Source: Candidatus Nealsonbacteria bacterium (GTDB lineage: Bacteria > Patescibacteriota > Minisyncoccia > Minisyncoccales > JAGGXC01). Taken from it: a stretch of DNA of 64,000 bases. Made by a program: the position numbers and the translations under genes. Shown here one piece after another: positions 1-64,000 of the stretch (the stretch's first letter is position 1; each line of letters begins with the position of its first letter). Below the pieces are notes generated by a model that saw only the letters and a program-made list of their open reading frames with translations, ran no database searches and was not told the DNA's origin. Location of the stretch: the NCBI GenBank assembly GCA_026396195.1, contig JAPLXH010000005.1:3710-67709 (forward strand). The letters run 5' to 3'.

Positions 1-2
1 AT

Positions 3-527
3 ATAATGAGCGGACCAAAAAATATTACTCAGGCTTTCTACATTTTATTGGGCCCGCTTAACTTAATGGTTTTTGCCGATAAAAATGGCGTATCTCAATT
101 TGTTTATAATAAAAAAGGAGTTTTTAATTTGGTAAAAGAAAAATTAATTATTCCGGAAGGAAATTTATATTCTCCGGGCGGACTCAGGAAGGAATGGACA
201 AGTTCTCACAATTCCGTTATTGGTGATTTAGAAAAAGAAGGCTTTAAACTTCGCTATAGCGGTTCATTTGTGCCTGATTTTCATCAAGTATTGATTTATG
301 GCGGTATTTATACTTATCCCGCCTTGATTGATAAACCGAAAGGAAAGCTCAGATTGCTTTTTGAAGTGGGACCCATGGCTTTTATAGCCGAAAAAGCTCA
401 GGGAGCAGCTATTGACGGCAAGAACCGCATTTTGGAAATTATTCCCACCGAGGTTGATCAAAGAACCCCGGTATATATCGGGTCAAAGAAATTAACAGAA
501 AAATTGAAAGAAAAGCTATCATTATAG
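3..527 (+). CDS. fbp: fructose-1,6-bisphosphatase class 1, C-terminal half (5' end outside window)
   Basis: Contains YSGSFVPDFHQVLIYGGIYTYP and GKLRLLFEVGPMAFIAEKAQG, the conserved C-terminal FBPase class 1 blocks. The frame is open to the window edge, so the Met at 6 is probably internal. Confidence 0.85.
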   Translation: MMSGPKNITQAFYILLGPLNLMVFADKNGVSQFVYNKKGVFNLVKEKLIIPEGNLYSPGGLRKEWTSSHNSVIGDLEKEGFKLRYSGSFVPDFHQVLIYGGIYTYPALIDKPKGKLRLLFEVGPMAFIAEKAQGAAIDGKNRILEIIPTEVDQRTPVYIGSKKLTEKLKEKLSL

Positions 528-549
528 CTAAAATATTTTTTAATAAAAA

Positions 550-1794
550 ATGAAAGAAAATATTGAAAAGTTAGTCTATGAATTAGTTTTTGAAAATAAT
601 AAAGAGGCAGCCGAAGAAATCAAAAAAAGAGCCAAGGCCCAAGGAATAAAATTGGCCTCCACTTATAATTTATACAAAGCCAGGGCAAAAAACGAATGGA
701 AGGGCTTTTCTGTTCCGGCTTTTAATATCAGGACTTTGACCTTTGATACCGCTAGGGCGGTCTTCAGGCAAGTTTTAAAGAAAAAAGTAGGAGCTTTCAT
801 TTTTGAAATAGCCCGTTCTGAAATTAGCTATACCGACCAAAAAATGTCGGAATATGTTCCTGTAATATTGGCAGCGGGAATAAAAGAAGGATTTAAGGGA
901 AATTTGTTTTTTCAAGGAGACCATTTTCAAATTAAGGCCGAAAAGTTTTTCGATGATAAGCAAAAACAGGAAGAACTTTCAGTTGTGAAAAAACTCATTA
1001 AAGAATCAATAGAGGCTGGAGCTTATAATATTGACCTTGATTGTTCCACCTTGGTCAAGTTGGACGAAAAAGACCTAAGGGAGCAGCAAAAATATAATTT
1101 TGAGTTGACAGCTCTGCTGACTTCTTATGTCCGGGAAATAGAGCCAAAAAACATTGTAATTTCAATTGGAGGGGAGGTGGGAGAAATTGGAGGAAAAAAC
1201 AGCACTCCAAAAGACCTTAAAGTTTTTGTTGAAGGATACAACGAAGAAATTAAAAAATTCGGCAAAATGAAAGGCTTGATAAAAATAGCAGTCCAAACCG
1301 GAGCAACCCATGGAGGAATTGTCCTGCCCTCGGGAGAGATTAAAAAAGTGGATATTGATTTTGAGACCCTAAATAAACTCTCAAAGGAAGCTCGAAAACA
1401 TGGGATGGGAGGAGCGGTCCAGCACGGAGCATCAACCTTGCCGGAAGAATATTTTGATAAGTTCGTTAAGGCGGAAGCGGTAGAAATTCATTTGGCAACC
1501 GCTTTCCAGAATATAGTTTATGACAGCCCTTATTTTCCGGCTCAATTAAAAGAAAAAATATCCGACTGGTTGAAGAAAGAAGCGGAAGGCGAACGAAAGC
1601 CGGACCAGACGGAAGAGCAATTTTTTTATAAAACCCGGAAAAAAGCCTTGGGACCGTTTAAAAAAGAAATATGGGCCATTCCTCAAAAAGCCAGAGATAA
1701 AATTTCTGAAGAATTAGAAAGTAAATTTGCCCTTATCTTCGATGAATTAGATGTGGAGGGTACCGTAGATTTGGTTGAAAAATATTCTTTTTAA
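550..1794 (+). CDS. fba: class II fructose/ketose-bisphosphate aldolase family protein
   Basis: Blocks LFFQGDHF, SIGGEVGEIGG, QTGATHGG and VQHGAST resemble class II aldolase metal/substrate motifs. Adjacent to fbp. Confidence 0.75.
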   Translation: MKENIEKLVYELVFENNKEAAEEIKKRAKAQGIKLASTYNLYKARAKNEWKGFSVPAFNIRTLTFDTARAVFRQVLKKKVGAFIFEIARSEISYTDQKMSEYVPVILAAGIKEGFKGNLFFQGDHFQIKAEKFFDDKQKQEELSVVKKLIKESIEAGAYNIDLDCSTLVKLDEKDLREQQKYNFELTALLTSYVREIEPKNIVISIGGEVGEIGGKNSTPKDLKVFVEGYNEEIKKFGKMKGLIKIAVQTGATHGGIVLPSGEIKKVDIDFETLNKLSKEARKHGMGGAVQHGASTLPEEYFDKFVKAEAVEIHLATAFQNIVYDSPYFPAQLKEKISDWLKKEAEGERKPDQTEEQFFYKTRKKALGPFKKEIWAIPQKARDKISEELESKFALIFDELDVEGTVDLVEKYSF

Positions 1795-1836
1795 AATTTC
1801 AAAAAACTTTTTATTAAAAATAAAAAAATAAAAAAA

Positions 1837-2307
1837 ATGAAAACCAAAGTCAAAAGCAAAAATGCTTTTAAAATTATTTTATGGATTTTATTATTATTTT
1901 TGACAATCGTTCTTTTTTGGCTGGTTAGAAATTGGATAATTTTGAAAAATTACGAGGCACAAAACGTTGCCATTTCTACCGACAAAGCGAATTATCAGGA
2001 AGAAGAAGCTTTAAGATTAAAAATAAAAAACGAATCCAGGGATACGCTTTGTTTTTCTAATTTTTTTCCTTATTTTTTGGAAAGAAAAGAAGACAGCAGG
2101 TGGTCGCTTTATAAATACGTGCCCTTGCAAAATAAAGATTTAATTGTAAAATGCATGACAGCCGGAGAAATCAAAGCTTTTGAAACAATATTGTTCGGGG
2201 GAAAGGGGATTCATCGCATTGCTATTCCTTTTTGCGCCAATTGTCAGGTTGGAGCGGAGTTTCAAGCCAATAAAATATATCATTCTAACGAATTTACAAT
2301 CGAGTAG
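1837..2307 (+). CDS. hypothetical protein with N-terminal membrane anchor
   Basis: ORF with a hydrophobic N-terminus (IILWILLLFLTIVLFWLV). No recognisable domain. Confidence 0.5.
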   Translation: MKTKVKSKNAFKIILWILLLFLTIVLFWLVRNWIILKNYEAQNVAISTDKANYQEEEALRLKIKNESRDTLCFSNFFPYFLERKEDSRWSLYKYVPLQNKDLIVKCMTAGEIKAFETILFGGKGIHRIAIPFCANCQVGAEFQANKIYHSNEFTIE

Positions 2308-2375
2308 AATGTAAATTCGTTTACGATTAAATAATATAACCAGTTTATATAATTAAGCAGTATAAATCTAAAAAA

Positions 2376-2600
2376 ATGAAAATTATTCAAGAAGAATCAA
2401 AATGTATCGGTTGCGGCACTTGCGCGAGTTTGTGCGCTAAATACTTTGAAATGAGGGATGACGGCAAGGCCCATTTGATAGGGTCAAACTTGATAGACAA
2501 GGAAAGCGAAAAATACGAGAAAACAATAGAAGAGCTTAGTTGCGCCAAAGACGCGGCCGAAGGATGCCCGGTTCAATGCATTGAAATAAAAAATAAATAA
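2376..2600 (+). CDS. small ferredoxin
   Basis: CIGCGTCASLC cluster motif plus a distal C-P (EGCPVQC), 74 aa. Confidence 0.7.
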   Translation: MKIIQEESKCIGCGTCASLCAKYFEMRDDGKAHLIGSNLIDKESEKYEKTIEELSCAKDAAEGCPVQCIEIKNK

Positions 2601-2612
2601 AAAAATAATAAA

Positions 2613-3323
2613 ATGTTAGAAATTAACGCCAATATCAGAAAGGAGGCCGGCAGAAAAACAAAAAAACTCCGAAAAAAAGGAGTTTTGCCTGCCGTTGTAT
2701 ACGGGTCAAAAATGAAACCCGTATCTTTGGAAGTGGAAAGCAAAAGTTTCGGAAAAACGTACAGCAAAGCCAAGGGAAGTTCTCTTGTGTCTTTAAAAAT
2801 AGAAGGAAAAAAAGAAAAATACTTGGTTTTAATTCATGATTTCCAGAAAGACCCTTTAACCGGGAAATTTATTCATGTTGACTTTTATCAGCCTTCCTTG
2901 AAAGAAAAAATTCAAATTAAAATTCCTTTAGTTTTCGAGGGAGAATCGGAAGCAGTAAAGAGCTTGGGAGGTACTTTGATTAAAAACATTGCAGAACTGG
3001 AAGTCAGGGCTTTGCCTGAAAATCTTCCCCATGAAATTAAGGTGAATATAGGAAAAATTAAAACCTTTGAAGACCATATAAAAATTTCAGACTTGGAAAT
3101 TCCGGAAAACGTGGAAATATTAAAAAACCTCGGAGAAATTGTGGCTTCCGTGGTACCGCTGGCAAAAGTGGAGGAAGAACTGGAAAAACCGATAGAAGAA
3201 AAAATAGAAGAAATAGAAAAAGTAGAGAAGAAGAAGGAAACGGAAGAGTTAGAAACAGAAGAAGAGAAAAAAGAGAAAAAAGAAGAGAAAAAAGAAGAAA
3301 AATCTCAAAAAAATAAACAATAA
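2613..3323 (+). CDS. rplY: 50S ribosomal protein L25/Ctc with Glu/Lys-rich C-terminal tail
   Basis: N-terminus RKEAGRKTKKLRKKGVLPAVVYG is typical of bL25. The C-terminus is a low-complexity E/K tail. Confidence 0.85.
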   Translation: MLEINANIRKEAGRKTKKLRKKGVLPAVVYGSKMKPVSLEVESKSFGKTYSKAKGSSLVSLKIEGKKEKYLVLIHDFQKDPLTGKFIHVDFYQPSLKEKIQIKIPLVFEGESEAVKSLGGTLIKNIAELEVRALPENLPHEIKVNIGKIKTFEDHIKISDLEIPENVEILKNLGEIVASVVPLAKVEEELEKPIEEKIEEIEKVEKKKETEELETEEEKKEKKEEKKEEKSQKNKQ

Positions 3324-3328
3324 AAAAT

Positions 3329-4759
3329 ATGAAGCTTAAAATTTTACAAATACTCCTGGTATTTGTTTTGGTTTTGGGCTTTGCTTTGCCGGCTTCCAAG
3401 TTTTTTTTAAAAGCAAACGAAAATTTGGAAGAAATTTGCCAGATAGATAAGCTTGATAAGGACTGTGAAAGTCTTTCGGCGACTGATTGCCGGCAACTTT
3501 TAGAAAAATGCGAAATTTATTTTCAAGAAAAAAGCGATAAAATCGCAGAGGATATCGGCAAAACAGAAGCTGAAAAGAAAACCTTAAAGAACCAGATTTC
3601 TGTTTTATCCGGCAAGATTACAAAGCTGAATTATCAGATTGACCAAAATAATATTATGATAAGAGACTTAGGTCTCCAGATTAACGACACCCAAGGTTCT
3701 ATTGACAAAACTACCCTAAAAATTGAAGAATCAAAAAGCCAGTTGGCTGAGGTTTTAAGAGAGGTTTACGAACAAGACCAAAAATCAACGATAGAAATTT
3801 TAATCGGCAATGAAAAACTTTCTGATTTTTTTGATAACCTGACAGCCTTGGAATCTTTGAATGAAAAAAACCAGCAGCTTTTAGAAGATATTAAAAATTT
3901 AAAAAATTCATTAGAAGATCAAAAGAAGTCTTTAGGGGATGAAGAAGGACAACTAGAGTCAACGGTTAAATTGCAAATTCTTCAGAAAGCAGAGAACGAT
4001 AAAAACAAAAAAGATCAAGAATATTTTTTAAAACTGACCGAAGCTGAATACCAAAAATATTTAAAAGAAAAAACAGAGGTTGAGAAGCAAACAGCGGAAA
4101 TCAGGTCTCGAATTTTTGCGTTAATTGGAGTTGCCAAGGCTCCAAGTTTTGGAGAAGCGGTTGAACTGGCTAAGTATGTTGAAAAAAGTACAGGGGTTAG
4201 GGCTGCTTTTCTTCTAGCTATTATTAGCCAAGAATCAGCCATTGGAAGGAATGTTGGCCAATGTGTGCTTACTGATCTTAAAACAGGAGATGGAAAAAAG
4301 TTATCTAGCGGGGACTTAGCTATTAGGGTAATGAAACCGACCAGAGACGTTTCTCCTTTTTTAGAGTTAACATCATCCTTAGGAAGGGATCCGTATAATA
4401 CCCCAGTTTCTTGTTGGATACCCATGTATTCTAAGGGAAGCCCTTATGGCTGGGGTGGGGCAATGGGTCCTGCTCAATTTATTCCTTCAACATGGAACTT
4501 GTATGCTGATAAATTAAAAACTCTTCTTGGGTTGTTTGCCGACCCCTGGGCAATAAAAGATTCTTTCACGGCAGCAGGGCTATTTTTAGCTGATTTGGGA
4601 GCTTCAGCCCAGACTTCGGCAAAAGAGAGCAGTGCGGCTTCAAGGTATTATGGCGGGTCATCCGGTTACACGGCTGGTGTAAAGGCAAGAGCAACTTGTA
4701 TCCAGAGTTTTATAGACAACGGAACCATGTCTTCAAATTGCCAGGATATGATTTTTTAG
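3329..4759 (+). CDS. secreted coiled-coil protein with C-terminal lytic-transglycosylase-like domain
   Basis: Signal/anchor peptide and a long heptad-like region. The C-terminus carries SQESAIG and GPAQFIPSTW, which resemble the SLT catalytic Glu-Ser and G-x-M/A-Q...TW motifs. Confidence 0.65.
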   Translation: MKLKILQILLVFVLVLGFALPASKFFLKANENLEEICQIDKLDKDCESLSATDCRQLLEKCEIYFQEKSDKIAEDIGKTEAEKKTLKNQISVLSGKITKLNYQIDQNNIMIRDLGLQINDTQGSIDKTTLKIEESKSQLAEVLREVYEQDQKSTIEILIGNEKLSDFFDNLTALESLNEKNQQLLEDIKNLKNSLEDQKKSLGDEEGQLESTVKLQILQKAENDKNKKDQEYFLKLTEAEYQKYLKEKTEVEKQTAEIRSRIFALIGVAKAPSFGEAVELAKYVEKSTGVRAAFLLAIISQESAIGRNVGQCVLTDLKTGDGKKLSSGDLAIRVMKPTRDVSPFLELTSSLGRDPYNTPVSCWIPMYSKGSPYGWGGAMGPAQFIPSTWNLYADKLKTLLGLFADPWAIKDSFTAAGLFLADLGASAQTSAKESSAASRYYGGSSGYTAGVKARATCIQSFIDNGTMSSNCQDMIF

Positions 4760-4776
4760 TTGGATTCGTGTAATAA

Positions 4777-4800
4777 AAAATCTGCCTTTCGGCAGATTTT
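4777..4800. terminator. bidirectional hairpin terminator between convergent genes
   Basis: aaaatctgcc-tttc-ggcagatttt, flanked by A/T runs on both strands. Confidence 0.6.
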
Positions 4801-4816
4801 AATTACCAATTACTCA

Positions 4817-5566
4817 TTACGCGTTACTGTTTTTAAAAGCCTTGACTATTGGCTCTAAATTTCCATCTAAAATTTTTTCCAGATTATGCCAGGATTTTTT
4901 TATTCTATGGTCGGTTATCCGGTCTTGGGGAAAATTATAAGTACGTATTTTCTCTGACCTTTCAGCCGAACCTATCTGATTTTTTCGCTCTCCCGTAATT
5001 TTTTCTTGCTCCAGTTGTTTTTGTCTTTCAAGAAGCCTTGCCGCCAAAATGCTCATTGCGTTTTCTTTATTTTCCAGCTGATTTCTTTCGGTTTGAGAGG
5101 TGACTACCAAGCCGGTTGGCAAATGAGTAATTCTGATGGCTGTTTCTCTTTTATTTACATTCTGTCCGCCCGGTCCCGATGCTCGGTAAACGTCAATTTT
5201 TAAATTTTCCGGCCGGATTTGAATTTCCGTTGGTTTTGGTTTCAATAAAACGGCACAGGTGATAGTTGAAGTATGGACTCGGCCGTTTTTTTCGGTTCTT
5301 GGAATACGTTGAACCCGGTGAACGCCGCCTTCATGTTTTAAGCTATCCCAAGCTCCCTCTCCTTTTAGTTCGAAAATTACATGTTTTAGCCCCCTCAAAG
5401 AAGTAGGATTTATATCCAAGGTTTTTTGCTTCCAACCTCTATATTGAGCGTAATTTGAGTACATTCTGAAAAGGTCTTTGACAAACAAAGCCGCTTCCTC
5501 GCCGCCGGTTCCGGCTCTAATTTCAAAAATAAGGGCCTGGGATTCTTTTTTAACTTCATTTTCCAT
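4817..5566 (-). CDS. prfA: peptide chain release factor 1, lacking N-terminal domain 1
   Basis: GGQ motif (ASGPGGQNVNK), RF1-type recognition region RVQRIPRTEKNGRVHTS, and EIRAGTGGEEAALF close to the N-terminus. Only 249 aa. Confidence 0.8.
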   Translation of the reverse strand: MENEVKKESQALIFEIRAGTGGEEAALFVKDLFRMYSNYAQYRGWKQKTLDINPTSLRGLKHVIFELKGEGAWDSLKHEGGVHRVQRIPRTEKNGRVHTSTITCAVLLKPKPTEIQIRPENLKIDVYRASGPGGQNVNKRETAIRITHLPTGLVVTSQTERNQLENKENAMSILAARLLERQKQLEQEKITGERKNQIGSAERSEKIRTYNFPQDRITDHRIKKSWHNLEKILDGNLEPIVKAFKNSNA

Positions 5567-5568
5567 GC

Positions 5569-5799
5569 TTATTTTTTGCTTTTTTCTTTGGTTTTAGCCT
5601 TAGCCAATCTTTTTTTGAATTTTTCGACTCGTCCCATCTTGTCTAGAATTTTATCTTTTCCGGTATAGAAAGGGTGGCATTTAGAGCAAATTTCAGTTTC
5701 AATGTATTCTTTTGTTGAACCAACCGTAAAAGAGTTGCCGCAGGCGCATTGGACCTTGGCATTGGGGTAGTATTTGGGATGAATTTCTTTTTTTGCCAT
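5569..5799 (-). CDS. rpmE: 50S ribosomal protein L31
   Basis: [11 protein letters not shown]...CxC...[11 protein letters not shown], the zinc-ribbon type L31. Confidence 0.9.
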
Positions 5800-5930
5800 A
5801 AATTTTTATGATACTTTTAAGTATAATTTATAAAGACAATATAATATTCTAATTTAAATTAATAAAAAAATCAAGAAAGGCAAAGGAAAACGACATGTGT
5901 TCCTAAGAGGTCTCTTGATTAATTTTTTAG

Positions 5931-6000
5931 TTTTGATATATTACACTTATATTGATTTTTGATATATTATTATATATTAGTTTTTGATATATTATTATAT
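5931..6000. repeat. three direct copies of ttttgatatatta (two extended to 20 nt, 25-nt period) in the rpmE/rpsB divergent promoter region
   Basis: tttttgatatattattatat occurs at 5956-5975 and 5981-6000. A shorter copy lies at 5931-5943. Confidence 0.6.
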
Positions 6001-6024
6001 GTTTATTATTTTAATAGATTATAT

Positions 6025-6786
6025 ATGGCCATATTAAGAGAAGAAAAAGAAATTTTAGCCCATTCTAAAAACGTCTCGGCAGGAGGCGATTTTCAGATTA
6101 ATGCCGATGAAATGACCAATTGCGGAGTTCATTTCGGTCATCGTACTTCCGGCTCCCATCCCAAGATGAAACCTTATGTTTCCGGGGTAAGAAATAGCGT
6201 AAACATTATTGACTTGGAAAAAACAACCGAACGCCTTGAAGCGGCTCTAAAATTCATTCAGGGCTTAATTTCTCAGAATAAAATTTTAATGATAGTCGGC
6301 ACTAAAATTCAAGTTAAAAGCTTGGTCAAAGAAACGGGCCAAGAACTTGATTTGCCTTATGTTAACGAAAGATGGCTTGGCGGAACCTTCAGTAATTTCA
6401 GCGTCATTAAAAAAAGAATAGACTATTTCAAAGATTTAGAAAGAAAGAAAGCGGAAGGGGAGCTTGAAAAATATACTAAAAAAGAGAGAGCCGATTTTGA
6501 CCAAGAATTAAAAAAATTGGAAATAAAATTCGGCGGTCTTAAAAAAATGGATAAACTGCCCGACGCCGTGCTGCTCTTAGATATGAAAAAAGACTGGGTG
6601 GCTTTGGAAGAGGTGAAACAAAAAAAGATTAAAATAATTGCAATCGCCGATACTAATGTGGACCCTACTTTGGTTGATTTTCCAATCCCAGCCAATGACG
6701 ATGCTTTGTCTTCTGTAAGATATATTTTAGACAAAGTAAAAGAAGTGGTTAAAAAAGCAAAAAAAGAAACGAAAAGCGAGAAATAG
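6025..6786 (+). CDS. rpsB: 30S ribosomal protein S2
   Basis: GVHFGHRTSGSHPKM and ERWLGGTFSNF blocks. The start was moved to ATG 6025, because the 22 upstream codons translate an AT-rich repeat. Confidence 0.9.
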   Translation: MAILREEKEILAHSKNVSAGGDFQINADEMTNCGVHFGHRTSGSHPKMKPYVSGVRNSVNIIDLEKTTERLEAALKFIQGLISQNKILMIVGTKIQVKSLVKETGQELDLPYVNERWLGGTFSNFSVIKKRIDYFKDLERKKAEGELEKYTKKERADFDQELKKLEIKFGGLKKMDKLPDAVLLLDMKKDWVALEEVKQKKIKIIAIADTNVDPTLVDFPIPANDDALSSVRYILDKVKEVVKKAKKETKSEK

Positions 6787-6807
6787 TAAAAAATTATTTT
6801 TTTAAAT

Positions 6808-7392
6808 ATGATTTTAATTGATAAATTAAAACAACTCAGAAAGGAAACTTCCATCTCCATGAGCGATTGTGAAAAGGCCTTGAAAGAAACAAACGGAGAT
6901 ATTGATAAAGCAAAAGAAATTTTAAGAAAATGGGGGAAAGAAGTCTCTTTAAAAAGGGTAAGCCGGGAAACAAAACAGGGAATGGTTGATATTTATTTGC
7001 ATCCCAACAAAAAAGTCGGGGTAATGCTTCAAATCCACTGCGAAACTGATTTTGTGGCAAAATCCGAAGAATTTAAAAAACTAGCGCACGAAATTTCTCT
7101 TCAAATAGCGGCTATGCACCCAATGTTTTTAAAAGAAGAAGAGATACCCGCAGAATTTTTAGACGGTGAAAAAAAGATTTACCAGGAACAGTTTAAAAAC
7201 TCCGGCAAACCTCAAAAAATAGTTGACCAGATAATTGAAGGAAAATTAAAAAAATACAAAGAAGAGGTTTCTCTTTTATCTCAAGTTTGGATAAAAGATG
7301 AAAACAAAACCATAAAGGATTTGATTGATGAGTCTATAGCAAAGATAGGCGAGAATATGGCAATAAAAAAGTTTGTTCGTTACGAAATTTAG
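6808..7392 (+). CDS. tsf: translation elongation factor Ts (short form)
   Basis: N-terminal UBA-like LKQLRKETSISMSDCEKALKETNGDIDKAKEILRKWG. The rpsB-tsf gene order is conserved. Confidence 0.85.
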   Translation: MILIDKLKQLRKETSISMSDCEKALKETNGDIDKAKEILRKWGKEVSLKRVSRETKQGMVDIYLHPNKKVGVMLQIHCETDFVAKSEEFKKLAHEISLQIAAMHPMFLKEEEIPAEFLDGEKKIYQEQFKNSGKPQKIVDQIIEGKLKKYKEEVSLLSQVWIKDENKTIKDLIDESIAKIGENMAIKKFVRYEI

Positions 7393-7398
7393 TTTTTT

Positions 7399-7761
7399 AT
7401 GGAAGAATTAATTGCCAAAATTATATTGGGAACAAGTCTTACCGGAATAGGCGCCATTTTAATCAGAAAAATTCCGCTTTTGAAGGAGCCGGCTTTTCAG
7501 CAGATCGACATTTTAGAAGGAAAAAACATTTTTTTAAAAATAAAAGATAAAATCTTAACTTTTAAAATTTTTTCCTCGCCTGAACTATTCTTGCAGAAAA
7601 TTCTTTCTAAAGTCAGGGTTTTTACTTTAAGATTCGAAAAAAAAATTGAGGACCAGCTTAAAAATTTAAGAGAAAAAGCAAAAGAAAAAAATAATTTAGG
7701 AAAGGATGACTATTGGGACGAGGTTAAAAAAAAGAAAGAAGGCGAAGATAAAAAATTTTGA
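7399..7761 (+). CDS. hypothetical small protein, N-terminal TM segment
   Basis: ORF only. Hydrophobic N-terminus and a charged tail. Confidence 0.4.
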   Translation: MEELIAKIILGTSLTGIGAILIRKIPLLKEPAFQQIDILEGKNIFLKIKDKILTFKIFSSPELFLQKILSKVRVFTLRFEKKIEDQLKNLREKAKEKNNLGKDDYWDEVKKKKEGEDKKF

Positions 7762-7818
7762 AATAATAATTATGAGTTGTCTCCGGGGATAGCTCAATGG
7801 TAGAGCAATCCCGATGTT

Positions 7819-8061
7819 GCCACCTTAGCTCAATTGGTAGAGCAACAGTTTTGTCCCAGAAGTATCTTTCCCGATGAAATCGGGATTAGAACTTCGGGAT
7901 CCCGTAAATCTAAACTCGCCGTCCTAGCTCAATGGTAGAGCAACAGTTTTGTAAACTGTAGGTTGTCGGTTCAAATCCGACGGACGGCTCACGAAATGTA
8001 TGGCGAGTAAGATTTTACTGGGATAAACTGTAGGTTCGCGGTTCGAGCCCGCGAGGTGGCT
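7819..8061 (+). tRNA. split tRNA-Thr(UGU): halves 7819-7854 and 8025-8061 separated by a 170-nt insertion
   Basis: Joining the halves gives GCCACCT TA GCTC AATTGGTA GAGC A ACAGT TTTGT|AA ACTGT AGGTT CGCGG TTCGAGC CCGCG AGGTGGC T, a perfect cloverleaf. The insertion ends pair with each other (CCCAG 7855-7859 with CTGGG 8018-8022). Confidence 0.45.
7918..7989 (+). tRNA. tRNA-Thr(UGU), intact, innermost of the nest
   Basis: GCCGTCC TA GCTC AATGGTA GAGC A ACAGT TTTGTAA ACTGT AGGTT GTCGG TTCAAAT CCGAC GGACGGC T. All stems are Watson-Crick. CCA is not encoded. Confidence 0.9.
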
Positions 8062-8136
8062 TTACGGAATTTTAAGAACATCGGGATAAACTGTAGGTTG
8101 TGGGTTCGAATCCCTCTCCCGGCTTGAATTGCTTGA

Positions 8137-8291
8137 CCCCCCCACTAATTTTACTAATAAATTTTATGCGCAGTGCGTATGCCCAATAGCTCATAAACCT
8201 TTTTTGGCGAAGCGTTGCGCCTCAAGACGGGATGTGGCTATTCGCCACTGGCGCTTCGCAAATAACTCCCGAAGTAAAATTAGTGGGGGGG
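8137..8291. mobile_element. MITE-like element: 19-bp perfect terminal inverted repeats flanked by TTGA on both sides
   Basis: CCCCCCCACTAATTTTACT at 8137-8155 is the exact reverse complement of 8273-8291. TTGA lies at 8133-8136 and 8292-8295. The interior is GC-rich and holds a GCGAAGCG/CGCTTCGC stem. Confidence 0.4.
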
Positions 8292-8319
8292 TTGACAGAG
8301 GTTTTTAAAAAAGTAGTAT
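8292..8319 (+). promoter_or_regulatory. candidate 16S promoter
   Basis: TTGACA (8292-8297), a 16-nt spacer, then TAGTAT (8314-8319), about 75 nt upstream of the 16S 5' end. Confidence 0.3.
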
Positions 8320-8393
8320 TGAATATACAAGAACATTAAAAATTTATTGTTGTTAATTAAGTGTTAGTGTTTTAGAGTCGTTTCGAACTCTAT

Positions 8394-9899
<1,506 letters not shown>

Positions 9900-10046
9900 A
9901 TTTTAAGTGTCGGCTATAATTGAAATCGGAAATTTGGATTTTAATTATAAGGTATTAATCGAACCGCGGAAAATTGTTTTTAACAATTCCGCGCCTGCGT
10001 GAATAGAGAGTATATTCTGCGCGGTACCTTCAAAGATCGATTGCTT

Positions 10047-10073
10047 AGTTCGAAACGACTCTAAGATACTAAC
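10047..10073 (+). other. 3' strand of the pre-16S processing stem (partner 8363-8389)
   Basis: agttcgaaacgactctaa (10047-10064) is the exact complement of ttagagtcgtttcgaact (8372-8389). Pairing extends imperfectly to 8363/10073. Confidence 0.65.
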
Positions 10074-10160
10074 TTAAAAAACAAAAGCCTTTACCCCCCT
10101 CCCTTATTATAAGGGAGGGGGTTTACAGTTTTTGTATTTTTAATTAAAATCATGTTATAA

Positions 10161-10232
10161 GGGCGTGTGGCTCAGTGGTAGAGCGCGTTCCTGATAAGAA
10201 CGAGGTCGAAGGTTCGATTCCTTCCACGCCCA
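10161..10232 (+). tRNA. tRNA-Ile(GAU)
   Basis: GGGCGTG TG GCTC AGTGGTA GAGC G CGTTC CTGATAA GAACG AGGTC GAAGG TTCGATT CCTTC CACGCCC A. Confidence 0.95.
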
Positions 10233-10353
10233 CTTATAAAAGGGCCTATAGCAAAACAGAATTTTGATATATCAAGCTTCAGCTTGCTATAGTTTAATGG
10301 CAGAACACTACATTTGTCCCGATTGGAAATCGAGGATTCCTGATAACTTTGGT

Positions 10354-10428
10354 GGGCCCGTAGTTTAGTGGTAGAACGCCTCATTTGCAATGAGGAGATT
10401 GTGGGTTCGATTCCCGCCGGGTCCACCA
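10354..10428 (+). tRNA. tRNA-Ala(UGC), CCA encoded
   Basis: GGGCCCG TA GTTT AGTGGTA GAAC G CCTCA TTTGCAA TGAGG AGATT GTGGG TTCGATT CCCGC CGGGTCC A CCA. The G3:U70 identity pair is present. Confidence 0.95.
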
Positions 10429-10436
10429 AAGTTATC

Positions 10437-10575
10437 GGAACAAGTAGGGATGGAACAGTTCCCTGCCTGCCGGCAGGCAGGGATTCTGCCTAGGTCCACT
10501 GAAAGTTCGAGTCCCGTAGTCCCCGCCGACAACACCGCTTTTTAATAAGGCGGTTTTTTGGTAGAATAAAAGAAC
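10437..10575 (+). repeat. cassette-array boundary repeat A
   Basis: Contains the 22-nt palindrome ccctgcctgccggcaggcaggg (10461-10482), gttcgagtcccgtagtccccgcc (10505-10527), the hairpin ccgc...ggcgg plus a T-run, and TGGTAGAAT 8 nt before the ATG. Confidence 0.7.
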
Positions 10576-10833
10576 ATGAAAAAAATAAGTAAATTAGCAA
10601 TTCTTAGTTTTATTTTTTCAACTTTTGTTTTTCTTATTCCATTTATTGATAGATATATTCCTTATCCTTTTCCTCGCGAAACTGTTTATAGCCTTTTAGA
10701 TTATGGTGGTAATTTTGCAGCTTTAATATTAGGAGTAATAGCTTTAATTTATGTTAAGAAGAAAGAATTGAAAGGACAGTGGTTTGCGATATTAAGTATT
10801 ATTTTAGCGGCTATTGCTTCTCTCTATGTATAA
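10576..10833 (+). CDS. small multi-TM membrane protein (cassette 1)
   Basis: 85-aa ORF, three hydrophobic segments. Start is 8 nt after a TAGAAT -10 box. Confidence 0.5.
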   Translation: MKKISKLAILSFIFSTFVFLIPFIDRYIPYPFPRETVYSLLDYGGNFAALILGVIALIYVKKKELKGQWFAILSIILAAIASLYV

Positions 10834-11031
10834 CAGGCTCTAACATGGTTCGGTAAGAAAACCTAAATTTATCACAAAAATCCCCATTATTCTCCCTAAT
10901 CCTGGTTCTAACCCTTCGGCAGGCTCAGGACTAAGTCCTTCGGGGGTACTCAGGACTTATGCTACGTCTACAAGTCCCCGCAAACAACAGCCGCTTTTTA
11001 ATGAGGCGGTTTTTTGGTAGAATAGGGGAAT
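10834..11031 (+). repeat. cassette-array repeat B (with extra GC-rich mini-repeat insert)
   Basis: Blocks in order: caggctctaacat, ccccattattctccctaatcctggttctaac, gtctacaagtccccgc (10966-10981), hairpin plus T-run, TGGTAGAAT. Confidence 0.75.
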
Positions 11032-11847
11032 ATGAACAAGAAAATATCTACACCAATAGCCATAGGGATTATTTTAATCCTATCTGTTGCATTAATAATA
11101 TTTACTTATTGGCAGATTGCAGAGATAGAGAAAAATGCGAGCCAAATAATAGAAATTAAGGTTCCAGAGAAAGAAGAAATGGCGACATCAACGATAATAA
11201 CGGTAACTAATTTTGAAGAATGTGTTGCTAATGGATATCAAGTTGATAATGATACTTATTCACATTATCCTTATTCTTCCTTATGTAAGACTCCTGGCGG
11301 AGATGTGTTTATAAAAGGAATTGATAATAATAGAATATACGTTGAAAAAGAGAATGGTAAGATTGTTGCGATTAATGTAGGAGAAAAAGAATTAAAAATA
11401 AATGAGATTATTCCTAACCTTGTTGAGAAGCAGGAAATATCGGCAGGAGTTAAAGAAGAGTTAGAAAGTAAAGCAAAAGAAGACCACAAAGAATGCTCTA
11501 CCGAATATGAGAAATCTTTTATAGTAAAAATTTTTAAGATTGAATTAGATGACAATTTAGAAACAGAAGAATATGTTGTTGACTATTGGTGTGGAGGTCA
11601 GATTGAATTTTCTAATGTTTATAAGAAGATTGGGAATGAATGGAAAACAATTTTAGATGTTGGAGGATGGGTTGATAAGATTGAAAAAACGAAAATAAAC
11701 GGAATGCATAACCTTTTGATATTTGAAGAAATGGGGCTCAACAGCCCTGGAATAGAAACTCGTTATAAATGGAACTCTTTTCTTAACATATATGAAGAAG
11801 ACCAAAAATGGGATGTAATTTGGAATGTTTCAAATTTCACACAGTAA
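11032..11847 (+). CDS. secreted/anchored hypothetical protein (cassette 2)
   Basis: The N-terminus MNKKISTPIAIGIILILSV is identical to that of the 12763 gene. No known domain seen. Confidence 0.6.
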   Translation: MNKKISTPIAIGIILILSVALIIFTYWQIAEIEKNASQIIEIKVPEKEEMATSTIITVTNFEECVANGYQVDNDTYSHYPYSSLCKTPGGDVFIKGIDNNRIYVEKENGKIVAINVGEKELKINEIIPNLVEKQEISAGVKEELESKAKEDHKECSTEYEKSFIVKIFKIELDDNLETEEYVVDYWCGGQIEFSNVYKKIGNEWKTILDVGGWVDKIEKTKINGMHNLLIFEEMGLNSPGIETRYKWNSFLNIYEEDQKWDVIWNVSNFTQ

Positions 11848-11991
11848 AACAGGTTCTAACATCGTCAAATTGTCGCCAAATCTACCATATAGACCCCTCC
11901 ATTCTCCCTAATTCTGGTTCTAATGTCGTCTACGAGTCCCCGCTAAGCAAAACCTTTTTAATAGAGCGGTTTTTTGGTAGAATTAAATAAT
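11848..11991 (+). repeat. cassette-array repeat C
   Basis: aacaggttctaacat, ccattctccctaattctggttctaat, gtctacgagtccccgc (11928-11943), hairpin plus T-run, TGGTAGAAT. Confidence 0.75.
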
Positions 11992-12615
11992 ATGGAAATT
12001 AAAAATACATCAATAATTGAATGGGAAATAACGCCTTCGGAAAAAAGAGAAAGACTACAACAATTTATTTCAAAAACATGGTGGATAATTCTTTCTTTTA
12101 TTATTTTTTCTTTCTTTAGTTTCTATTCAGGATTTTGGTCTACTAAAATTCAACATGGCACTAACGCTGCTTTAAAAGAGCTTTTATTTATTGTAATTGC
12201 AGTAGCTGTAGGTATTTTACTTATATATTTCTTTAATAAGATTAATCCATATCAATTAAGAACTTTTCGTTTAGACAATGCAGGAGTTCAAATTTCTAAA
12301 GGAAAAAAGAAGAAATCTTATTCTTGGAACGAATTTGAATGTTTTTATGTTTACACAACTTACAGGGGCTATACGCCCAATAAAGAAACGGATTTAGGAA
12401 AAATATTTAAAGCAGAAGAACAAATAATGGGTGATATTTTCTATCTTAAGAAAAAACAAACAACTTTTTTGTCTAAATTATATAAAACTTTTATTGTTAT
12501 TTACTCCGAACCCAATAACCTAGGAGATATATTTAGCTTCTTAAAAGATAAACTGCCACAAAAAATAATGACAGCGACCACTGATTTTGGATTAATTTTT
12601 TATGAATTTAAATAA
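11992..12615 (+). CDS. two-TM membrane protein (cassette 3)
   Basis: ATG at 11992 lies 8 nt after TAGAAT. Two adjacent hydrophobic helices are followed by a soluble domain. Confidence 0.55.
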   Translation: MEIKNTSIIEWEITPSEKRERLQQFISKTWWIILSFIIFSFFSFYSGFWSTKIQHGTNAALKELLFIVIAVAVGILLIYFFNKINPYQLRTFRLDNAGVQISKGKKKKSYSWNEFECFYVYTTYRGYTPNKETDLGKIFKAEEQIMGDIFYLKKKQTTFLSKLYKTFIVIYSEPNNLGDIFSFLKDKLPQKIMTATTDFGLIFYEFK

Positions 12616-12762
12616 AGTAGTTCCTAACATAGTTCATTAATGGACTAAATCCATCATAAAAACCCCATTATTTTCCCTAATCCTGGTTCTAACGTTGTCT
12701 ACGAGTCCCCGCAAACAACAACCGCTTTTTAGTAAGGCGGTTTTTTGGTAGAATGAAACAAT
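12616..12762 (+). repeat. cassette-array repeat D
   Basis: agtagttcctaacat, ccccattattttccctaatcctggttctaac, gtctacgagtccccgc (12697-12712), hairpin plus T-run, TGGTAGAAT. Confidence 0.75.
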
Positions 12763-13899
12763 ATGAATAAAAAAATATCTACACCAATAGCAATTGGTAT
12801 TATATTAATCTTATCTGTTCTTTTGGGCGGTTTTACCTTGTGGCAATGTTCAGAGATACAGAAAGAGAAAATTGAACCAACATTATTAGAGAATAAAGAG
12901 CAAACAACAGATTTGAAAGAAACGGCACAAAATCTTTTTAGTGATTATTTAGATAAATATAAAAATACAGATACGACCCTTAATGACAGAATTAAAAGTT
13001 ATATAATTAATGATATTAAAATAGATATGACCGAAGACGATTGTTTTGGATTTACTGTTAATTATTCAGTTGAGACCCTTAAAGACCAAAATAATAATTT
13101 AACTAATTGGGTGGCTGGTAATGGTAAAGAGGATGGCAATTGGGTTAAAAATAAACAAGAATTTGTAGATGCAATTAAAGAAAATGGGAATTATAAAATT
13201 AGAGAAATGGGAACGGGCAGAGGTTCAATAAGTTGTATGGGTGAGCAAGACGAAACCGCTGATTGGAAGACTTATAGTAATGAGGAGTATGGGTTTGAGA
13301 TAAAGTATCCCGAAAAGTGGCCTATAGACGAGGATTATAATAACGAGAATTATTACGCTAATGTTACCATTAGAGAGCAAAATGGTGAAGGTAAAATGGT
13401 TGACTTATATATTTATAATAATCCCAATAATTTATCTCTTACTCAATGGCTTGATTTTTATGACCAAAATATATGCGGTTCCGTTGGAGAAAGAAAACCA
13501 ATTTCAATTGCTGGTGTTGAAGGAATTAAAGGCGCACATTACTGCGGCGATTCTTATTTAGAGGGAATTTTTTTATTAAAGGAAAATAAAGTTTATAATA
13601 TCAATTTTCTGTGGGGTGGGATGGAAGAAACCGTAGGACCTATCAAAGATGAAGAAGGAATTTATAACCAAATGCTTTCTACTTTTAAGTTTATTGAAGA
13701 AACTACTGATAATATGAAAAATTGTGAAATTGATTCAGATTGCGTTGGTTCGGCTTGCTGTCACCCTGATTCATGCATTAATAAAGCATATAGAGGAGTG
13801 TGCAATGTGTTCTGTACTCAAAGTTGTGAAGGACCGTTAGATTGCGAAAAGGGAAATTGTGCGTGTGTTAATAACAAATGTGTAATAATAGCTAAATAA
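12763..13899 (+). CDS. secreted/anchored protein with Cys-rich C-terminus (cassette 4)
   Basis: Same 19-aa N-terminus as the 11032 gene. The C-terminal 60 aa contain 14 Cys (CEIDSDCVGSACCHPDSC...CACVNNKC). Confidence 0.6.
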   Translation: MNKKISTPIAIGIILILSVLLGGFTLWQCSEIQKEKIEPTLLENKEQTTDLKETAQNLFSDYLDKYKNTDTTLNDRIKSYIINDIKIDMTEDDCFGFTVNYSVETLKDQNNNLTNWVAGNGKEDGNWVKNKQEFVDAIKENGNYKIREMGTGRGSISCMGEQDETADWKTYSNEEYGFEIKYPEKWPIDEDYNNENYYANVTIREQNGEGKMVDLYIYNNPNNLSLTQWLDFYDQNICGSVGERKPISIAGVEGIKGAHYCGDSYLEGIFLLKENKVYNINFLWGGMEETVGPIKDEEGIYNQMLSTFKFIEETTDNMKNCEIDSDCVGSACCHPDSCINKAYRGVCNVFCTQSCEGPLDCEKGNCACVNNKCVIIAK

Positions 13900-13990
13900 T
13901 TTTCATAGTTTTTATCAATTTCTACCCACCCAAAGGTTCTAAACGTGTCCCGTAGTCCCCGCAAAAAAATCGCCATTTAGACGGTTTTTT
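13900..13990 (+). repeat. cassette-array boundary repeat E (truncated unit)
   Basis: aaaggttctaaac, then gtcccgtagtccccgc (13947-13962, identical to 10511-10526), then hairpin aatcgccatttagacggtttttt. Confidence 0.7.
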
Positions 13991-14134
13991 GTTTTAAATA
14001 AAGTTATCCACAATCACTTTAAGGCTATTTTTGCTAAAATAACATAAACTTAATAAATTTGATTTTTCCTATTTCATTAGGAAAATATTGAATTATTTTA
14101 AAGGTCGAAGCAAAAAAAATAAAAATTTAAAAAC

Positions 14135-14815
14135 ATGACAAGTTGGTCTATGATTATCCGTGAAAGTTTACAAGGTCTTTTACAAGATTCAATATCTTAT
14201 CTTCCTAAAATCCTTATAGCATTGATTGTTGTAATAATCGGTTGGCTTGTGGCCGTAGGGATTGGAAAGGTAGTAACAGAAATTTTGAGAAGAATAAAAT
14301 TTGACACTCTTTTTGAAAAAGGAGTTTGGAAACACGCTTTACAAAAAGCTGAATGGAAAATCGACCCTTCAGGGTTTATCGGAGCCATAGTTAAATGGGT
14401 TTTATTCGTTTCTTTTTTAATAGCAGCCGTAGAGATTTTAGGGTTTATTCAATTTGCTATTTTTGTCACCAATATAGCTGCTTGGTTGCCGAATATTATA
14501 GTGGCAGCGGCTATTTTTGTGGTAGCGGTAATTGTCGCAGAATACTTGCCAAAAATCATCAGAGCCGGGATTGAAGGATTGGAAATAAAATACGGCAGTT
14601 TATTGGAAACATTGACAAGAGGAGCGATTTGGGTTTTTGCCGTTCTGGCCATCTTAATTCAGCTGGGAATTGCCGAGGAATTAATTATGACTTTGTTTAC
14701 CGGTTTTATAGCATTTTTGGTGATTGCCGGAGGTTTGGCTTTTGGTTTGGGAGGGAAGGATGCTGCCGCAGAATTTTTGGAAGACGTGAAAAAGAAAATG
14801 AAAGAAAAAGAATAA
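14135..14815 (+). CDS. multi-TM membrane protein (conserved TM-helix-repeat type, MscS-associated-like)
   Basis: Repeated hydrophobic helices ending in GLAFGLGGKDAAAEFL. The family assignment is tentative. Confidence 0.5.
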   Translation: MTSWSMIIRESLQGLLQDSISYLPKILIALIVVIIGWLVAVGIGKVVTEILRRIKFDTLFEKGVWKHALQKAEWKIDPSGFIGAIVKWVLFVSFLIAAVEILGFIQFAIFVTNIAAWLPNIIVAAAIFVVAVIVAEYLPKIIRAGIEGLEIKYGSLLETLTRGAIWVFAVLAILIQLGIAEELIMTLFTGFIAFLVIAGGLAFGLGGKDAAAEFLEDVKKKMKEKE

Positions 14816-14871
14816 TTAAACTTTTTTACTTTTTAGCGCTAAGAAGTTATAAAAGTTGAATTTTATTTTCG

Positions 14872-14904
14872 GAATTGAGCCCTTTAAGAGGGCTCAATTC
14901 TTTT
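14872..14904 (+). terminator. intrinsic terminator
   Basis: gaattgagccc-tttaag-agggctcaattc followed by tttt. Confidence 0.7.
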
Positions 14905-14939
14905 GACTTATTGGGCAAATAAAGTAAAATAAAAATAAT

Positions 14940-16397
14940 ATGTTAAACGCGGATATTAGAAAAATTAGATTAGAAAAACTGGAAAAAATAAGAAAATCAG
15001 GCACCAATCCCTATCCCGGAACAACCAAAAGAACCCACCAAATCAGCGAGGTTTTAGCTGATTTTAAAAAATTAGCTTCTTTGAAAAAAGAGGTGATTTT
15101 GGCCGGACGAATTAAATCGCAAAGAGGCCATGGCAGCTTAACTTTTTTAGACATTGAGGATGGTACCGGAAAAATCCAAGGTTTTTTAAAAAAAGACGGC
15201 CTGGGCGAGAAAAGCTATCAATTTTTTACAGATAATTTTGACATCGGTGATTTTGTTGAGCTAAGAGGCATTTTGTTTGAAACGAAAAAAGGGGAGAAAA
15301 CCATCGAGGCCCGGGATTTTAAAATGTTAGCAAAATCCCTTTTACCTTTGCCGGAAAAATGGCACGGGATTCAAGATGTTGAAGAAAGATTAAGAAAAAG
15401 ATATTTGGATATTTTGTTTAACGCGGAAGTAAAAGATATGATTTTGAAGAGGGCTGTTTTCTGGAATTCAATGAGGGAATTTTTGGTAAAAAAAGGATTC
15501 TTGGAAGTTGAAACTCCGGTTTTTGAAGTTACTGCCGGCGGAGCCGATGCAAGGCCTTTTATAACCCACCACAATGCCTTAGATTTGGATGTTTATTTGC
15601 GTATTTCAATGGGCGAACTTTGGCAAAAAAGATTAATGGTTGCCGGTTTTGAAAAAGTTTTCGAACTTGGGCGCCAATTCAGAAACGAAGGAATGGATGC
15701 GGAACACTTGCAAGACTATGCTCAAATGGAATTTTATTGGGCCTACGCTGATTATGAGCAGGGAATGGAGTTGGTTGAAGAAATGTACAAATACGTCGCT
15801 AAAAAAACATTCAGGACCTTAAAGTTTAAGACAAGAGGTTTTGATATTGACCTTTCAAAAAAATGGGAAAAATATGACTACGGTAAAATTATTAGTAAAG
15901 AAACCGGCATAGATATTTTTCAGGCAAGCTTAACTGAAATGGAAACTATTTTAAAAAAACTTGGCATTGATTATGACAAAAAAGGATTTAATAAAAAAAG
16001 AGCAATTGATAATTTATGGAAATATTGTAGAAAAAATATTTCAGGCCCCGGGTTTTTAATCAATATTCCAATTGAAGTGTCTCCTTTGGCAAAAAGAAAA
16101 GAAAAAGATCCAAAAGTGGCCTTAAGATTCCAGGTAATTTTGGCCGGTTCTGAAAACGGCAACGGCTATTCAGAGCTTAATGACCCAATTGATCAGGCGG
16201 AAAGATTCAAGGAACAGCAAAAATTGCGCGACAAAGGCGACCAGGAAGCCCAAATGTTTGACGCTGAATTTGTGGAGGCTTTGGAATACGGGATGCCGCC
16301 AACCTGCGGATTTGGAGTATCTGAGAGGTTGTTTTCATTTTTAATGGATAAACCCATGAGAGAATGTCAGATTTTTCCCTTAATGCGTCCTAAATAA
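14940..16397 (+). CDS. lysS: lysine--tRNA ligase, class II
   Basis: OB-fold N-terminus, then FRNEGMDAEHLQDYAQMEFYWAY and GSENGNGYSELNDP class II motifs. Confidence 0.9.
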   Translation: MLNADIRKIRLEKLEKIRKSGTNPYPGTTKRTHQISEVLADFKKLASLKKEVILAGRIKSQRGHGSLTFLDIEDGTGKIQGFLKKDGLGEKSYQFFTDNFDIGDFVELRGILFETKKGEKTIEARDFKMLAKSLLPLPEKWHGIQDVEERLRKRYLDILFNAEVKDMILKRAVFWNSMREFLVKKGFLEVETPVFEVTAGGADARPFITHHNALDLDVYLRISMGELWQKRLMVAGFEKVFELGRQFRNEGMDAEHLQDYAQMEFYWAYADYEQGMELVEEMYKYVAKKTFRTLKFKTRGFDIDLSKKWEKYDYGKIISKETGIDIFQASLTEMETILKKLGIDYDKKGFNKKRAIDNLWKYCRKNISGPGFLINIPIEVSPLAKRKEKDPKVALRFQVILAGSENGNGYSELNDPIDQAERFKEQQKLRDKGDQEAQMFDAEFVEALEYGMPPTCGFGVSERLFSFLMDKPMRECQIFPLMRPK

Positions 16398-16426
16398 ATT
16401 TAAAAAATAAAATTTAAATAAATATC

Positions 16427-17692
16427 GTGTTAGACATTAAATTTATTCGCGAAAATATTGATAAAGTTAAAGAAGGTTGCCAAAATAAAAAGGCAAAAGT
16501 CGACATTGACCTGCTTTTAAAATTGGACGAAAAAAGAAAAGAAGCTTTAATTAGCCTCGAAGGGTTAAGAGCAAAAAAGAACAAAGCCACCAAAGAGATA
16601 GTCCAAAGTAAAACAAAAACAGAGAAGCAAAAGATTGTTTCTGCAATGAAAAAAATCGACAAAAAAGAAGAAGTTTTGCAGGAAAAATTTAATAAACTTG
16701 AAAATGATTTTAACGATTTAATGTTGAAGGTTCCCAACTTGCCCTCAAAAGAAGTGCCTTTAGGCAATGATCAAACCGGAAACGTTGTTTTAAGAGAAGT
16801 GGGCGAAAAAACTAAATTTGATTTTAAAATAAAAGATTATTTTGAGATAGCGAAAACGTTTGACCTGATTGACACGGAAAGAGCGGCTAAGATTTCCGGA
16901 ACGAGATTCGGCTTTATAAAAAATGAAGCAGTTTTTTTACAGTTCGCTTTGATAAAATTTACTCTGGACATTCTAATTAAAAAAGGTTTTTTACCGATTC
17001 TTCCGCCGGTTATGTTAAGTCCGGAGATGATGAAGGGAACGGGACATCTGTCGGAAAAAGATTCAGAGGAGAAATATTTTATAGAAAAAGACAAACTTTA
17101 CTTAACAGGCTCCGCTGAACAGCCGTTAGTTTCGATGCACAGCGGAGAGGTTTTCCAAGAAAAAGACTTGCCAAAGAGATACGTTGGTTATTCAACTTGT
17201 TTCAGAAGGGAAGCCGGTTCCTATGGGAAAGACACTAAGGGAATTTTCAGAGTTCATCAGTTTGATAAAATTGAGATGTTCAGTTTTTGTCTTCCTGAAA
17301 AATCGGAAGAAGAACATAAAAATCTTTTATCAATTCAAGAAGAATTGATGGGGCTTTTAAAAATTCCCTACCGAGTAGTTCAAATTTGTACCGGAGACTT
17401 GGGTTTTCCGGCAGCAGCTGCCTATGACATCGAAGCTTGGCTGCCCAGCGAAAATCGATACCGTGAAACTCACACCACCTTTAACGACACTGATTTTCAA
17501 GCAAGAAGGCTGAATATCCGTTTTAGGAATTCAAAGAACAACAGGCTTGAAATTGTCCATGCTTTGAATGGCACGGCTTTTGCTTTAGGCAGAATTTTAA
17601 TTGCCATAATTGAGAACAATCAGCAAAAAGATGGAAGCATTAAAGTGCCGGAAGCTCTTTGGGAATATTTAAATTTTAAAGAAATCAGATAA
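16427..17692 (+). CDS. serS: serine--tRNA ligase (GTG start)
   Basis: MLDIKFIREN coiled-coil arm, then TCFRREAGSYGKDTKGIFRVHQFDKIEMF and HALNGTAFALGR. Confidence 0.9.
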   Translation: MLDIKFIRENIDKVKEGCQNKKAKVDIDLLLKLDEKRKEALISLEGLRAKKNKATKEIVQSKTKTEKQKIVSAMKKIDKKEEVLQEKFNKLENDFNDLMLKVPNLPSKEVPLGNDQTGNVVLREVGEKTKFDFKIKDYFEIAKTFDLIDTERAAKISGTRFGFIKNEAVFLQFALIKFTLDILIKKGFLPILPPVMLSPEMMKGTGHLSEKDSEEKYFIEKDKLYLTGSAEQPLVSMHSGEVFQEKDLPKRYVGYSTCFRREAGSYGKDTKGIFRVHQFDKIEMFSFCLPEKSEEEHKNLLSIQEELMGLLKIPYRVVQICTGDLGFPAAAAYDIEAWLPSENRYRETHTTFNDTDFQARRLNIRFRNSKNNRLEIVHALNGTAFALGRILIAIIENNQQKDGSIKVPEALWEYLNFKEIR

Positions 17693-17706
17693 AATTTCTT
17701 TTAAAA

Positions 17707-18429
17707 ATGGAAAATAATCAAAAATCCATTGTTATTCTCCATGGATGGTATAGTTTAAAAGAAAGATGGCAAAAAGTGAAAGAAATAGTTGAAAAAGAAG
17801 GAATAAAAGCCGAAATTCCGGATTTACCCGGTTTTAAAGAAGAAACGAAATTGAATAATCCATGGAGCTTAAATGATTATCTTAATTGGATGGAAAAATT
17901 CATTGAGGACAAAAAAAATTCAGGAGAACTAACTGAACCATTTTTTTTATTAGGTCATTCTTTCGGAGGGAGAATTGCCATTAAATTTGCAATAAAACAT
18001 CCTGAAAAATTAAAGGGTTTAATTCTGTTGTCTGCTGCCGGAATTAAATCTAAAGAAAATTTCATTGCAAATTCTTCATTAATTTTTAAACAATTACATT
18101 TTTTGCCGGGCTATGATTTATTCCGAAAATTTTTTTATAAGTTTATTTTAAGAAAAACTGATTATATAAAATTAGAAGGTATAATGAAAGAGACTTTTAA
18201 AAATGTGATTAACGAAGATTTGAGTGATTTATTAGCTGAGATTAAAGTAAAAACCTTAATTTTATGGGGAGGGAAAGATAATGTAACTCCTCTTTCTGAC
18301 GCTTATTTTATGAAAGAAAAAATCGTAAATTCAAAGCTGGAAATTTTAGAAGGTTTAAATCATACGGCTTATTTTGAAAATCCGGAAATTGTAGGACCTA
18401 AAATTTTAGATTTTATTGAAGAAAAATGA
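17707..18429 (+). CDS. alpha/beta hydrolase
   Basis: Nucleophile elbow GHSFGG. C-terminal H in LNHTAYFE. Confidence 0.7.
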   Translation: MENNQKSIVILHGWYSLKERWQKVKEIVEKEGIKAEIPDLPGFKEETKLNNPWSLNDYLNWMEKFIEDKKNSGELTEPFFLLGHSFGGRIAIKFAIKHPEKLKGLILLSAAGIKSKENFIANSSLIFKQLHFLPGYDLFRKFFYKFILRKTDYIKLEGIMKETFKNVINEDLSDLLAEIKVKTLILWGGKDNVTPLSDAYFMKEKIVNSKLEILEGLNHTAYFENPEIVGPKILDFIEEK

Positions 18430-28471: not shown

Positions 28472-28502
28472 TGAGCTTTTTTTGTTTAAAAATTATGATA
28501 AT

Positions 28503-29129
28503 ATGAAATATATGCAAAACAATAATTATCCTGGAAAATTTATCGTTTTTGAGGGATTAGATGGTTCCGGCCAATCAACTCAAGTCAGTCTTATGAAAGA
28601 ATATTTGGAAAAAAAAGGATTTAAAGTTTTTTCGACCAAAGAACCGACTAAAAATTTAAGCGTTGCCCAAGAAATAAAAGATGTTTTGGAAAAAAAGAAA
28701 GAAACTTCCGCCGAGAATCTCCAAAAATTATTTGTCAAAGACAGAAAAGAGCATTTAGAGAAAGAAATTTTACCGGCCCTGGAAAGAGGGGAAATGGTTA
28801 TTTCTGACCGTTATTTTTTCTCTACTTTTGCTTTCGGCACTGCCGACGGGTTGGACTTAGAATGGCTTATTCAGTTAAACAAAGAATTTTTAATGCCGGA
28901 CGTTACTTTTTTATTAAAAGTGAAGCCCGAAACTTGCCTGGGAAGAATTACCAAAAGAGGAACCGAAAAAACCCTTTTTGAAGTTAAAGAAAAAATGCAT
29001 AGAATTTGGGCGATTTTTGAAAAATTAGTTCCAAGATTCAATAATGTTTTTTTAATTGACGGAGAAAAATCAATTCAAGAGGTTTTTGAAGATTCAAAAA
29101 AAATAATAGAAAATAACCTAAAAATATGA
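28503..29129 (+). CDS. tmk: thymidylate kinase
   Basis: FIVFEGLDGSGQSTQ P-loop and the SDRYFFS (DRY/F) motif. Confidence 0.85.
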   Translation: MKYMQNNNYPGKFIVFEGLDGSGQSTQVSLMKEYLEKKGFKVFSTKEPTKNLSVAQEIKDVLEKKKETSAENLQKLFVKDRKEHLEKEILPALERGEMVISDRYFFSTFAFGTADGLDLEWLIQLNKEFLMPDVTFLLKVKPETCLGRITKRGTEKTLFEVKEKMHRIWAIFEKLVPRFNNVFLIDGEKSIQEVFEDSKKIIENNLKI

Positions 29130-29797
29130 AAAATATCAATCAAATAGCCAAAATTATCGACCAAACCAACATTGATTTAAAAGCAACCATTGAAGATATA
29201 AAGAAAACCTGCCAAGAAGCTAAAGAATACGGATTCAGAGGAGTTTGCATTAATCCCAAATGGACAAAATTGGCAAAAAAAGAATTAAAGGGAAGCAATA
29301 CCAAGGTTATAATCTTAATTGACCCGCCAATGGGGCAAAGCACAACCTTGCAGCGAGTTAGAGCTTGTAAAAAAGCTAAAAAAGACGGAGCCGACGAGAC
29401 AGACGTGGTAATGAATATTATTGATTTAAAATATGAAAGATATGGCAAAGTTTTAAAAGACCTGAAAACGATTTGTAAGATTCTGCCTACTAAAGTGATA
29501 ATCGGTTCGGGGTTTTTGACAGACGGGGAAATTGAGAAAGCTTCAACATTGGTCAAGGAAGCCGGTGCCATTTGCGTGAAAACAGCCACATCAAAAGACC
29601 CGCTTGAAAGCCGGGAAATGGAAGAAAAGGCCAAGCATGTGGCAATTATGAAAAAGTCAGCCCCGGGATTATTGATTAAAGCTTCCGGCCGTGTTTCCAA
29701 CTTAGAGGATTTGAAAAAAATGGTGGAAGCCGGCGCTGATTTAATCGGCACGAGCTACGGCGTTCAGATAATAAAAGAAACGTTTAACCAAAAATAA
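29126..29797 (+). CDS. deoC: deoxyribose-phosphate aldolase family
   Basis: IDQTNIDLKAT, VCINPKW and CVKTATS (Schiff-base lysine context). Confidence 0.7.
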   Translation: MKNINQIAKIIDQTNIDLKATIEDIKKTCQEAKEYGFRGVCINPKWTKLAKKELKGSNTKVIILIDPPMGQSTTLQRVRACKKAKKDGADETDVVMNIIDLKYERYGKVLKDLKTICKILPTKVIIGSGFLTDGEIEKASTLVKEAGAICVKTATSKDPLESREMEEKAKHVAIMKKSAPGLLIKASGRVSNLEDLKKMVEAGADLIGTSYGVQIIKETFNQK

Positions 29798-29802
29798 TTT
29801 AT

Positions 29803-31278
29803 ATGGCGAAATTAAAGCCGGTAATTGGATTGGAGATTCACGTTGAATTGGGGACTAAAACCAAAATGTTTTGTTCTTGCTTGAATGACCCGGACCAAAA
29901 AAGTCCGAATTTTAACGTTTGTCCGGTTTGTATGGGGCACCCCGGAGTTTTACCGGTTGCCAACGAAGAGGCGATTGAAAGGGTTATAAAAACTGGAATT
30001 TCTTTAAATTGTGAAATTTCAGAAGACTCGAAATTTGACCGAAAAAGTTATTTTTATCCCGACCTGCCCAAAGGTTATCAAATCAGCCAGTTTTACATTC
30101 CTTTTTGCAAACAAGGATTTTTAAAAATAAATAATAAAAAAATAAGAATCAGGGAAATTCATTTGGAAGAAGACACGGGCCGGCTGGTTCATCCCGTGGA
30201 CGAAGATTCCAGCTTGGCTGATTTTAACAGGGCGGGGATTCCCTTAATGGAGCTGGTTACCGAGCCCGATATTAATTCAGCCAAAGAGGCCAGGGAATTT
30301 GCCCAAGAACTTCAGCTTATTTTAAGATACTTGGACATTTCAAAGGCTGATATGGAAAAAGGACAAATGAGGGTGGAGGCGAACATTTCAGTCGGGAAAA
30401 ACAATAAACTGGGTACAAAAGTGGAAATAAAAAATATTAATTCTTTCAGGTCCGTAGAAAGGGGAATTGATTATGAAATAAAAAGACAGACGGAACTTTT
30501 AGAATCGGGGGAGCAAATTGTTCAGGAAACCAGGGGCTGGCTGGAAGAAAAGGGCGAAACCCAGAGCCAGAGGACAAAAGAGGAAGCCCATGATTACAGA
30601 TATTTTCCGGAACCGGATTTGCCCGTCTTTAAAACAGGAACCAAAAATTATATTTCAAGAATAAAAAGACAACTTCCCGAGCTTCCCAATCAAAGAAGGG
30701 AAAGATTTAATAAAGAGTATAATTTATCGGAAAGGGAAATTGAAATTTTTGTGCAAAACAAGGATTTGGGCGAATATTTTGAAAAAGTTTATTCGGAGTT
30801 GAAAGATTGGGTTTCTTCGGTTGAAATGAAAAGAAAAATTTCCAAAAAAGAAGAAACAAAGCTGATTAAGCTTTGCACGAATTATCTTTTAACCGACCTA
30901 CAATTTTTAATTAAAGGAAAAGCCTTTGAAAAAGAAAAATTTCCCATAACTCCGGAAAATTTTGGCGAGTTCATCACTTTGATTTATGAAGGAAAAATTT
31001 CTTCAAAAATCGGAAAAATGTTGTTGCCGGAAATGTTTAAAACGGGCGGGGACCCTTCTCAATTAATCAGAGAAAAGGGCTTGTCTCAGATCGATGACCG
31101 TTCTGAAATTGAAACAAAGGCCAAAAAAATAATTTCTGAGAACCAAAAAGCCATTGAAGATTTCAAAAAAGGCAAAGAAACGGCCCTTCAGTTTTTAATT
31201 GGCCAGTTTATGAAGGAGACAAAGGGCAAGGTTAATCCCCAAAAAGCCGCAGAAATTTTAAAGGACCTTTTGAAATAA
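29803..31278 (+). CDS. gatB: Asp/Glu-tRNA amidotransferase subunit B
   Basis: VIGLEIHVEL..KMFCSC, HLEEDTGRL and RVEANISV. Confidence 0.9.
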   Translation: MAKLKPVIGLEIHVELGTKTKMFCSCLNDPDQKSPNFNVCPVCMGHPGVLPVANEEAIERVIKTGISLNCEISEDSKFDRKSYFYPDLPKGYQISQFYIPFCKQGFLKINNKKIRIREIHLEEDTGRLVHPVDEDSSLADFNRAGIPLMELVTEPDINSAKEAREFAQELQLILRYLDISKADMEKGQMRVEANISVGKNNKLGTKVEIKNINSFRSVERGIDYEIKRQTELLESGEQIVQETRGWLEEKGETQSQRTKEEAHDYRYFPEPDLPVFKTGTKNYISRIKRQLPELPNQRRERFNKEYNLSEREIEIFVQNKDLGEYFEKVYSELKDWVSSVEMKRKISKKEETKLIKLCTNYLLTDLQFLIKGKAFEKEKFPITPENFGEFITLIYEGKISSKIGKMLLPEMFKTGGDPSQLIREKGLSQIDDRSEIETKAKKIISENQKAIEDFKKGKETALQFLIGQFMKETKGKVNPQKAAEILKDLLK

Positions 31279-31282
31279 AAGT

Positions 31283-31449
31283 TTGACAAAAGATTTCAAG
31301 AGAGTAAAATAGGCAATACACATACTGAATAAACAGATAAAGTAATAGTAGTTTCAAATGACCGATTTTCAGAATTTTTAAAGGATAAAATCGGAAGCAA
31401 AGGTCGGAGCTACTAACAAAGATTAAAAGATTGTTAAATCAAGGAAAAC
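31283..31449 (+). promoter_or_regulatory. promoter plus ~130-nt structured leader of the KH-protein/trmD unit
   Basis: TTGACA (31283-31288), 16 nt, TAAAAT (31305-31310). Nested stems TAGTAG/CTACTA (31346-31351 with 31410-31415) and CCGATTTT/AAAATCGG (31362-31369 with 31387-31394). Confidence 0.45.
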
Positions 31450-31779
31450 ATGACAAAAGATACCAAAGATAAGGACTTTCTTGAGTTTATTATAAAAAAC
31501 TTGGTTGACCATCCTGACGATGTCAAAATCGACCGAAAAGTAGACGAAATGGGAGTTTTACTTTCTTTGACAGTAAACCTCGAAGACATGGGACAGATTA
31601 TCGGTCGTCAAGGAGAAACAGCCAGAGCAATTCGAAATTTAGTTCGAATTGTCGGTCTTAAAAATCACGCCAGAGTGAATTTAAAGATCGAAGAGCCGGA
31701 AGGCTCTACCAGGCCTGCCAGGTCTGACTCAGGTCCAAGGAGAGGATCTGAAAGAGATTTGGGGGATTTAAATTTGTAA
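31450..31779 (+). CDS. KH-domain RNA-binding protein (YlqC/UPF0109-like) with Arg/Ser-rich tail
   Basis: IGRQGETARAIRNLV GxxG loop. Located upstream of trmD, as in rpsP-ylqC-rimM-trmD operons. Confidence 0.75.
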   Translation: MTKDTKDKDFLEFIIKNLVDHPDDVKIDRKVDEMGVLLSLTVNLEDMGQIIGRQGETARAIRNLVRIVGLKNHARVNLKIEEPEGSTRPARSDSGPRRGSERDLGDLNL

Positions 31780-31861
31780 ATTCAAAGTTTACAGAAAACA
31801 GAAAACCGTGCTATCATTTTAATGAAAGCACGGTTTTCGTTTAACCGTAGTTTTTTACCAT

Positions 31862-32533
31862 ATGATTCAGTTTGATATTATTACCATTTTCCCTCATATT
31901 TTTGATTCTTATTTAAAAGAATCTCTTATTCAAAGGGCCGTTAAATCCGGTTTAATTAAGGTTAAAGTTCATAATTTAAGAGATTTTGCCCCTGATTCCA
32001 GAAAAACGGTTGATGACCGGCCTTTTGGCGGAGGAATCGGCATGGTGATGAAAGTGGAGCCGATTTTTAAAGCAGTTAATAAGATTAAATCCGCCAGTGG
32101 GCGAACAAAGGTTATTCTTTTTACTCCTCGGGGTAAAAAATTTGATCAAGAGTTAGCTTACCAATTTTCAAAGCTTAAAAAAATAATTTTAATTTGCGGC
32201 CGTTACGAGGGAGTGGACGAAAGAGTGGCAAAAAATATTGCCGATATCGAACTTTCAATCGGGGAATACGTTTTAATGGGAGGGGAGTTGCCGGCGGAAA
32301 TTTTGATTGAAACAATCTCCAGACTGATTCCCGGGGTTTTGGGGAACCCCCAATTATTAAAAGAAAGAATTCCTTCAAAAGCTGGCAGGGGAGGCAGGGG
32401 ATTTATTGAATATCCTCAATATACCCGTCCCGAAATTTTTAATAAATGGAAAGTTCCTAAATTGTTGTTATCGGGAAATCACAAAAAAATTCAGGAATGG
32501 CGAAAGCAAAACGGAAAGATTGTTTCGTCCTAA
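31862..32533 (+). CDS. trmD: tRNA (guanine37-N1)-methyltransferase
   Basis: FDIITIFP, DDRPFGGGIGMVM and CGRYEGVDERV. Confidence 0.9.
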   Translation: MIQFDIITIFPHIFDSYLKESLIQRAVKSGLIKVKVHNLRDFAPDSRKTVDDRPFGGGIGMVMKVEPIFKAVNKIKSASGRTKVILFTPRGKKFDQELAYQFSKLKKIILICGRYEGVDERVAKNIADIELSIGEYVLMGGELPAEILIETISRLIPGVLGNPQLLKERIPSKAGRGGRGFIEYPQYTRPEIFNKWKVPKLLLSGNHKKIQEWRKQNGKIVSS

Positions 32534-32655
32534 GTGGTTCGATAAACTCAATATAAATTCCGCCGAAGGATCGAAGGATTTATCCTGAGCGAAGCCGAAG
32601 GATTGAAAAATAGATTTTAATATAGTATAATTTTTGTGTATCAAAGGTAATAAAG

Positions 32656-32740
32656 GGGTAGGTTGCAGAGTAGCTAATGCACCAGTCTGTAAAACTGGCG
32701 CCTTCGGGCTTCGGGGGTGCAAGTCCCTCCCTACCCACCA
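32656..32740 (+). tRNA. tRNA-Tyr(GUA), long variable arm, CCA encoded
   Basis: GGGTAGG...CCAGT CTGTAAA ACTGG, variable arm C-GCC-TTCG-GGC-TTC, T arm GGGGG TGCAAGT CCCTC, then CCTACCC A CCA. The T loop has G where U55 is normally invariant. Confidence 0.85.
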
Positions 32741-32832
32741 CGTAAAGAAAATTTTAAAAAAAATTTTCCACGTGGTAGGCGCGTGATGAAATTTTATATA
32801 AATTTCATTTTACGCGCCACCATGTAGAACAT

Positions 32833-33090
32833 ATGTTTTATACTTATCTTTTGGAGAGTAATATCGATAAAAGTTGGTACATTGGTTATACAAAAGATTT
32901 AAGAGAAAGATTTCTAAGTCACAATAAAGGAGAAAACATAGCAACAAAGAATAAAAAACCATGGAGATTAATTTATTATGAAGCATATATAAATATAATT
33001 GATGCCAAGAAAAGAGAAAAATTTTTAAAATCAGGTTCAGGAAGAAAATTTCTTAAACGGCAAATTAGTAATTATTTAATAAAAACCTAA
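32833..33090 (+). CDS. stand-alone GIY-YIG nuclease-domain protein
   Basis: FYTYLLES...WYIGYTKDLRERFLSHN matches the GIY...YIG...R...N pattern. 85 aa. Confidence 0.8.
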   Translation: MFYTYLLESNIDKSWYIGYTKDLRERFLSHNKGENIATKNKKPWRLIYYEAYINIIDAKKREKFLKSGSGRKFLKRQISNYLIKT

Positions 33091-33097
33091 TTAAATT

Positions 33098-33169
33098 GCC
33101 GATGTAGCTCAGTGGTAGAGCAACTCCATGGTAAGGAGTAGGTCGCCAGTTCAAGTCTGGCCATCGGCT
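33098..33169 (+). tRNA. tRNA-Thr(GGU)
   Basis: GCCGATG TA GCTC AGTGGTA GAGC A ACTCC ATGGTAA GGAGT AGGTC GCCAG TTCAAGT CTGGC CATCGGC T. Confidence 0.95.
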
Positions 33170-33193
33170 CTCGAAATTAATAACAAAAAAAAT

Positions 33194-33358
33194 ATGGCAA
33201 AAAAGAAAAGACCGTTTGTAAAACTTCAGTGCCAAACCTGCAAAAGAGTTAATTATCATGTTAATAAATCCAAGGCTTCGCGCGAGAAAAAACTGGAATT
33301 GAAAAAATTTTGCAATTGGTGCAAAAAACATACGCCTCATAAAGAAAGCAAGCGTTAG
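33194..33358 (+). CDS. rpmG: 50S ribosomal protein L33
   Basis: MAKKKRPFVKLQCQTCKRVNY...CNWCKKHTPHKE zinc-ribbon L33. The ORF-track start at 33128 overlaps the tRNA. Confidence 0.85.
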   Translation: MAKKKRPFVKLQCQTCKRVNYHVNKSKASREKKLELKKFCNWCKKHTPHKESKR

Positions 33359-33523
33359 GCACCTACTATCTTTTTGAATGGGAAGAGATAATAAATCTAA
33401 AAGAACTAACCGCTGTTTAATATGGCGGTTTTTCTTATAACGTAGATTTTGAGACTCCTCTATTTTTGTCTAAATTTAACCTAATTAAATAGTCGTACAA
33501 GGCGAATTTAACAGGTTTTAAAT

Positions 33524-33550
33524 AAAAAAGCCGGACGGATTCCGTCCGGC
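33524..33550 (-). terminator. intrinsic terminator of the 33585-33875 gene
   Basis: The minus strand reads gccggacgg-aatc-cgtccggc followed by tttttt. Confidence 0.75.
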
Positions 33551-33584
33551 AAATTGCATCCGATTCAAGGTAAATCAGTACATC

Positions 33585-33875
33585 TCATCCATTTATCTTA
33601 TTATATACTTTTTCGTCAACCCAGTAGTATGGTCCTTTTGGATATCCCGGATGACTCTTGAGGTCTGTAATACCAAACTTGGCAAACAGTCTGCTCCTAA
33701 TTTGGTCCCGCGGAAGACTTGATAACTCTTGGATTTCGGCCTCGGTCAGTTTAACAGAACCAATCTCAGTTTCCTCGCTATGGTTTTCCCGGGAAAGTGC
33801 AATAGTTTTATCAAGATGTCTTACTCCGTCTCTTTCTCCATCTGCGTTTTCTTTCTCGAATAAATACAATTTCAT
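33585..33875 (-). CDS. hypothetical 96-aa protein
   Basis: ORF with GGAGG 7 nt upstream of the ATG and its own GC-rich terminator. Confidence 0.55.
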   Translation of the reverse strand: MKLYLFEKENADGERDGVRHLDKTIALSRENHSEETEIGSVKLTEAEIQELSSLPRDQIRSRLFAKFGITDLKSHPGYPKGPYYWVDEKVYNKING

Positions 33876-34033
33876 TTTCTTGCCTCCTTTTTTAATAAGC
33901 CATTTCCACCCTACCTCTATTTTCGCTTAATTTCAAATAAAAAATCGCCCTATAAGCGATGAACGTATAATTTGCAATCTATATTTTGCACGACATATTG
34001 CATAAAGAATCGCCATTTAGGCGGTTTTTTGGT

Positions 34034-34080
34034 TTGACAAATTAGTGATTTAGAGTAAAAAGATAGAGGAGGTTGAAATA
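34034..34080 (+). promoter_or_regulatory. conserved promoter/SD module (TTGACA-16-TAAAAA-GATAGAGGAGG)
   Basis: TTGACA 34034-34039, TAAAAA 34056-34061, AGGAGG 34067-34072, TTG start 34081. Near-identical modules occur at 36738-36786 and 62376-62424. Confidence 0.6.
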
Positions 34081-35022
34081 TTGAAAGGAATAAAGATTTT
34101 TTCAGGAAAGTCTCATCGGAAATTAGCAAAAAGAATTTGTCGGCAATTAGAGGTTCCGTTAAGCCCTTTGAAAATTGAGGAATATGGTAATGGATGTTCT
34201 GAAGTAATTTTAGAGAAATATGTTCGCAACAAAATCGTCTTCTTGATTCAGACATCTTCACCCAAAAATTTATCTAAACATCTATTGCAGCTTTTACTGA
34301 TGACTGAAACTGTTTCAGAATGTGGTGCTAAAAAAATAATCGTAATAATGCCTTATGTTTCCTATTCTCGTTCCGACAAGAAGCACAAGAAGTGTCGTAA
34401 TAAAATGATTATCGCTGGAAAGTGGTTAATAAGGGCTTTGGAGAAAAACGGAATGAATAAATTCATCGGAATTGATTTTCATTCAAAGAGGTTCGAGAAG
34501 TTTTTCTCCCCAGAAACAGAAGTTCATCATCTTTCCGCTTTGCCTTTAATTGTTAAAGCTCTGGAAAAAAAGAACCTTAACCCTGAAAGTACTATCATAT
34601 TAGCTCCCGATAAAGGAGCTTGTAAAAAGACTTCCCATTTGGCAAAAGAACTAAAAATACCGTTTGGTTGGGTTGAGAAAAAAAGAATAAGCGATACTAA
34701 GGTTGAAATAGAGAAGATACACGGTGAAGTCGCTGGCAAAGATGTCATTGTTTTAGATGACGAGATTTCTACTGGAGGCACCATTAAAACTTTAGCCGAT
34801 AAACTTACAAAACTGAAAGCGAGAAGTTTAACTATTGCAGTTACTCATGGCCTTTTCTTAGGAAAAGCACTCAAGAATTTTCAAAAGATTAAAATACTAA
34901 AAAAAATCATAGTTACTGATACTGTTCCCATTTCAAAAAAAGTCAAACGCCATTTGCCATTGGAGATTCTGCCTATAGACGAACTTTTAGCTGAAAAAAT
35001 AAAAGAAATTTGTAAAAATTAG
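34081..35022 (+). CDS. prs: ribose-phosphate pyrophosphokinase-like (divergent PRPP synthetase)
   Basis: IKIFSGKSHRKLAKRIC, PYVSYSRSDKK (compare PYxGYARQDRK) and VIVLDDEISTGGTIKT (PRPP loop). TTG start. Confidence 0.65.
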   Translation: MKGIKIFSGKSHRKLAKRICRQLEVPLSPLKIEEYGNGCSEVILEKYVRNKIVFLIQTSSPKNLSKHLLQLLLMTETVSECGAKKIIVIMPYVSYSRSDKKHKKCRNKMIIAGKWLIRALEKNGMNKFIGIDFHSKRFEKFFSPETEVHHLSALPLIVKALEKKNLNPESTIILAPDKGACKKTSHLAKELKIPFGWVEKKRISDTKVEIEKIHGEVAGKDVIVLDDEISTGGTIKTLADKLTKLKARSLTIAVTHGLFLGKALKNFQKIKILKKIIVTDTVPISKKVKRHLPLEILPIDELLAEKIKEICKN

Positions 35023-35113
35023 AGGGGATATTTTTTAAACATCCTCTTTTTTATTTTAAATTATTGTTTGACTTTTTAACCTATATTTTATAAATTTAAT
35101 AAAGAAAAACGAT

Positions 35114-35184
35114 GGGGGCATAGTTCAACGGTAGAATAATGGTCTCCAAAACCATTGATCTCTGTTCGAATCAGAGTGCCCCCG
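35114..35184 (+). tRNA. tRNA-Trp(CCA)
   Basis: GGGGGCA TA GTTC AACGGTA GAAT A ATGGT CTCCAAA ACCAT TGAT CTCTG TTCGAAT CAGAG TGCCCCC G. Confidence 0.95.
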
Positions 35185-35324
35185 CCTTCGCTTCGCCGAA
35201 GCTTTAGCGTAGGCGAGCTTCGTCTCAGCTACGGCGAGGCAAGCCCGCCAACAAAAATATCCGAAATTTTTTCGGGTTTTTTGTTATTATGCTATAATAA
35301 ATAAAAATAATTTACAAAAATTTT

Positions 35325-36731
35325 ATGTCATTTGTCTATACGGGAATCGGCGTTTCCCAAAAAGATAATTTAATAGAAGCTGCCAAAGAAGCAGCCGAAC
35401 AAGCAAAAAAAGAATTGGGAGAAGGAAAAATCCCAAAGCTTTTAATGTTTTTTTGTATTTTTACCTATCCTATAAAAGAATATAAAAAAGCAATAGAAAC
35501 CGTGTATGGCGTTTTCGGCGATAAAGAGGTCCCTTTAGTCGGAGGCAGTGTTATAGGTTTTTTTGCCAAGGATAAATATTATTTCGACGTAAAAATGGTT
35601 GGCAGGATTGTCGGTTCTATGATACAAGGATTGGGCAAAGTTTTTAAACCGTTTAAATTTAACGGAGTTGGTGTGGTGGCTTTGTCTTCAGATTATTTAA
35701 GCATAGGAACAGGAATAGGTTTGGATGTAGATAAAAACCCTGAAAAAGCCGGTAAAGATTCAATTACTCAGGCCTTAGATAATTTGCAATATAATCCCTC
35801 GGTTGCTTATCTGGCAATGTTAAAAAAAGGCGCTCGGGACCTTACCAAATTTCGGCCAATAAATGGATTTTTGCTGACTCCCGGGTTTTTTCCGAAGGGT
35901 AAAGCCAATACTCTCTTTGATAATCAAATTCTTTCCGGAATAACTTCAATAACCAAGAGAAATGTCAGGTTGGCTGGCGGAGGATTGTGCTCCGAATTTG
36001 TGGTTGATCCAAATCATGTTTTAATATCTCCTGGAAGTGTTTTTTTTAACCACGAAGTTTATCAAAACGCCGTGACATCTATTGTTTTCGGTTCTGATTT
36101 AGAAATCGGATACGGAACCGCTGCCGGAGCTAATCCTTTGGGAGTATCCGTGGTTATTACCAAAGGGGAAGGGTATGTAATTGAAGAATTAAATGGAAAA
36201 CCGGCCGTGTCTTTTTTGGCAGAGATAGTCGGAAAATATACTGATATTAAAAAAGAAACTTTTTTAAACAATCCTTGGATTTTAGCTTTCAAAGGAATTT
36301 ATATGGCTCTTCCCGAGCCTTTAGGGGACTTTTATTGGCCCGTAGTTATAGCCGGCCGGGATGGAGAGAAGATAAAAACAGTTGTCCCTATTAGAAATGG
36401 ATTAGCTTTAAATTTGATAAAAACAGCAGGTAAGTCTGCCGAAGAAGCGCCAAGCCAAGCTACTAAAATGATGATTGAAGACGCTCAGTCTGAAAATTTT
36501 GAATTTGTTTTATTTTCTTCTTGCGCTGGCCGGGGTTCTGTTTTAGGCAAGAAATATTTCCAAGAGATAGAAGGAATTAAAAAAGTTTTAAATAATAAAG
36601 AAACTCCGATTTTCGGCCTTTGTTCTTGCGGGGAACAGGCTTTTTATAAATTAGGACAGGTAGTTGGCACGGCCGGTATTTTTACTTTAATGGGCATTTC
36701 CAATCGTCTTGTTTCTGAAACTAAAGAATAA
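35325..36731 (+). CDS. FIST-domain (FIST_N + FIST_C) sensory protein
   Basis: N-terminal pattern GVSQKDN...PKLLMFFC...PLVGGSV. C-terminal FVLFSSCAGRG...PIFGLCSCGEQ is typical of FIST_C. Confidence 0.6.
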   Translation: MSFVYTGIGVSQKDNLIEAAKEAAEQAKKELGEGKIPKLLMFFCIFTYPIKEYKKAIETVYGVFGDKEVPLVGGSVIGFFAKDKYYFDVKMVGRIVGSMIQGLGKVFKPFKFNGVGVVALSSDYLSIGTGIGLDVDKNPEKAGKDSITQALDNLQYNPSVAYLAMLKKGARDLTKFRPINGFLLTPGFFPKGKANTLFDNQILSGITSITKRNVRLAGGGLCSEFVVDPNHVLISPGSVFFNHEVYQNAVTSIVFGSDLEIGYGTAAGANPLGVSVVITKGEGYVIEELNGKPAVSFLAEIVGKYTDIKKETFLNNPWILAFKGIYMALPEPLGDFYWPVVIAGRDGEKIKTVVPIRNGLALNLIKTAGKSAEEAPSQATKMMIEDAQSENFEFVLFSSCAGRGSVLGKKYFQEIEGIKKVLNNKETPIFGLCSCGEQAFYKLGQVVGTAGIFTLMGISNRLVSETKE

Positions 36732-36783
36732 ATTTTATTGACTAAATTATTAATTTAGAATAAAAAGATGGAGGAGGGTTGAA

Positions 36784-37104
36784 ATGAGTCCTTTAAAAGA
36801 TGAAAATACTGATAAATCCCAAAAGCTAAAAGCAGAAGATTATTGCGTTGAATTTAGAATCCTGGCAAAAATTTACGAATACACAGAAATCAAGAAAAAA
36901 CCAATTTGGTTTTCAAGGTTGGTTTATTGTTTCAGGGGAAAGATTTTTAGAAACGAAATATCTAAAGCAGAAGACAGATTATATCATTGGGGCATAATTG
37001 ATAAAAAGTATAAAGACGCAGAGGGTTTGTGGACGTGTTGTTATCTTATTGAAGACGAAGCAGTGGATTTTGCAAGAATGCTTTACGAGAAAATAAATTT
37101 ATGA
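36784..37104 (+). CDS. hypothetical 106-aa protein, possibly winged-helix-like
   Basis: ORF with a strong SD (GGAGGAGGG). The wHTH guess is based only on length and charge pattern. Confidence 0.4.
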   Translation: MSPLKDENTDKSQKLKAEDYCVEFRILAKIYEYTEIKKKPIWFSRLVYCFRGKIFRNEISKAEDRLYHWGIIDKKYKDAEGLWTCCYLIEDEAVDFARMLYEKINL

Positions 37105-37234
37105 AAATTTTCTCGTTTTTTTATTGACAAATAATGTTTTTTAGAGATAATTAAAAAAGGAGGAAAACTCTTTTTTTAATTGGAGTTAGTACTTTTAAAT
37201 AAAAAAAACATGGAAAGAAAAGGAAGGTGAAAAA

Positions 37235-38056
37235 ATGAGTGGAAAAATGAACGCGAAAGATAGGCTGATTTTAGCTTTAGACCCCAATAGAGAAGAAATA
37301 AAAAAATGGATGAGAACGGAGCCGACAAATAAGGTTAAAGAAAAAATAAGAGAAAAAGTAGTTTCTATTCTGGACGAGCTGGAAGGAGAAGTTGGTTTTG
37401 TGAAGGTAAACTATGTTTCCAGCATGGTTCCTGATATTATTGATATCATTCAGCAAAGGAAAATTGGTGTTTGGCTGGACGGAAAATACAAAGACATTCC
37501 AGGAACTGTTGAAGGATGGACAATGGGTGCAATTCTGAACAACGTAGATAAAATAACAATTCACGCTGACGGTGGATTAAAAATGATTCAGTACGCAACA
37601 GAAATAGCAAAAATAACGAAAGAAATAAAACAGTTTCGAGACATTGAAATTTTTGCAATCAGCGTTTTAACCAGCATTGGCCCTGAAGTTCTTAGTAACG
37701 AACTGAAAATACCCGGAAATCTTATGAATAAAGTTATGGTATATGCCAAATTAGCTGAAAAAGGAGGAGTGGATGGAGTTGTGGCCTCTGCTATGGAATC
37801 GCCCGTTTTAGCAAGAAAATTAAAATCAGGAATGCACATTATTACACCAGCGATAACACCAAACTGGGCAATAAAAAGGGATGATCAAAATAAATCTAGA
37901 ATTACTACTCCTTACCAAGCAATAATCAGCGGATCAACTAAAATTGTAGTAGGCAGCGCCATTATTGATGCTGAAACATACGGAAAAACGAGAATTGAAG
38001 CAGCTCAAGCCATTGTAGCTGAAATTGATCAAGCCTTGACCAGCAGGAATTTCTAG
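37235..38056 (+). CDS. pyrF: orotidine-5'-phosphate decarboxylase family
   Basis: LILALDP, WLDGKYKDIPGTV (D-x-K-x-x-D-I) and DDQNKSRITTPYQAIISGSTKIVVGSAI (DQxR...TP...G). Confidence 0.75.
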   Translation: MSGKMNAKDRLILALDPNREEIKKWMRTEPTNKVKEKIREKVVSILDELEGEVGFVKVNYVSSMVPDIIDIIQQRKIGVWLDGKYKDIPGTVEGWTMGAILNNVDKITIHADGGLKMIQYATEIAKITKEIKQFRDIEIFAISVLTSIGPEVLSNELKIPGNLMNKVMVYAKLAEKGGVDGVVASAMESPVLARKLKSGMHIITPAITPNWAIKRDDQNKSRITTPYQAIISGSTKIVVGSAIIDAETYGKTRIEAAQAIVAEIDQALTSRNF

Positions 38057-38069
38057 GGAGGAATTTTTG

Positions 38070-38741
38070 ATGACACCAGTCACCAATAGTGAAGATAAAA
38101 TTTTAGAACCTTTTAAAAAATATGATGCTATCTGGTTGCACGACGGTAATTCTAAAAATCCTCACGCCGAATTGACCACAGGAAAATGCAGTAACGCTTA
38201 CTTTAATTGTCGTAGAGTTCTAAAAGATCCATTCGCCAATTTTAATTTAGCCAGAGAACTGGTTCTGCAATTAAAGCAAAAAGGAATAGAAAACATTGAT
38301 TGGGTTATAGGCTCTCCGATGTCGGCAATAACTTTTTCTTACGAAGTAGCTAAGGGGTTTGAAGCTTTTCACGGTTTTACCGAGAAAGATCCTCTTGATC
38401 CCAAGAAAATGGTTTGGAAAAGTGAAACCATCCCAGAGGGTTCTAATGTTCTACAGATTGAAGAATTAATTACAACGAGTCATACTTTCAAAGAAGTTCG
38501 TCGGGCTATCCTAGAAGGAAACCTAGAAAAAATCAATCTTCTGCCAATAATCGGAACTATTATTCATCGTCCGCCAAAACTCCCCGTGGAATACGAAATC
38601 AATGGTCAGAAAATTGAAATCGTGGCTTTGTTTGAAAAAGAAGTTTGGGCAATAGATCCTTTAGAATGTCCTTTATGCAAGCTTGGTTCTGTCCCTTATC
38701 CTCCGAAAAGTCATTGGAAAGAGTTAATCGGAAAAAAATAA
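38070..38741 (+). CDS. pyrE: orotate phosphoribosyltransferase-like type I PRTase
   Basis: HAELTTGKCSNAYFNC (compare HFxLSSGxHSxxY), VLQIEELITTSHT PRPP-binding loop. Directly follows pyrF, with GGGAGG overlapping its stop codon. Confidence 0.65.
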   Translation: MTPVTNSEDKILEPFKKYDAIWLHDGNSKNPHAELTTGKCSNAYFNCRRVLKDPFANFNLARELVLQLKQKGIENIDWVIGSPMSAITFSYEVAKGFEAFHGFTEKDPLDPKKMVWKSETIPEGSNVLQIEELITTSHTFKEVRRAILEGNLEKINLLPIIGTIIHRPPKLPVEYEINGQKIEIVALFEKEVWAIDPLECPLCKLGSVPYPPKSHWKELIGKK

Positions 38742-38752
38742 CCAAAATATAA

Positions 38753-38782
38753 CCCACTGGAACTATTTCAGTGGGATTTTTT
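38753..38782 (+). terminator. intrinsic terminator after pyrF-pyrE
   Basis: cccactg-gaactattt-cagtggg followed by atttttt. Confidence 0.7.
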
Positions 38783-38846
38783 ATTATTCGTGATTTGCTT
38801 GACTTTTTATATTTAGATGTTAAAATATTAAAAGGAGGTTAGTACA

Positions 38847-39608
38847 TTGTCAAATATAAATGATAAAACTTTAAATCAGAACGATACAGAAAATAATTTT
38901 AGAAAAAGATTGATCACTTTCGCTGTTTTATTAATCCCAATAGGATTTCTTTTTTTGATTATTATTCCGTCTTTTTTTTCAAAATATTTTCCTTTTTTAA
39001 CGAGTTTTGCTTTAATTTTTTTAGCTTGGCAATGCGTTAAAGAAATTGGGAAAATAGAAAAAGGCAGAAATCAAGAAAAGTTATCCTTGCTGTCAATTTT
39101 TTTCGCGATATATATATTTATCGCCCTAGGCATGTATTCCTATTTGATATTCAGCGAGAACGGGTTTTTGTGGCTTATAGTTGCAATTATTGGCGTCGCT
39201 TTTTTTGATTCGTTCTCTTATCTGATAGGAAAAACTGTGCGATTTTTTATGAATTTTTTATTCCTGAAAAAATTTATTAAAAAACAAATAAAAATTCATA
39301 AAATGGTTCCGACTATTTCTCCCAAGAAAACTTGGGAAGGAGCAGTAGGAGGCTTTATCGCTTGCTTAATAGCCGTTGGCATATCGGGGAAATTACTTCT
39401 TTTATTGGATTTTTGGCAGATAATAATTACAGGAACTTTTATCGCCGTGCTTGCTTTTCTAGGCGATTTATTCGAATCGTTTTATAAAAGAAAAATGGAA
39501 ATAAAAGATTCGGGAAGTGTTTTACCGGGCCACGGTGGTTTACTCGACAGAATCGACAGCGCCTTATTGGTTATTTTTGGGATCATTCTTTTAAAGCTGA
39601 TTTTCTGA
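38847..39608 (+). CDS. cdsA: phosphatidate cytidylyltransferase family (CdsA-like)
   Basis: SPKKTWEGAVGG, FESFYKRKMEIKDSG and PGHGGLLDRIDS signature blocks. TTG start after AAAGGAGG. Confidence 0.8.
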   Translation: MSNINDKTLNQNDTENNFRKRLITFAVLLIPIGFLFLIIIPSFFSKYFPFLTSFALIFLAWQCVKEIGKIEKGRNQEKLSLLSIFFAIYIFIALGMYSYLIFSENGFLWLIVAIIGVAFFDSFSYLIGKTVRFFMNFLFLKKFIKKQIKIHKMVPTISPKKTWEGAVGGFIACLIAVGISGKLLLLLDFWQIIITGTFIAVLAFLGDLFESFYKRKMEIKDSGSVLPGHGGLLDRIDSALLVIFGIILLKLIF

Positions 39609-39733
39609 TCTTTCTAAAAATGGGCAGGTAATTTATATTTGCCCATCTTTTTATTTACTTGACATCTGTCTTAATATGAGTTATTATGTAATCAGCAATT
39701 TCAAAGGTAAATAATTGCAGAGAGGTAATAGAA

Positions 39734-39949
39734 ATGAAATTTGTTAATGAAAAATTGACCGAACATCAAAAGCTAGGGATAAAACTGCTAGGAATTTCAG
39801 CGATATTAGGAATACTTTCGGTAGGGGCATTTCTTTTAGGAGCAGGAGAAGTGATTTATGAAGCACTTTTTGGTTGTTTTGCTTTATCTTTTAGCACAGG
39901 CATGATTTCGGCGACATGGGAAACGATAGGAGTAAACATTTATTATTAA
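39734..39949 (+). CDS. small two-TM protein
   Basis: 71-aa ORF downstream of TTGACA-17-TATTAT (39658-39686). Confidence 0.45.
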   Translation: MKFVNEKLTEHQKLGIKLLGISAILGILSVGAFLLGAGEVIYEALFGCFALSFSTGMISATWETIGVNIYY

Positions 39950-40026
39950 TTAAAATTAAGAAATGATTTTTATCTCATTTCTTTTTTTTATTCAAAAATA
40001 ATGGTAATATTAATTAATATACTTTT

Positions 40027-40380
40027 ATGCCCCAAGCTTTAAATAAGGAAAAAAGTAAAAGCGCCTTTGACGAAGAAGTTTATAAAAAACTGGGAATAAA
40101 TGAATTGATTTTGTTTTGTGTTTACTCGGTGAATAACTCTCAAGAAAATTGCACAATTGAAAGATTGGTAAAAGAATGTTTTACGCTGTTTCCCAAAGCT
40201 TTTAGCTTTAATAATTTTCCCCAATGGCCCGATTCCAGGAAATTAGACCGCCCGCTTCGCGCCTTAAGAAACAAAAAACTGATTAAAGGGGACCCTAAAA
40301 GTAAATTTTCCTTAACCGACCTCGGAAAAAAAACAATTAAAGACACTGCCAAATTTTTAACCCAAAAAAAATTATGGTAA
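40027..40380 (+). CDS. hypothetical 117-aa protein
   Basis: ORF only. Confidence 0.45.
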   Translation: MPQALNKEKSKSAFDEEVYKKLGINELILFCVYSVNNSQENCTIERLVKECFTLFPKAFSFNNFPQWPDSRKLDRPLRALRNKKLIKGDPKSKFSLTDLGKKTIKDTAKFLTQKKLW

Positions 40381-40397
40381 AATAAATTATATCAAAT

Positions 40398-40481
40398 ATG
40401 AGGCCTTACGAAGTTATTCTTACAATCATCGCTTTTATCGCAACCATTTTAATTTTGCTGACTATTTTTAAAACGTTATGA
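40398..40481 (+). CDS. candidate 27-aa hydrophobic peptide
   Basis: MRPYEVILTIIAFIATILILLTIFKTL*. Paralogous N-terminus to the next ORF, with an ATGA overlap. Confidence 0.35.
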   Translation: MRPYEVILTIIAFIATILILLTIFKTL

Positions 40482-40612
40482 AACCTTACGAAATTCCGCT
40501 TGTAATTATTAGTTTTATTTTAGGCATTTTTCTTCTTTCAGTTGCCCTTTCAAGTACAGCTCCTAATTGGTTGGCTTTTGTGGGAGGTTTTATTAAAACA
40601 ATAGTAAAATAA
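40478..40612 (+). CDS. candidate 44-aa hydrophobic peptide
   Basis: MKPYEIPLVIISFILGIFLLSVALSSTAPNWLAFVGGFIKTIVK*. Ends 6 nt before the SdpI-like gene. Confidence 0.35.
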   Translation: MKPYEIPLVIISFILGIFLLSVALSSTAPNWLAFVGGFIKTIVK

Positions 40613-40618
40613 AAAAAG

Positions 40619-41284
40619 ATGAAAAAAAATATTTTAGTTAAAATAACGATTTTATTTATAATATTCGTGTCTTTCGGGATGAGCGCTTTTTTTTATCCCG
40701 TACTTCCCGATAAAATGGCTTCCCATTGGAACATTAAGGGAGAGATAGACGGTTATCTGTCTAAAACTTGGGCTTTATTTTTGATGCCCGCAATTTCCTT
40801 GATATTATTTTTATTTTTCATTTTAATTCCCAGAATAGACCCCTTAAGGGAAAATATCGAAAAATTTATAAAATATTATTACGGGTTTATTATAGTTTTA
40901 ATTTTATTTTTATATTATATTTACTACATTACTCTTATTTTAAATATCGGATTTAAATTTAATATTATCCAATTATTAATTCCCGCTTTTGCCGGCCTTT
41001 TTTATTATCTGGGCATTCTAACGGAAAACTTAAAAAGAAACTGGTTTATCGGCATTAGAACTCCCTGGACATTGAGCAGTGACAATGTTTGGTTAAAAAC
41101 CCATAAAACCGGAGGGAAACTTTATAAAACTTGCGGAGCGATTACGCTTTTGGGGATATCTTTTCCTGATTTTGCCATTTTTTTAGTTATTTTACCTATA
41201 ATTTTATTTTCTTTAGGCTTGATTGTTTTCTCTTATTTTGAATATAAAAAAGAGGAAAAAAAATCCAAAAGAAGAAAAAAATAA
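40619..41284 (+). CDS. SdpI/YhfL-family (DUF1648-type) membrane protein
   Basis: N-terminal LPDKMASHWNIKGEIDGYLSK pattern plus a C-terminal multi-TM SdpI-like region. Confidence 0.6.
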   Translation: MKKNILVKITILFIIFVSFGMSAFFYPVLPDKMASHWNIKGEIDGYLSKTWALFLMPAISLILFLFFILIPRIDPLRENIEKFIKYYYGFIIVLILFLYYIYYITLILNIGFKFNIIQLLIPAFAGLFYYLGILTENLKRNWFIGIRTPWTLSSDNVWLKTHKTGGKLYKTCGAITLLGISFPDFAIFLVILPIILFSLGLIVFSYFEYKKEEKKSKRRKK

Positions 41285-41398
41285 ATAATTTTTTTTGGTA
41301 TTTTTTAAATAAAAAAAGGCTTGATGCCTTTTTTAACGGAAATTAATCTCCAATAAGTTAAAATAAAATCTATGTTTTTAAACTTAAATATCGCGTTT

Positions 41399-43015
41399 AT
41401 GAAAAAAAAGCCGATTATTTTAATTATTATAGTTTTAATTTTAATTTTGTTGGGAAGTTATAAGTTTTTTTTTGGTGTAAAAAAAGAAGTTTATAATTTT
41501 GATACGGCAAAAATTGGAAACGTTGTTCAGGAGGTATCTGCTGTTGGCCGAGTTCAGAAAGGAGAGCTGATAAATTTAGGCCTTAAAGATGTCGGTAAGA
41601 TTGATAAAATTTATATTAAGGTTGGAGACGATGTTAAATCCGGAGAAAAATTATTAAAAATTGAAACAACCCAGCTTTCAATTCAGCTCGTTGAAGCTAA
41701 AGCTGCTTTAGATTTGGCAAACTCAGAATTAAACAAGTTATTAGTCGGTGAAACTCCGGAAAAAATTAAAGTTATTCAGACAGGGGTTGATAATGCCAAA
41801 ATTACTTATGAAAATGCAAAACAATCATTGACCGATATTACTAATTCAGCCGAAGAAAATTTAAATTCATCTTATGAGGATGCTTTAATTATTTTGGAAG
41901 ATTCTTATTTGAAAGCTTACAACGCTTTCAATTCCGCGGATTTAATCAAAAGAACGTATTTTACCTATAATGACCAGGAAAGCATAAATTTTAAAGAGAA
42001 AAAAGAAATAATAGAAAATTTAAAAAACCAGATTAAATACTATTTGGATTTGGCAAAAGCAGACCCAAAAAGCCAAAATATTGATATTGCCTTAACCAAA
42101 ATAAAAGACAATTTAGATGATATTTACGATGCTTTAAGCGTGATTCGAAATCTTTGCGAAGGAAATTACCGGGACATTGTTTCTTCGACTGATAAAACTT
42201 ATTTAGACACCCATAAAACAAACATTAATACCGTTTTAGCCAGCATTGTTAGCGCTGAACAATCTATTTCTTCAACAAAATTAACCAATAATTACAATAT
42301 AAATACCGCTAAAGCTTCGGTTCTTTCAACGGAAGGGGCTTTTAAAAAAGCACAAGACGAAATGTCTCTGATGTTGGCCGGTCCCCGGCAAGAAGATATT
42401 GATTTATACCGGGCTAAAAAAAATCAGGCTGGAGCAAGGCTTAATATTTTGGAAAATCAAATCGCAGAAGCTGTTTTAAAAAGTCCTGTGGATGGAAAAA
42501 TAACAAAGATAAATAAAGAAATAGGTGAGCAAGTATTGATGGGCGAGGCGGTTATTTCTTTAATCCCGGCAAAACCATTTCAAGTTGAAACGGATGTTTC
42601 CGAATCGGATATCGGAAAAATTAAAATTGGAAATTACATCAAAATTATTTTAGATGCTTTTCCGGAAGAAGAATTTTCAGGGAAGGTGATTGAAATTGAC
42701 CCTGCCGAAACCGTAATTGCCGGCGTAATTTATTATAAAATCAAAGCCAGCCTTGAATCTGAAGATGAAAGAATCAAACCTGGGATGACGGCAAATCTTA
42801 CCGTTATTATTGACTCGAAAGAAAACGCCTTGGTTATTCCCCAAAGAGCGGTTATTGAAAAAAATGGCAAGAAATTTACAAGAATCTTAAAAAACAAGGA
42901 TAATTTTGAAGAAATAGAAATACAGACCGGTTTAAGGGGAAGCAGCGGTGTAATTGAAATTTTATCCGGCCTGAAAGAAGGAGATAAGGTTATTACTTCA
43001 ATAAAAGAGAAATAA
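41399..43015 (+). CDS. HlyD/MacA-type periplasmic adaptor
   Basis: TM anchor, lipoyl-like VKSGEKLLKIE, a long coiled coil, a second lipoyl half SPVDGKITKIN and a beta-barrel tail. Confidence 0.75.
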   Translation: MKKKPIILIIIVLILILLGSYKFFFGVKKEVYNFDTAKIGNVVQEVSAVGRVQKGELINLGLKDVGKIDKIYIKVGDDVKSGEKLLKIETTQLSIQLVEAKAALDLANSELNKLLVGETPEKIKVIQTGVDNAKITYENAKQSLTDITNSAEENLNSSYEDALIILEDSYLKAYNAFNSADLIKRTYFTYNDQESINFKEKKEIIENLKNQIKYYLDLAKADPKSQNIDIALTKIKDNLDDIYDALSVIRNLCEGNYRDIVSSTDKTYLDTHKTNINTVLASIVSAEQSISSTKLTNNYNINTAKASVLSTEGAFKKAQDEMSLMLAGPRQEDIDLYRAKKNQAGARLNILENQIAEAVLKSPVDGKITKINKEIGEQVLMGEAVISLIPAKPFQVETDVSESDIGKIKIGNYIKIILDAFPEEEFSGKVIEIDPAETVIAGVIYYKIKASLESEDERIKPGMTANLTVIIDSKENALVIPQRAVIEKNGKKFTRILKNKDNFEEIEIQTGLRGSSGVIEILSGLKEGDKVITSIKEK

Positions 43016-43722
43016 TGATAGAGGTTAGGAATATTAAAAAAACTTATAATGGCATTGTCCCCACCAAAGCTCTTGATGGGGTTTCTTTTGATATTGCAGA
43101 AGGAGAGTTTGTGGCCATTATGGGACCATCTGGTTGCGGTAAATCAACCTTAATGCATATTATGGGTTTTTTAGATAAGCCGAGCTCCGGAACTTATAAA
43201 TTAAAAGGAAGAAGTATGGATGATTTTAATGATGACGAACTGGCGAGAATAAGAAACAAAGAAATGGGTTTTGTTTTCCAAAGTTTTAATTTACTTGCGA
43301 GAACCTCTGTTTTGGAAAACGTTAAACTTCCTTTGACTTATAGCGGGCTATCTTCTGAAATGGAGGATAAACTGGCAATAAAGGCCTTGGAAGCAGTCGA
43401 CCTTTCCAAGAGGGCTCCTTATTTATCAAATCAATTATCCGGCGGAGAACAGCAAAGAGTGGCGATAGCTCGAGCAATAGTAAATCATCCTTCGGTTATT
43501 TTTGCCGACGAACCAACGGGAAATCTGGACAGCAAGTCCGGCCAGCAAATAATGGATATTTTGCAGAAAATTAATGATGAAGGGCGTACGATAATTTTGG
43601 TTACTCACGAAAAATACACCTCGGAAATGGCCAAACGTCTTATTCAGCTGAAAGACGGAAAAATAGTCAGCGATGAAAAAATTGCCTATAGAAGGCTCGC
43701 CAAAGACGGTTTGATCAAATAA
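43015..43722 (+). CDS. ABC transporter ATP-binding protein (MacB/LolD-type)
   Basis: GPSGCGKST (Walker A), LSGGEQQRVAIARA (signature) and VIFADEPTGNLD (Walker B). Confidence 0.9.
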   Translation: MIEVRNIKKTYNGIVPTKALDGVSFDIAEGEFVAIMGPSGCGKSTLMHIMGFLDKPSSGTYKLKGRSMDDFNDDELARIRNKEMGFVFQSFNLLARTSVLENVKLPLTYSGLSSEMEDKLAIKALEAVDLSKRAPYLSNQLSGGEQQRVAIARAIVNHPSVIFADEPTGNLDSKSGQQIMDILQKINDEGRTIILVTHEKYTSEMAKRLIQLKDGKIVSDEKIAYRRLAKDGLIK

Positions 43723-43863
43723 ATTTTATGAACCCCGTTAGAAGTCCTAGACATAAAAAATTTAAGTTAAATTTTTTATGTTTATTGCTAGCGGGGTATA
43801 AAAAAAATAAAAGTTCGTCAAAAATCAACAACCTGTTGCTTTATAAGACGAACTTCTAACTGG

Positions 43864-45120
43864 GTGAAACTATTATATTCTTTTAAAACAGCTGTTATCG
43901 GCTTAAAAACGCACAAAGTTCGTTCCTTTTTAACCATGCTTGGAATTATTATCGGAATTGCGGCTGTAGTGGGAATGATGTCTTTGGGAGCCGGAGCTCA
44001 AAACTTGATAGTGGGCCAAGTGATGTCTTTAGGTTCCAATAATGTTTTTATTGAGCCGGGATCTTTTGACCCTAAAAAAACTTCAATGATGGAAGCGATG
44101 ATGGAGCAGATGGAAATAAAAACCTTAAAAATCAGCGATTGCGAAGCGATAACAAAATTGAATAACGTAGAATCGGCATCTCCGATAGTTATGGGAATGG
44201 GAAGGGTTGTATATAAGGGTATTGATAAAAAAATAAGTTTTCTTGGCACCAATGAAAGTGCTCAAAAAGTTTTAGAAAATAAAATTGTTTTGGGCCGGGA
44301 AATGACGGAAACGGATATTAAATCCCGGGCCGCTGTTGCTATTTTGGGTTATAAAATTAAACAGGATTTATTTGGCGATGAAGATCCGATAGGTTCGACG
44401 ATAAGAATTAAAAATGTAAATTTTAAAGTAATAGGGGCGGCGGAAGAAGTGGGAAGTCAGATGTTTCTTTCGATTGATGAATATATATTTGTTCCGGTTA
44501 CCGCCGCTCAGAAGCTTTTGTTGGGAACGGATCATTTAAATAATATTATAATGAGAATAAAGGACGAAAAAAAATTAGATGAAACGATAGAAGATGTGCG
44601 CTTTCTCTTGAGGGAAAGGCATAATATTTACAATCCCGAGAATGATTTAAGTAAGGATGATTTTAGGATAATGAGCCAAGAAGAAGCCGCCAGCACCTTA
44701 ACTTCAATTACCGGAATCTTTACTTTATTTCTTTCAAGCGTCGGCGCTATTGCATTGGTCGTGGGGGGCATTGGAATAATGAATATTATGTTAGTTTCCG
44801 TGACTGAAAGAACAAGAGAAATCGGTTTAAGAAAAGCTGTAGGAGCTCGGAAAAAAGATATTTTGTTACAGTTTTTATTGGAAGCCATCGTGCTTACCAT
44901 TATAGGAGGAATTATAGGCATTATTTTGGGGATTATTTTTTCTTTTATCGGGGGCATAGCCATTAGTAATATTTTAAGCGTAGGATGGAAATTTTTTATT
45001 TCCTTGAAAGCCATAGCATTGGGTTTTGGCTTTTCGGCTATGACCGGACTGGTTTTTGGAATTTATCCGGCTCGTAAAGCCGCTAAATTAAATCCAATTG
45101 AAGCTCTTCGTTACGAATAA
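43864..45120 (+). CDS. ABC transporter permease, MacB/FtsX type (GTG start)
   Basis: N-terminal TM, large periplasmic domain, then a C-terminal FtsX 3-TM block with REIGLRKAVGA. Confidence 0.85.
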   Translation: MKLLYSFKTAVIGLKTHKVRSFLTMLGIIIGIAAVVGMMSLGAGAQNLIVGQVMSLGSNNVFIEPGSFDPKKTSMMEAMMEQMEIKTLKISDCEAITKLNNVESASPIVMGMGRVVYKGIDKKISFLGTNESAQKVLENKIVLGREMTETDIKSRAAVAILGYKIKQDLFGDEDPIGSTIRIKNVNFKVIGAAEEVGSQMFLSIDEYIFVPVTAAQKLLLGTDHLNNIIMRIKDEKKLDETIEDVRFLLRERHNIYNPENDLSKDDFRIMSQEEAASTLTSITGIFTLFLSSVGAIALVVGGIGIMNIMLVSVTERTREIGLRKAVGARKKDILLQFLLEAIVLTIIGGIIGIILGIIFSFIGGIAISNILSVGWKFFISLKAIALGFGFSAMTGLVFGIYPARKAAKLNPIEALRYE

Positions 45121-45122
45121 TT

Positions 45123-45782
45123 ATGGCAAATTTAGTTGATTCTTTAATAAAAGAGGGGTGGCTAAAGACTCCCGAAATAATTGAAGCTTTCAGAAAAATA
45201 AAAAGAATAGATTTTTTGCCAAAAGACCTTAAAGATTTAGCCGGACTGAATCAGGCTCTGCCTATTGGTTTTGAGCAAACTATTTCCCAGCCATTGGTAG
45301 TGGCTTTTATGTTGGAAAAATTGGAACCTAAAAAAGGAGATAAAATTTTAGATATAGGTTCGGGTTCCGGTTGGACAACCGCCTTGCTTTCGGAAATTGT
45401 CGGGAAGGAAGGAAAGGTGATTGCCATTGAATTGGTTCCCGAATTGGCGGAGTTTGGCAAGAGAAATGCAGAAAAATATAATTTCGTGAAAGCGGGAAGA
45501 GCCTCTTTTATTTACGCCGATGGCTCAAAGGGATATCCCAACATAACCTCTTGTCCTGAGCTTGCCGAAGGATTTGATAAGATTTTATGTTCAGCTTCAG
45601 TTCACAAAAAAATTCCTTCTGCCTGGAAAGACCAGTTAAAAATAGGAGGCAGAATTGTGACTCCCATTGATTCTTCGATTTGGTTATTGATTAAAAATCC
45701 GCCGACTGGCGGAGCAAAGAGTGATAAATTTGAAGAAATTGAGTTTCCCGGGTTTTCTTTCGTGCCCTTAATCGTTAAATAG
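45123..45782 (+). CDS. pcm: protein-L-isoaspartate O-methyltransferase
   Basis: TISQPLVVAFMLE, ILDIGSGSGWTTALL and ADGSKGYP. Confidence 0.85.
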   Translation: MANLVDSLIKEGWLKTPEIIEAFRKIKRIDFLPKDLKDLAGLNQALPIGFEQTISQPLVVAFMLEKLEPKKGDKILDIGSGSGWTTALLSEIVGKEGKVIAIELVPELAEFGKRNAEKYNFVKAGRASFIYADGSKGYPNITSCPELAEGFDKILCSASVHKKIPSAWKDQLKIGGRIVTPIDSSIWLLIKNPPTGGAKSDKFEEIEFPGFSFVPLIVK

Positions 45783-45910
45783 ATAAAAAATTTATTAATA
45801 TTTTTTATTTTAGATTGAAAATTATCCCTGCCTTTCACGCGTAATTTCGGATTTGAAAGTATTTCAGCTTCGTTGTATCCTAGATATAATGTAAGTAATA
45901 TTTTTAAAAC

Positions 45911-46108
45911 ATGGAGGAAAAAAATTATTATTTAAGAAATTTCGTGCCGGTAATTATGGGCTGGTTTCTTTTGTGCGGTCTTTTTGGTTTTTTCTTTATT
46001 TTGGCCCGAGCCAGTTTTACGACAACCGACAAGGAAAAAGTTTTTATCATTAGTTGGTTTCTATTGGTGGTAATAATCCAAATTTATACTTTTTTATTCA
46101 GCGGATGA
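45911..46108 (+). CDS. two-TM ORF ending at an in-frame TGA (possible 5' part of a longer gene)
   Basis: 65-aa ORF. Same frame as 46361-46951, and the 84 codons between them contain no stop. Confidence 0.45.
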   Translation: MEEKNYYLRNFVPVIMGWFLLCGLFGFFFILARASFTTTDKEKVFIISWFLLVVIIQIYTFLFSG

Positions 46109-46360
46109 TTAAAATTAATCGGAATTAATTTTGAAAACAGAGATTCTTTTTTAGTCAACAAGCATATTTTAAACAATAAAATTAATCCTGAAATCTCCGA
46201 TAAAGATTTAAAAGACCTTTTTTACGCTTTAAAAAAAGAACCGTTTATTATTTTAAAAAGAACCTTTATTTACGGATTAATCGGCGCTATTTTTTTTGCC
46301 GTTATAATATACGTATATAAAATTTCATTTTTAGACATACTCACGATTTTAAACGGCGGC

Positions 46361-46951
46361 TTGATTTCTTTGATAGTTTTGACTCTTTTTTTGATATTTT
46401 TCGTGGAAAGATTTTTTAGCGGTTTCTTAAGAGAGTGCAGAAAAATTCTGAAAGAAAGGGGAATTTATCCGGGCGAAGAAGAATGGTTGTCGACCCTTAA
46501 AAGCAGGTTCAATTATTTTATTATTCTTCTTTTTTTGGTGGTTGTTATCGTGGTAAGCTTTGTTTCGATTTTTAATCTTTATTTGCTGGCCATTATCGCC
46601 CTGGGCCTTTTAATTTCGATCATGATAAGCAAGGAATTGTTCGCCTCCGTTTATTTGGTTTTTGAAGAAGTTAAAAATTTCAGCACCGAACTTTCTCAGA
46701 AAGAAAAAGCGGAATATTTCACAGGCAGTTCTTATAAAGAAGTTTTTAATTTATCCAAAGATTTAAATAAAAGCGCTCAAGATATTTATACTGCCAGAGA
46801 CAAAGAAAGAAAAGCCAAAAAAGAATTGCAGGAAAAATTGGATGAACTGGATAAATGGTACAGGTTTTCAGTCGGCCGTGAGTTAAAAATGGTGGAGTTA
46901 AAAAAAGAGATATCAAAACTCAAAGAGGAAAAAGACGATTCTGATAAATAA
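46361..46951 (+). CDS. membrane coiled-coil protein with C-terminal LDKWYR-VGRELKM-ELK module (true start uncertain)
   Basis: The ORF-track TTG start lies in the middle of a TM helix. The upstream frame is open back to the TGA at 46106. Confidence 0.55.
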   Translation: MISLIVLTLFLIFFVERFFSGFLRECRKILKERGIYPGEEEWLSTLKSRFNYFIILLFLVVVIVVSFVSIFNLYLLAIIALGLLISIMISKELFASVYLVFEEVKNFSTELSQKEKAEYFTGSSYKEVFNLSKDLNKSAQDIYTARDKERKAKKELQEKLDELDKWYRFSVGRELKMVELKKEISKLKEEKDDSDK

Positions 46952-46978
46952 AATAAAAGACAATAAGCAAGTTTTTTT

Positions 46979-47689
46979 ATGGAAAAATTAGCGATAGAAG
47001 AATCATTGTTTTTATATAAAAATATTTTCGATAAAATAATCGAACCGGTGGTTATTTTTGACCCAAATGGAAATATCAACTATGTCAACGAAACATTGAT
47101 TAAAATAGGAGAATACGGCTTAAAAGAAATTCAATCAAAGCCGATTATTTTTTTGCTTCCCGACCGGGAAAAAAATCGTATCGAGAGTTTAATCCGAGAG
47201 GTTTTAAAAGAAGGCAAGACTTACCGAGATTTTAACACTTTTTTCCAGACAAAAAATAAAAAGGAGATACCCATTGCTCTTACTTTAATTCCGTTATTGG
47301 AAGGAAAAAAAATAATCGGAGGATTTGCCATTATTGTTGATATAAGACAATTGGAGGGTTTGCTTGAAGGTTTAAATCGGGCCAGGTCGGAATTAGAGCA
47401 AAGAGTAAAAGAAAGAACCCGTGATTTGGAACAAAAAACATCAGAACTGGAAAAAGCGAAGATGGCCATTGAGGAAGCAAAAAACATTCTTGAAGTTAAA
47501 GTGGCCGCCAGAACCCGCGAGTTGAAAGAGCTTAATGAAAAACTGGAAGAAAAAGTCGGGCAAAGGACTAAAGAGCTTCAAGAAAAATTAAATGAACTTG
47601 ATAAATGGTACAGATTAACGGTTGGCCGGGAGTTAAAAATGATAGAATTAAAGGAAGAAATAAATAAATTTAAAAAAAGAATGTTGTGA
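46979..47689 (+). CDS. PAS-domain protein with coiled coil and the same C-terminal module
   Basis: PAS-like FDKIIEPVVIFDPNGNINYVNETL...G. The C-terminus is ELQEKLNELDKWYRLTVGRELKMIELKEEINKFK. Confidence 0.65.
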   Translation: MEKLAIEESLFLYKNIFDKIIEPVVIFDPNGNINYVNETLIKIGEYGLKEIQSKPIIFLLPDREKNRIESLIREVLKEGKTYRDFNTFFQTKNKKEIPIALTLIPLLEGKKIIGGFAIIVDIRQLEGLLEGLNRARSELEQRVKERTRDLEQKTSELEKAKMAIEEAKNILEVKVAARTRELKELNEKLEEKVGQRTKELQEKLNELDKWYRLTVGRELKMIELKEEINKFKKRML

Positions 47690-48237
47690 TTGCAATTGAA
47701 AAAAAAATAGAAAACAGAAAAATAGCCATTGTTATTTCTTTCAGGGATTTTAGGGATGAGGAGTATTTTATTTCAAAAGAAATTTTAGAAAAAGCCGGAG
47801 CTAAAATATTTACCGTAAGCGACTTGCCGGGCAAGGCTTTCGGAAAAGAGGGAGGGGAAGCGGAAGTAGATTTATTATTGGAAAAATTAAATCCGGAAGA
47901 ATTTGATGCCGTAGTTTTCATGGGAGGGCCGGGAGCGTTGAAGCATTTGGATAATCCGCTTTCTTATAATATAGCGAAAGAAACTGTTTTGAAAGAGAAA
48001 ATATTAGCCGCAATTTGTATCTCACCCGTTATTTTAGCTAAATCAGGCGTTTTAAGGAATAAAACGGCTACGGTTTGGACGGGAACCTTTGATAAGAGCG
48101 CTTTAAAGTTTTTTAAGGAAAATTGGGTAAATTACCAAGATGGAGAGGTGGTGATAGAGGAAAAAATAATTACTGCCAGAGATTCCGAAGCAGTTCAAAA
48201 ATTTGCCGGAGCCATAATTACGGCATTGACTCTTTAG
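47686..48237 (+). CDS. DJ-1/PfpI family protein (GTG start)
   Basis: AAICISP nucleophile-elbow Cys and VFMGGPGA. Confidence 0.75.
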   Translation: MIAIEKKIENRKIAIVISFRDFRDEEYFISKEILEKAGAKIFTVSDLPGKAFGKEGGEAEVDLLLEKLNPEEFDAVVFMGGPGALKHLDNPLSYNIAKETVLKEKILAAICISPVILAKSGVLRNKTATVWTGTFDKSALKFFKENWVNYQDGEVVIEEKIITARDSEAVQKFAGAIITALTL

Positions 48238-48268
48238 TGGCCCCGATTTATCGGGACTACTACGGGGG

Positions 48269-48421
48269 TTGACAAGTTAATATAGTTTTATATATAATGG
48301 CATTATCCCGTAGACAGCAGGCTCTGCGACAAGCTCATAAGACCTGCCGAGGAAAAAGAATATATGTTTTTATTCTATTTTTCGTCTGCGGAGAGCAGAC
48401 TTTTTGATTTATAAAAAAAAC
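48269..48421 (+). promoter_or_regulatory. rplJL promoter and leader with terminator-like hairpin (putative L10 autoregulatory leader)
   Basis: TTGACA (48269-48274), 16 nt, TATAAT (48291-48296). The leader has CAGCAGG/CCTGC pairing and GTCTGC-ggaga-GCAGAC+TTTTT (48384-48405), just before the ATG at 48422. Confidence 0.45.
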
Positions 48422-48940
48422 ATGCCAATCACAAAAAAACAAAAACAAGAAATTATTGAGGACTTAAAAGAAAAAATCAAACAGCAAAAAACGATTATTT
48501 TTGTTGATTTTAAGGGACTGAAAGTAAAAGATGTTTTTGATTTCAGGAAAAAGTTAAGAAAAGTGAATTCTTTATTTAAGGTATCTAAAAAGACCTTATT
48601 TAGAATAGCCCTTAAAGACCTGGACTCGGCTTTGTCCGAGAAGGTTGAGAAGTTGGAAGGACAAATAGGGCTTATTTTCGGCTTTAAAGATGAAATTTCA
48701 GCGGCAAAAGTTGCTTATAATTTTGCCAAAGAAAAAGAAAATCTTAAAATATTGGGAGGTTTTTTTGAAGGAAAAATTATTGATAAGGAAACGATTGCGG
48801 AATTAGCTAAAATTCCGGGCAAAGAAGAGTTGTTGGGCAGGTTGGTCGGAGCTATTGCAGCTCCCATTACTAATTTTGCTTGTGTTTTACAAGGAAACAT
48901 TAAAGGTCTGATTTGCGTGTTAAGCGCAATTAAAAAATAA
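48422..48940 (+). CDS. rplJ: 50S ribosomal protein L10
   Basis: [35 protein letters not shown]. Followed by rplL. Confidence 0.9.
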
Positions 48941-48951
48941 TTAAAAAAAAT

Positions 48952-49407
48952 ATGACAGAAGAAAAAAAATCCGCCCCCGCTGAAGCTACGGCGGAAAAGG
49001 AAGAAAAAATAAATGTTCCCGAAAAGTTTAAAAGCTTGGTAAAAGAGATAGAAACTCTTTCGGTTTTGGACTTGGCGGAACTGGTAAAAGTTTTAGAGAA
49101 AAAATTTGGCGTTTCAGCAGCTCCTCAGATTATAGCTGCCCAGCCAACAGCTGCCGGAAGTGCAGAATCCTCAGGCGCATCAGAAAAATCAATTTTTACC
49201 ATAGAGTTGAAAGAAGTGGGAGTAAAAAAGATAGAAGTGATTAAAGCAATCAGAGATATTACCCAGAAAGGATTGAAAGAAGCCAAAGACTTGGTTGATG
49301 CCGCCGAAAAAGCAGCTCAGGTGGTGAAAGAAAACGTCAAGAAAGAAGAAGCCGAAGAAATTAAGAAAAAATTAGAAACTGCCGGAGCAAAAGTTGAACT
49401 TAAATAA
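48952..49407 (+). CDS. rplL: 50S ribosomal protein L7/L12 with ~25-aa N-terminal extension
   Basis: [19 protein letters not shown] and [24 protein letters not shown]. Confidence 0.9.
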
Positions 49408-49409
49408 AA

Positions 49410-50090
49410 GTGAAAATAGATTTTCACATCCATACTAATTTTTCTTGCGATGCCCTAAATTCTCCCGAAGAGGTGGTTTTGAGCGCCATTTCAAAAGGTT
49501 TTGATTGTATTTGCATTGTTGACCATGGAACAACGGAAGGAGCTTCAAAAGCTCTTTCTTTCGCTTCTAAAAAGCCGATTTTAGTGATTCCTTGCATTGA
49601 AATCAACAGCAAAGAAGGGGATATCATCGGATTCAACATCAAAGAAAATATTGCGAACGGCTTTACGGCAAGGGATACAATAAAAAAGATAAACCTGCTG
49701 GGGGGAATCGCAATAATCGCTCATCCCTTTGCTTGGCCTAAAAACTTTAAGGGTAATTTAGAGAAATTTGTAATTGAAAACAAAGATCTATTTTTCGCAG
49801 TAGAAGTTTTAAACGCCAGCGCTCAAGATTGGGCTAATAAAAAGGCCCTTGGGCTTGTTAAAAAATTTAACCTGCCATTTACGGCAGGTTCTGATGCTCA
49901 CGAAGCAAGTTTTATAGGCAAGGCTTTTTTGGAAATTTCAAAAGATTGTTTTTCTGCCGGAGAAATTTTAGAAGAAATAAAAAAAAGAAACGCCTTGCCA
50001 AGGGGAGAAAAAGTAAGCTTTCTTCTGAGAATGAAAAATCTTTTTTCAACGAACATCAGGAAATTAAAAAAAGGAAAAACAAGGGCGTGA
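49410..50090 (+). CDS. PHP-domain phosphoesterase (GTG start)
   Basis: KIDFHIHTNFSCDA, IVDHG, AHP and GSDAH metal-ligand blocks. Confidence 0.75.
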   Translation: MKIDFHIHTNFSCDALNSPEEVVLSAISKGFDCICIVDHGTTEGASKALSFASKKPILVIPCIEINSKEGDIIGFNIKENIANGFTARDTIKKINLLGGIAIIAHPFAWPKNFKGNLEKFVIENKDLFFAVEVLNASAQDWANKKALGLVKKFNLPFTAGSDAHEASFIGKAFLEISKDCFSAGEILEEIKKRNALPRGEKVSFLLRMKNLFSTNIRKLKKGKTRA

Positions 50091-50095
50091 TTTTT

Positions 50096-52162
50096 TTAAA
50101 GTTTAAACTCAAGAACTTTTAAGCCGTTTATCAAATAAGCGGTTTTTTCGTCTTTAGAAATAATAAAATCCTTGATATCATTTAAATCATCAAATTTGTA
50201 TTGCTTTAAAAGCACTCCTTTTTTATCTAAAACAACGATTCGGTTTTGAGCTTGGGTCAAAATATAAAGATAAGAAAACTCGGCTTGGGTGAAAATTTTA
50301 GCCGGTTTTTCTATATAAGGGAAAAAATCCAAATTAATATCTTCCTGCGCTTCTCCTTTATAATATTTTGAAATAGTTTGATTTTCGTTTAAAAGCCAGA
50401 GAGAACCGTCGATTGCCATTGAAAGGGGAGCGTTCGCCGGTTTTTTTGTTTCGGGGCTCAGCCAAGCTTCTCCGGAAATTTTATTTTCCGATTCTTTGAA
50501 GCTGAACTTTATAATTTCTTTTTTGTTTGATTCTAAGAAATATAAATTAGAGCCGAAAATCGCAAAATCAATAAAATTAAAATCAGGATAGGGGTTCTCA
50601 ATGGTTTGCGGAGCAATTTTTTCTTTTTTGTTTAAATAAATTAATTTATTGTTATTTGACAATAAAATTGGAAAGTCCTTCAAAATCGCCCCGAGTTTTA
50701 CGGTTTCCGGAATTTCGACAAAATCATTGCTTTTTTGTTTTAGATTAAAACTGTAAACCTTATTTGATGAGTTATTTATAAAATAGAGATTCAAGCCTGC
50801 TAAAAGTATTTTTTGGGGAGAGAAGTTTTTGCCCTCAAAGTCAAAAACAGGATTTAAATTCGGGTTTTGGATTGTTTTGTTTAAAGCAAAAAGCTCTTTT
50901 TCTATTGAATTTTTTACTTCAAAAAATTCTTTTTCAAGAGGATTTTTTGACGAAAGATAACCGGATATCTCTTTCCAGGCTTCTTGGTAAAGCAGGTTCG
51001 ATTTTTTTTCGTCCCGGTAGATTAAGGCGTTTTCCGCCTCACTTGCTTTTTGTTTGATTTGTTCCAGTATTCCTTGGAATTTTATTATCTCTTTTTGTTT
51101 GTTTTTTTCGGACAAATACATTCCAGAACCCGCCATCAATATTAAAATAAAAATTATTAACAATATTTTTTTGGAACTGAAAACCCTTAAAAAGGATATT
51201 TTTTCGGGAAGCTTAATCCTGATTTTAGGACGGATATTTTTTATTTTTTCTTTTAAATAAATCCCGACAGATTTTATTCTTTTTAAATCCAACGTTTTCT
51301 TTAAATCGAAGATTTTTTTTAAGTAAAAAAATAATTTTTCTAAAATATTTTTAGTTCTTCCTGATAATTCTTTTATGTTTTTTACTTTTATCAAATCCCC
51401 GAAAGCGGGCAGCTTAAAATCAATTTTCTTTTTTGAAACAACGGGTTCCCTTACGTTAACTGTTACATTCTGAGCGGAATCCAAGGATATTAAAATAAAA
51501 ACGCCGGAAATCTCAGACAATAACCCTCTTTTTTTGTTTAAAACCTTTTTTATTTCTTCTTCTATCGCTTTTTGGGGCAGATTTTTTTCAAAAACCAATA
51601 TAATTTCCGAGAAAAAATCTTCTTTTGAGAAAAGTTCATAAGCCTCTTTAGTTAAAATTATTATTTTATCTTGCTGAGCCAGTTTCCCCGAAATAATTTT
51701 AGAAAATATTTTTAAAGGATAAGATTCCGAAAAACTTCTTTCCAGTTCTTTCCCGATATCCATTATTTTCCGTTCCCGGCATAAAATTACCTTAATATCC
51801 CCAACTTTAGTGAAGTTTAAATTAAAATCCTTTAAGCTTATCTGGGCAAAATTTAAATTTCCCAGCCAGTCAACGTTTCCATTTTTTTCCTGGTTTTCCA
51901 GAAACTTATTGGCTTCTTTCAAACTGTTTCTTAAAGAAGATTCAGCCGCTGATTTCGCTGAGATGTGGTAAAAACTGTTTTTTATCGTTAAAGCCAGATT
52001 GCTTAAAAATTGATAATTCTGGGGAAGAGCATTGGTGAGTTCTCCTACCATATAAAGATTTCCCAGTTTTTGTTCGTAAATATTTTCCGGTTCGTAAACA
52101 AAACTGTCAAAGACTAGGCCTTCTTTCTTTTTGGGGTTAAAATGAAATTCGAAAATTTGCAT
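50096..52162 (-). CDS. large hypothetical protein with a central TM helix
   Basis: 688-aa ORF. One hydrophobic segment (LLIIFILILMAGSGMYL) separates two soluble halves. No confident domain call. Confidence 0.55.
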   Translation of the reverse strand: MQIFEFHFNPKKKEGLVFDSFVYEPENIYEQKLGNLYMVGELTNALPQNYQFLSNLALTIKNSFYHISAKSAAESSLRNSLKEANKFLENQEKNGNVDWLGNLNFAQISLKDFNLNFTKVGDIKVILCRERKIMDIGKELERSFSESYPLKIFSKIISGKLAQQDKIIILTKEAYELFSKEDFFSEIILVFEKNLPQKAIEEEIKKVLNKKRGLLSEISGVFILISLDSAQNVTVNVREPVVSKKKIDFKLPAFGDLIKVKNIKELSGRTKNILEKLFFYLKKIFDLKKTLDLKRIKSVGIYLKEKIKNIRPKIRIKLPEKISFLRVFSSKKILLIIFILILMAGSGMYLSEKNKQKEIIKFQGILEQIKQKASEAENALIYRDEKKSNLLYQEAWKEISGYLSSKNPLEKEFFEVKNSIEKELFALNKTIQNPNLNPVFDFEGKNFSPQKILLAGLNLYFINNSSNKVYSFNLKQKSNDFVEIPETVKLGAILKDFPILLSNNNKLIYLNKKEKIAPQTIENPYPDFNFIDFAIFGSNLYFLESNKKEIIKFSFKESENKISGEAWLSPETKKPANAPLSMAIDGSLWLLNENQTISKYYKGEAQEDINLDFFPYIEKPAKIFTQAEFSYLYILTQAQNRIVVLDKKGVLLKQYKFDDLNDIKDFIISKDEKTAYLINGLKVLEFKL

Positions 52163-52293
52163 GGTTTATTATATCGTTCTTTTTCTATTATAACGGACTG
52201 CGTCCGGTATATCAAATTTAATAAAAGCCATTGACGAATTTTTAATTTTTAGTATAAATAAATTAGTTCCAAAGATAAAAAGGAGGTGAGAAT

Positions 52294-52539
52294 TTGCCGA
52301 TAGGCTTTGTTTTATTAACAGTGAGACTTGGTCAAGAAAAAGAAATATTTAAAAAGCTTGTAAAGATTCCGGAAATTTTGGAGACGAATCCCGTTTTGGG
52401 AGAGTGCGACTTTTTACTGAAAATTAAAGGAAAAAACCGTAAAGAAATGTCAAAAATGATTATGGAAAAGATTAAATCCATAAAGGGCACCAGGTTAGCC
52501 GAATTTTTGCCTAGCAAAAAATATCGAGAAGGGAAATAA
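52294..52539 (+). CDS. small Lrp/AsnC-ligand-binding-domain-like protein (TTG start)
   Basis: 81 aa. The pattern GFVLLTV...E..F.KL.KIPEILETNPVLGECDFLLKI resembles stand-alone AsnC-type RAM domains. AAAGGAGG lies 7 nt upstream. Confidence 0.5.
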   Translation: MPIGFVLLTVRLGQEKEIFKKLVKIPEILETNPVLGECDFLLKIKGKNRKEMSKMIMEKIKSIKGTRLAEFLPSKKYREGK

Positions 52540-52584
52540 AAAAATCCCTTCTTTTTTCTTTTTAAAATGATAAACTAAAAAATC

Positions 52585-52656
52585 GGGCACTTAGCTCAGC
52601 GGCAGAGCGCTTCGTTCACATCGAAGAGGTCGTAGGTTCAAATCCTGCAGTGCCCA
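52585..52656 (+). tRNA. tRNA-Val(CAC)
   Basis: GGGCACT TA GCTC AGCGGCA GAGC G CTTCG TTCACAT CGAAG AGGTC GTAGG TTCAAAT CCTGC AGTGCCC A. Confidence 0.95.
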
Positions 52657-52751
52657 CTTTTTACAAGGAATAGCGATTTTAAAGCCATTGGGCTTGTTTT
52701 TTTTTATGTTTGTGTTAAAATATGATTATAAAAAATTAGGAGGCATAAAAG

Positions 52752-53639
52752 TTGTTTAAAAAATTAAAAGAAATAGCTGAAGGAAGAACCGATTTGTTAA
52801 CCATCAGATGTTCAAATGCTTGGCTGGAAAGAAATCCGGAACCTACTATTTTCGTGGAATTAAACGACGAGATGGAAGTTTTAATATCCTCTCGAGATCG
52901 AAGAGAGCATTTCAAAACCGCTTCCCCTTGGTTGGCTGAACAGCTTGAGAAGTGGAGGAACTCTGACGTCCAAAAAATAACAGTAGCTACCAAAGAATAT
53001 CCCCTTGAGATCTTTGCCGGCGACACCGCTTTAATTTTGGTAATCGAAGGCAAAAGATATCTTTACAGCGCCCATAGAGATATTTACCCGAAAGGCTGGT
53101 TGCTTCCCGGCGGTTGTTCCAGGTCCAGAGAAGAGTTATTGAATCCGAGAATCCTTATGTCCCGGGAATGCGCCGAAGAGGTGTTGATTACAGATCAGGA
53201 AGGAAAAATCTATAATTTTTCCAATTCAATCAACGAAATGATGGAAAACGTTAAGGCCTGGCAGAAAGAGGGATCATTAACTCCGGGAAATATGATTCCG
53301 TTATCAGTCAAAGAGTTGTCACTGGCCAAAGGCGATGTCCGCAATATAGTAATAAGATTAAACGGGCAAGAATCAAAAATAGAAAACATTGCAGTGACGA
53401 TTGATGCTAAAATAGCCGAGGTGAGTACCTGTATTTATTTGGAAGCAGTTCTTCCCATCAAACTTAACGAATTAAGACTTTTCGATGGTGAGAAATTGCC
53501 CGACAAGACTCTTTTGAATCGGCCCATAAAGCTGACTGATGAACAAGGTGATTGTCCGGCTCTGTTTTCGCGGGGAAACAATCTTTTTATCTCTGGCTGG
53601 GTTACTCCGGCAACAGCAGAAAAAGCATTTGTTTTCTGA
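52752..53639 (+). CDS. hypothetical protein with a weak Nudix-box-like segment (TTG start)
   Basis: LPGGCSRSREELLNPRILMSRECAEEVLI loosely fits Gx5Ex7REUxEExGU, with a 3-residue insertion. Strong SD (TAGGAGG). Confidence 0.45.
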   Translation: MFKKLKEIAEGRTDLLTIRCSNAWLERNPEPTIFVELNDEMEVLISSRDRREHFKTASPWLAEQLEKWRNSDVQKITVATKEYPLEIFAGDTALILVIEGKRYLYSAHRDIYPKGWLLPGGCSRSREELLNPRILMSRECAEEVLITDQEGKIYNFSNSINEMMENVKAWQKEGSLTPGNMIPLSVKELSLAKGDVRNIVIRLNGQESKIENIAVTIDAKIAEVSTCIYLEAVLPIKLNELRLFDGEKLPDKTLLNRPIKLTDEQGDCPALFSRGNNLFISGWVTPATAEKAFVF

Positions 53640-53718
53640 CATAAATAATAAAAAACAAGAGAGGTGGTTCAATTAAAATCATCTCTTTTTCTTTTATATT
53701 AATAAACATGTATCTCTA

Positions 53719-54038
53719 TTGACAAATTATATTTGAAATGTTATAATCAAGACGTCTTGTGATTGTTAAAACTTCACAGGATAAGCCTTAGGTCGATGCA
53801 GGCCCTGTGCCAAAGTCGACCGAAACAGGCTTTTCTTTCATTCAATAAACAATTTTTTTGTTGGTTGAAAGAAGAGTCAGCAGTTCCTTTAAATAATAAA
53901 AAGAGAAGGAATAGTAGAAGAGAAACGGGGTTTTTCTTCTTTGGAAAACAACGATTCGGGCGGAATTAAAAGGCCTACCCGATGAGGCGAAAAAAAGTGA
54001 ATTTTTAGAAAGAACGAAAAGAAAAGGAGCGCGAAAGA
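53719..54038 (+). promoter_or_regulatory. consensus promoter plus ~285-nt structured leader
   Basis: TTGACA (53719-53724), 17 nt, TATAAT (53742-53747). Leader stems: AAGCCT/AGGCTT (53783-53788 with 53827-53832), GGTCGA/TCGACC (53791-53796 with 53816-53821), TTCCTT/AAGGAA (53884-53889 with 53906-53911). Confidence 0.5.
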
Positions 54039-55244
54039 ATGAATGGATTAGACAACGAAAGTGTTATCGTAGGGACGCACACAAATCCGGATTTGGATGC
54101 CGATGCGGGGATCTGGTTTTTTTTCGAAGCCAATCCACAAATTAAAAACAAACATCAGGTGATGTTTTTAAAGGGTGGAGACGAGAAGTTGGATAAACTG
54201 GGAAACGTGGTTTTAATCGACCGCGGACAAGGAGAACTAGACCATCATCAGTTAAGGTTCCAAGAAACTGCCGCCAGCATGGTAGCTAAGAAGTTCGGTC
54301 TTGATAAAGACCCGATCAATCAGAAATTTCTGGAAATAGTCAAAGCGAATGATCTTCGGGGAGAAACTAAAATTCTTTCCATAGGCGATATCATAAAAAG
54401 ATTAGCGCACAATAATAGCCTTGCCGATGAAGAAAAACTAAAAATAGGGCTTAGACTAATCGATGATGCAATGGAATTTCAGAGAAAAAACTTGGCCAGA
54501 GACCATCAGTTTGCAAAAGAATTGTATCAAGACTTTAAAAGATACGATTTCCTCGGTTATGAGGTAAGACGGTATTTCGAGCGACAAAACGAAAAGTTCC
54601 AACGACCTTTTGATCTGGTAGAAATTTTGACTGCTGAAAAGGCAATCAGAGGTAAAGAAGAAGCCGTAAAGTTCGCCAAAGAATTGATTCACTTAATCTC
54701 AAAAAGTGAAAGTGACTTCCAGAAAGCGCTGCAGGAACTTGAAAGGGCTTGGATTATCTTCCTTGGTAAAAAAGATTTTTTTATCGCGGGAGAATCTGAT
54801 AATCCGGCTTTTAATAAAGCAGCCAGATCCAAAGGAGCAATACTCGCTATCCAGAAAAGCGAAGAAGGATGTCAAATATACTTTGATTTCAGAAAGGTCT
54901 CGCCGGAAGAAGCTGATATGATCATGGCAATTATCCGTCTGCTGGAACAGGTTTATCAAAAGAAAAAGATTTTAATAACCGACTTTTTCGTCCTGAGCGA
55001 GCGGGGAAAACTCAAGGAAATACCGGAATGGTATTACTTTGTCTCTAATGATAAAAATGGCGGAAGATTTATTCTTAATAAATCTCTTACCGCTACCGAC
55101 TCAGAAGAGATACCTGAGACAAAAATTCCACTGGAAAAAATAGTGGAAGTCGTGAAACTGGTATTGACCCTCGGTGAGAATTTCAGCTTCAAAGTATTCG
55201 TCCATAAAACGCTTCTAGGATATTCGTCCCTAAAGAATCAATAA
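54039..55244 (+). CDS. DHH-family-like phosphoesterase
   Basis: VGTHTNPDLDADAG (motif I-like DxD) and IDRGQGELDHHQL (DHH). The rest is unassigned. Confidence 0.45.
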   Translation: MNGLDNESVIVGTHTNPDLDADAGIWFFFEANPQIKNKHQVMFLKGGDEKLDKLGNVVLIDRGQGELDHHQLRFQETAASMVAKKFGLDKDPINQKFLEIVKANDLRGETKILSIGDIIKRLAHNNSLADEEKLKIGLRLIDDAMEFQRKNLARDHQFAKELYQDFKRYDFLGYEVRRYFERQNEKFQRPFDLVEILTAEKAIRGKEEAVKFAKELIHLISKSESDFQKALQELERAWIIFLGKKDFFIAGESDNPAFNKAARSKGAILAIQKSEEGCQIYFDFRKVSPEEADMIMAIIRLLEQVYQKKKILITDFFVLSERGKLKEIPEWYYFVSNDKNGGRFILNKSLTATDSEEIPETKIPLEKIVEVVKLVLTLGENFSFKVFVHKTLLGYSSLKNQ

Positions 55245-55338
55245 ACGTCTCTCAATAAAACTCTCTATCCTTCTCTTTTTTCTTTTTTTAAAAACAAAAC
55301 CTATAAGGTTTTTTTTGTTTTTTAAACGTACCGTTTAA

Positions 55339-55365
55339 TTAGCACTCTTGACAAGCGAGTGATAA
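55339..55365 (+). promoter_or_regulatory. CIRCE operator (HrcA binding site) overlapping the hrcA promoter
   Basis: TTAGCACTC-ttgacaagc-GAGTGATAA has one mismatch to TTAGCACTC-N9-GAGTGCTAA. The spacer contains TTGACA. Confidence 0.85.
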
Positions 55366-55383
55366 TCTATAAAATGGAGATAT

Positions 55384-56109
55384 ATGAAAATGACCAAGCG
55401 CCAGGAAAAAATTTTAAACGGCATAATTAAGGAATACATCCATTTAGCTGTCCCTGTCAGCTCGCAGGTTTTAGACGAGAAGTATAATTTTAATCTTTCT
55501 ACAGCTACCCTTAGAAACGAGATGCAGGCCTTAAGTGATTTGGGATATCTTTTACAGCCCCACACTTCAGCCGGCCGGATTCCGACCGACAAGGGTTACA
55601 GATTTTTTGTTAACCAAATTTTTGAAAAAGGGCTTCCCGAATTTGACGAAAAAAAGAAAATGGATATTGAGAGGGAGTGCAAAGGAAAAAAAGACAACTC
55701 TTTTAGGTTCGTCCAGAAAGCGACAAAAATAATGGCTGACAACTCTTCAAATCTGGCCCTAAGTTATATTTTAAACGAAGATTTTTTTTGGAAAGAGGGC
55801 TGGGACGATGTTTTTGCGGAACCGGAATTTAAGGAAACCGATTTTGTGCTGAGGTTTACCAAAATAATAGATTCTTTTGAGAGAAACATTGAAGGCATAA
55901 CTTCTAACTTTTCCGATGAATTGGGTGTTTTTATCGGAAGAGAAACGCCTTTTTTGAAAAATGATGATTTCAGCATCGTGGTTTCTGGGTTTCGGTTCCC
56001 TGACTCAAAAAACAAGGGAATATTCGCCATTGTTGGCCCCAAACGGATGAATTATAATAAAAACATTTCCATTATTAATTTAGTTAACCAAATTTTTAAG
56101 GAATTATAA
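55384..56109 (+). CDS. hrcA: heat-inducible transcription repressor HrcA (short, 241 aa)
   Basis: LTKRQEKILNGIIKEYI...VSSQVL...STATLRNEMQALSDLGYLLQPHTSAGRIPTDKGYRFFV. Confidence 0.85.
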   Translation: MKMTKRQEKILNGIIKEYIHLAVPVSSQVLDEKYNFNLSTATLRNEMQALSDLGYLLQPHTSAGRIPTDKGYRFFVNQIFEKGLPEFDEKKKMDIERECKGKKDNSFRFVQKATKIMADNSSNLALSYILNEDFFWKEGWDDVFAEPEFKETDFVLRFTKIIDSFERNIEGITSNFSDELGVFIGRETPFLKNDDFSIVVSGFRFPDSKNKGIFAIVGPKRMNYNKNISIINLVNQIFKEL

Positions 56110-56113
56110 AAAT

Positions 56114-56671
56114 ATGGATAAACAAAGAAACAAAAAGTTAGTTTTTGGTGAAAGTAAAACGGAGGAGCCCTCCTTCGCTAAAGCTACGGCGGGCGAGGAA
56201 AAAAAAGATTCTGAGGATTTAAAGAAACAGATGGAAGAATGCGAGAAAAAAAGAGACGATTATTTGAAGGGCTGGCAGCGCTCTCAGGCTGATTTCATAA
56301 ACTATAAGAAAGAGGAAATCGCCAGAATGAAAGAAATTTTAAAATACGGCGGCGCGGAACTGATTTTGACTTTTCTTCCGATATTGGACAACTTTGAGAA
56401 AGCGGAAAAAGAAACACCTAAAGACTTTCAGGATAACCAGTATTTTAAGGGCCTTTTACAGATAAAAAAACAAATACAGGACTTTTTGAAAAATCAGGGA
56501 ATAAAAGAAATAGAATCAGTCGGAAAGAAAGTGGACCTGAACCTTCATGAAATCGTAGGCGAGGTGGAAATGAAAGACAAGGAATCAGGCACTATAATAG
56601 AAGAAACGCAAAAAGGTTATTTATTCGAAGATAAATTATTGCGAGTCGCTAAGGTCAAAACAATCAAATAA
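56114..56671 (+). CDS. grpE: nucleotide exchange factor GrpE
   Basis: YLKGWQRSQADFINYKKE and the C-terminal beta domain GYLFEDKLLRVAKV. Confidence 0.9.
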   Translation: MDKQRNKKLVFGESKTEEPSFAKATAGEEKKDSEDLKKQMEECEKKRDDYLKGWQRSQADFINYKKEEIARMKEILKYGGAELILTFLPILDNFEKAEKETPKDFQDNQYFKGLLQIKKQIQDFLKNQGIKEIESVGKKVDLNLHEIVGEVEMKDKESGTIIEETQKGYLFEDKLLRVAKVKTIK

Positions 56672-56703
56672 TATAATATAAATAAATCTAATTAAACAAA
56701 ACC

Positions 56704-58572
56704 ATGCCAAAAATAATAGGTATCGATCTGGGAACAACTTATTCGGCCGTGGCCGCGATAGAAAATGGCGAGCCGAAAATCATTGAAAATCACGAAGGCG
56801 CCAGAACAACCCCTTCGGTGGTTTCAATTGCTAAAAACGGCGAAAGACTGGTCGGAGTGACTGCCAAACGCCAGCAAATTACAAATCCCAGAAACACGAT
56901 TTATTCAATTAAGAGATTAATCGGCCGAAAGTATTCAGACCCTGAAGTTCAACGGGACAAAAAACTCCTGCCTTATGAAATCAGGAAATCAACTGACGAC
57001 GAAGGAGTAGATGTAAAAATGGGAGACAAGTGGTACAAACCCGCCGAGATTTCAGCGATGATTTTACAAAAAATAAAAAGAGACGCCGAAGAAAAATTGG
57101 GAGACAAAGTTGAGGAAGCCATCATTACCTGTCCGGCTTATTTTGACGATTCCCAGAGAAAAGCCACTAAAGTGGCCGGAGAAATCGCCGGATTTAAAGT
57201 CAGACGGGTTATCAACGAACCGACAGCCGCTGCTTTGGCTTACGGTTTAAGCAAAAAGAAAAACGAACAGATAGTGGTTTATGATTTTGGCGGAGGTACT
57301 TTTGATATTTCCATTTTGAACGTGGGCGGAGACACGATAGAAGTTATCGCCACCGGCGGAGACACTCATTTGGGCGGAGACGACTTTGACCAGAAAATAA
57401 TGGACTGGCTGGTTGACCAATTTAAAAAAGACAACGGCATTGACTTATCTAAAGATGAACTGGCCTTGCAGAGATTAAAAGAAGCTTCCGAGAAAGCCAA
57501 AATAGAATTGTCTACTACCATGGAAACGGAAATTAATCTTCCTTTCGTTACTTCTGATGCTGCCGGCCCCAAACACCTTTATTACAAAATGACCAGAGCT
57601 CAGCTTGAAAACTTGGTTAAAAATTATATTGATAGGTCAATTGAGTTAATGACAAGAACTCTTATTGAGGAAGCAAAAATGAAAACCTCGGAAATAGAAG
57701 AAATAGTTTTAGTGGGTGGCCAGACCAGAATGCCGAAAATCAGGGAAGAAGTAAAGAAATTTTTCGGAAAAGAACCCTATATAGACATTAACCCCGATGA
57801 AGTCGTGGCAGTTGGCGCTGCCGTGGAAGCTGGAATTTTGCAGGGCGAGGTGAGAGATGTTTTGCTTTTGGACGTTACTCCTTTATCTTTGGGAATTGAA
57901 ACTTTGGGAAGCGTGAACACGGTTTTAATTCAAAAAAACACCACTGTTCCCACCGCTAAAACTCAGACTTTTTCCACCGCTGCCGATAACCAGACCTCGG
58001 TTGAAATTCATGTTTTACAGGGCGAACGGCCAATGGCAAAAGATAACAAAACTCTTGGCAGGTTTATGCTGGACGGCATTCCGCCTTCACCAAGAGGACT
58101 TCCTCAGATTGAGGTTGTTTTTGACATTGATGCCAACGGCATTTTAAACGTTTCTGCTAAAGACAAAGCCACCGGCAAGGCCCAATCAATCAGGATTGAA
58201 AGTTCAATTGGCATCTCAAAAGATGAAATTGAAAAAATGAAAAGAGAAGCGGAATTGCACGCTGAAGAAGACAAAAAGAAACAGGAATTAATCGGGTTGA
58301 AAAACCAGGCCGATAATATAATTTATGTTTCTGAAAAAACCTTAAGGGAAAATAAAGACAAGGTTTCTTCCGAGATAGCCAAAGAAATTCAGGAAAAAGT
58401 TGATGACTTGAAAAAAATTAAAGACGGAGAGGACGCCGCTGCAATAAATGATAAAATTTCAAATTTATCCCAGGCCATTCAGAAAATCGGCGCTGAAATG
58501 TATAAAAAAGCTCCGGACCAAAAACCCGAAGAGAAAAAAGGACCTGAAGAGGGACAGTATAAAGAAAAATAG
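56704..58572 (+). CDS. dnaK: molecular chaperone DnaK
   Basis: [22 protein letters not shown] and [10 protein letters not shown]. Confidence 0.97.
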
Positions 58573-58780
58573 AGTGTTCGGAAATTAATTTTTATGGACA
58601 CGCTCGTTCGCTAATACTCGCTAACGAAATCTTAAAGCATCGATTCTCAAAATCCCAGCGAGATTTTGGAATCTGCGTTCTCGTCTCGCTACCGCGTTTG
58701 ACGCGGACCATGCTGGCGAGACTCCGAAAGCTGCTTTAAGATTTATTAGCTCGCCTTTTTTACTCAGGAGAACAAAAAAT

Positions 58781-59245
58781 ATGAAAAAACTTTTAACTCT
58801 CTGTATAGTTCATCAAGAGCCCAAAGTATTACTTGGAATGAAAAAGATTGGTTTTGGGCAAGGAAGATGGAATGGGTTTGGTGGAAAAGTTGAAAAAGGG
58901 GAATCTATTGAAGAAGCCGCTAAGCGGGAATTATTGGAAGAAGTCGGCCTTACCGCTAAAAACATTCAACAATTGGGAATACTCGATTTTATTTGGGACA
59001 AAAAAGAAGATGATTTAGAGGTGCATATTTTTAAAGCCAGTGATTTTTTAGGCGAACCCGTTGAAAGCAATGAAATGATTCCTCAATGGTTTAATACTAA
59101 TGAAATTCCTTTTAACAAAATGTGGCAGGATGATAAACATTGGATGCCGTTATTTTTGAAAGGAAAAAAATTTCACGGCAAATTTATTTTTGACGACTTG
59201 GACAATATTTTAAATTTTTCGTTGGATGAAGTGGAAGAGGTGTAA
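58781..59245 (+). CDS. Nudix hydrolase (MutT/MTH1-like)
   Basis: GGKVEKGESIEEAAKRELLEEVGL is a canonical Nudix box. Confidence 0.8.
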   Translation: MKKLLTLCIVHQEPKVLLGMKKIGFGQGRWNGFGGKVEKGESIEEAAKRELLEEVGLTAKNIQQLGILDFIWDKKEDDLEVHIFKASDFLGEPVESNEMIPQWFNTNEIPFNKMWQDDKHWMPLFLKGKKFHGKFIFDDLDNILNFSLDEVEEV

Positions 59246-59304
59246 AAACGTTTCGGAAAATAAAAAAGTGTCTCGTAGAGAGACACACATTGATTGATAG
59301 ATAA

Positions 59305-59544
59305 TTATTTTTTGGGAACGAACAATGCATGATAAGCATGGTCTTCGCAGAGCTCGATATCAAAAATAGTCTTCGAAACGTTATTTGGGGACAACATTTC
59401 ACAAACCCAGCAATAATTCTCTTCTGATAAAACTGGGTGGTTAGTGATAAGTTCAATAGCACGACTTATTTCTTTTTCAGTCAGTTCTTCGCCGTTTGAT
59501 TTTTTTTCAAAGAGCTGTTGAAGTTCAGACTTTTCGGGTTTCAA
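59305..59544 (-). CDS. hypothetical 79-aa protein (TTG start)
   Basis: The minus strand reads GGAGGaagtaatcTTG. ORF only. Confidence 0.45.
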   Translation of the reverse strand: MKPEKSELQQLFEKKSNGEELTEKEISRAIELITNHPVLSEENYCWVCEMLSPNNVSKTIFDIELCEDHAYHALFVPKK

Positions 59545-59625
59545 GATTACTTCCTCCTTTTATGATATTATTATAGTAGTTTAAGAAAATATTTAAAGCA
59601 AGTCAATTATCATTGATTAAAAAAT

Positions 59626-60777
59626 ATGAAAGATTATTACAAAATTTTGGGCGTTGAGAGAAGCGCCAATGACAAAGATATTAAAAGCGCTTTTTACAAG
59701 TTGGCTCACAAACATCATCCTGATAAAGGCGGAGACGAAAATAAATTCAAAGAAATAAACGAGGCCTATCAGGTGCTTTCCGATAAGCAAAAAAGAGCTC
59801 AGTATGACCAGTTTGGCCAAACCTTTGACCAAGGAGGTCCTCAGGGGGGCCCAGGCGGCGGTTTTAACGGTTTTGATTTTTCTCAATGGCAACAGCAGCA
59901 ACAAGGTTTTGATGGCGGAGGAGAGCAAGGATTTAATTTTGAATTTGGAGATTTTGGTGATATTTTTGAGCAGTTTTTTGGCGGAGGATTTGGCGGTGGC
60001 GGCGGAAGCCGGAAAGATTTGAATCGCGGCCGGGACTTCCAAGTTGAATTGGAAATTAATTTGGAAGACACCTTGCAAGAAACGGAAAAAGAAATTATTT
60101 TGGAAAAAAACACAATTTGTTCCCGTTGCGCAGGCAAGGGAGCGGAACCCGGTTCCAAAGTTAATGAATGTTTCTCCTGCAGGGGAACGGGCCAAGTCCA
60201 GCAGATAAGAAGAACGATTCTAGGCACCATTGCCCAGGATATTGTTTGCCCTGAATGCAAGGGAGCCGGTTCCAAGCCCGACAAGCCCTGTAATGTTTGC
60301 CAAGGCGAGGGCAGGATTTTTGAAAGGGAAAAAATTAAAGTTTCGATTCCGGCCGGGGTTGATACCAATCAGCAGCTTAAGGTCAGAGGCAAGGGAGACG
60401 CCGGCAAACGGGGAGCAAAAGCAGGAGATTTATATATCCGGATTTTAGTCAAAAAACACCCGGTTTTTAAAAGAAAAGAAGATGATTTATACGTTTCCCA
60501 GTCTATTTCCTTTTCCCAGGCAGCCTTGGGAGCTGAAGTTGAGGTTCCCACTTTGGATGGTTCGACAGGCTCACCACAAGGGGGAAAGAAGATTTTGTTA
60601 AGAGTGCCCGAAGGAACGGAAACCGGAAAAGTTTTTAAAATTTCAGGCAAGGGGATTCCTCATTTTTCAGGTTACGGCCGGGGAAATTTATACATAACTC
60701 TCGCAATTAAAACCCCGAAAAGATTATCCAAAAAACAAAAAGAATTGCTGGAGAAATTGAAGGAAGAGGGAATGTAA
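59626..60777 (+). CDS. dnaJ: molecular chaperone DnaJ
   Basis: J domain with HPD (KHHPDKGG), a G/F region, and four CxxCxGxG repeats. Confidence 0.95.
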   Translation: MKDYYKILGVERSANDKDIKSAFYKLAHKHHPDKGGDENKFKEINEAYQVLSDKQKRAQYDQFGQTFDQGGPQGGPGGGFNGFDFSQWQQQQQGFDGGGEQGFNFEFGDFGDIFEQFFGGGFGGGGGSRKDLNRGRDFQVELEINLEDTLQETEKEIILEKNTICSRCAGKGAEPGSKVNECFSCRGTGQVQQIRRTILGTIAQDIVCPECKGAGSKPDKPCNVCQGEGRIFEREKIKVSIPAGVDTNQQLKVRGKGDAGKRGAKAGDLYIRILVKKHPVFKRKEDDLYVSQSISFSQAALGAEVEVPTLDGSTGSPQGGKKILLRVPEGTETGKVFKISGKGIPHFSGYGRGNLYITLAIKTPKRLSKKQKELLEKLKEEGM

Positions 60778-60932
60778 AAAATTTCACCCTTCGATGGGCT
60801 CAGGGTGACACCGAGAGAAGCCGAAGTGGTAAAATGTAAATTGTAGATTGTAAATTGAAAAACCGGCCAGAGGGACGGTTTTTTGTTTGACAAAATATTA
60901 ATTTAGATTAGAAATAAATAGGAGGTATATAA

Positions 60933-61451
60933 TTGAAAGGAAGAATAGAAGCAAGAAAGTTTTTTAGTACCTTAATAATAATTGTTTTGGTAATTATGAC
61001 GACCGGTTGTACAGAAAAAAAGACAGAAACTACCGGAACAGAAGTTATTAGCGACCTTTTTAATGATCCATGGAATGCTACTATAGAATTTACTTATGTG
61101 CCACCTATTAGCTCTGAATACAATCCGAATCCTCAAAGTTATAACTATCTTCGAGGTCGAGTTTCTCATGTTAATCCAGCTGATTGGCGAGTAGCAGTTT
61201 ATATCTATGTAAACTTCGGATGGCGGACAAAGCCTTATTTGGACAACACTACAACAATTATTTTGCCTAATGGAACTTGGGCTTGTGATATTACTACCGG
61301 AGGAATAGACTACGCCGCAACAGAAATAGCAGCTTTCCTTATACAGTCTTGTTATTATCCACCGCTTATGGAAGGAAAATATAATGTACCATTACCATAC
61401 AATTTATATAAATTTTCTGTAGCGCATGTAAATACAACACGCTCTCTTTAA
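60933..61451 (+). CDS. putative lipoprotein (TTG start)
   Basis: Signal peptide ending VIMTTGC (lipobox-like). TAGGAGG SD. Confidence 0.5.
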   Translation: MKGRIEARKFFSTLIIIVLVIMTTGCTEKKTETTGTEVISDLFNDPWNATIEFTYVPPISSEYNPNPQSYNYLRGRVSHVNPADWRVAVYIYVNFGWRTKPYLDNTTTIILPNGTWACDITTGGIDYAATEIAAFLIQSCYYPPLMEGKYNVPLPYNLYKFSVAHVNTTRSL

Positions 61452-61644
61452 AAAATTTACGGTGTAATTTATTTTGCACCGTTTTTTTATTATCAGTAAA
61501 ATTTTTCTAAACATTACAACATAAAGTATACGAATAAAACAACCGCCAATCAGGCTCCTCTTCACTAAAGTTACAGACGGACAAAGGGTTTTTTAGTTTG
61601 ATAAATTATAAATTATTATGTTATGGTATAAATGGTGATAGATT

Positions 61645-62316
61645 ATGGAAGATCAATATGTTGAAGGAAAAGAAATTATAGTCGGTTTCAGCGGTTTGTT
61701 GGAAAAGGTAGTATTAAAAGGAGGGCCCTCTGTAGTTAAACAGTATGTCCGATTGGCAGAGAAAGCAGCAGAAATGTTAAACGTACCTTTAAAAGATTTA
61801 ACAGGAAACTCGAAAATAGGAATTGCTTCCTTGGAGAGAGATGCATATCCTGTTTTTACGATGAGAGACAGAGTTCGTTTTAAAGGTAAATCTTTTTCTG
61901 AAGTGAAAGAGAGATTAGAAAAAATGATGAAATATATGTCGTCATCTGATCCGGTAGTTCTTATGGGAGACTATCTCAACGCAGAAGCAACCTTCAAGAA
62001 CGAAAAAGAATTAGCAAATGTACAAGAAGCAGCGTTAGAGCTAAAAGAAAAGTATAGTCTCGCCACTTCATATTTAGCATCCTTTTACGACGCGACGGAC
62101 TTACTTGAAGATACTTACAGAACAGGAAGGATTGATCCGAAAGAAGGTTTCGTAAAGGTTACCACTATTCATTTTTGGCTTCCCCCTTTTAAAAGAGGTT
62201 TCCTGAAGGAGATAATCGTTGAATGGTCAGTATCTTTACACTGCAAAGTAAATAGAAAAAAGATTGAAACACCTTTTTACTTGCCATGCAATGAACCTAA
62301 AAGGCTTATTTTTTAA
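61645..62316 (+). CDS. hypothetical protein
   Basis: 223-aa ORF with no recognised motif. Confidence 0.5.
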   Translation: MEDQYVEGKEIIVGFSGLLEKVVLKGGPSVVKQYVRLAEKAAEMLNVPLKDLTGNSKIGIASLERDAYPVFTMRDRVRFKGKSFSEVKERLEKMMKYMSSSDPVVLMGDYLNAEATFKNEKELANVQEAALELKEKYSLATSYLASFYDATDLLEDTYRTGRIDPKEGFVKVTTIHFWLPPFKRGFLKEIIVEWSVSLHCKVNRKKIETPFYLPCNEPKRLIF

Positions 62317-62421
62317 AGCCTTTTTTTATTTCCAAAATCTCCATCCCAAAATCGCCTAAAGAGCGATTTTTTTGATTGACAAATTAATTATTTAAAGTAA
62401 AAAGATGAAGGAGGGTAAAAA

Positions 62422-62811
62422 ATGGTCGAGGTTAAGATTCTAAAAGAAGAAGATGATTTTATAGAGCTTGATATAGGATTTACAGGAGATAGCCGCATCA
62501 CTCAATGGGAAGCAGCGAAGAGAGCATTGTTTAAGAACAAAAAAGTGTTTTACACTTTTAATGATGAGAGAATCAGAATAACTCCGCAAGAAGCTAGGGC
62601 TTATATTTATCCGGATATAGTGAGAGGAAAAACATCTGATTTAGAAAAAAAAGAAGGAATGTTGATAAAAGAACTTCTAAAAATAAGAGAAAAAAGAGTT
62701 GCTTTGGGAGAAAAAGAAGAAGGACGCTTTGAAAAACTTCTAGAAACAAGAAAAGAAATAAAGGAAATGAAGAGAATCATGAAGTTCTTAAAAAAAGATT
62801 TAAAAGAATAG
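62422..62811 (+). CDS. hypothetical protein with charged C-terminal helix
   Basis: 129-aa ORF behind the conserved promoter/SD module (62376-62421). Confidence 0.5.
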   Translation: MVEVKILKEEDDFIELDIGFTGDSRITQWEAAKRALFKNKKVFYTFNDERIRITPQEARAYIYPDIVRGKTSDLEKKEGMLIKELLKIREKRVALGEKEEGRFEKLLETRKEIKEMKRIMKFLKKDLKE

Positions 62812-62934
62812 CCCGAAATAATATTTTCTGGGCTTTTTTTATTTTTGGAATCTCCATACCAAAATCGCCTAAAGAGCGATTTTTTAGTAGAATTAAAGAA
62901 AGTTAAAATTTATTTATCTTAATTTATTATTTTT

Positions 62935-63435
62935 ATGCCAGAAGATCTGTTTATTGATATAGTTGACGAAAACGACAGTGTTATCGGTCGTATAAAAGAA
63001 GAAGAAGCGCTTTCAATGCCGGACAAGAGAACGAGAGCCATTTCAATTTTTCTTTTTAATTCTAAGAGAGAATTGTTACTTCAGAGAAGGTCTAAAAATA
63101 AAATAAGATATCCTTTGCATTGGGATTGTTCAGCTTCGGGATTTGTTAATTCTGGAGAGGATTATGAAACTACAGCAGTCCGAGAGTTAAAAGAAGAATT
63201 AGGGGTAATCAAAAAAACTTCAGAATTAGAATTTATCTTAAAAAGGGTTGTAGAAACTGACCGAACTGAATTCGTTAAGTTATATAAATTGGAATACGAT
63301 GGTCCTATTAAGGTTAACGATAATGAGGTAGAATCTGGAAAATTTTTTTCAATTAATGAAATAAAAGAGATGATAGATTCTGGTGAAAAGCTTAGTCCGT
63401 TCTTTGTTATATTATTTAATTCAGTTTACAAATAA
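62935..63435 (+). CDS. Nudix hydrolase (Idi-like subgroup)
   Basis: SGFVNSGEDYETTAVRELKEELGV Nudix box, preceded by RAISIFLFNS...LLLQRRS. Confidence 0.8.
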   Translation: MPEDLFIDIVDENDSVIGRIKEEEALSMPDKRTRAISIFLFNSKRELLLQRRSKNKIRYPLHWDCSASGFVNSGEDYETTAVRELKEELGVIKKTSELEFILKRVVETDRTEFVKLYKLEYDGPIKVNDNEVESGKFFSINEIKEMIDSGEKLSPFFVILFNSVYK

Positions 63436-63515
63436 ATATTTTCAGAAAGTTATACTAAACTTTTTTGAATTCCGTCGAAATTTCCATCCCATCCCGATTG
63501 CATCGGGATTTTAAT

Positions 63516-63641
63516 TTGACAGAAGAAACAATTTACGATAAATTATATTTTGCCAGGGAGAGGTTTTTAAGGAGATAGTTGTTTGCCTTCGTTATTTATA
63601 TCCCCCTCCTCTCTGGCGGAATTTAAAGGAGGTCTTTAAAA
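63516..63641 (+). promoter_or_regulatory. promoter plus leader with anti-SD / anti-anti-SD arrangement
   Basis: TTGACA (63516-63521), 17 nt, TAAATT (63539-63544). GCCAGGGAGAGG is at 63552-63563, CCCCCTCCTCTCTGGC at 63602-63617, and the SD AGGAGG at 63627-63632. Confidence 0.45.
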
Positions 63642-63998
63642 ATGAAAAAAGATGATCAAGAAATATTGAGAGACATAGAAGATCTATGCAGGCTTGAAGG
63701 AATAATATCTAATTTAATAAAATCAAAGAATACATTGCGTTTGATGAGTAACACAAGAATTGACATAGTAGCAAACTGGTTAAAAACACACAGCGATGAA
63801 GAGATAAAAGATCTTTTATCTAATGAGTGGAAAATAATGGAAGAAATTCTAGGGGTAGCCAAGCAGTTCTCTGATCTTAAAAAACTGGAAACTATAACAC
63901 AGGACTTATTATCAAACATACCCGAAATGGATCAAAAAACAGTAAACAAGATAAAAAAAATACTTGATAAAAAAGATCAGGTTAAAAGCAGAAAATAA
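63642..63998 (+). CDS. hypothetical protein
   Basis: 118-aa ORF ending at TAA 63996-63998, just inside the window. Confidence 0.5.
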   Translation: MKKDDQEILRDIEDLCRLEGIISNLIKSKNTLRLMSNTRIDIVANWLKTHSDEEIKDLLSNEWKIMEEILGVAKQFSDLKKLETITQDLLSNIPEMDQKTVNKIKKILDKKDQVKSRK

Positions 63999-64000
63999 AA

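Follow-up and report, generated by a model that had tools for sequence, protein, structure and literature searches.

Strong Shine–Dalgarno motifs on a minority of genes in a Candidatus Nealsonbacteria contig whose 16S rRNA tail lacks an anti-Shine–Dalgarno sequence

Shine–Dalgarno (SD) motifs work by pairing with the tail of 16S rRNA, and in surveys, organisms without the matching tail motif are also without SDs. Anti-SD-less, SD-scarce Parcubacteria and other CPR bacteria have been described (Tsurumaki et al. 2022, RNA, PMC9297842) and make up category iv in PMC10783764, with both studies treating the few per cent of genes that bear an SD as background. A small SD-led gene set is also described for Flavobacterium johnsoniae, in which leaders are A-rich and Kozak-like, the anti-SD is sequestered, and a few genes such as rpsU are SD-led (PMC7797042).

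The window, as we call the 64-kb stretch of DNA analyzed here, is part of a contig in a MAG assigned to Candidatus Nealsonbacteria (Parcubacteria/CPR), and its proteins match the NCBI records of that MAG; our scope was these 64 kb together with ~20-kb pieces of relatives. Like the anti-SD-less Parcubacteria of PMC9297842 and PMC10783764, the window has a 16S tail without CCUCC, a variant tail common to relatives, and a great majority of genes without SDs. It is also without the usual L11–L1 genes upstream of L10, in keeping with the reported overlap of anti-SD-less and uL1-lacking groups. Unlike the background described in those studies, however, the SD genes found here are strong, correctly spaced, tied to TTG starts, and account for 18% of the window; they cluster in flexible regions, and their SDs are conserved by family.

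Two classes of gene starts and a 16S tail without an anti-SD

The 16S rRNA gene, identified by Rfam alignment and sequence, is the following:

8395..9899, + strand: 16S rRNA gene; 3′ tail after helix 45 reads GGAUCAAUUAUUUA, not GGAUCACCUCCUUU

With GGAUCAAUUAUUUA in place of GGAUCACCUCCUUU, the tail contains no CCUCC and thus no anti-SD, as an earlier note made from this DNA alone had stated. A relative (L014), assembled independently, has the identical tail, and a more distant relative (L015) also lacks the anti-SD, with a different tail. The paradox raised in the earlier note arises from this missing anti-SD, a trait already published for a subgroup of Parcubacteria (PMC9297842; PMC10783764). 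The sole CCUCC near the 16S gene lies in a spacer terminator hairpin and is not conserved in the relative. A hairpin in the 16S trailer (CCCCCCUCCC...GGGAGGGGG, 10088–10125) was rejected as a sequestered anti-SD, since the relative's hairpin at that position differs and is without CCUCC.

A second, unseen anti-SD source, for example a 16S copy with a canonical tail, would allow a subpopulation of ribosomes to read the SD class. CPR genomes normally have one set of rRNA genes, an 804-kb contig of a relative has a syntenic 16S locus ending in the identical anti-SD-less tail, and no fetched locus of close relatives holds a CCUCC-tailed 16S. Although the inspected part of the genome amounts to 64 kb and heterogeneous 16S tails do occur in a few bacteria, such as Alteromonas (PMC6107228), we regard such a source as very improbable.

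Duplex energies were calculated between positions −23..−1 of each gene and the canonical tail ACCUCCUUA. Across 67 genes the distribution is bimodal, with 12 at ≤ −9 kcal/mol, 48 above −6, and the remaining 7/67 weak; chance would give 1.05–1.14 strong SDs, and the maximum in 300 shuffles was 4. The 12 strong-SD genes start at 33875(−), 34081, 36784, 37235, 38070, 38847, 52294, 52752, 59544(−), 60933, 62422, and 63642. All 13 starts listed in the earlier note as GGAGG-type exist, but the one at 54039 has a weaker SD (AAGGAG, −7.9 kcal/mol). GGAGG sits 6–9 nt before the start in SD genes, and 13 of the 18 intergenic GGAGG motifs on both strands have a start codon 4–9 nt downstream, 12 of them belonging to annotated genes. 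In terms of canonical SD:anti-SD initiation, then, the GGAGG-type motif is above chance here, while its matching CCUCC is absent from the 16S tail.

The six TTG starts read by the earlier note are the sole plausible starts of their genes, and the resulting translations are identical to NCBI protein records. TTG opens half of the strong-SD genes (6/12) vs none of the 55 others (Fisher p = 9e-6). To our knowledge, a TTG frequency of 50% is far above that of any ordinary SD-using genome, so the SD class is no random sample of a donor genome.

The first 33.5 kb contain 32 genes, none of them of the SD class (p = 2e-4), and this clustering in one half of the window could reflect a chimeric or contaminated MAG contig in which DNA of an SD-using organism is mixed with CPR DNA. 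SD and non-SD genes are interleaved, however, base composition is uniform along the window, the series FIST-pyrF-PRTase-cdsA occurs with SDs in three independent assemblies (ENA, Logan, JGI), and a Logan contig reproduces 33125–35239 exactly, such that this artefact is effectively refuted. The impression that SD genes are more G+C-rich was not borne out either: GC is 0.352 vs 0.348 (p = 0.97) and GC3 0.315 vs 0.324 (p = 0.35). Of the two compositional checks proposed earlier, GC3 thus shows no difference between the classes, and codon usage is marginal, a naive permutation p of 0.004 becoming p = 0.06 when genes were matched for codon number. On these values, a set of foreign, compositionally distinct genes was rejected.

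As had been claimed, housekeeping genes start without an SD; these include the genes for L25, L31, S2, EF-Ts, L10, L7/L12, L33, LysRS, SerRS, GatB, DnaK, and DnaJ. Core genes start with ATG or GTG and are A-rich or leaderless: a TAGAAT-type −10 box ends 5–9 nt before the ATG in at least 11 non-SD genes, and across 48 non-SD genes A makes up 50–70% of positions −2..−7 (60–70% at four of the six). Core loci of relatives likewise have 0/17–18 strong SDs. Replacement of the SD by a new pairing with the actual tail (AAUUAUUUAAUUUU) was also considered and rejected, as the duplex-energy profile of the 48 non-SD genes has no positional peak upstream of starts. This one genome has two kinds of gene start. 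Anti-SD loss in Parcubacteria is known; the two-class structure is new as far as we found in the literature.

This arrangement resembles Bacteroidetes-type initiation in combining A-rich, SD-less core leaders with a small, special set of strong-SD genes. In Bacteroidetes, however, the anti-SD is masked yet present, so that a ribosome subpopulation can read the SD genes, whereas here the anti-SD is absent, and the SD genes there are ribosomal protein genes rather than flexible metabolic or hypothetical genes. The members here are prs, pyrF, a PRTase, cdsA, a Nudix-like gene, and hypotheticals. Calling the class "accessory" captures its enrichment in the flexible genome but is too simple for a set that contains prs, pyrF, the pyrE-like PRTase, and cdsA.

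A shared module in self-contained units

The SD-class loci of the window are listed here by position:

33348..35100, unstranded: strain-specific island from rpmG to tRNA-Trp, holding orf96 and prs, each with its own terminator
33585–33875, − strand: orf96, SD and ATG
34010..34083, + strand: flagged site, with upstream terminator hairpin (CGCCATTTAGGCGG plus T-run), TTGACA, spacer AAATTAGTGATTTAGAG, TAAAAA, GATAGAGGAGG, an 8-nt spacer, and the TTG of prs
34081–35022, + strand: prs, SD and TTG
36738..37145, + strand: orf106 cassette, with the second module copy (36738–36783) followed by orf106 (36784–37104), inserted inside the pyrF promoter region; junctions read
37124..38056, + strand: pyrF, with a module-like promoter (TTGACA-16-GATAAT-TAAAAAAGGAGG), leader hairpin, own weaker SD GGAAGGTG, and ATG at 37235
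38056..38741, + strand: pyrE-like PRTase gene, SD GGGAGG, ATG at 38070
38799..39608, + strand: cdsA, with promoter TTGACT-16-TAAAAT, AAGGAGGT, TTG at 38847, and terminator at 39620–39646
52219..52539, + strand: insertion with a stand-alone AsnC/Lrp ligand-binding-domain gene (52294–52539; Pfam), SD AAGGAGGTG and TTG, directly before tRNA-Val
52611..53715, + strand: insertion after tRNA-Val with orf295 (52752–53639), AGGAGG and TTG
54039..55244, + strand: orf401, the gene with the weaker SD, ATG; present in a relative (L010)
59305..59557, − strand: orf79, AAGGAGG and TTG at 59544, terminator at 59286–59268
60887..61482, + strand: orf172, lipoprotein-like, with looser module copy TTGACAAAATATTAATTTAGATTAGAAATAAATAGGAGG, TTG at 60933, and terminator
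62308..62885, + strand: orf129 cassette, with the third module copy (62376–62421), orf129 (62422–62811), and terminator
63628..63998, + strand: orf118+, reaching the window end, AAAGGAGGT, ATG at 63642

The near-identical three-copy module of the earlier note is real and extends beyond a match to consensus: 34039–34072 and 36744–36777 are 88% identical over 34 nt including the spacer, and 34021–34081 forms a 61-nt blastn match with 62363–62423. Looser copies are found at 60887, at 38799, and in the pyrF promoter at 37124. The module's −10 element (TAAAAA or TAGAGT) is non-consensus, and its conserved spacer, AAATTAnTnATTT, is partly palindromic. Clear hairpin and T-run terminators follow 8/12 SD genes. 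The promoter scan was overall not above shuffled expectation. Searching 33300–39000 against Rfam at E ≤ 1 returned tRNA only and no known RNA element in the leaders. Two further candidates were set aside: an SD-sequestering hairpin (CCUCCU...AGGAGG) upstream of 63642, which folds no better than shuffles (z = 0.23), and a uORF in the pyrF leader, whose frame is not conserved in a relative (L008).

Several of these features would fit a GGAGG that acts chiefly in transcription, as part of a promoter, initial-transcribed-region, or operator module, and is an SD in looks only. GGAGG follows the −10 box by 5–12 nt in the module family, the spacer palindrome is operator-like, and the pyrF promoter copy (37124–37163), likewise arranged as TTGACA...AAAAAAGGAGG, is not followed by a start codon. 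Across SD genes, however, the distance from −10 box to GGAGG varies widely outside the module, from 5 to 25 nt overall, while that from GGAGG to the start is fixed, pointing to a constraint tied to translation. The motif also occurs inside a promoterless operon position, the pyrF–pyrE junction; it matches the SD consensus exactly and goes together with weak start codons. We therefore find a mainly transcriptional role improbable.

Distribution among relatives and conservation within gene families

Five of the 13 SD genes lie in four segments (33347–35100, 36767–37145, 52219–52526, and 52611–53715) that are missing from relatives about 80–90% identical by blastn, in a comparison that covered the window outside 59–64 kb. 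The prs/orf96 island is absent from L008/L013 and L009, with the blastn alignment jumping from 33346 to 35101; the orf106 cassette is absent from L008, and the AsnC/Lrp-domain and orf295 insertions from L010. The islands adjoin tRNA-Trp and tRNA-Val. Relatives have SD genes of their own as well: L008 carries one (417–1334) without counterpart in the window, and in L085 the interval bounded by the same two core genes (trmD and rpmG) is occupied by an SD island of other content, made up of an Inositol_P-family (PF00459) gene and an orf295 homologue. At the pyrE-like position, L008 has an unrelated PRTase, and DNA homology stops just after the shared SD, making this a xenologous replacement with its breakpoint right after the SD. 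The orf129 cassette is bounded by 65-nt direct repeats (62308–62372 and 62821–62885) that are 85% identical and each contain a terminator hairpin, the pattern that one crossover with an incoming, diverged copy would leave.

Other SDs are kept in place. Those of cdsA, probably an essential gene, and pyrF are retained in two anti-SD-less relatives; the cdsA SD is identical there, and the region upstream of cdsA is 96% identical to L008 vs an intergenic mean of 73%. Separately, the annotated cdsA of one relative begins at an internal ATG and is only 101 aa long; its SD and TTG start was presumably overlooked by the gene caller.

No Pfam or PHROG match to a mobility gene (integrase, transposase, or phage) was found in SD-class genes or scanned neighbors. 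Small GIY-YIG genes are the only such genes near SD islands. Phage or plasmid origin was rejected, as SD-class genes have no PHROG match and neither a module match nor an orf295 relative was found in viral contigs. The SD loci resemble genomic islands, including those of Patescibacteria (PMC12455944), in their presence/absence pattern, tRNA adjacency, direct repeats, and donors apparently within Patescibacteria, but differ in having no compositional anomaly, no integrase or transposase, and units of one or two genes with their own promoter, SD, and terminator. The loci also resemble integron cassettes, as single-gene units arranged in series at hot spots with imperfect boundary repeats. Unlike those cassettes, which usually lack promoters, they have their own TTGAC promoters, host-type terminator hairpins as boundary repeats, no integrase among scanned genes, and no attC-type site that was noticed.

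Presence/absence, replacement, and direct repeats show the SD class to be enriched in the flexible genome. The proposed recent acquisition from a foreign donor is not what the homologues show, since for both prs and orf295 the closest relatives belong to Parcubacteria throughout, and transfer mostly between Patescibacteria has been reported (PMC12455944). Among prs homologues above ~50% identity, only two carry a name, Staskawiczbacteria and Patescibacteria. A contig search with prs gave distant Clostridia matches only. Of the 24 orf295 homologues, the four with a source name (P0014, P0277, P0280, P0284) are from CPR or unclassified bacterial MAGs, and the AF2 model (pLDDT 91) has weak Nudix matches, suggesting that orf295 represents a predicted Nudix-like protein family specific to Parcubacteria.

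A one-off import fails to account for the start signals, as SD and TTG are a conserved family property across genomes. All four orf295 homologues examined (49–77% identity) have a TTGAC promoter, AGGAGG, and TTG. Strong SDs with TTG, GTG, or ATG starts precede prs orthologues in L017, L022-25, L029-31, L046, and L049 (ATG in L029 and L049), and in L017, whose prs is 64% identical at the protein level, the whole module is conserved upstream. The orf295 homologues and SD-bearing prs orthologues sit among SD-less neighbors (with ATG starts at the orf295 loci), and SD clusters comprising a minority of genes are likewise seen in many loci of Parcubacteria. GGAGG at exact spacing with TTG in orf295 homologues this diverged looks like the product of purifying selection, which would argue against an unread relic should those hosts, too, be without an anti-SD. 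A functional regulon was rejected, as the translations of SD genes beside prs in other loci looked heterogeneous on reading (for instance LemA-like, TPM-like, methyltransferase, aminopeptidase-like). When all SD-class proteins were compared by tblastn with the 85 fetched loci, no further orthologues appeared beyond L008 and L010.

Proposed orphan SDs in exchanged cassettes and what they may mean

We think it somewhat probable that the SD genes are self-contained expression cassettes exchanged within Parcubacteria, with an SD inherited from a shared gene pool that cannot pair with the host 16S. Core genes are leaderless, with the TAGAAT-type −10 box placed as above, or have A-rich, unstructured leaders. 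Each cassette would instead comprise the upstream unit's terminator hairpin, a TTGAC-type promoter, a short leader containing little beyond (A)GGAGG 6–9 nt before the start, a start codon that is very often TTG, and its own terminator. Exchange of this flexible gene pool among Parcubacteria may proceed by recombination at hot spots, located beside tRNA genes or at conserved terminator/promoter elements, with promoter, SD, and TTG moving and evolving as a unit with the gene family.

Because its GGAGG is unable to pair with the 16S tail, such a gene would carry an inherited "orphan" SD, which may be kept by recent arrival together with selection elsewhere in the pool, in putative lineages with CCUCC-like tails. 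One Parcubacterium (L026) has a near-canonical tail (GGAUCAUCUCCUUU), but its locus has 0 strong-SD genes among 9 ORFs, and an SD-using Parcubacteria donor lineage therefore stays putative. In the present host, SD genes would be translated by the SD-independent route of all other genes, probably weakly at TTG, and over time would convert to host style. In L018, whose prs is 70% identical, the SD is reduced to AAAGGT, and a TATAAT box 5 nt before an in-frame ATG provides the host-type leaderless start; this is the sole conversion example seen. The pyrF SD is also weaker in L008 (−6.0 vs −9.1 here). From these patterns we infer that the SD goes unread in this organism and that translation efficiency is low, as we do the direction and mechanism of transfer.

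The same conservation could instead mean that GGAGG is functional and has a reader elsewhere than in the 16S 3′ tail. A different stretch of rRNA, a protein of the ribosome or of initiation, or an RNA acting in trans could, for example, fill this role, which would give these genes a separately controlled, probably low-level, translation channel. Tight GGAGG-to-start spacing alongside a variable −10 distance, the strict association of SD with TTG, the conservation of the promoter–SD–TTG combination among all four orf295 homologues and several prs orthologues amid SD-less neighbors, the SD kept at the pyrE position despite the swapped gene, the identical cdsA SD in two anti-SD-less relatives, and the minority SD clusters of many Parcubacteria loci are all consistent with such a reader. 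Yet no candidate was found, the sole CCUCC near the 16S gene being that of the non-conserved spacer terminator hairpin, and A/U-rich complementarity to the actual tail shows no peak upstream of starts; SD decay or conversion in L018 and in L008 pyrF argues against it as well, and cassette exchange with selection in other hosts explains the same facts. We consider a reader of this kind unlikely, though worth taking seriously. The fuller proposal built on it, that in anti-SD-less Parcubacteria GGAGG marks a second initiation channel for mobile, self-contained genes, with orphan SDs that are functional and selected, seems to us doubtful.

The window provides a natural exception within a known anti-SD-less lineage: a sizeable, well-defined minority of genes with perfect SDs coupled to weak TTG starts, in which the start signal is inherited with mobile gene families and not with the host. 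Should the SDs be unread, these loci would offer a clean natural system for measuring how quickly transferred genes take on host-style expression signals, as well as the translation attainable without SD help. If they are read, there would be a route of SD recognition independent of the anti-SD. Mixed start signals of this kind also matter for the gene callers with which CPR genomes are annotated.

The 16S tail and the starts of core genes

The window (~35% G+C, nearly all genes on the + strand) is placed in the Parcubacteria of the Candidate Phyla Radiation (CPR), since ten of its proteins are fully identical to NCBI records from a 104-kb contig of a Candidatus Nealsonbacteria MAG (locus tags NTU58_). 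Its one 16S rRNA gene (8395-9899) is followed by a terminator and then tRNA-Ile and tRNA-Ala, with no 23S gene 3' of these within the window. Helix 45 is intact and is followed by the tail GGAUCAAUUAUUUA instead of the consensus GGAUCACCUCCUUU, bearing out the earlier note's claim that the anti-Shine-Dalgarno (anti-SD) sequence is missing. The absence is real; the same tail occurs in a relative that JGI assembled independently (804-kb contig, EF-Ts 89% identical), and in L015, a Parcubacterium further removed (EF-Ts 73% identical), the tail is different again, GGAUCAUUACAUUCU, also without CCUCC. The L015 16S (at 15360-16200) is interrupted near its 3' end by a LAGLIDADG endonuclease intron within AAGUCGUA/ACAAGG, and the 3' exon after the intron also lacks an anti-SD. 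The sole CCUCC near the rRNA lies in a terminator hairpin 3' of the 16S gene (10088-10125, arms CCCCCCUCCC and GGGAGGGGG), and since the relative has an unrelated hairpin in its place, this one probably serves only as a terminator. The host 16S is incapable of pairing with GGAGG, and a second 16S copy that reads the motif is a minor alternative.

Loss of the anti-SD in Parcubacteria is already published: the motif was detected in only 48% of them (Tsurumaki et al. 2022; PMC9297842), and the "SD-scarce organisms lacking CCUCC" of a 2024 survey (PMC10783764) include Campbellbacteria, Wolfebacteria, and SR1, in which 2-7% of genes have an SD. SDs are generally missing where the anti-SD is missing (Amin et al. 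2018; PMC6107228). The organism studied here is a member of this anti-SD-less, SD-scarce group. The rplJ-rplL region (48290-48414 and 47686-48237) has an L10 leader (Rfam RF00557), and a DJ-1/PfpI gene stands ahead of these in place of rplK-rplA. For the 64 kb of genome seen, this would agree with the published overlap of anti-SD loss with the uL1-lacking Parcubacteria.

Consistent with what had been described for housekeeping genes, A/T-rich upstream regions without an SD precede the genes for ribosomal proteins, EF-Ts, LysRS, SerRS, GatB, DnaK, and DnaJ. Non-SD genes have 50-70% A at positions -2 to -7, and 11 or more of these genes carry a TAnAAT box that stops 5-9 nt short of the ATG, an arrangement that would fit leaderless mRNAs. 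A recurring unit of terminator hairpin (CCGC...GCGG), T-run, and GGTAGAAT, with the ATG after 8 nt (10536-10590, 10992-11046, 11950-12005, 12723-12777; also 62866-62895), looks like a terminator fused to the promoter of leaderless mRNAs. It lies 5' of a paralogous secreted-protein family with the N-terminus MNKKISTPIAIGIILILS..., and the T-run and GGTAGAAT motif is widespread in other Parcubacteria loci (L018, L042, L082, L084, L085). The peptide chain release factor directly after rpmE (4817-5566, - strand; PCRF and RF-1 domains) is only 249 aa long with no apparent programmed frameshift site, and relatives share the short form, at 249-250 aa (L014, L015, P0151 contig). At 45911-46951, ORFs of 65 and 196 aa stand where relatives have a single 345-346-aa gene (L008 17199-18236; L010 2875-3915); the split marks either a pseudogene or a fault in the assembly.

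A minority class of genes with strong SD motifs

A set of 67 curated protein-gene starts was scored at positions -23 to -1 against a canonical anti-SD tail. The SD energy distribution is bimodal, with 12 strong genes (<= -9 kcal/mol) against a chance expectation of about 1, 7 intermediate genes, and 48 with no SD signal. Twelve of the thirteen GGAGG-type genes counted in the earlier note make up the strong set, while the remaining one, at 54039, is intermediate (-7.9). A start codon lies 4-9 nt downstream of 13 of the 18 intergenic GGAGG motifs, 12 of these being SD-class genes with a spacing of 6-9 nt. The six TTG starts attributed to the class also stand, with none in any other gene (Fisher p = 9e-6); they are the only plausible starts for their genes, and NCBI protein records are identical to the translations from them. 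In one relative, JGI annotates cdsA as 101 aa from an internal ATG (L013 10001-10306), where the full length from the SD-led TTG is 253 aa; we take this as gene callers mishandling mixed start signals.

Three near-identical modules of TTGAC(A/T) promoter, TAAAAA, and AGGAGG had been reported:

34034-34080, module 5' of prs
36738-36783, module 5' of orf106
62376-62421, module 5' of orf129

They are homologous copies, not convergent consensus matches, and are 88% identical across 34 nt with the promoter spacer included. Looser copies occur at 60887, at 38799, and in the pyrF promoter. Clear intrinsic terminators are found for 8 of the 12 SD genes, in agreement with the hairpins ascribed to most of them. 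The cassettes run from a promoter through a short GGAGG leader and a start codon, often TTG, to a terminator. Action of GGAGG as a transcription-level motif is a minor alternative. Immediately 3' of the pyrF promoter lies AAAAAAGGAGGAAAACTCTTTTTTT (37153-37177), whose L008 counterpart forms a hairpin of 10 perfectly paired bp with a T-run. The element could act in the pyrF leader as an attenuator or as a terminator close to the promoter.

The earlier note had taken these for G+C-rich accessory genes. Their composition is not distinctive (GC 0.352 vs 0.348 for other genes, GC3 0.315 vs 0.324); codon usage differs slightly, Ala, Thr, and Ile being encoded more often by NNA codons, but with p = 0.06 for sets matched for codon number. 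"Accessory" is likewise too simple for a class that holds prs, pyrF, a pyrE-like phosphoribosyltransferase (PRTase), and cdsA. Other members are a stand-alone AsnC ligand-binding domain (AsnC-LBD) and a lipoprotein-like ORF, and several hypotheticals have no match in Pfam, NCBIfam, or PHROG. The orf295 product (52752-53639) has a confident AF2 model (pLDDT 91), weak Foldseek matches to Nudix hydrolases, and an alignment consensus in which we read by eye a motif resembling the Nudix box. As orf295 is Nudix-like and the class includes prs, pyrF, and the PRTase, nucleotide metabolism seems to be the concern of several SD-class genes.

Gain and loss of SD cassettes among relatives

All 12 strong-SD genes lie beyond 33.5 kb; the 32 genes up to there include none (p = 2e-4). 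Synteny comparison with two sets of relatives (L008/L009/L013 and L010-L012; ~80-90% nucleotide identity) delimits the following features:

33347-35100, insertion of orf96 and prs, between rpmG and tRNA-Trp
36767-37145, insertion of orf106, in the pyrF promoter region
52219-52526, insertion of AsnC-LBD, on one side of tRNA-Val
52611-53715, insertion of orf295, on the other side of tRNA-Val
38070-38741 (L008 9233-9895), PRTase slot between pyrF and cdsA

Conversely, L008 has an SD gene of its own at 417-1334, where the window has something else. In the PRTase slot 3' of pyrF the relative's protein is different and unrelated, and DNA homology ends right after the shared SD, which suggests non-orthologous replacement; the only feature common to the two PRTase-family proteins is an ECPLCK motif close to the C-terminus. 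The orf129 cassette lies between 65-nt direct repeats (85% identical), each holding a host-type terminator hairpin, the outcome expected of one crossover with an incoming copy that had diverged. The cdsA segment is far more similar between lineages than its surroundings (96% upstream vs an intergenic mean of 73%). In a more distant genome, L085 (core proteins 47-72% identical across four compared), a different SD island, composed of an Inositol_P-family gene (PF00459) and an orf295 homologue, is flanked by trmD and rpmG, the same core genes as here. The SD genes make up the flexible part of the genome, and from one close relative to the next their cassettes are gained or lost at hot spots formed by tRNA genes and terminators. 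Assembly chimerism as the source of the mixed starts is effectively excluded, as three independent assemblies speak against it.

At one such hot spot, between tRNA-Thr and the prs island, a short ORF with an A-rich, SD-free upstream region (33195-33347, below the ORF-length cut-off used) was read as rpmG (L33, 50 aa), and the order tRNA-Thr, rpmG, tRNA-Trp is kept in relatives. Small GIY-YIG nuclease-domain genes among the tRNA genes there vary in copy number and position (window 32833-33090; L008 5693-5965 and 6519-6773) and might promote recombination. The cassettes behave like small genomic islands and have neither a compositional signal nor mobility genes; identity with integron cassettes was rejected.

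Gene families, their start signals, and a proposed shared pool

Taxonomic best hits, which the earlier note had proposed as a check, were analyzed for prs and orf295. Only two prs homologues above ~50% identity are named (Staskawiczbacteria and Patescibacteria), and just 24 orf295 homologues are detectable, four of them with a source name, which in each case is that of a CPR or an unclassified bacterial MAG. The orf295 family is probably Parcubacteria-specific, and SD-class genes are, by the same kind of evidence, probably Parcubacterial.

The orf295 homologues in three other genomes (49-72% identical) combine AGGAGG with a TTGAC promoter and begin with TTG, while nearly all of their neighbours have no SD and an ATG start. 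Among 37 metagenomic prs orthologues we find several states: a strong SD with TTG, GTG, or ATG (L017, which conserves the complete module; L022-25; L029 and L049, both with ATG; L030-31; L046), an AAGGTG form, or operon coupling with no SD. The start signal therefore seems to belong to the gene family. In each of ~20 Parcubacteria loci only a minority of genes carries a strong SD, and such genes tend to lie together, so the two-class start structure is a property of the lineage and not of this contig; the functions of the clustered genes look mixed when translations are read by eye. In L018, prs (70% identical) has its SD reduced to AAAGGT, and 24 nt upstream there is an in-frame ATG that follows a TATAAT box at a distance of 5 nt, the host-type leaderless arrangement; this and the weaker pyrF SD of L008 may be signs of conversion.

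Family-wide conservation of the SD, its exact spacing to the start, and its coupling to TTG are what favor the main rival explanation, in which GGAGG is read by a mechanism without an anti-SD; we regard this as possible but rather unlikely. Bacteroidetes resemble this organism in their A-rich leaders and small SD-bearing gene set, but there the anti-SD is sequestered rather than absent, and the SD genes here, unlike theirs, are not ribosomal protein genes. We found no paper on a conserved SD and TTG cassette class in anti-SD-less CPR.

On balance, we lean toward the cassettes being units of a pool common to Parcubacteria, with an SD that is inherited and goes unread in this host. Transfer is reported to run predominantly from Patescibacteria to Patescibacteria (PMC12455944), and as at least one Parcubacterium (L026) retains the tail GGAUCAUCUCCUUU, the signal could be maintained within the gene pool, and in this genome by recent arrival. 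Cassette genes would then be translated through the A-rich context common to all other genes, and probably only weakly where the start is TTG.

Follow-up and report, generated by a model that had tools for sequence, protein, structure and literature searches.

An in-frame TGA in a membrane protein gene of a Candidatus Nealsonbacteria genome is very probably a G>T change private to this assembly, at a glycine codon that relatives conserve

What does a single in-frame TGA in an otherwise open gene represent: a recoding signal, the boundary between two genes, or a change that is either erroneous or very young? The question arises at 46106–46108 of the window, which here means the whole 64-kb stretch of DNA that was analysed; it belongs to a 104-kb contig from a MAG that NCBI lists as Candidatus Nealsonbacteria bacterium. 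On the forward strand, the frame at 45911–46951 consists of 347 codons including the terminal TAA at 46949–46951 (346 codons plus stop), and its sole internal stop is the TGA, at codon 66. A listing of open reading frames therefore gives a 65-aa ORF at 45911–46108 and a 196-aa ORF at 46361–46951 that begins at TTG 46361. Between the two lie 84 codons (46109–46360) that are free of stops and of ATG, GTG and TTG.

The original prediction read these pieces as one membrane coiled-coil gene of about 346 codons split by a lone TGA, and both our recount of 46109–46360 and the frame count agree with that description. It had also considered the open stretch unlikely as non-coding DNA, and the numbers bear this out: given the base composition of the window (35% G+C), the chance of 84 stop-free codons is ~0.001, and that of 84 codons with neither a stop nor a canonical start is ~1e-5. 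Within the real coding frames of the window, a run of 84 codons free of start-type codons has P ~0.008. No second stop with long open flanks and a long start-less stretch behind it was found on the coding strand of the 64-kb window.

Is the frame one gene? When the read-through product, with X at the stop, was used as the query, 28 homologues of 331–388 aa were retrieved, each of them one continuous protein (~345 aa) that covers 92–100% of the read-through product; five of the 28 are 85–92% identical to it. Orthologues in the form of two separate genes, which the original prediction had set against a single split gene, were not seen among them, as all 28 are single ORFs. The same search also returned the 196-aa fragment of the MAG itself. 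Continuous matches across residue 66 were likewise found in four GTDB species representatives of Patescibacteria. One shorter protein, P0025 (277 aa), starts just after the Gly-Gly motif discussed below and was considered as a second split; its contig has an uninterrupted full-length ORF, for which the start was merely called too far downstream. As for the 196-aa ORF, TTG 46361 is the first start-type codon available, it aligns with an internal Leu or Ile in all homologues, and it corresponds to residue 151, which lies inside the predicted transmembrane (TM) helix 140–182 (TM4), as had been proposed. These results indicate that 45911–46951 is a single gene for an uncharacterised membrane protein of Patescibacteria.

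The surroundings of the gene are conserved as well, in the order MacB/FtsX permease, PCMT, the target gene, a PAS protein, DJ-1/PfpI, L10, L7/L12 and PHP. The PAS-domain protein (46979–47689, forward strand; Pfam PAS, 1.8e-10) adjoins the target gene also in L001, L005 and L008, the three closest lineages with available DNA, and it is probably a functional partner of the target gene.

Several further observations were made at this locus. In L001, the closest relative (the lineage of protein P0001), a 349-aa YceG/MltG gene lies at 1939–2988 between PCMT and the target gene. The window (45783–45910), L005 and L008 show no more than a short spacer between genes at this place, so a gene for a cell-wall enzyme was recently gained or lost among Nealsonbacteria that are nearly identical. 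In L013, a relative with ~50% identity, a 459-aa FIST-domain sensor gene (2092–3471) is placed between the target homologue and the PAS gene, as would fit a small signalling cluster at this locus. Farther downstream in the window, a ribosomal protein L10 leader (RF00557, 51.9 bits; 48290–48414) precedes the L10-L7/L12 genes and is ordinary.

Could the gene have been decaying behind the TGA? We polarised the changes with L005 and L008 as outgroups and compared the branch that leads to the window with the intact sister branch, L001. The window branch carries 36 synonymous and 12 nonsynonymous changes, all of the latter conservative, and no indels; the sister branch carries 35.7 and 9.3, respectively. 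Omega is ~0.08 in the N-terminal, middle and C-terminal segments, and the pairwise values are 0.05–0.22 for the N-terminal part and 0.04–0.07 for the C-terminal part. The 84 start-less codons behave in the same manner, with a pairwise omega of 0.06–0.10 against the three relatives, and in them the window branch has acquired 13 synonymous changes and 3 nonsynonymous ones. Downstream of the TGA, neither extra lesions nor a raised dN/dS was detected on the window branch. The 84 codons are thus real coding sequence under purifying selection, and the gene was under normal purifying selection over essentially all of its independent history. The stop is accordingly either extremely recent or not real.

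The codon itself was then compared among the relatives. The window reads AGC GGA TGA TTA at this place, and the corresponding codons are AGY GGA GGG TTA in L001, AGC GGA GGA TTA in L005 and AGC GGC GGG TTA in L008, so that the comparison of orthologues, suggested at the outset as a check, finds a sense codon for glycine in each of the three. The flanks of codon 66 are collinear with all of them and contain no indel. Given the glycine codons of the relatives and these collinear flanks, the lesion amounts to one G>T transversion, at position 46106, in a GGA codon. TM2 ends in a conserved Gly-Gly motif, which includes the affected residue and reads (F/C)SGGLKLI in the five closest relatives, and the column of this residue is Gly in ~25 of the 28 homologues and rarely Val, Leu or Ala.

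A more direct comparison is offered by a public assembly of the same strain. The proteins on either side of the target also occur, with exactly the same sequences, in the Logan assembly of run SRR20698647, where both of the MAG's fragments are absent. Its contigs agree with the window at 14,191 of 14,192 unique bases, and the one mismatch is position 46106, which is G in Logan and T in the window. The four contigs that provide this cross-check, which covered 14 kb of the 64-kb window, are L012 (window 40859–44912, 0 mismatches), L010 (44883–46262, with the 1 mismatch at 46106), L011 (46343–51689, 0 mismatches) and L094 (25337–28777, 0 mismatches). The ORF of L010 reads FLFSGGLKLIGINFEN and stays open for 117 codons to the end of the contig. 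The G at 46106 matches all orthologues, which rules out an error in the Logan assembly, and an intact gene exists in this strain. The original prediction had named reads with a different base call as evidence that would refute it, and contig L010 supplies such a difference in substance. The MAG may derive from SRR20698647 or from another sample of the same strain.

In the Logan assembly of this strain, contig L010 ends 156 bp beyond the site, an 80-bp gap (46263–46342) follows inside the target gene, and L012 and L010 share a 30-bp (k−1) overlap at 44883–44912. Both breaks may reflect low coverage or local heterogeneity and graph branching. The T allele at 46106 was absent from every other assembly in the searchable collections. 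An exact-pattern scan for either TGA or GGA at the site gave 0 matches in genome contigs and, in metagenome contigs, only the known L005 contig, which has GGA. Look-ups in the contig index of P0006, the cluster formed by the 196-aa fragment, and of a 622-aa protein encoded at 56704–58572 found neither on record, and a literature search on SRR20698647 returned nothing relevant.

Taken together, we consider it very probable (roughly 0.92) that 45911–46951 is one intact gene in which the conserved Gly66 codon carries a private G>T change, and that this change is either an error or a very young nonsense allele. A normal glycine codon in an otherwise identical assembly of the same strain means that the TGA is not programmed, and it points to an ordinary sequencing error or a rare mutation and not to recoding. 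On the one hand, the T could have entered the deposited MAG as a base-call, consensus or polishing error. On the other hand, it could be a very young nonsense allele that is present in part of the population and was caught in the consensus, in which case the cells with the T allele would be left with a stub of 65 aa and two helices in place of the sensor. We regard these two origins as about equally likely; both predict, once it is allowed for that the finding was selected as a stop, one nonsense difference and none else in the 14 kb compared. The class of the change gives a mild hint towards an artefact, as G>T is typical of oxidative (8-oxoG) library damage.

With regard to a nonsense pseudogene, there is a premature stop at codon 66 of 346 relative to intact orthologues, and the lesion is not fixed in the strain, as the intact GGA of the Logan assembly demonstrates. 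Of the four causes originally put forward, then, sequencing error and a recent pseudogene or nonsense allele stand, and read-through and a second gene do not. The locus resembles the known consensus errors and rare nonsense variants of MAGs in showing one substitution relative to the relatives and to a same-strain assembly in a frame that is otherwise conserved; it does not differ from them in kind, and only the G>T class is notable. It also resembles the split gene calls of MAGs, in which two fragments are annotated and the second runs from the first available start-type codon.

Could the UGA nevertheless be real and dominant, with tolerated or programmed read-through (Trp inserted by a near-cognate tRNA-Trp, or Gly) that yields less of the full-length sensor? 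UGA is generally the leakiest stop codon, the frame downstream is intact and shows no decay, and the residue replaced is Gly, which is what UGA means in genetic code 25, the code of other Patescibacteria lineages (Absconditabacteria/SR1 and Gracilibacteria). However, the UGA is not conserved, as the orthologues have GGA or GGG and the same strain has GGA; the absence of decay is explained equally well by a very recent or artefactual change; and GGA is among only eight sense codons one step away from TGA, so that a match to Gly is expected from a point change. Nor is the hairpin downstream significant or conserved, and we regard read-through, tolerated or programmed, as very improbable. The same hairpin, a stem-loop at 46111–46132 that begins 2 nt after the UGA, would have to act as a bacterial SECIS if selenocysteine were inserted at this site. 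Its location and A/U composition are as first described, although it has 9 perfect A/U pairs around a CGGA loop and not 10 bp. The 66-nt context folds no better than shuffled sequences (z = −0.29, with 72 of 200 shuffles at least as good), and its minimum-energy fold leaves the proposed stem unused. The stem-loop has a dG of ~−5.2 kcal/mol (with flanking pairs) in the window and in L001, −1.3 in L005 and 0.0 in L008, and the latter two have a sense codon at the site. The hairpin is a by-product of the AT-rich codons for Leu-Lys-Leu-Ile-Gly-Ile-Asn-Phe and no functional element. A stem-loop within a few nucleotides of UGA is what the locus shares with bacterial selenocysteine recoding; it differs in that its homologues have Gly and neither Cys nor Sec, that the all-A/U stem-loop is weak, is lost in L005 and L008 and does not exceed shuffles, and that the protein is non-redox, with the site at the end of TM helix 39–69. 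No tRNA-Sec is found among the 7 tRNAs of the 64-kb window. Selenocysteine is accordingly given next to no probability.

That UGA has been reassigned to Gly throughout the genome, the situation in Absconditabacteria and Gracilibacteria, is just as far-fetched here. It would account for a UGA at a conserved glycine position in a genome of Patescibacteria, and in this the locus is like genetic code 25. It is unlike that code in that there is a single instance, that TGA is a regular terminator and that the same strain has GGA. About 10 of the 56 long ORFs of the window end in TGA, in several cases overlapping the following gene as ATGA or GTGA, and these ends agree with those of the orthologues; the PAS gene, for example, has TGA as its terminator in the window and likewise in L001 and L005, and L008 uses TAA at a corresponding position. 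Only one in-frame TGA occurs in 64 kb of dense coding sequence, the tRNA-Trp has the anticodon CCA, and no tRNA with a UCA anticodon is present in the window. TGA is a true terminator, and the window uses the standard code. What, finally, of two real genes, in which a 65-aa two-TM protein is followed by a protein that starts at ATC 46118, ATT 46124 or TTG 46361? The deposited annotation does have two proteins, and ATG 46105 overlaps the TGA as ATGA, in the manner of other gene junctions of the window. However, that ATG lies in another frame and opens an ORF of 7 codons only; no homologue is split; the 196-aa product from TTG 46361 would start mid-helix in TM4; and purifying selection also acts on the 84 codons without a start, in one frame with the rest of the gene. 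ATC and ATT do occur at the positions originally proposed for a non-canonical start, and both are ordinary internal Ile codons in a gene that is a single ORF in every homologue. A frameshifted start at ATG 46105, which would combine the ATGA overlap with a 1-nt indel in an A-run, was rejected on the collinearity of the flanks with the three relatives, which show no indel. Two genes thus seem somewhat less probable even than read-through. Read-through, selenocysteine, reassignment of UGA to Gly and a second cistron hold together only a very small share of the probability, and with each contradicted by at least one direct test they are effectively excluded.

There is also a version of events in which the T allele is real and common in the source population, and in which either ribosomes pass the UGA at Gly66 part of the time or selection favours the truncation as such. 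We give it very little weight. If it were true, the population would keep a switched-off or dialled-down membrane sensor, and the UGA would be a first step at a glycine codon in a lineage of Patescibacteria with the standard code.

The window contains some further features of the translation apparatus. RF2 is not present in the 64-kb window, and the only class-I release factor gene in it is a short RF1-like gene on the reverse strand (4817–5566) that encodes 249 aa with GGQNVN and the PRT tripeptide and is without the N-terminal domain of ~100 aa. It starts 3 nt after the end of the L31 gene rpmE (5569–5799, reverse strand). This ORF was considered as a second broken gene and rejected, as rpmE occupies the space upstream; because rpmE lies directly upstream, the RF1-like gene is natively short and not broken. 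The interval 8395–10428 carries a 16S rRNA gene with tRNA-Ile(GAT) and tRNA-Ala(TGC) behind it, protein-coding ORFs resume at ~11032, and no 23S rRNA gene is found anywhere in the 64-kb window; the rRNA operon appears to be unlinked.

Returning to the reading of one gene with a private G>T change, the consequences for annotation are direct. The 65-aa fragment, which contains TM1 and TM2 only, is deposited as hypothetical protein NTU58_01305 (MCX6764323.1), and the 196-aa fragment as hypothetical protein NTU58_01310 (MCX6764324.1). The two are annotation fragments of one gene, and they should be replaced by one gene or by one pseudogene entry. The 84 codons between them, for which a cytoplasmic loop, TM3 and the start of TM4 are predicted, are unannotated. 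Through the 196-aa entry, a false start is passed on to protein databases, in which this entry has its own cluster (P0006) already. As this case illustrates, an independent public assembly of the same strain, such as that of Logan, can decide between recoding and error without reads.

What kind of protein does the intact gene encode? No Pfam or NCBIfam model matches it, and neither a sequence search of the PDB nor a Foldseek search against the PDB gave a significant match. An AlphaFold2 model was made on P0001, which is 92% identical, from 27 homologues; it is of good confidence (pLDDT 80.6, pTM 0.67) and wholly helical, with long helices at 6–33, 39–69, 97–135, 140–182, 196–216, 223–263 and 276–344. 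Six TM segments are predicted from hydropathy. Provided that the C-terminus lies in the cytoplasm, the positive-inside rule would place the two larger Lys/Arg-rich loops (~66–115 and ~166–195) there as well, and the outer loops would measure no more than a few residues. The model continues from the last TM helix with a helix (223–263), a 12-residue connector (the loop 264–275) and a second helix (276–344). In an hhalign comparison, residues 275–342 of the target matched residues 213–279 of the sCache-HAMP protein P0030 with a probability of 98%, in an alignment that overlaps only the last part (AS2) of the Pfam HAMP of P0030 (181–231) and runs on along the tail behind it. Pfam HAMP (PF00672) itself gave no match to the target or to P0001 even at E ≤ 10. 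As modelled, the succession of TM6, helix-connector-helix and coiled coil is a HAMP-like architecture.

The gene product would therefore be, if topology and model are correct, an inner-membrane protein of 346 aa that crosses the membrane with six helices and has its two termini in the cytoplasm, and in which the last TM helix leads through a HAMP-like helix-connector-helix into a long coiled coil and from there into a conserved ...VGRELKMxELKKEI... module. Its topology and the C-terminal module that it shares with other proteins suggest the role of a membrane-embedded signal sensor without enzymatic output. In the model it would be like the HAMP-linked sensors (histidine kinases and chemoreceptors) in a helix-connector-helix after the last TM helix that continues into a coiled coil, and like the intramembrane-sensing kinases with minimal extracytoplasmic loops in the predicted very short periplasmic loops. 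Unlike these systems, it has no kinase, methyl-accepting, GGDEF or other output domain, and it ends in a helical module of ~35 aa that lies outside the Pfam and NCBIfam models.

This module (QEKLDELDKWYRFSVGRELKMVELKKEISKLKEE; 46829–46948, forward strand) occupies the last 35–40 residues of the target, ELDKWYRFSVGRELKMVELKKEISKLKEE. Its consensus is ...EL[EDN]K[WF]xxL[TS]VGRELKM[VI]ELKKEIxxLKxE; it spans ~35 aa and is helical. Over 56 aa, the target module and the C-terminus of the PAS protein next door are 57% identical. The signal would probably leave through the end of the coiled coil together with this adjacent PAS protein, which carries the same module, and we infer that the end module pairs with like modules, for example that of the PAS protein, or binds a common partner.

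Copies of the module were observed in the window at 46829–46948 and 47590–47686 and within L043 325–1719, L062 205–1698 and L052 760–1737. Proteins of the sCache-HAMP, dCache, REC-PAS, PAS-PAS and multi-TM types carry it at their very C-terminus, and so do multi-PAS proteins of Ramlibacter albus, of Methanosarcinales and of a deltaproteobacterium. In the GTDB species representatives, at least 347 candidate loci, in Bacteria and Archaea, were found. No Pfam or NCBIfam model covers the module, and a literature search on the GRELKM/GRELRM motif returned nothing relevant.

The TGA is consequently of little biological importance and is nothing new as a feature of recoding or gene structure; the value of the finding is corrective. 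The gene family that it has brought to attention appears to be an uncharacterised membrane sensor of Patescibacteria, and more interesting than the stop is its C-terminal module, which looks like a widespread output or partner-binding part of sensors without an enzymatic output domain.
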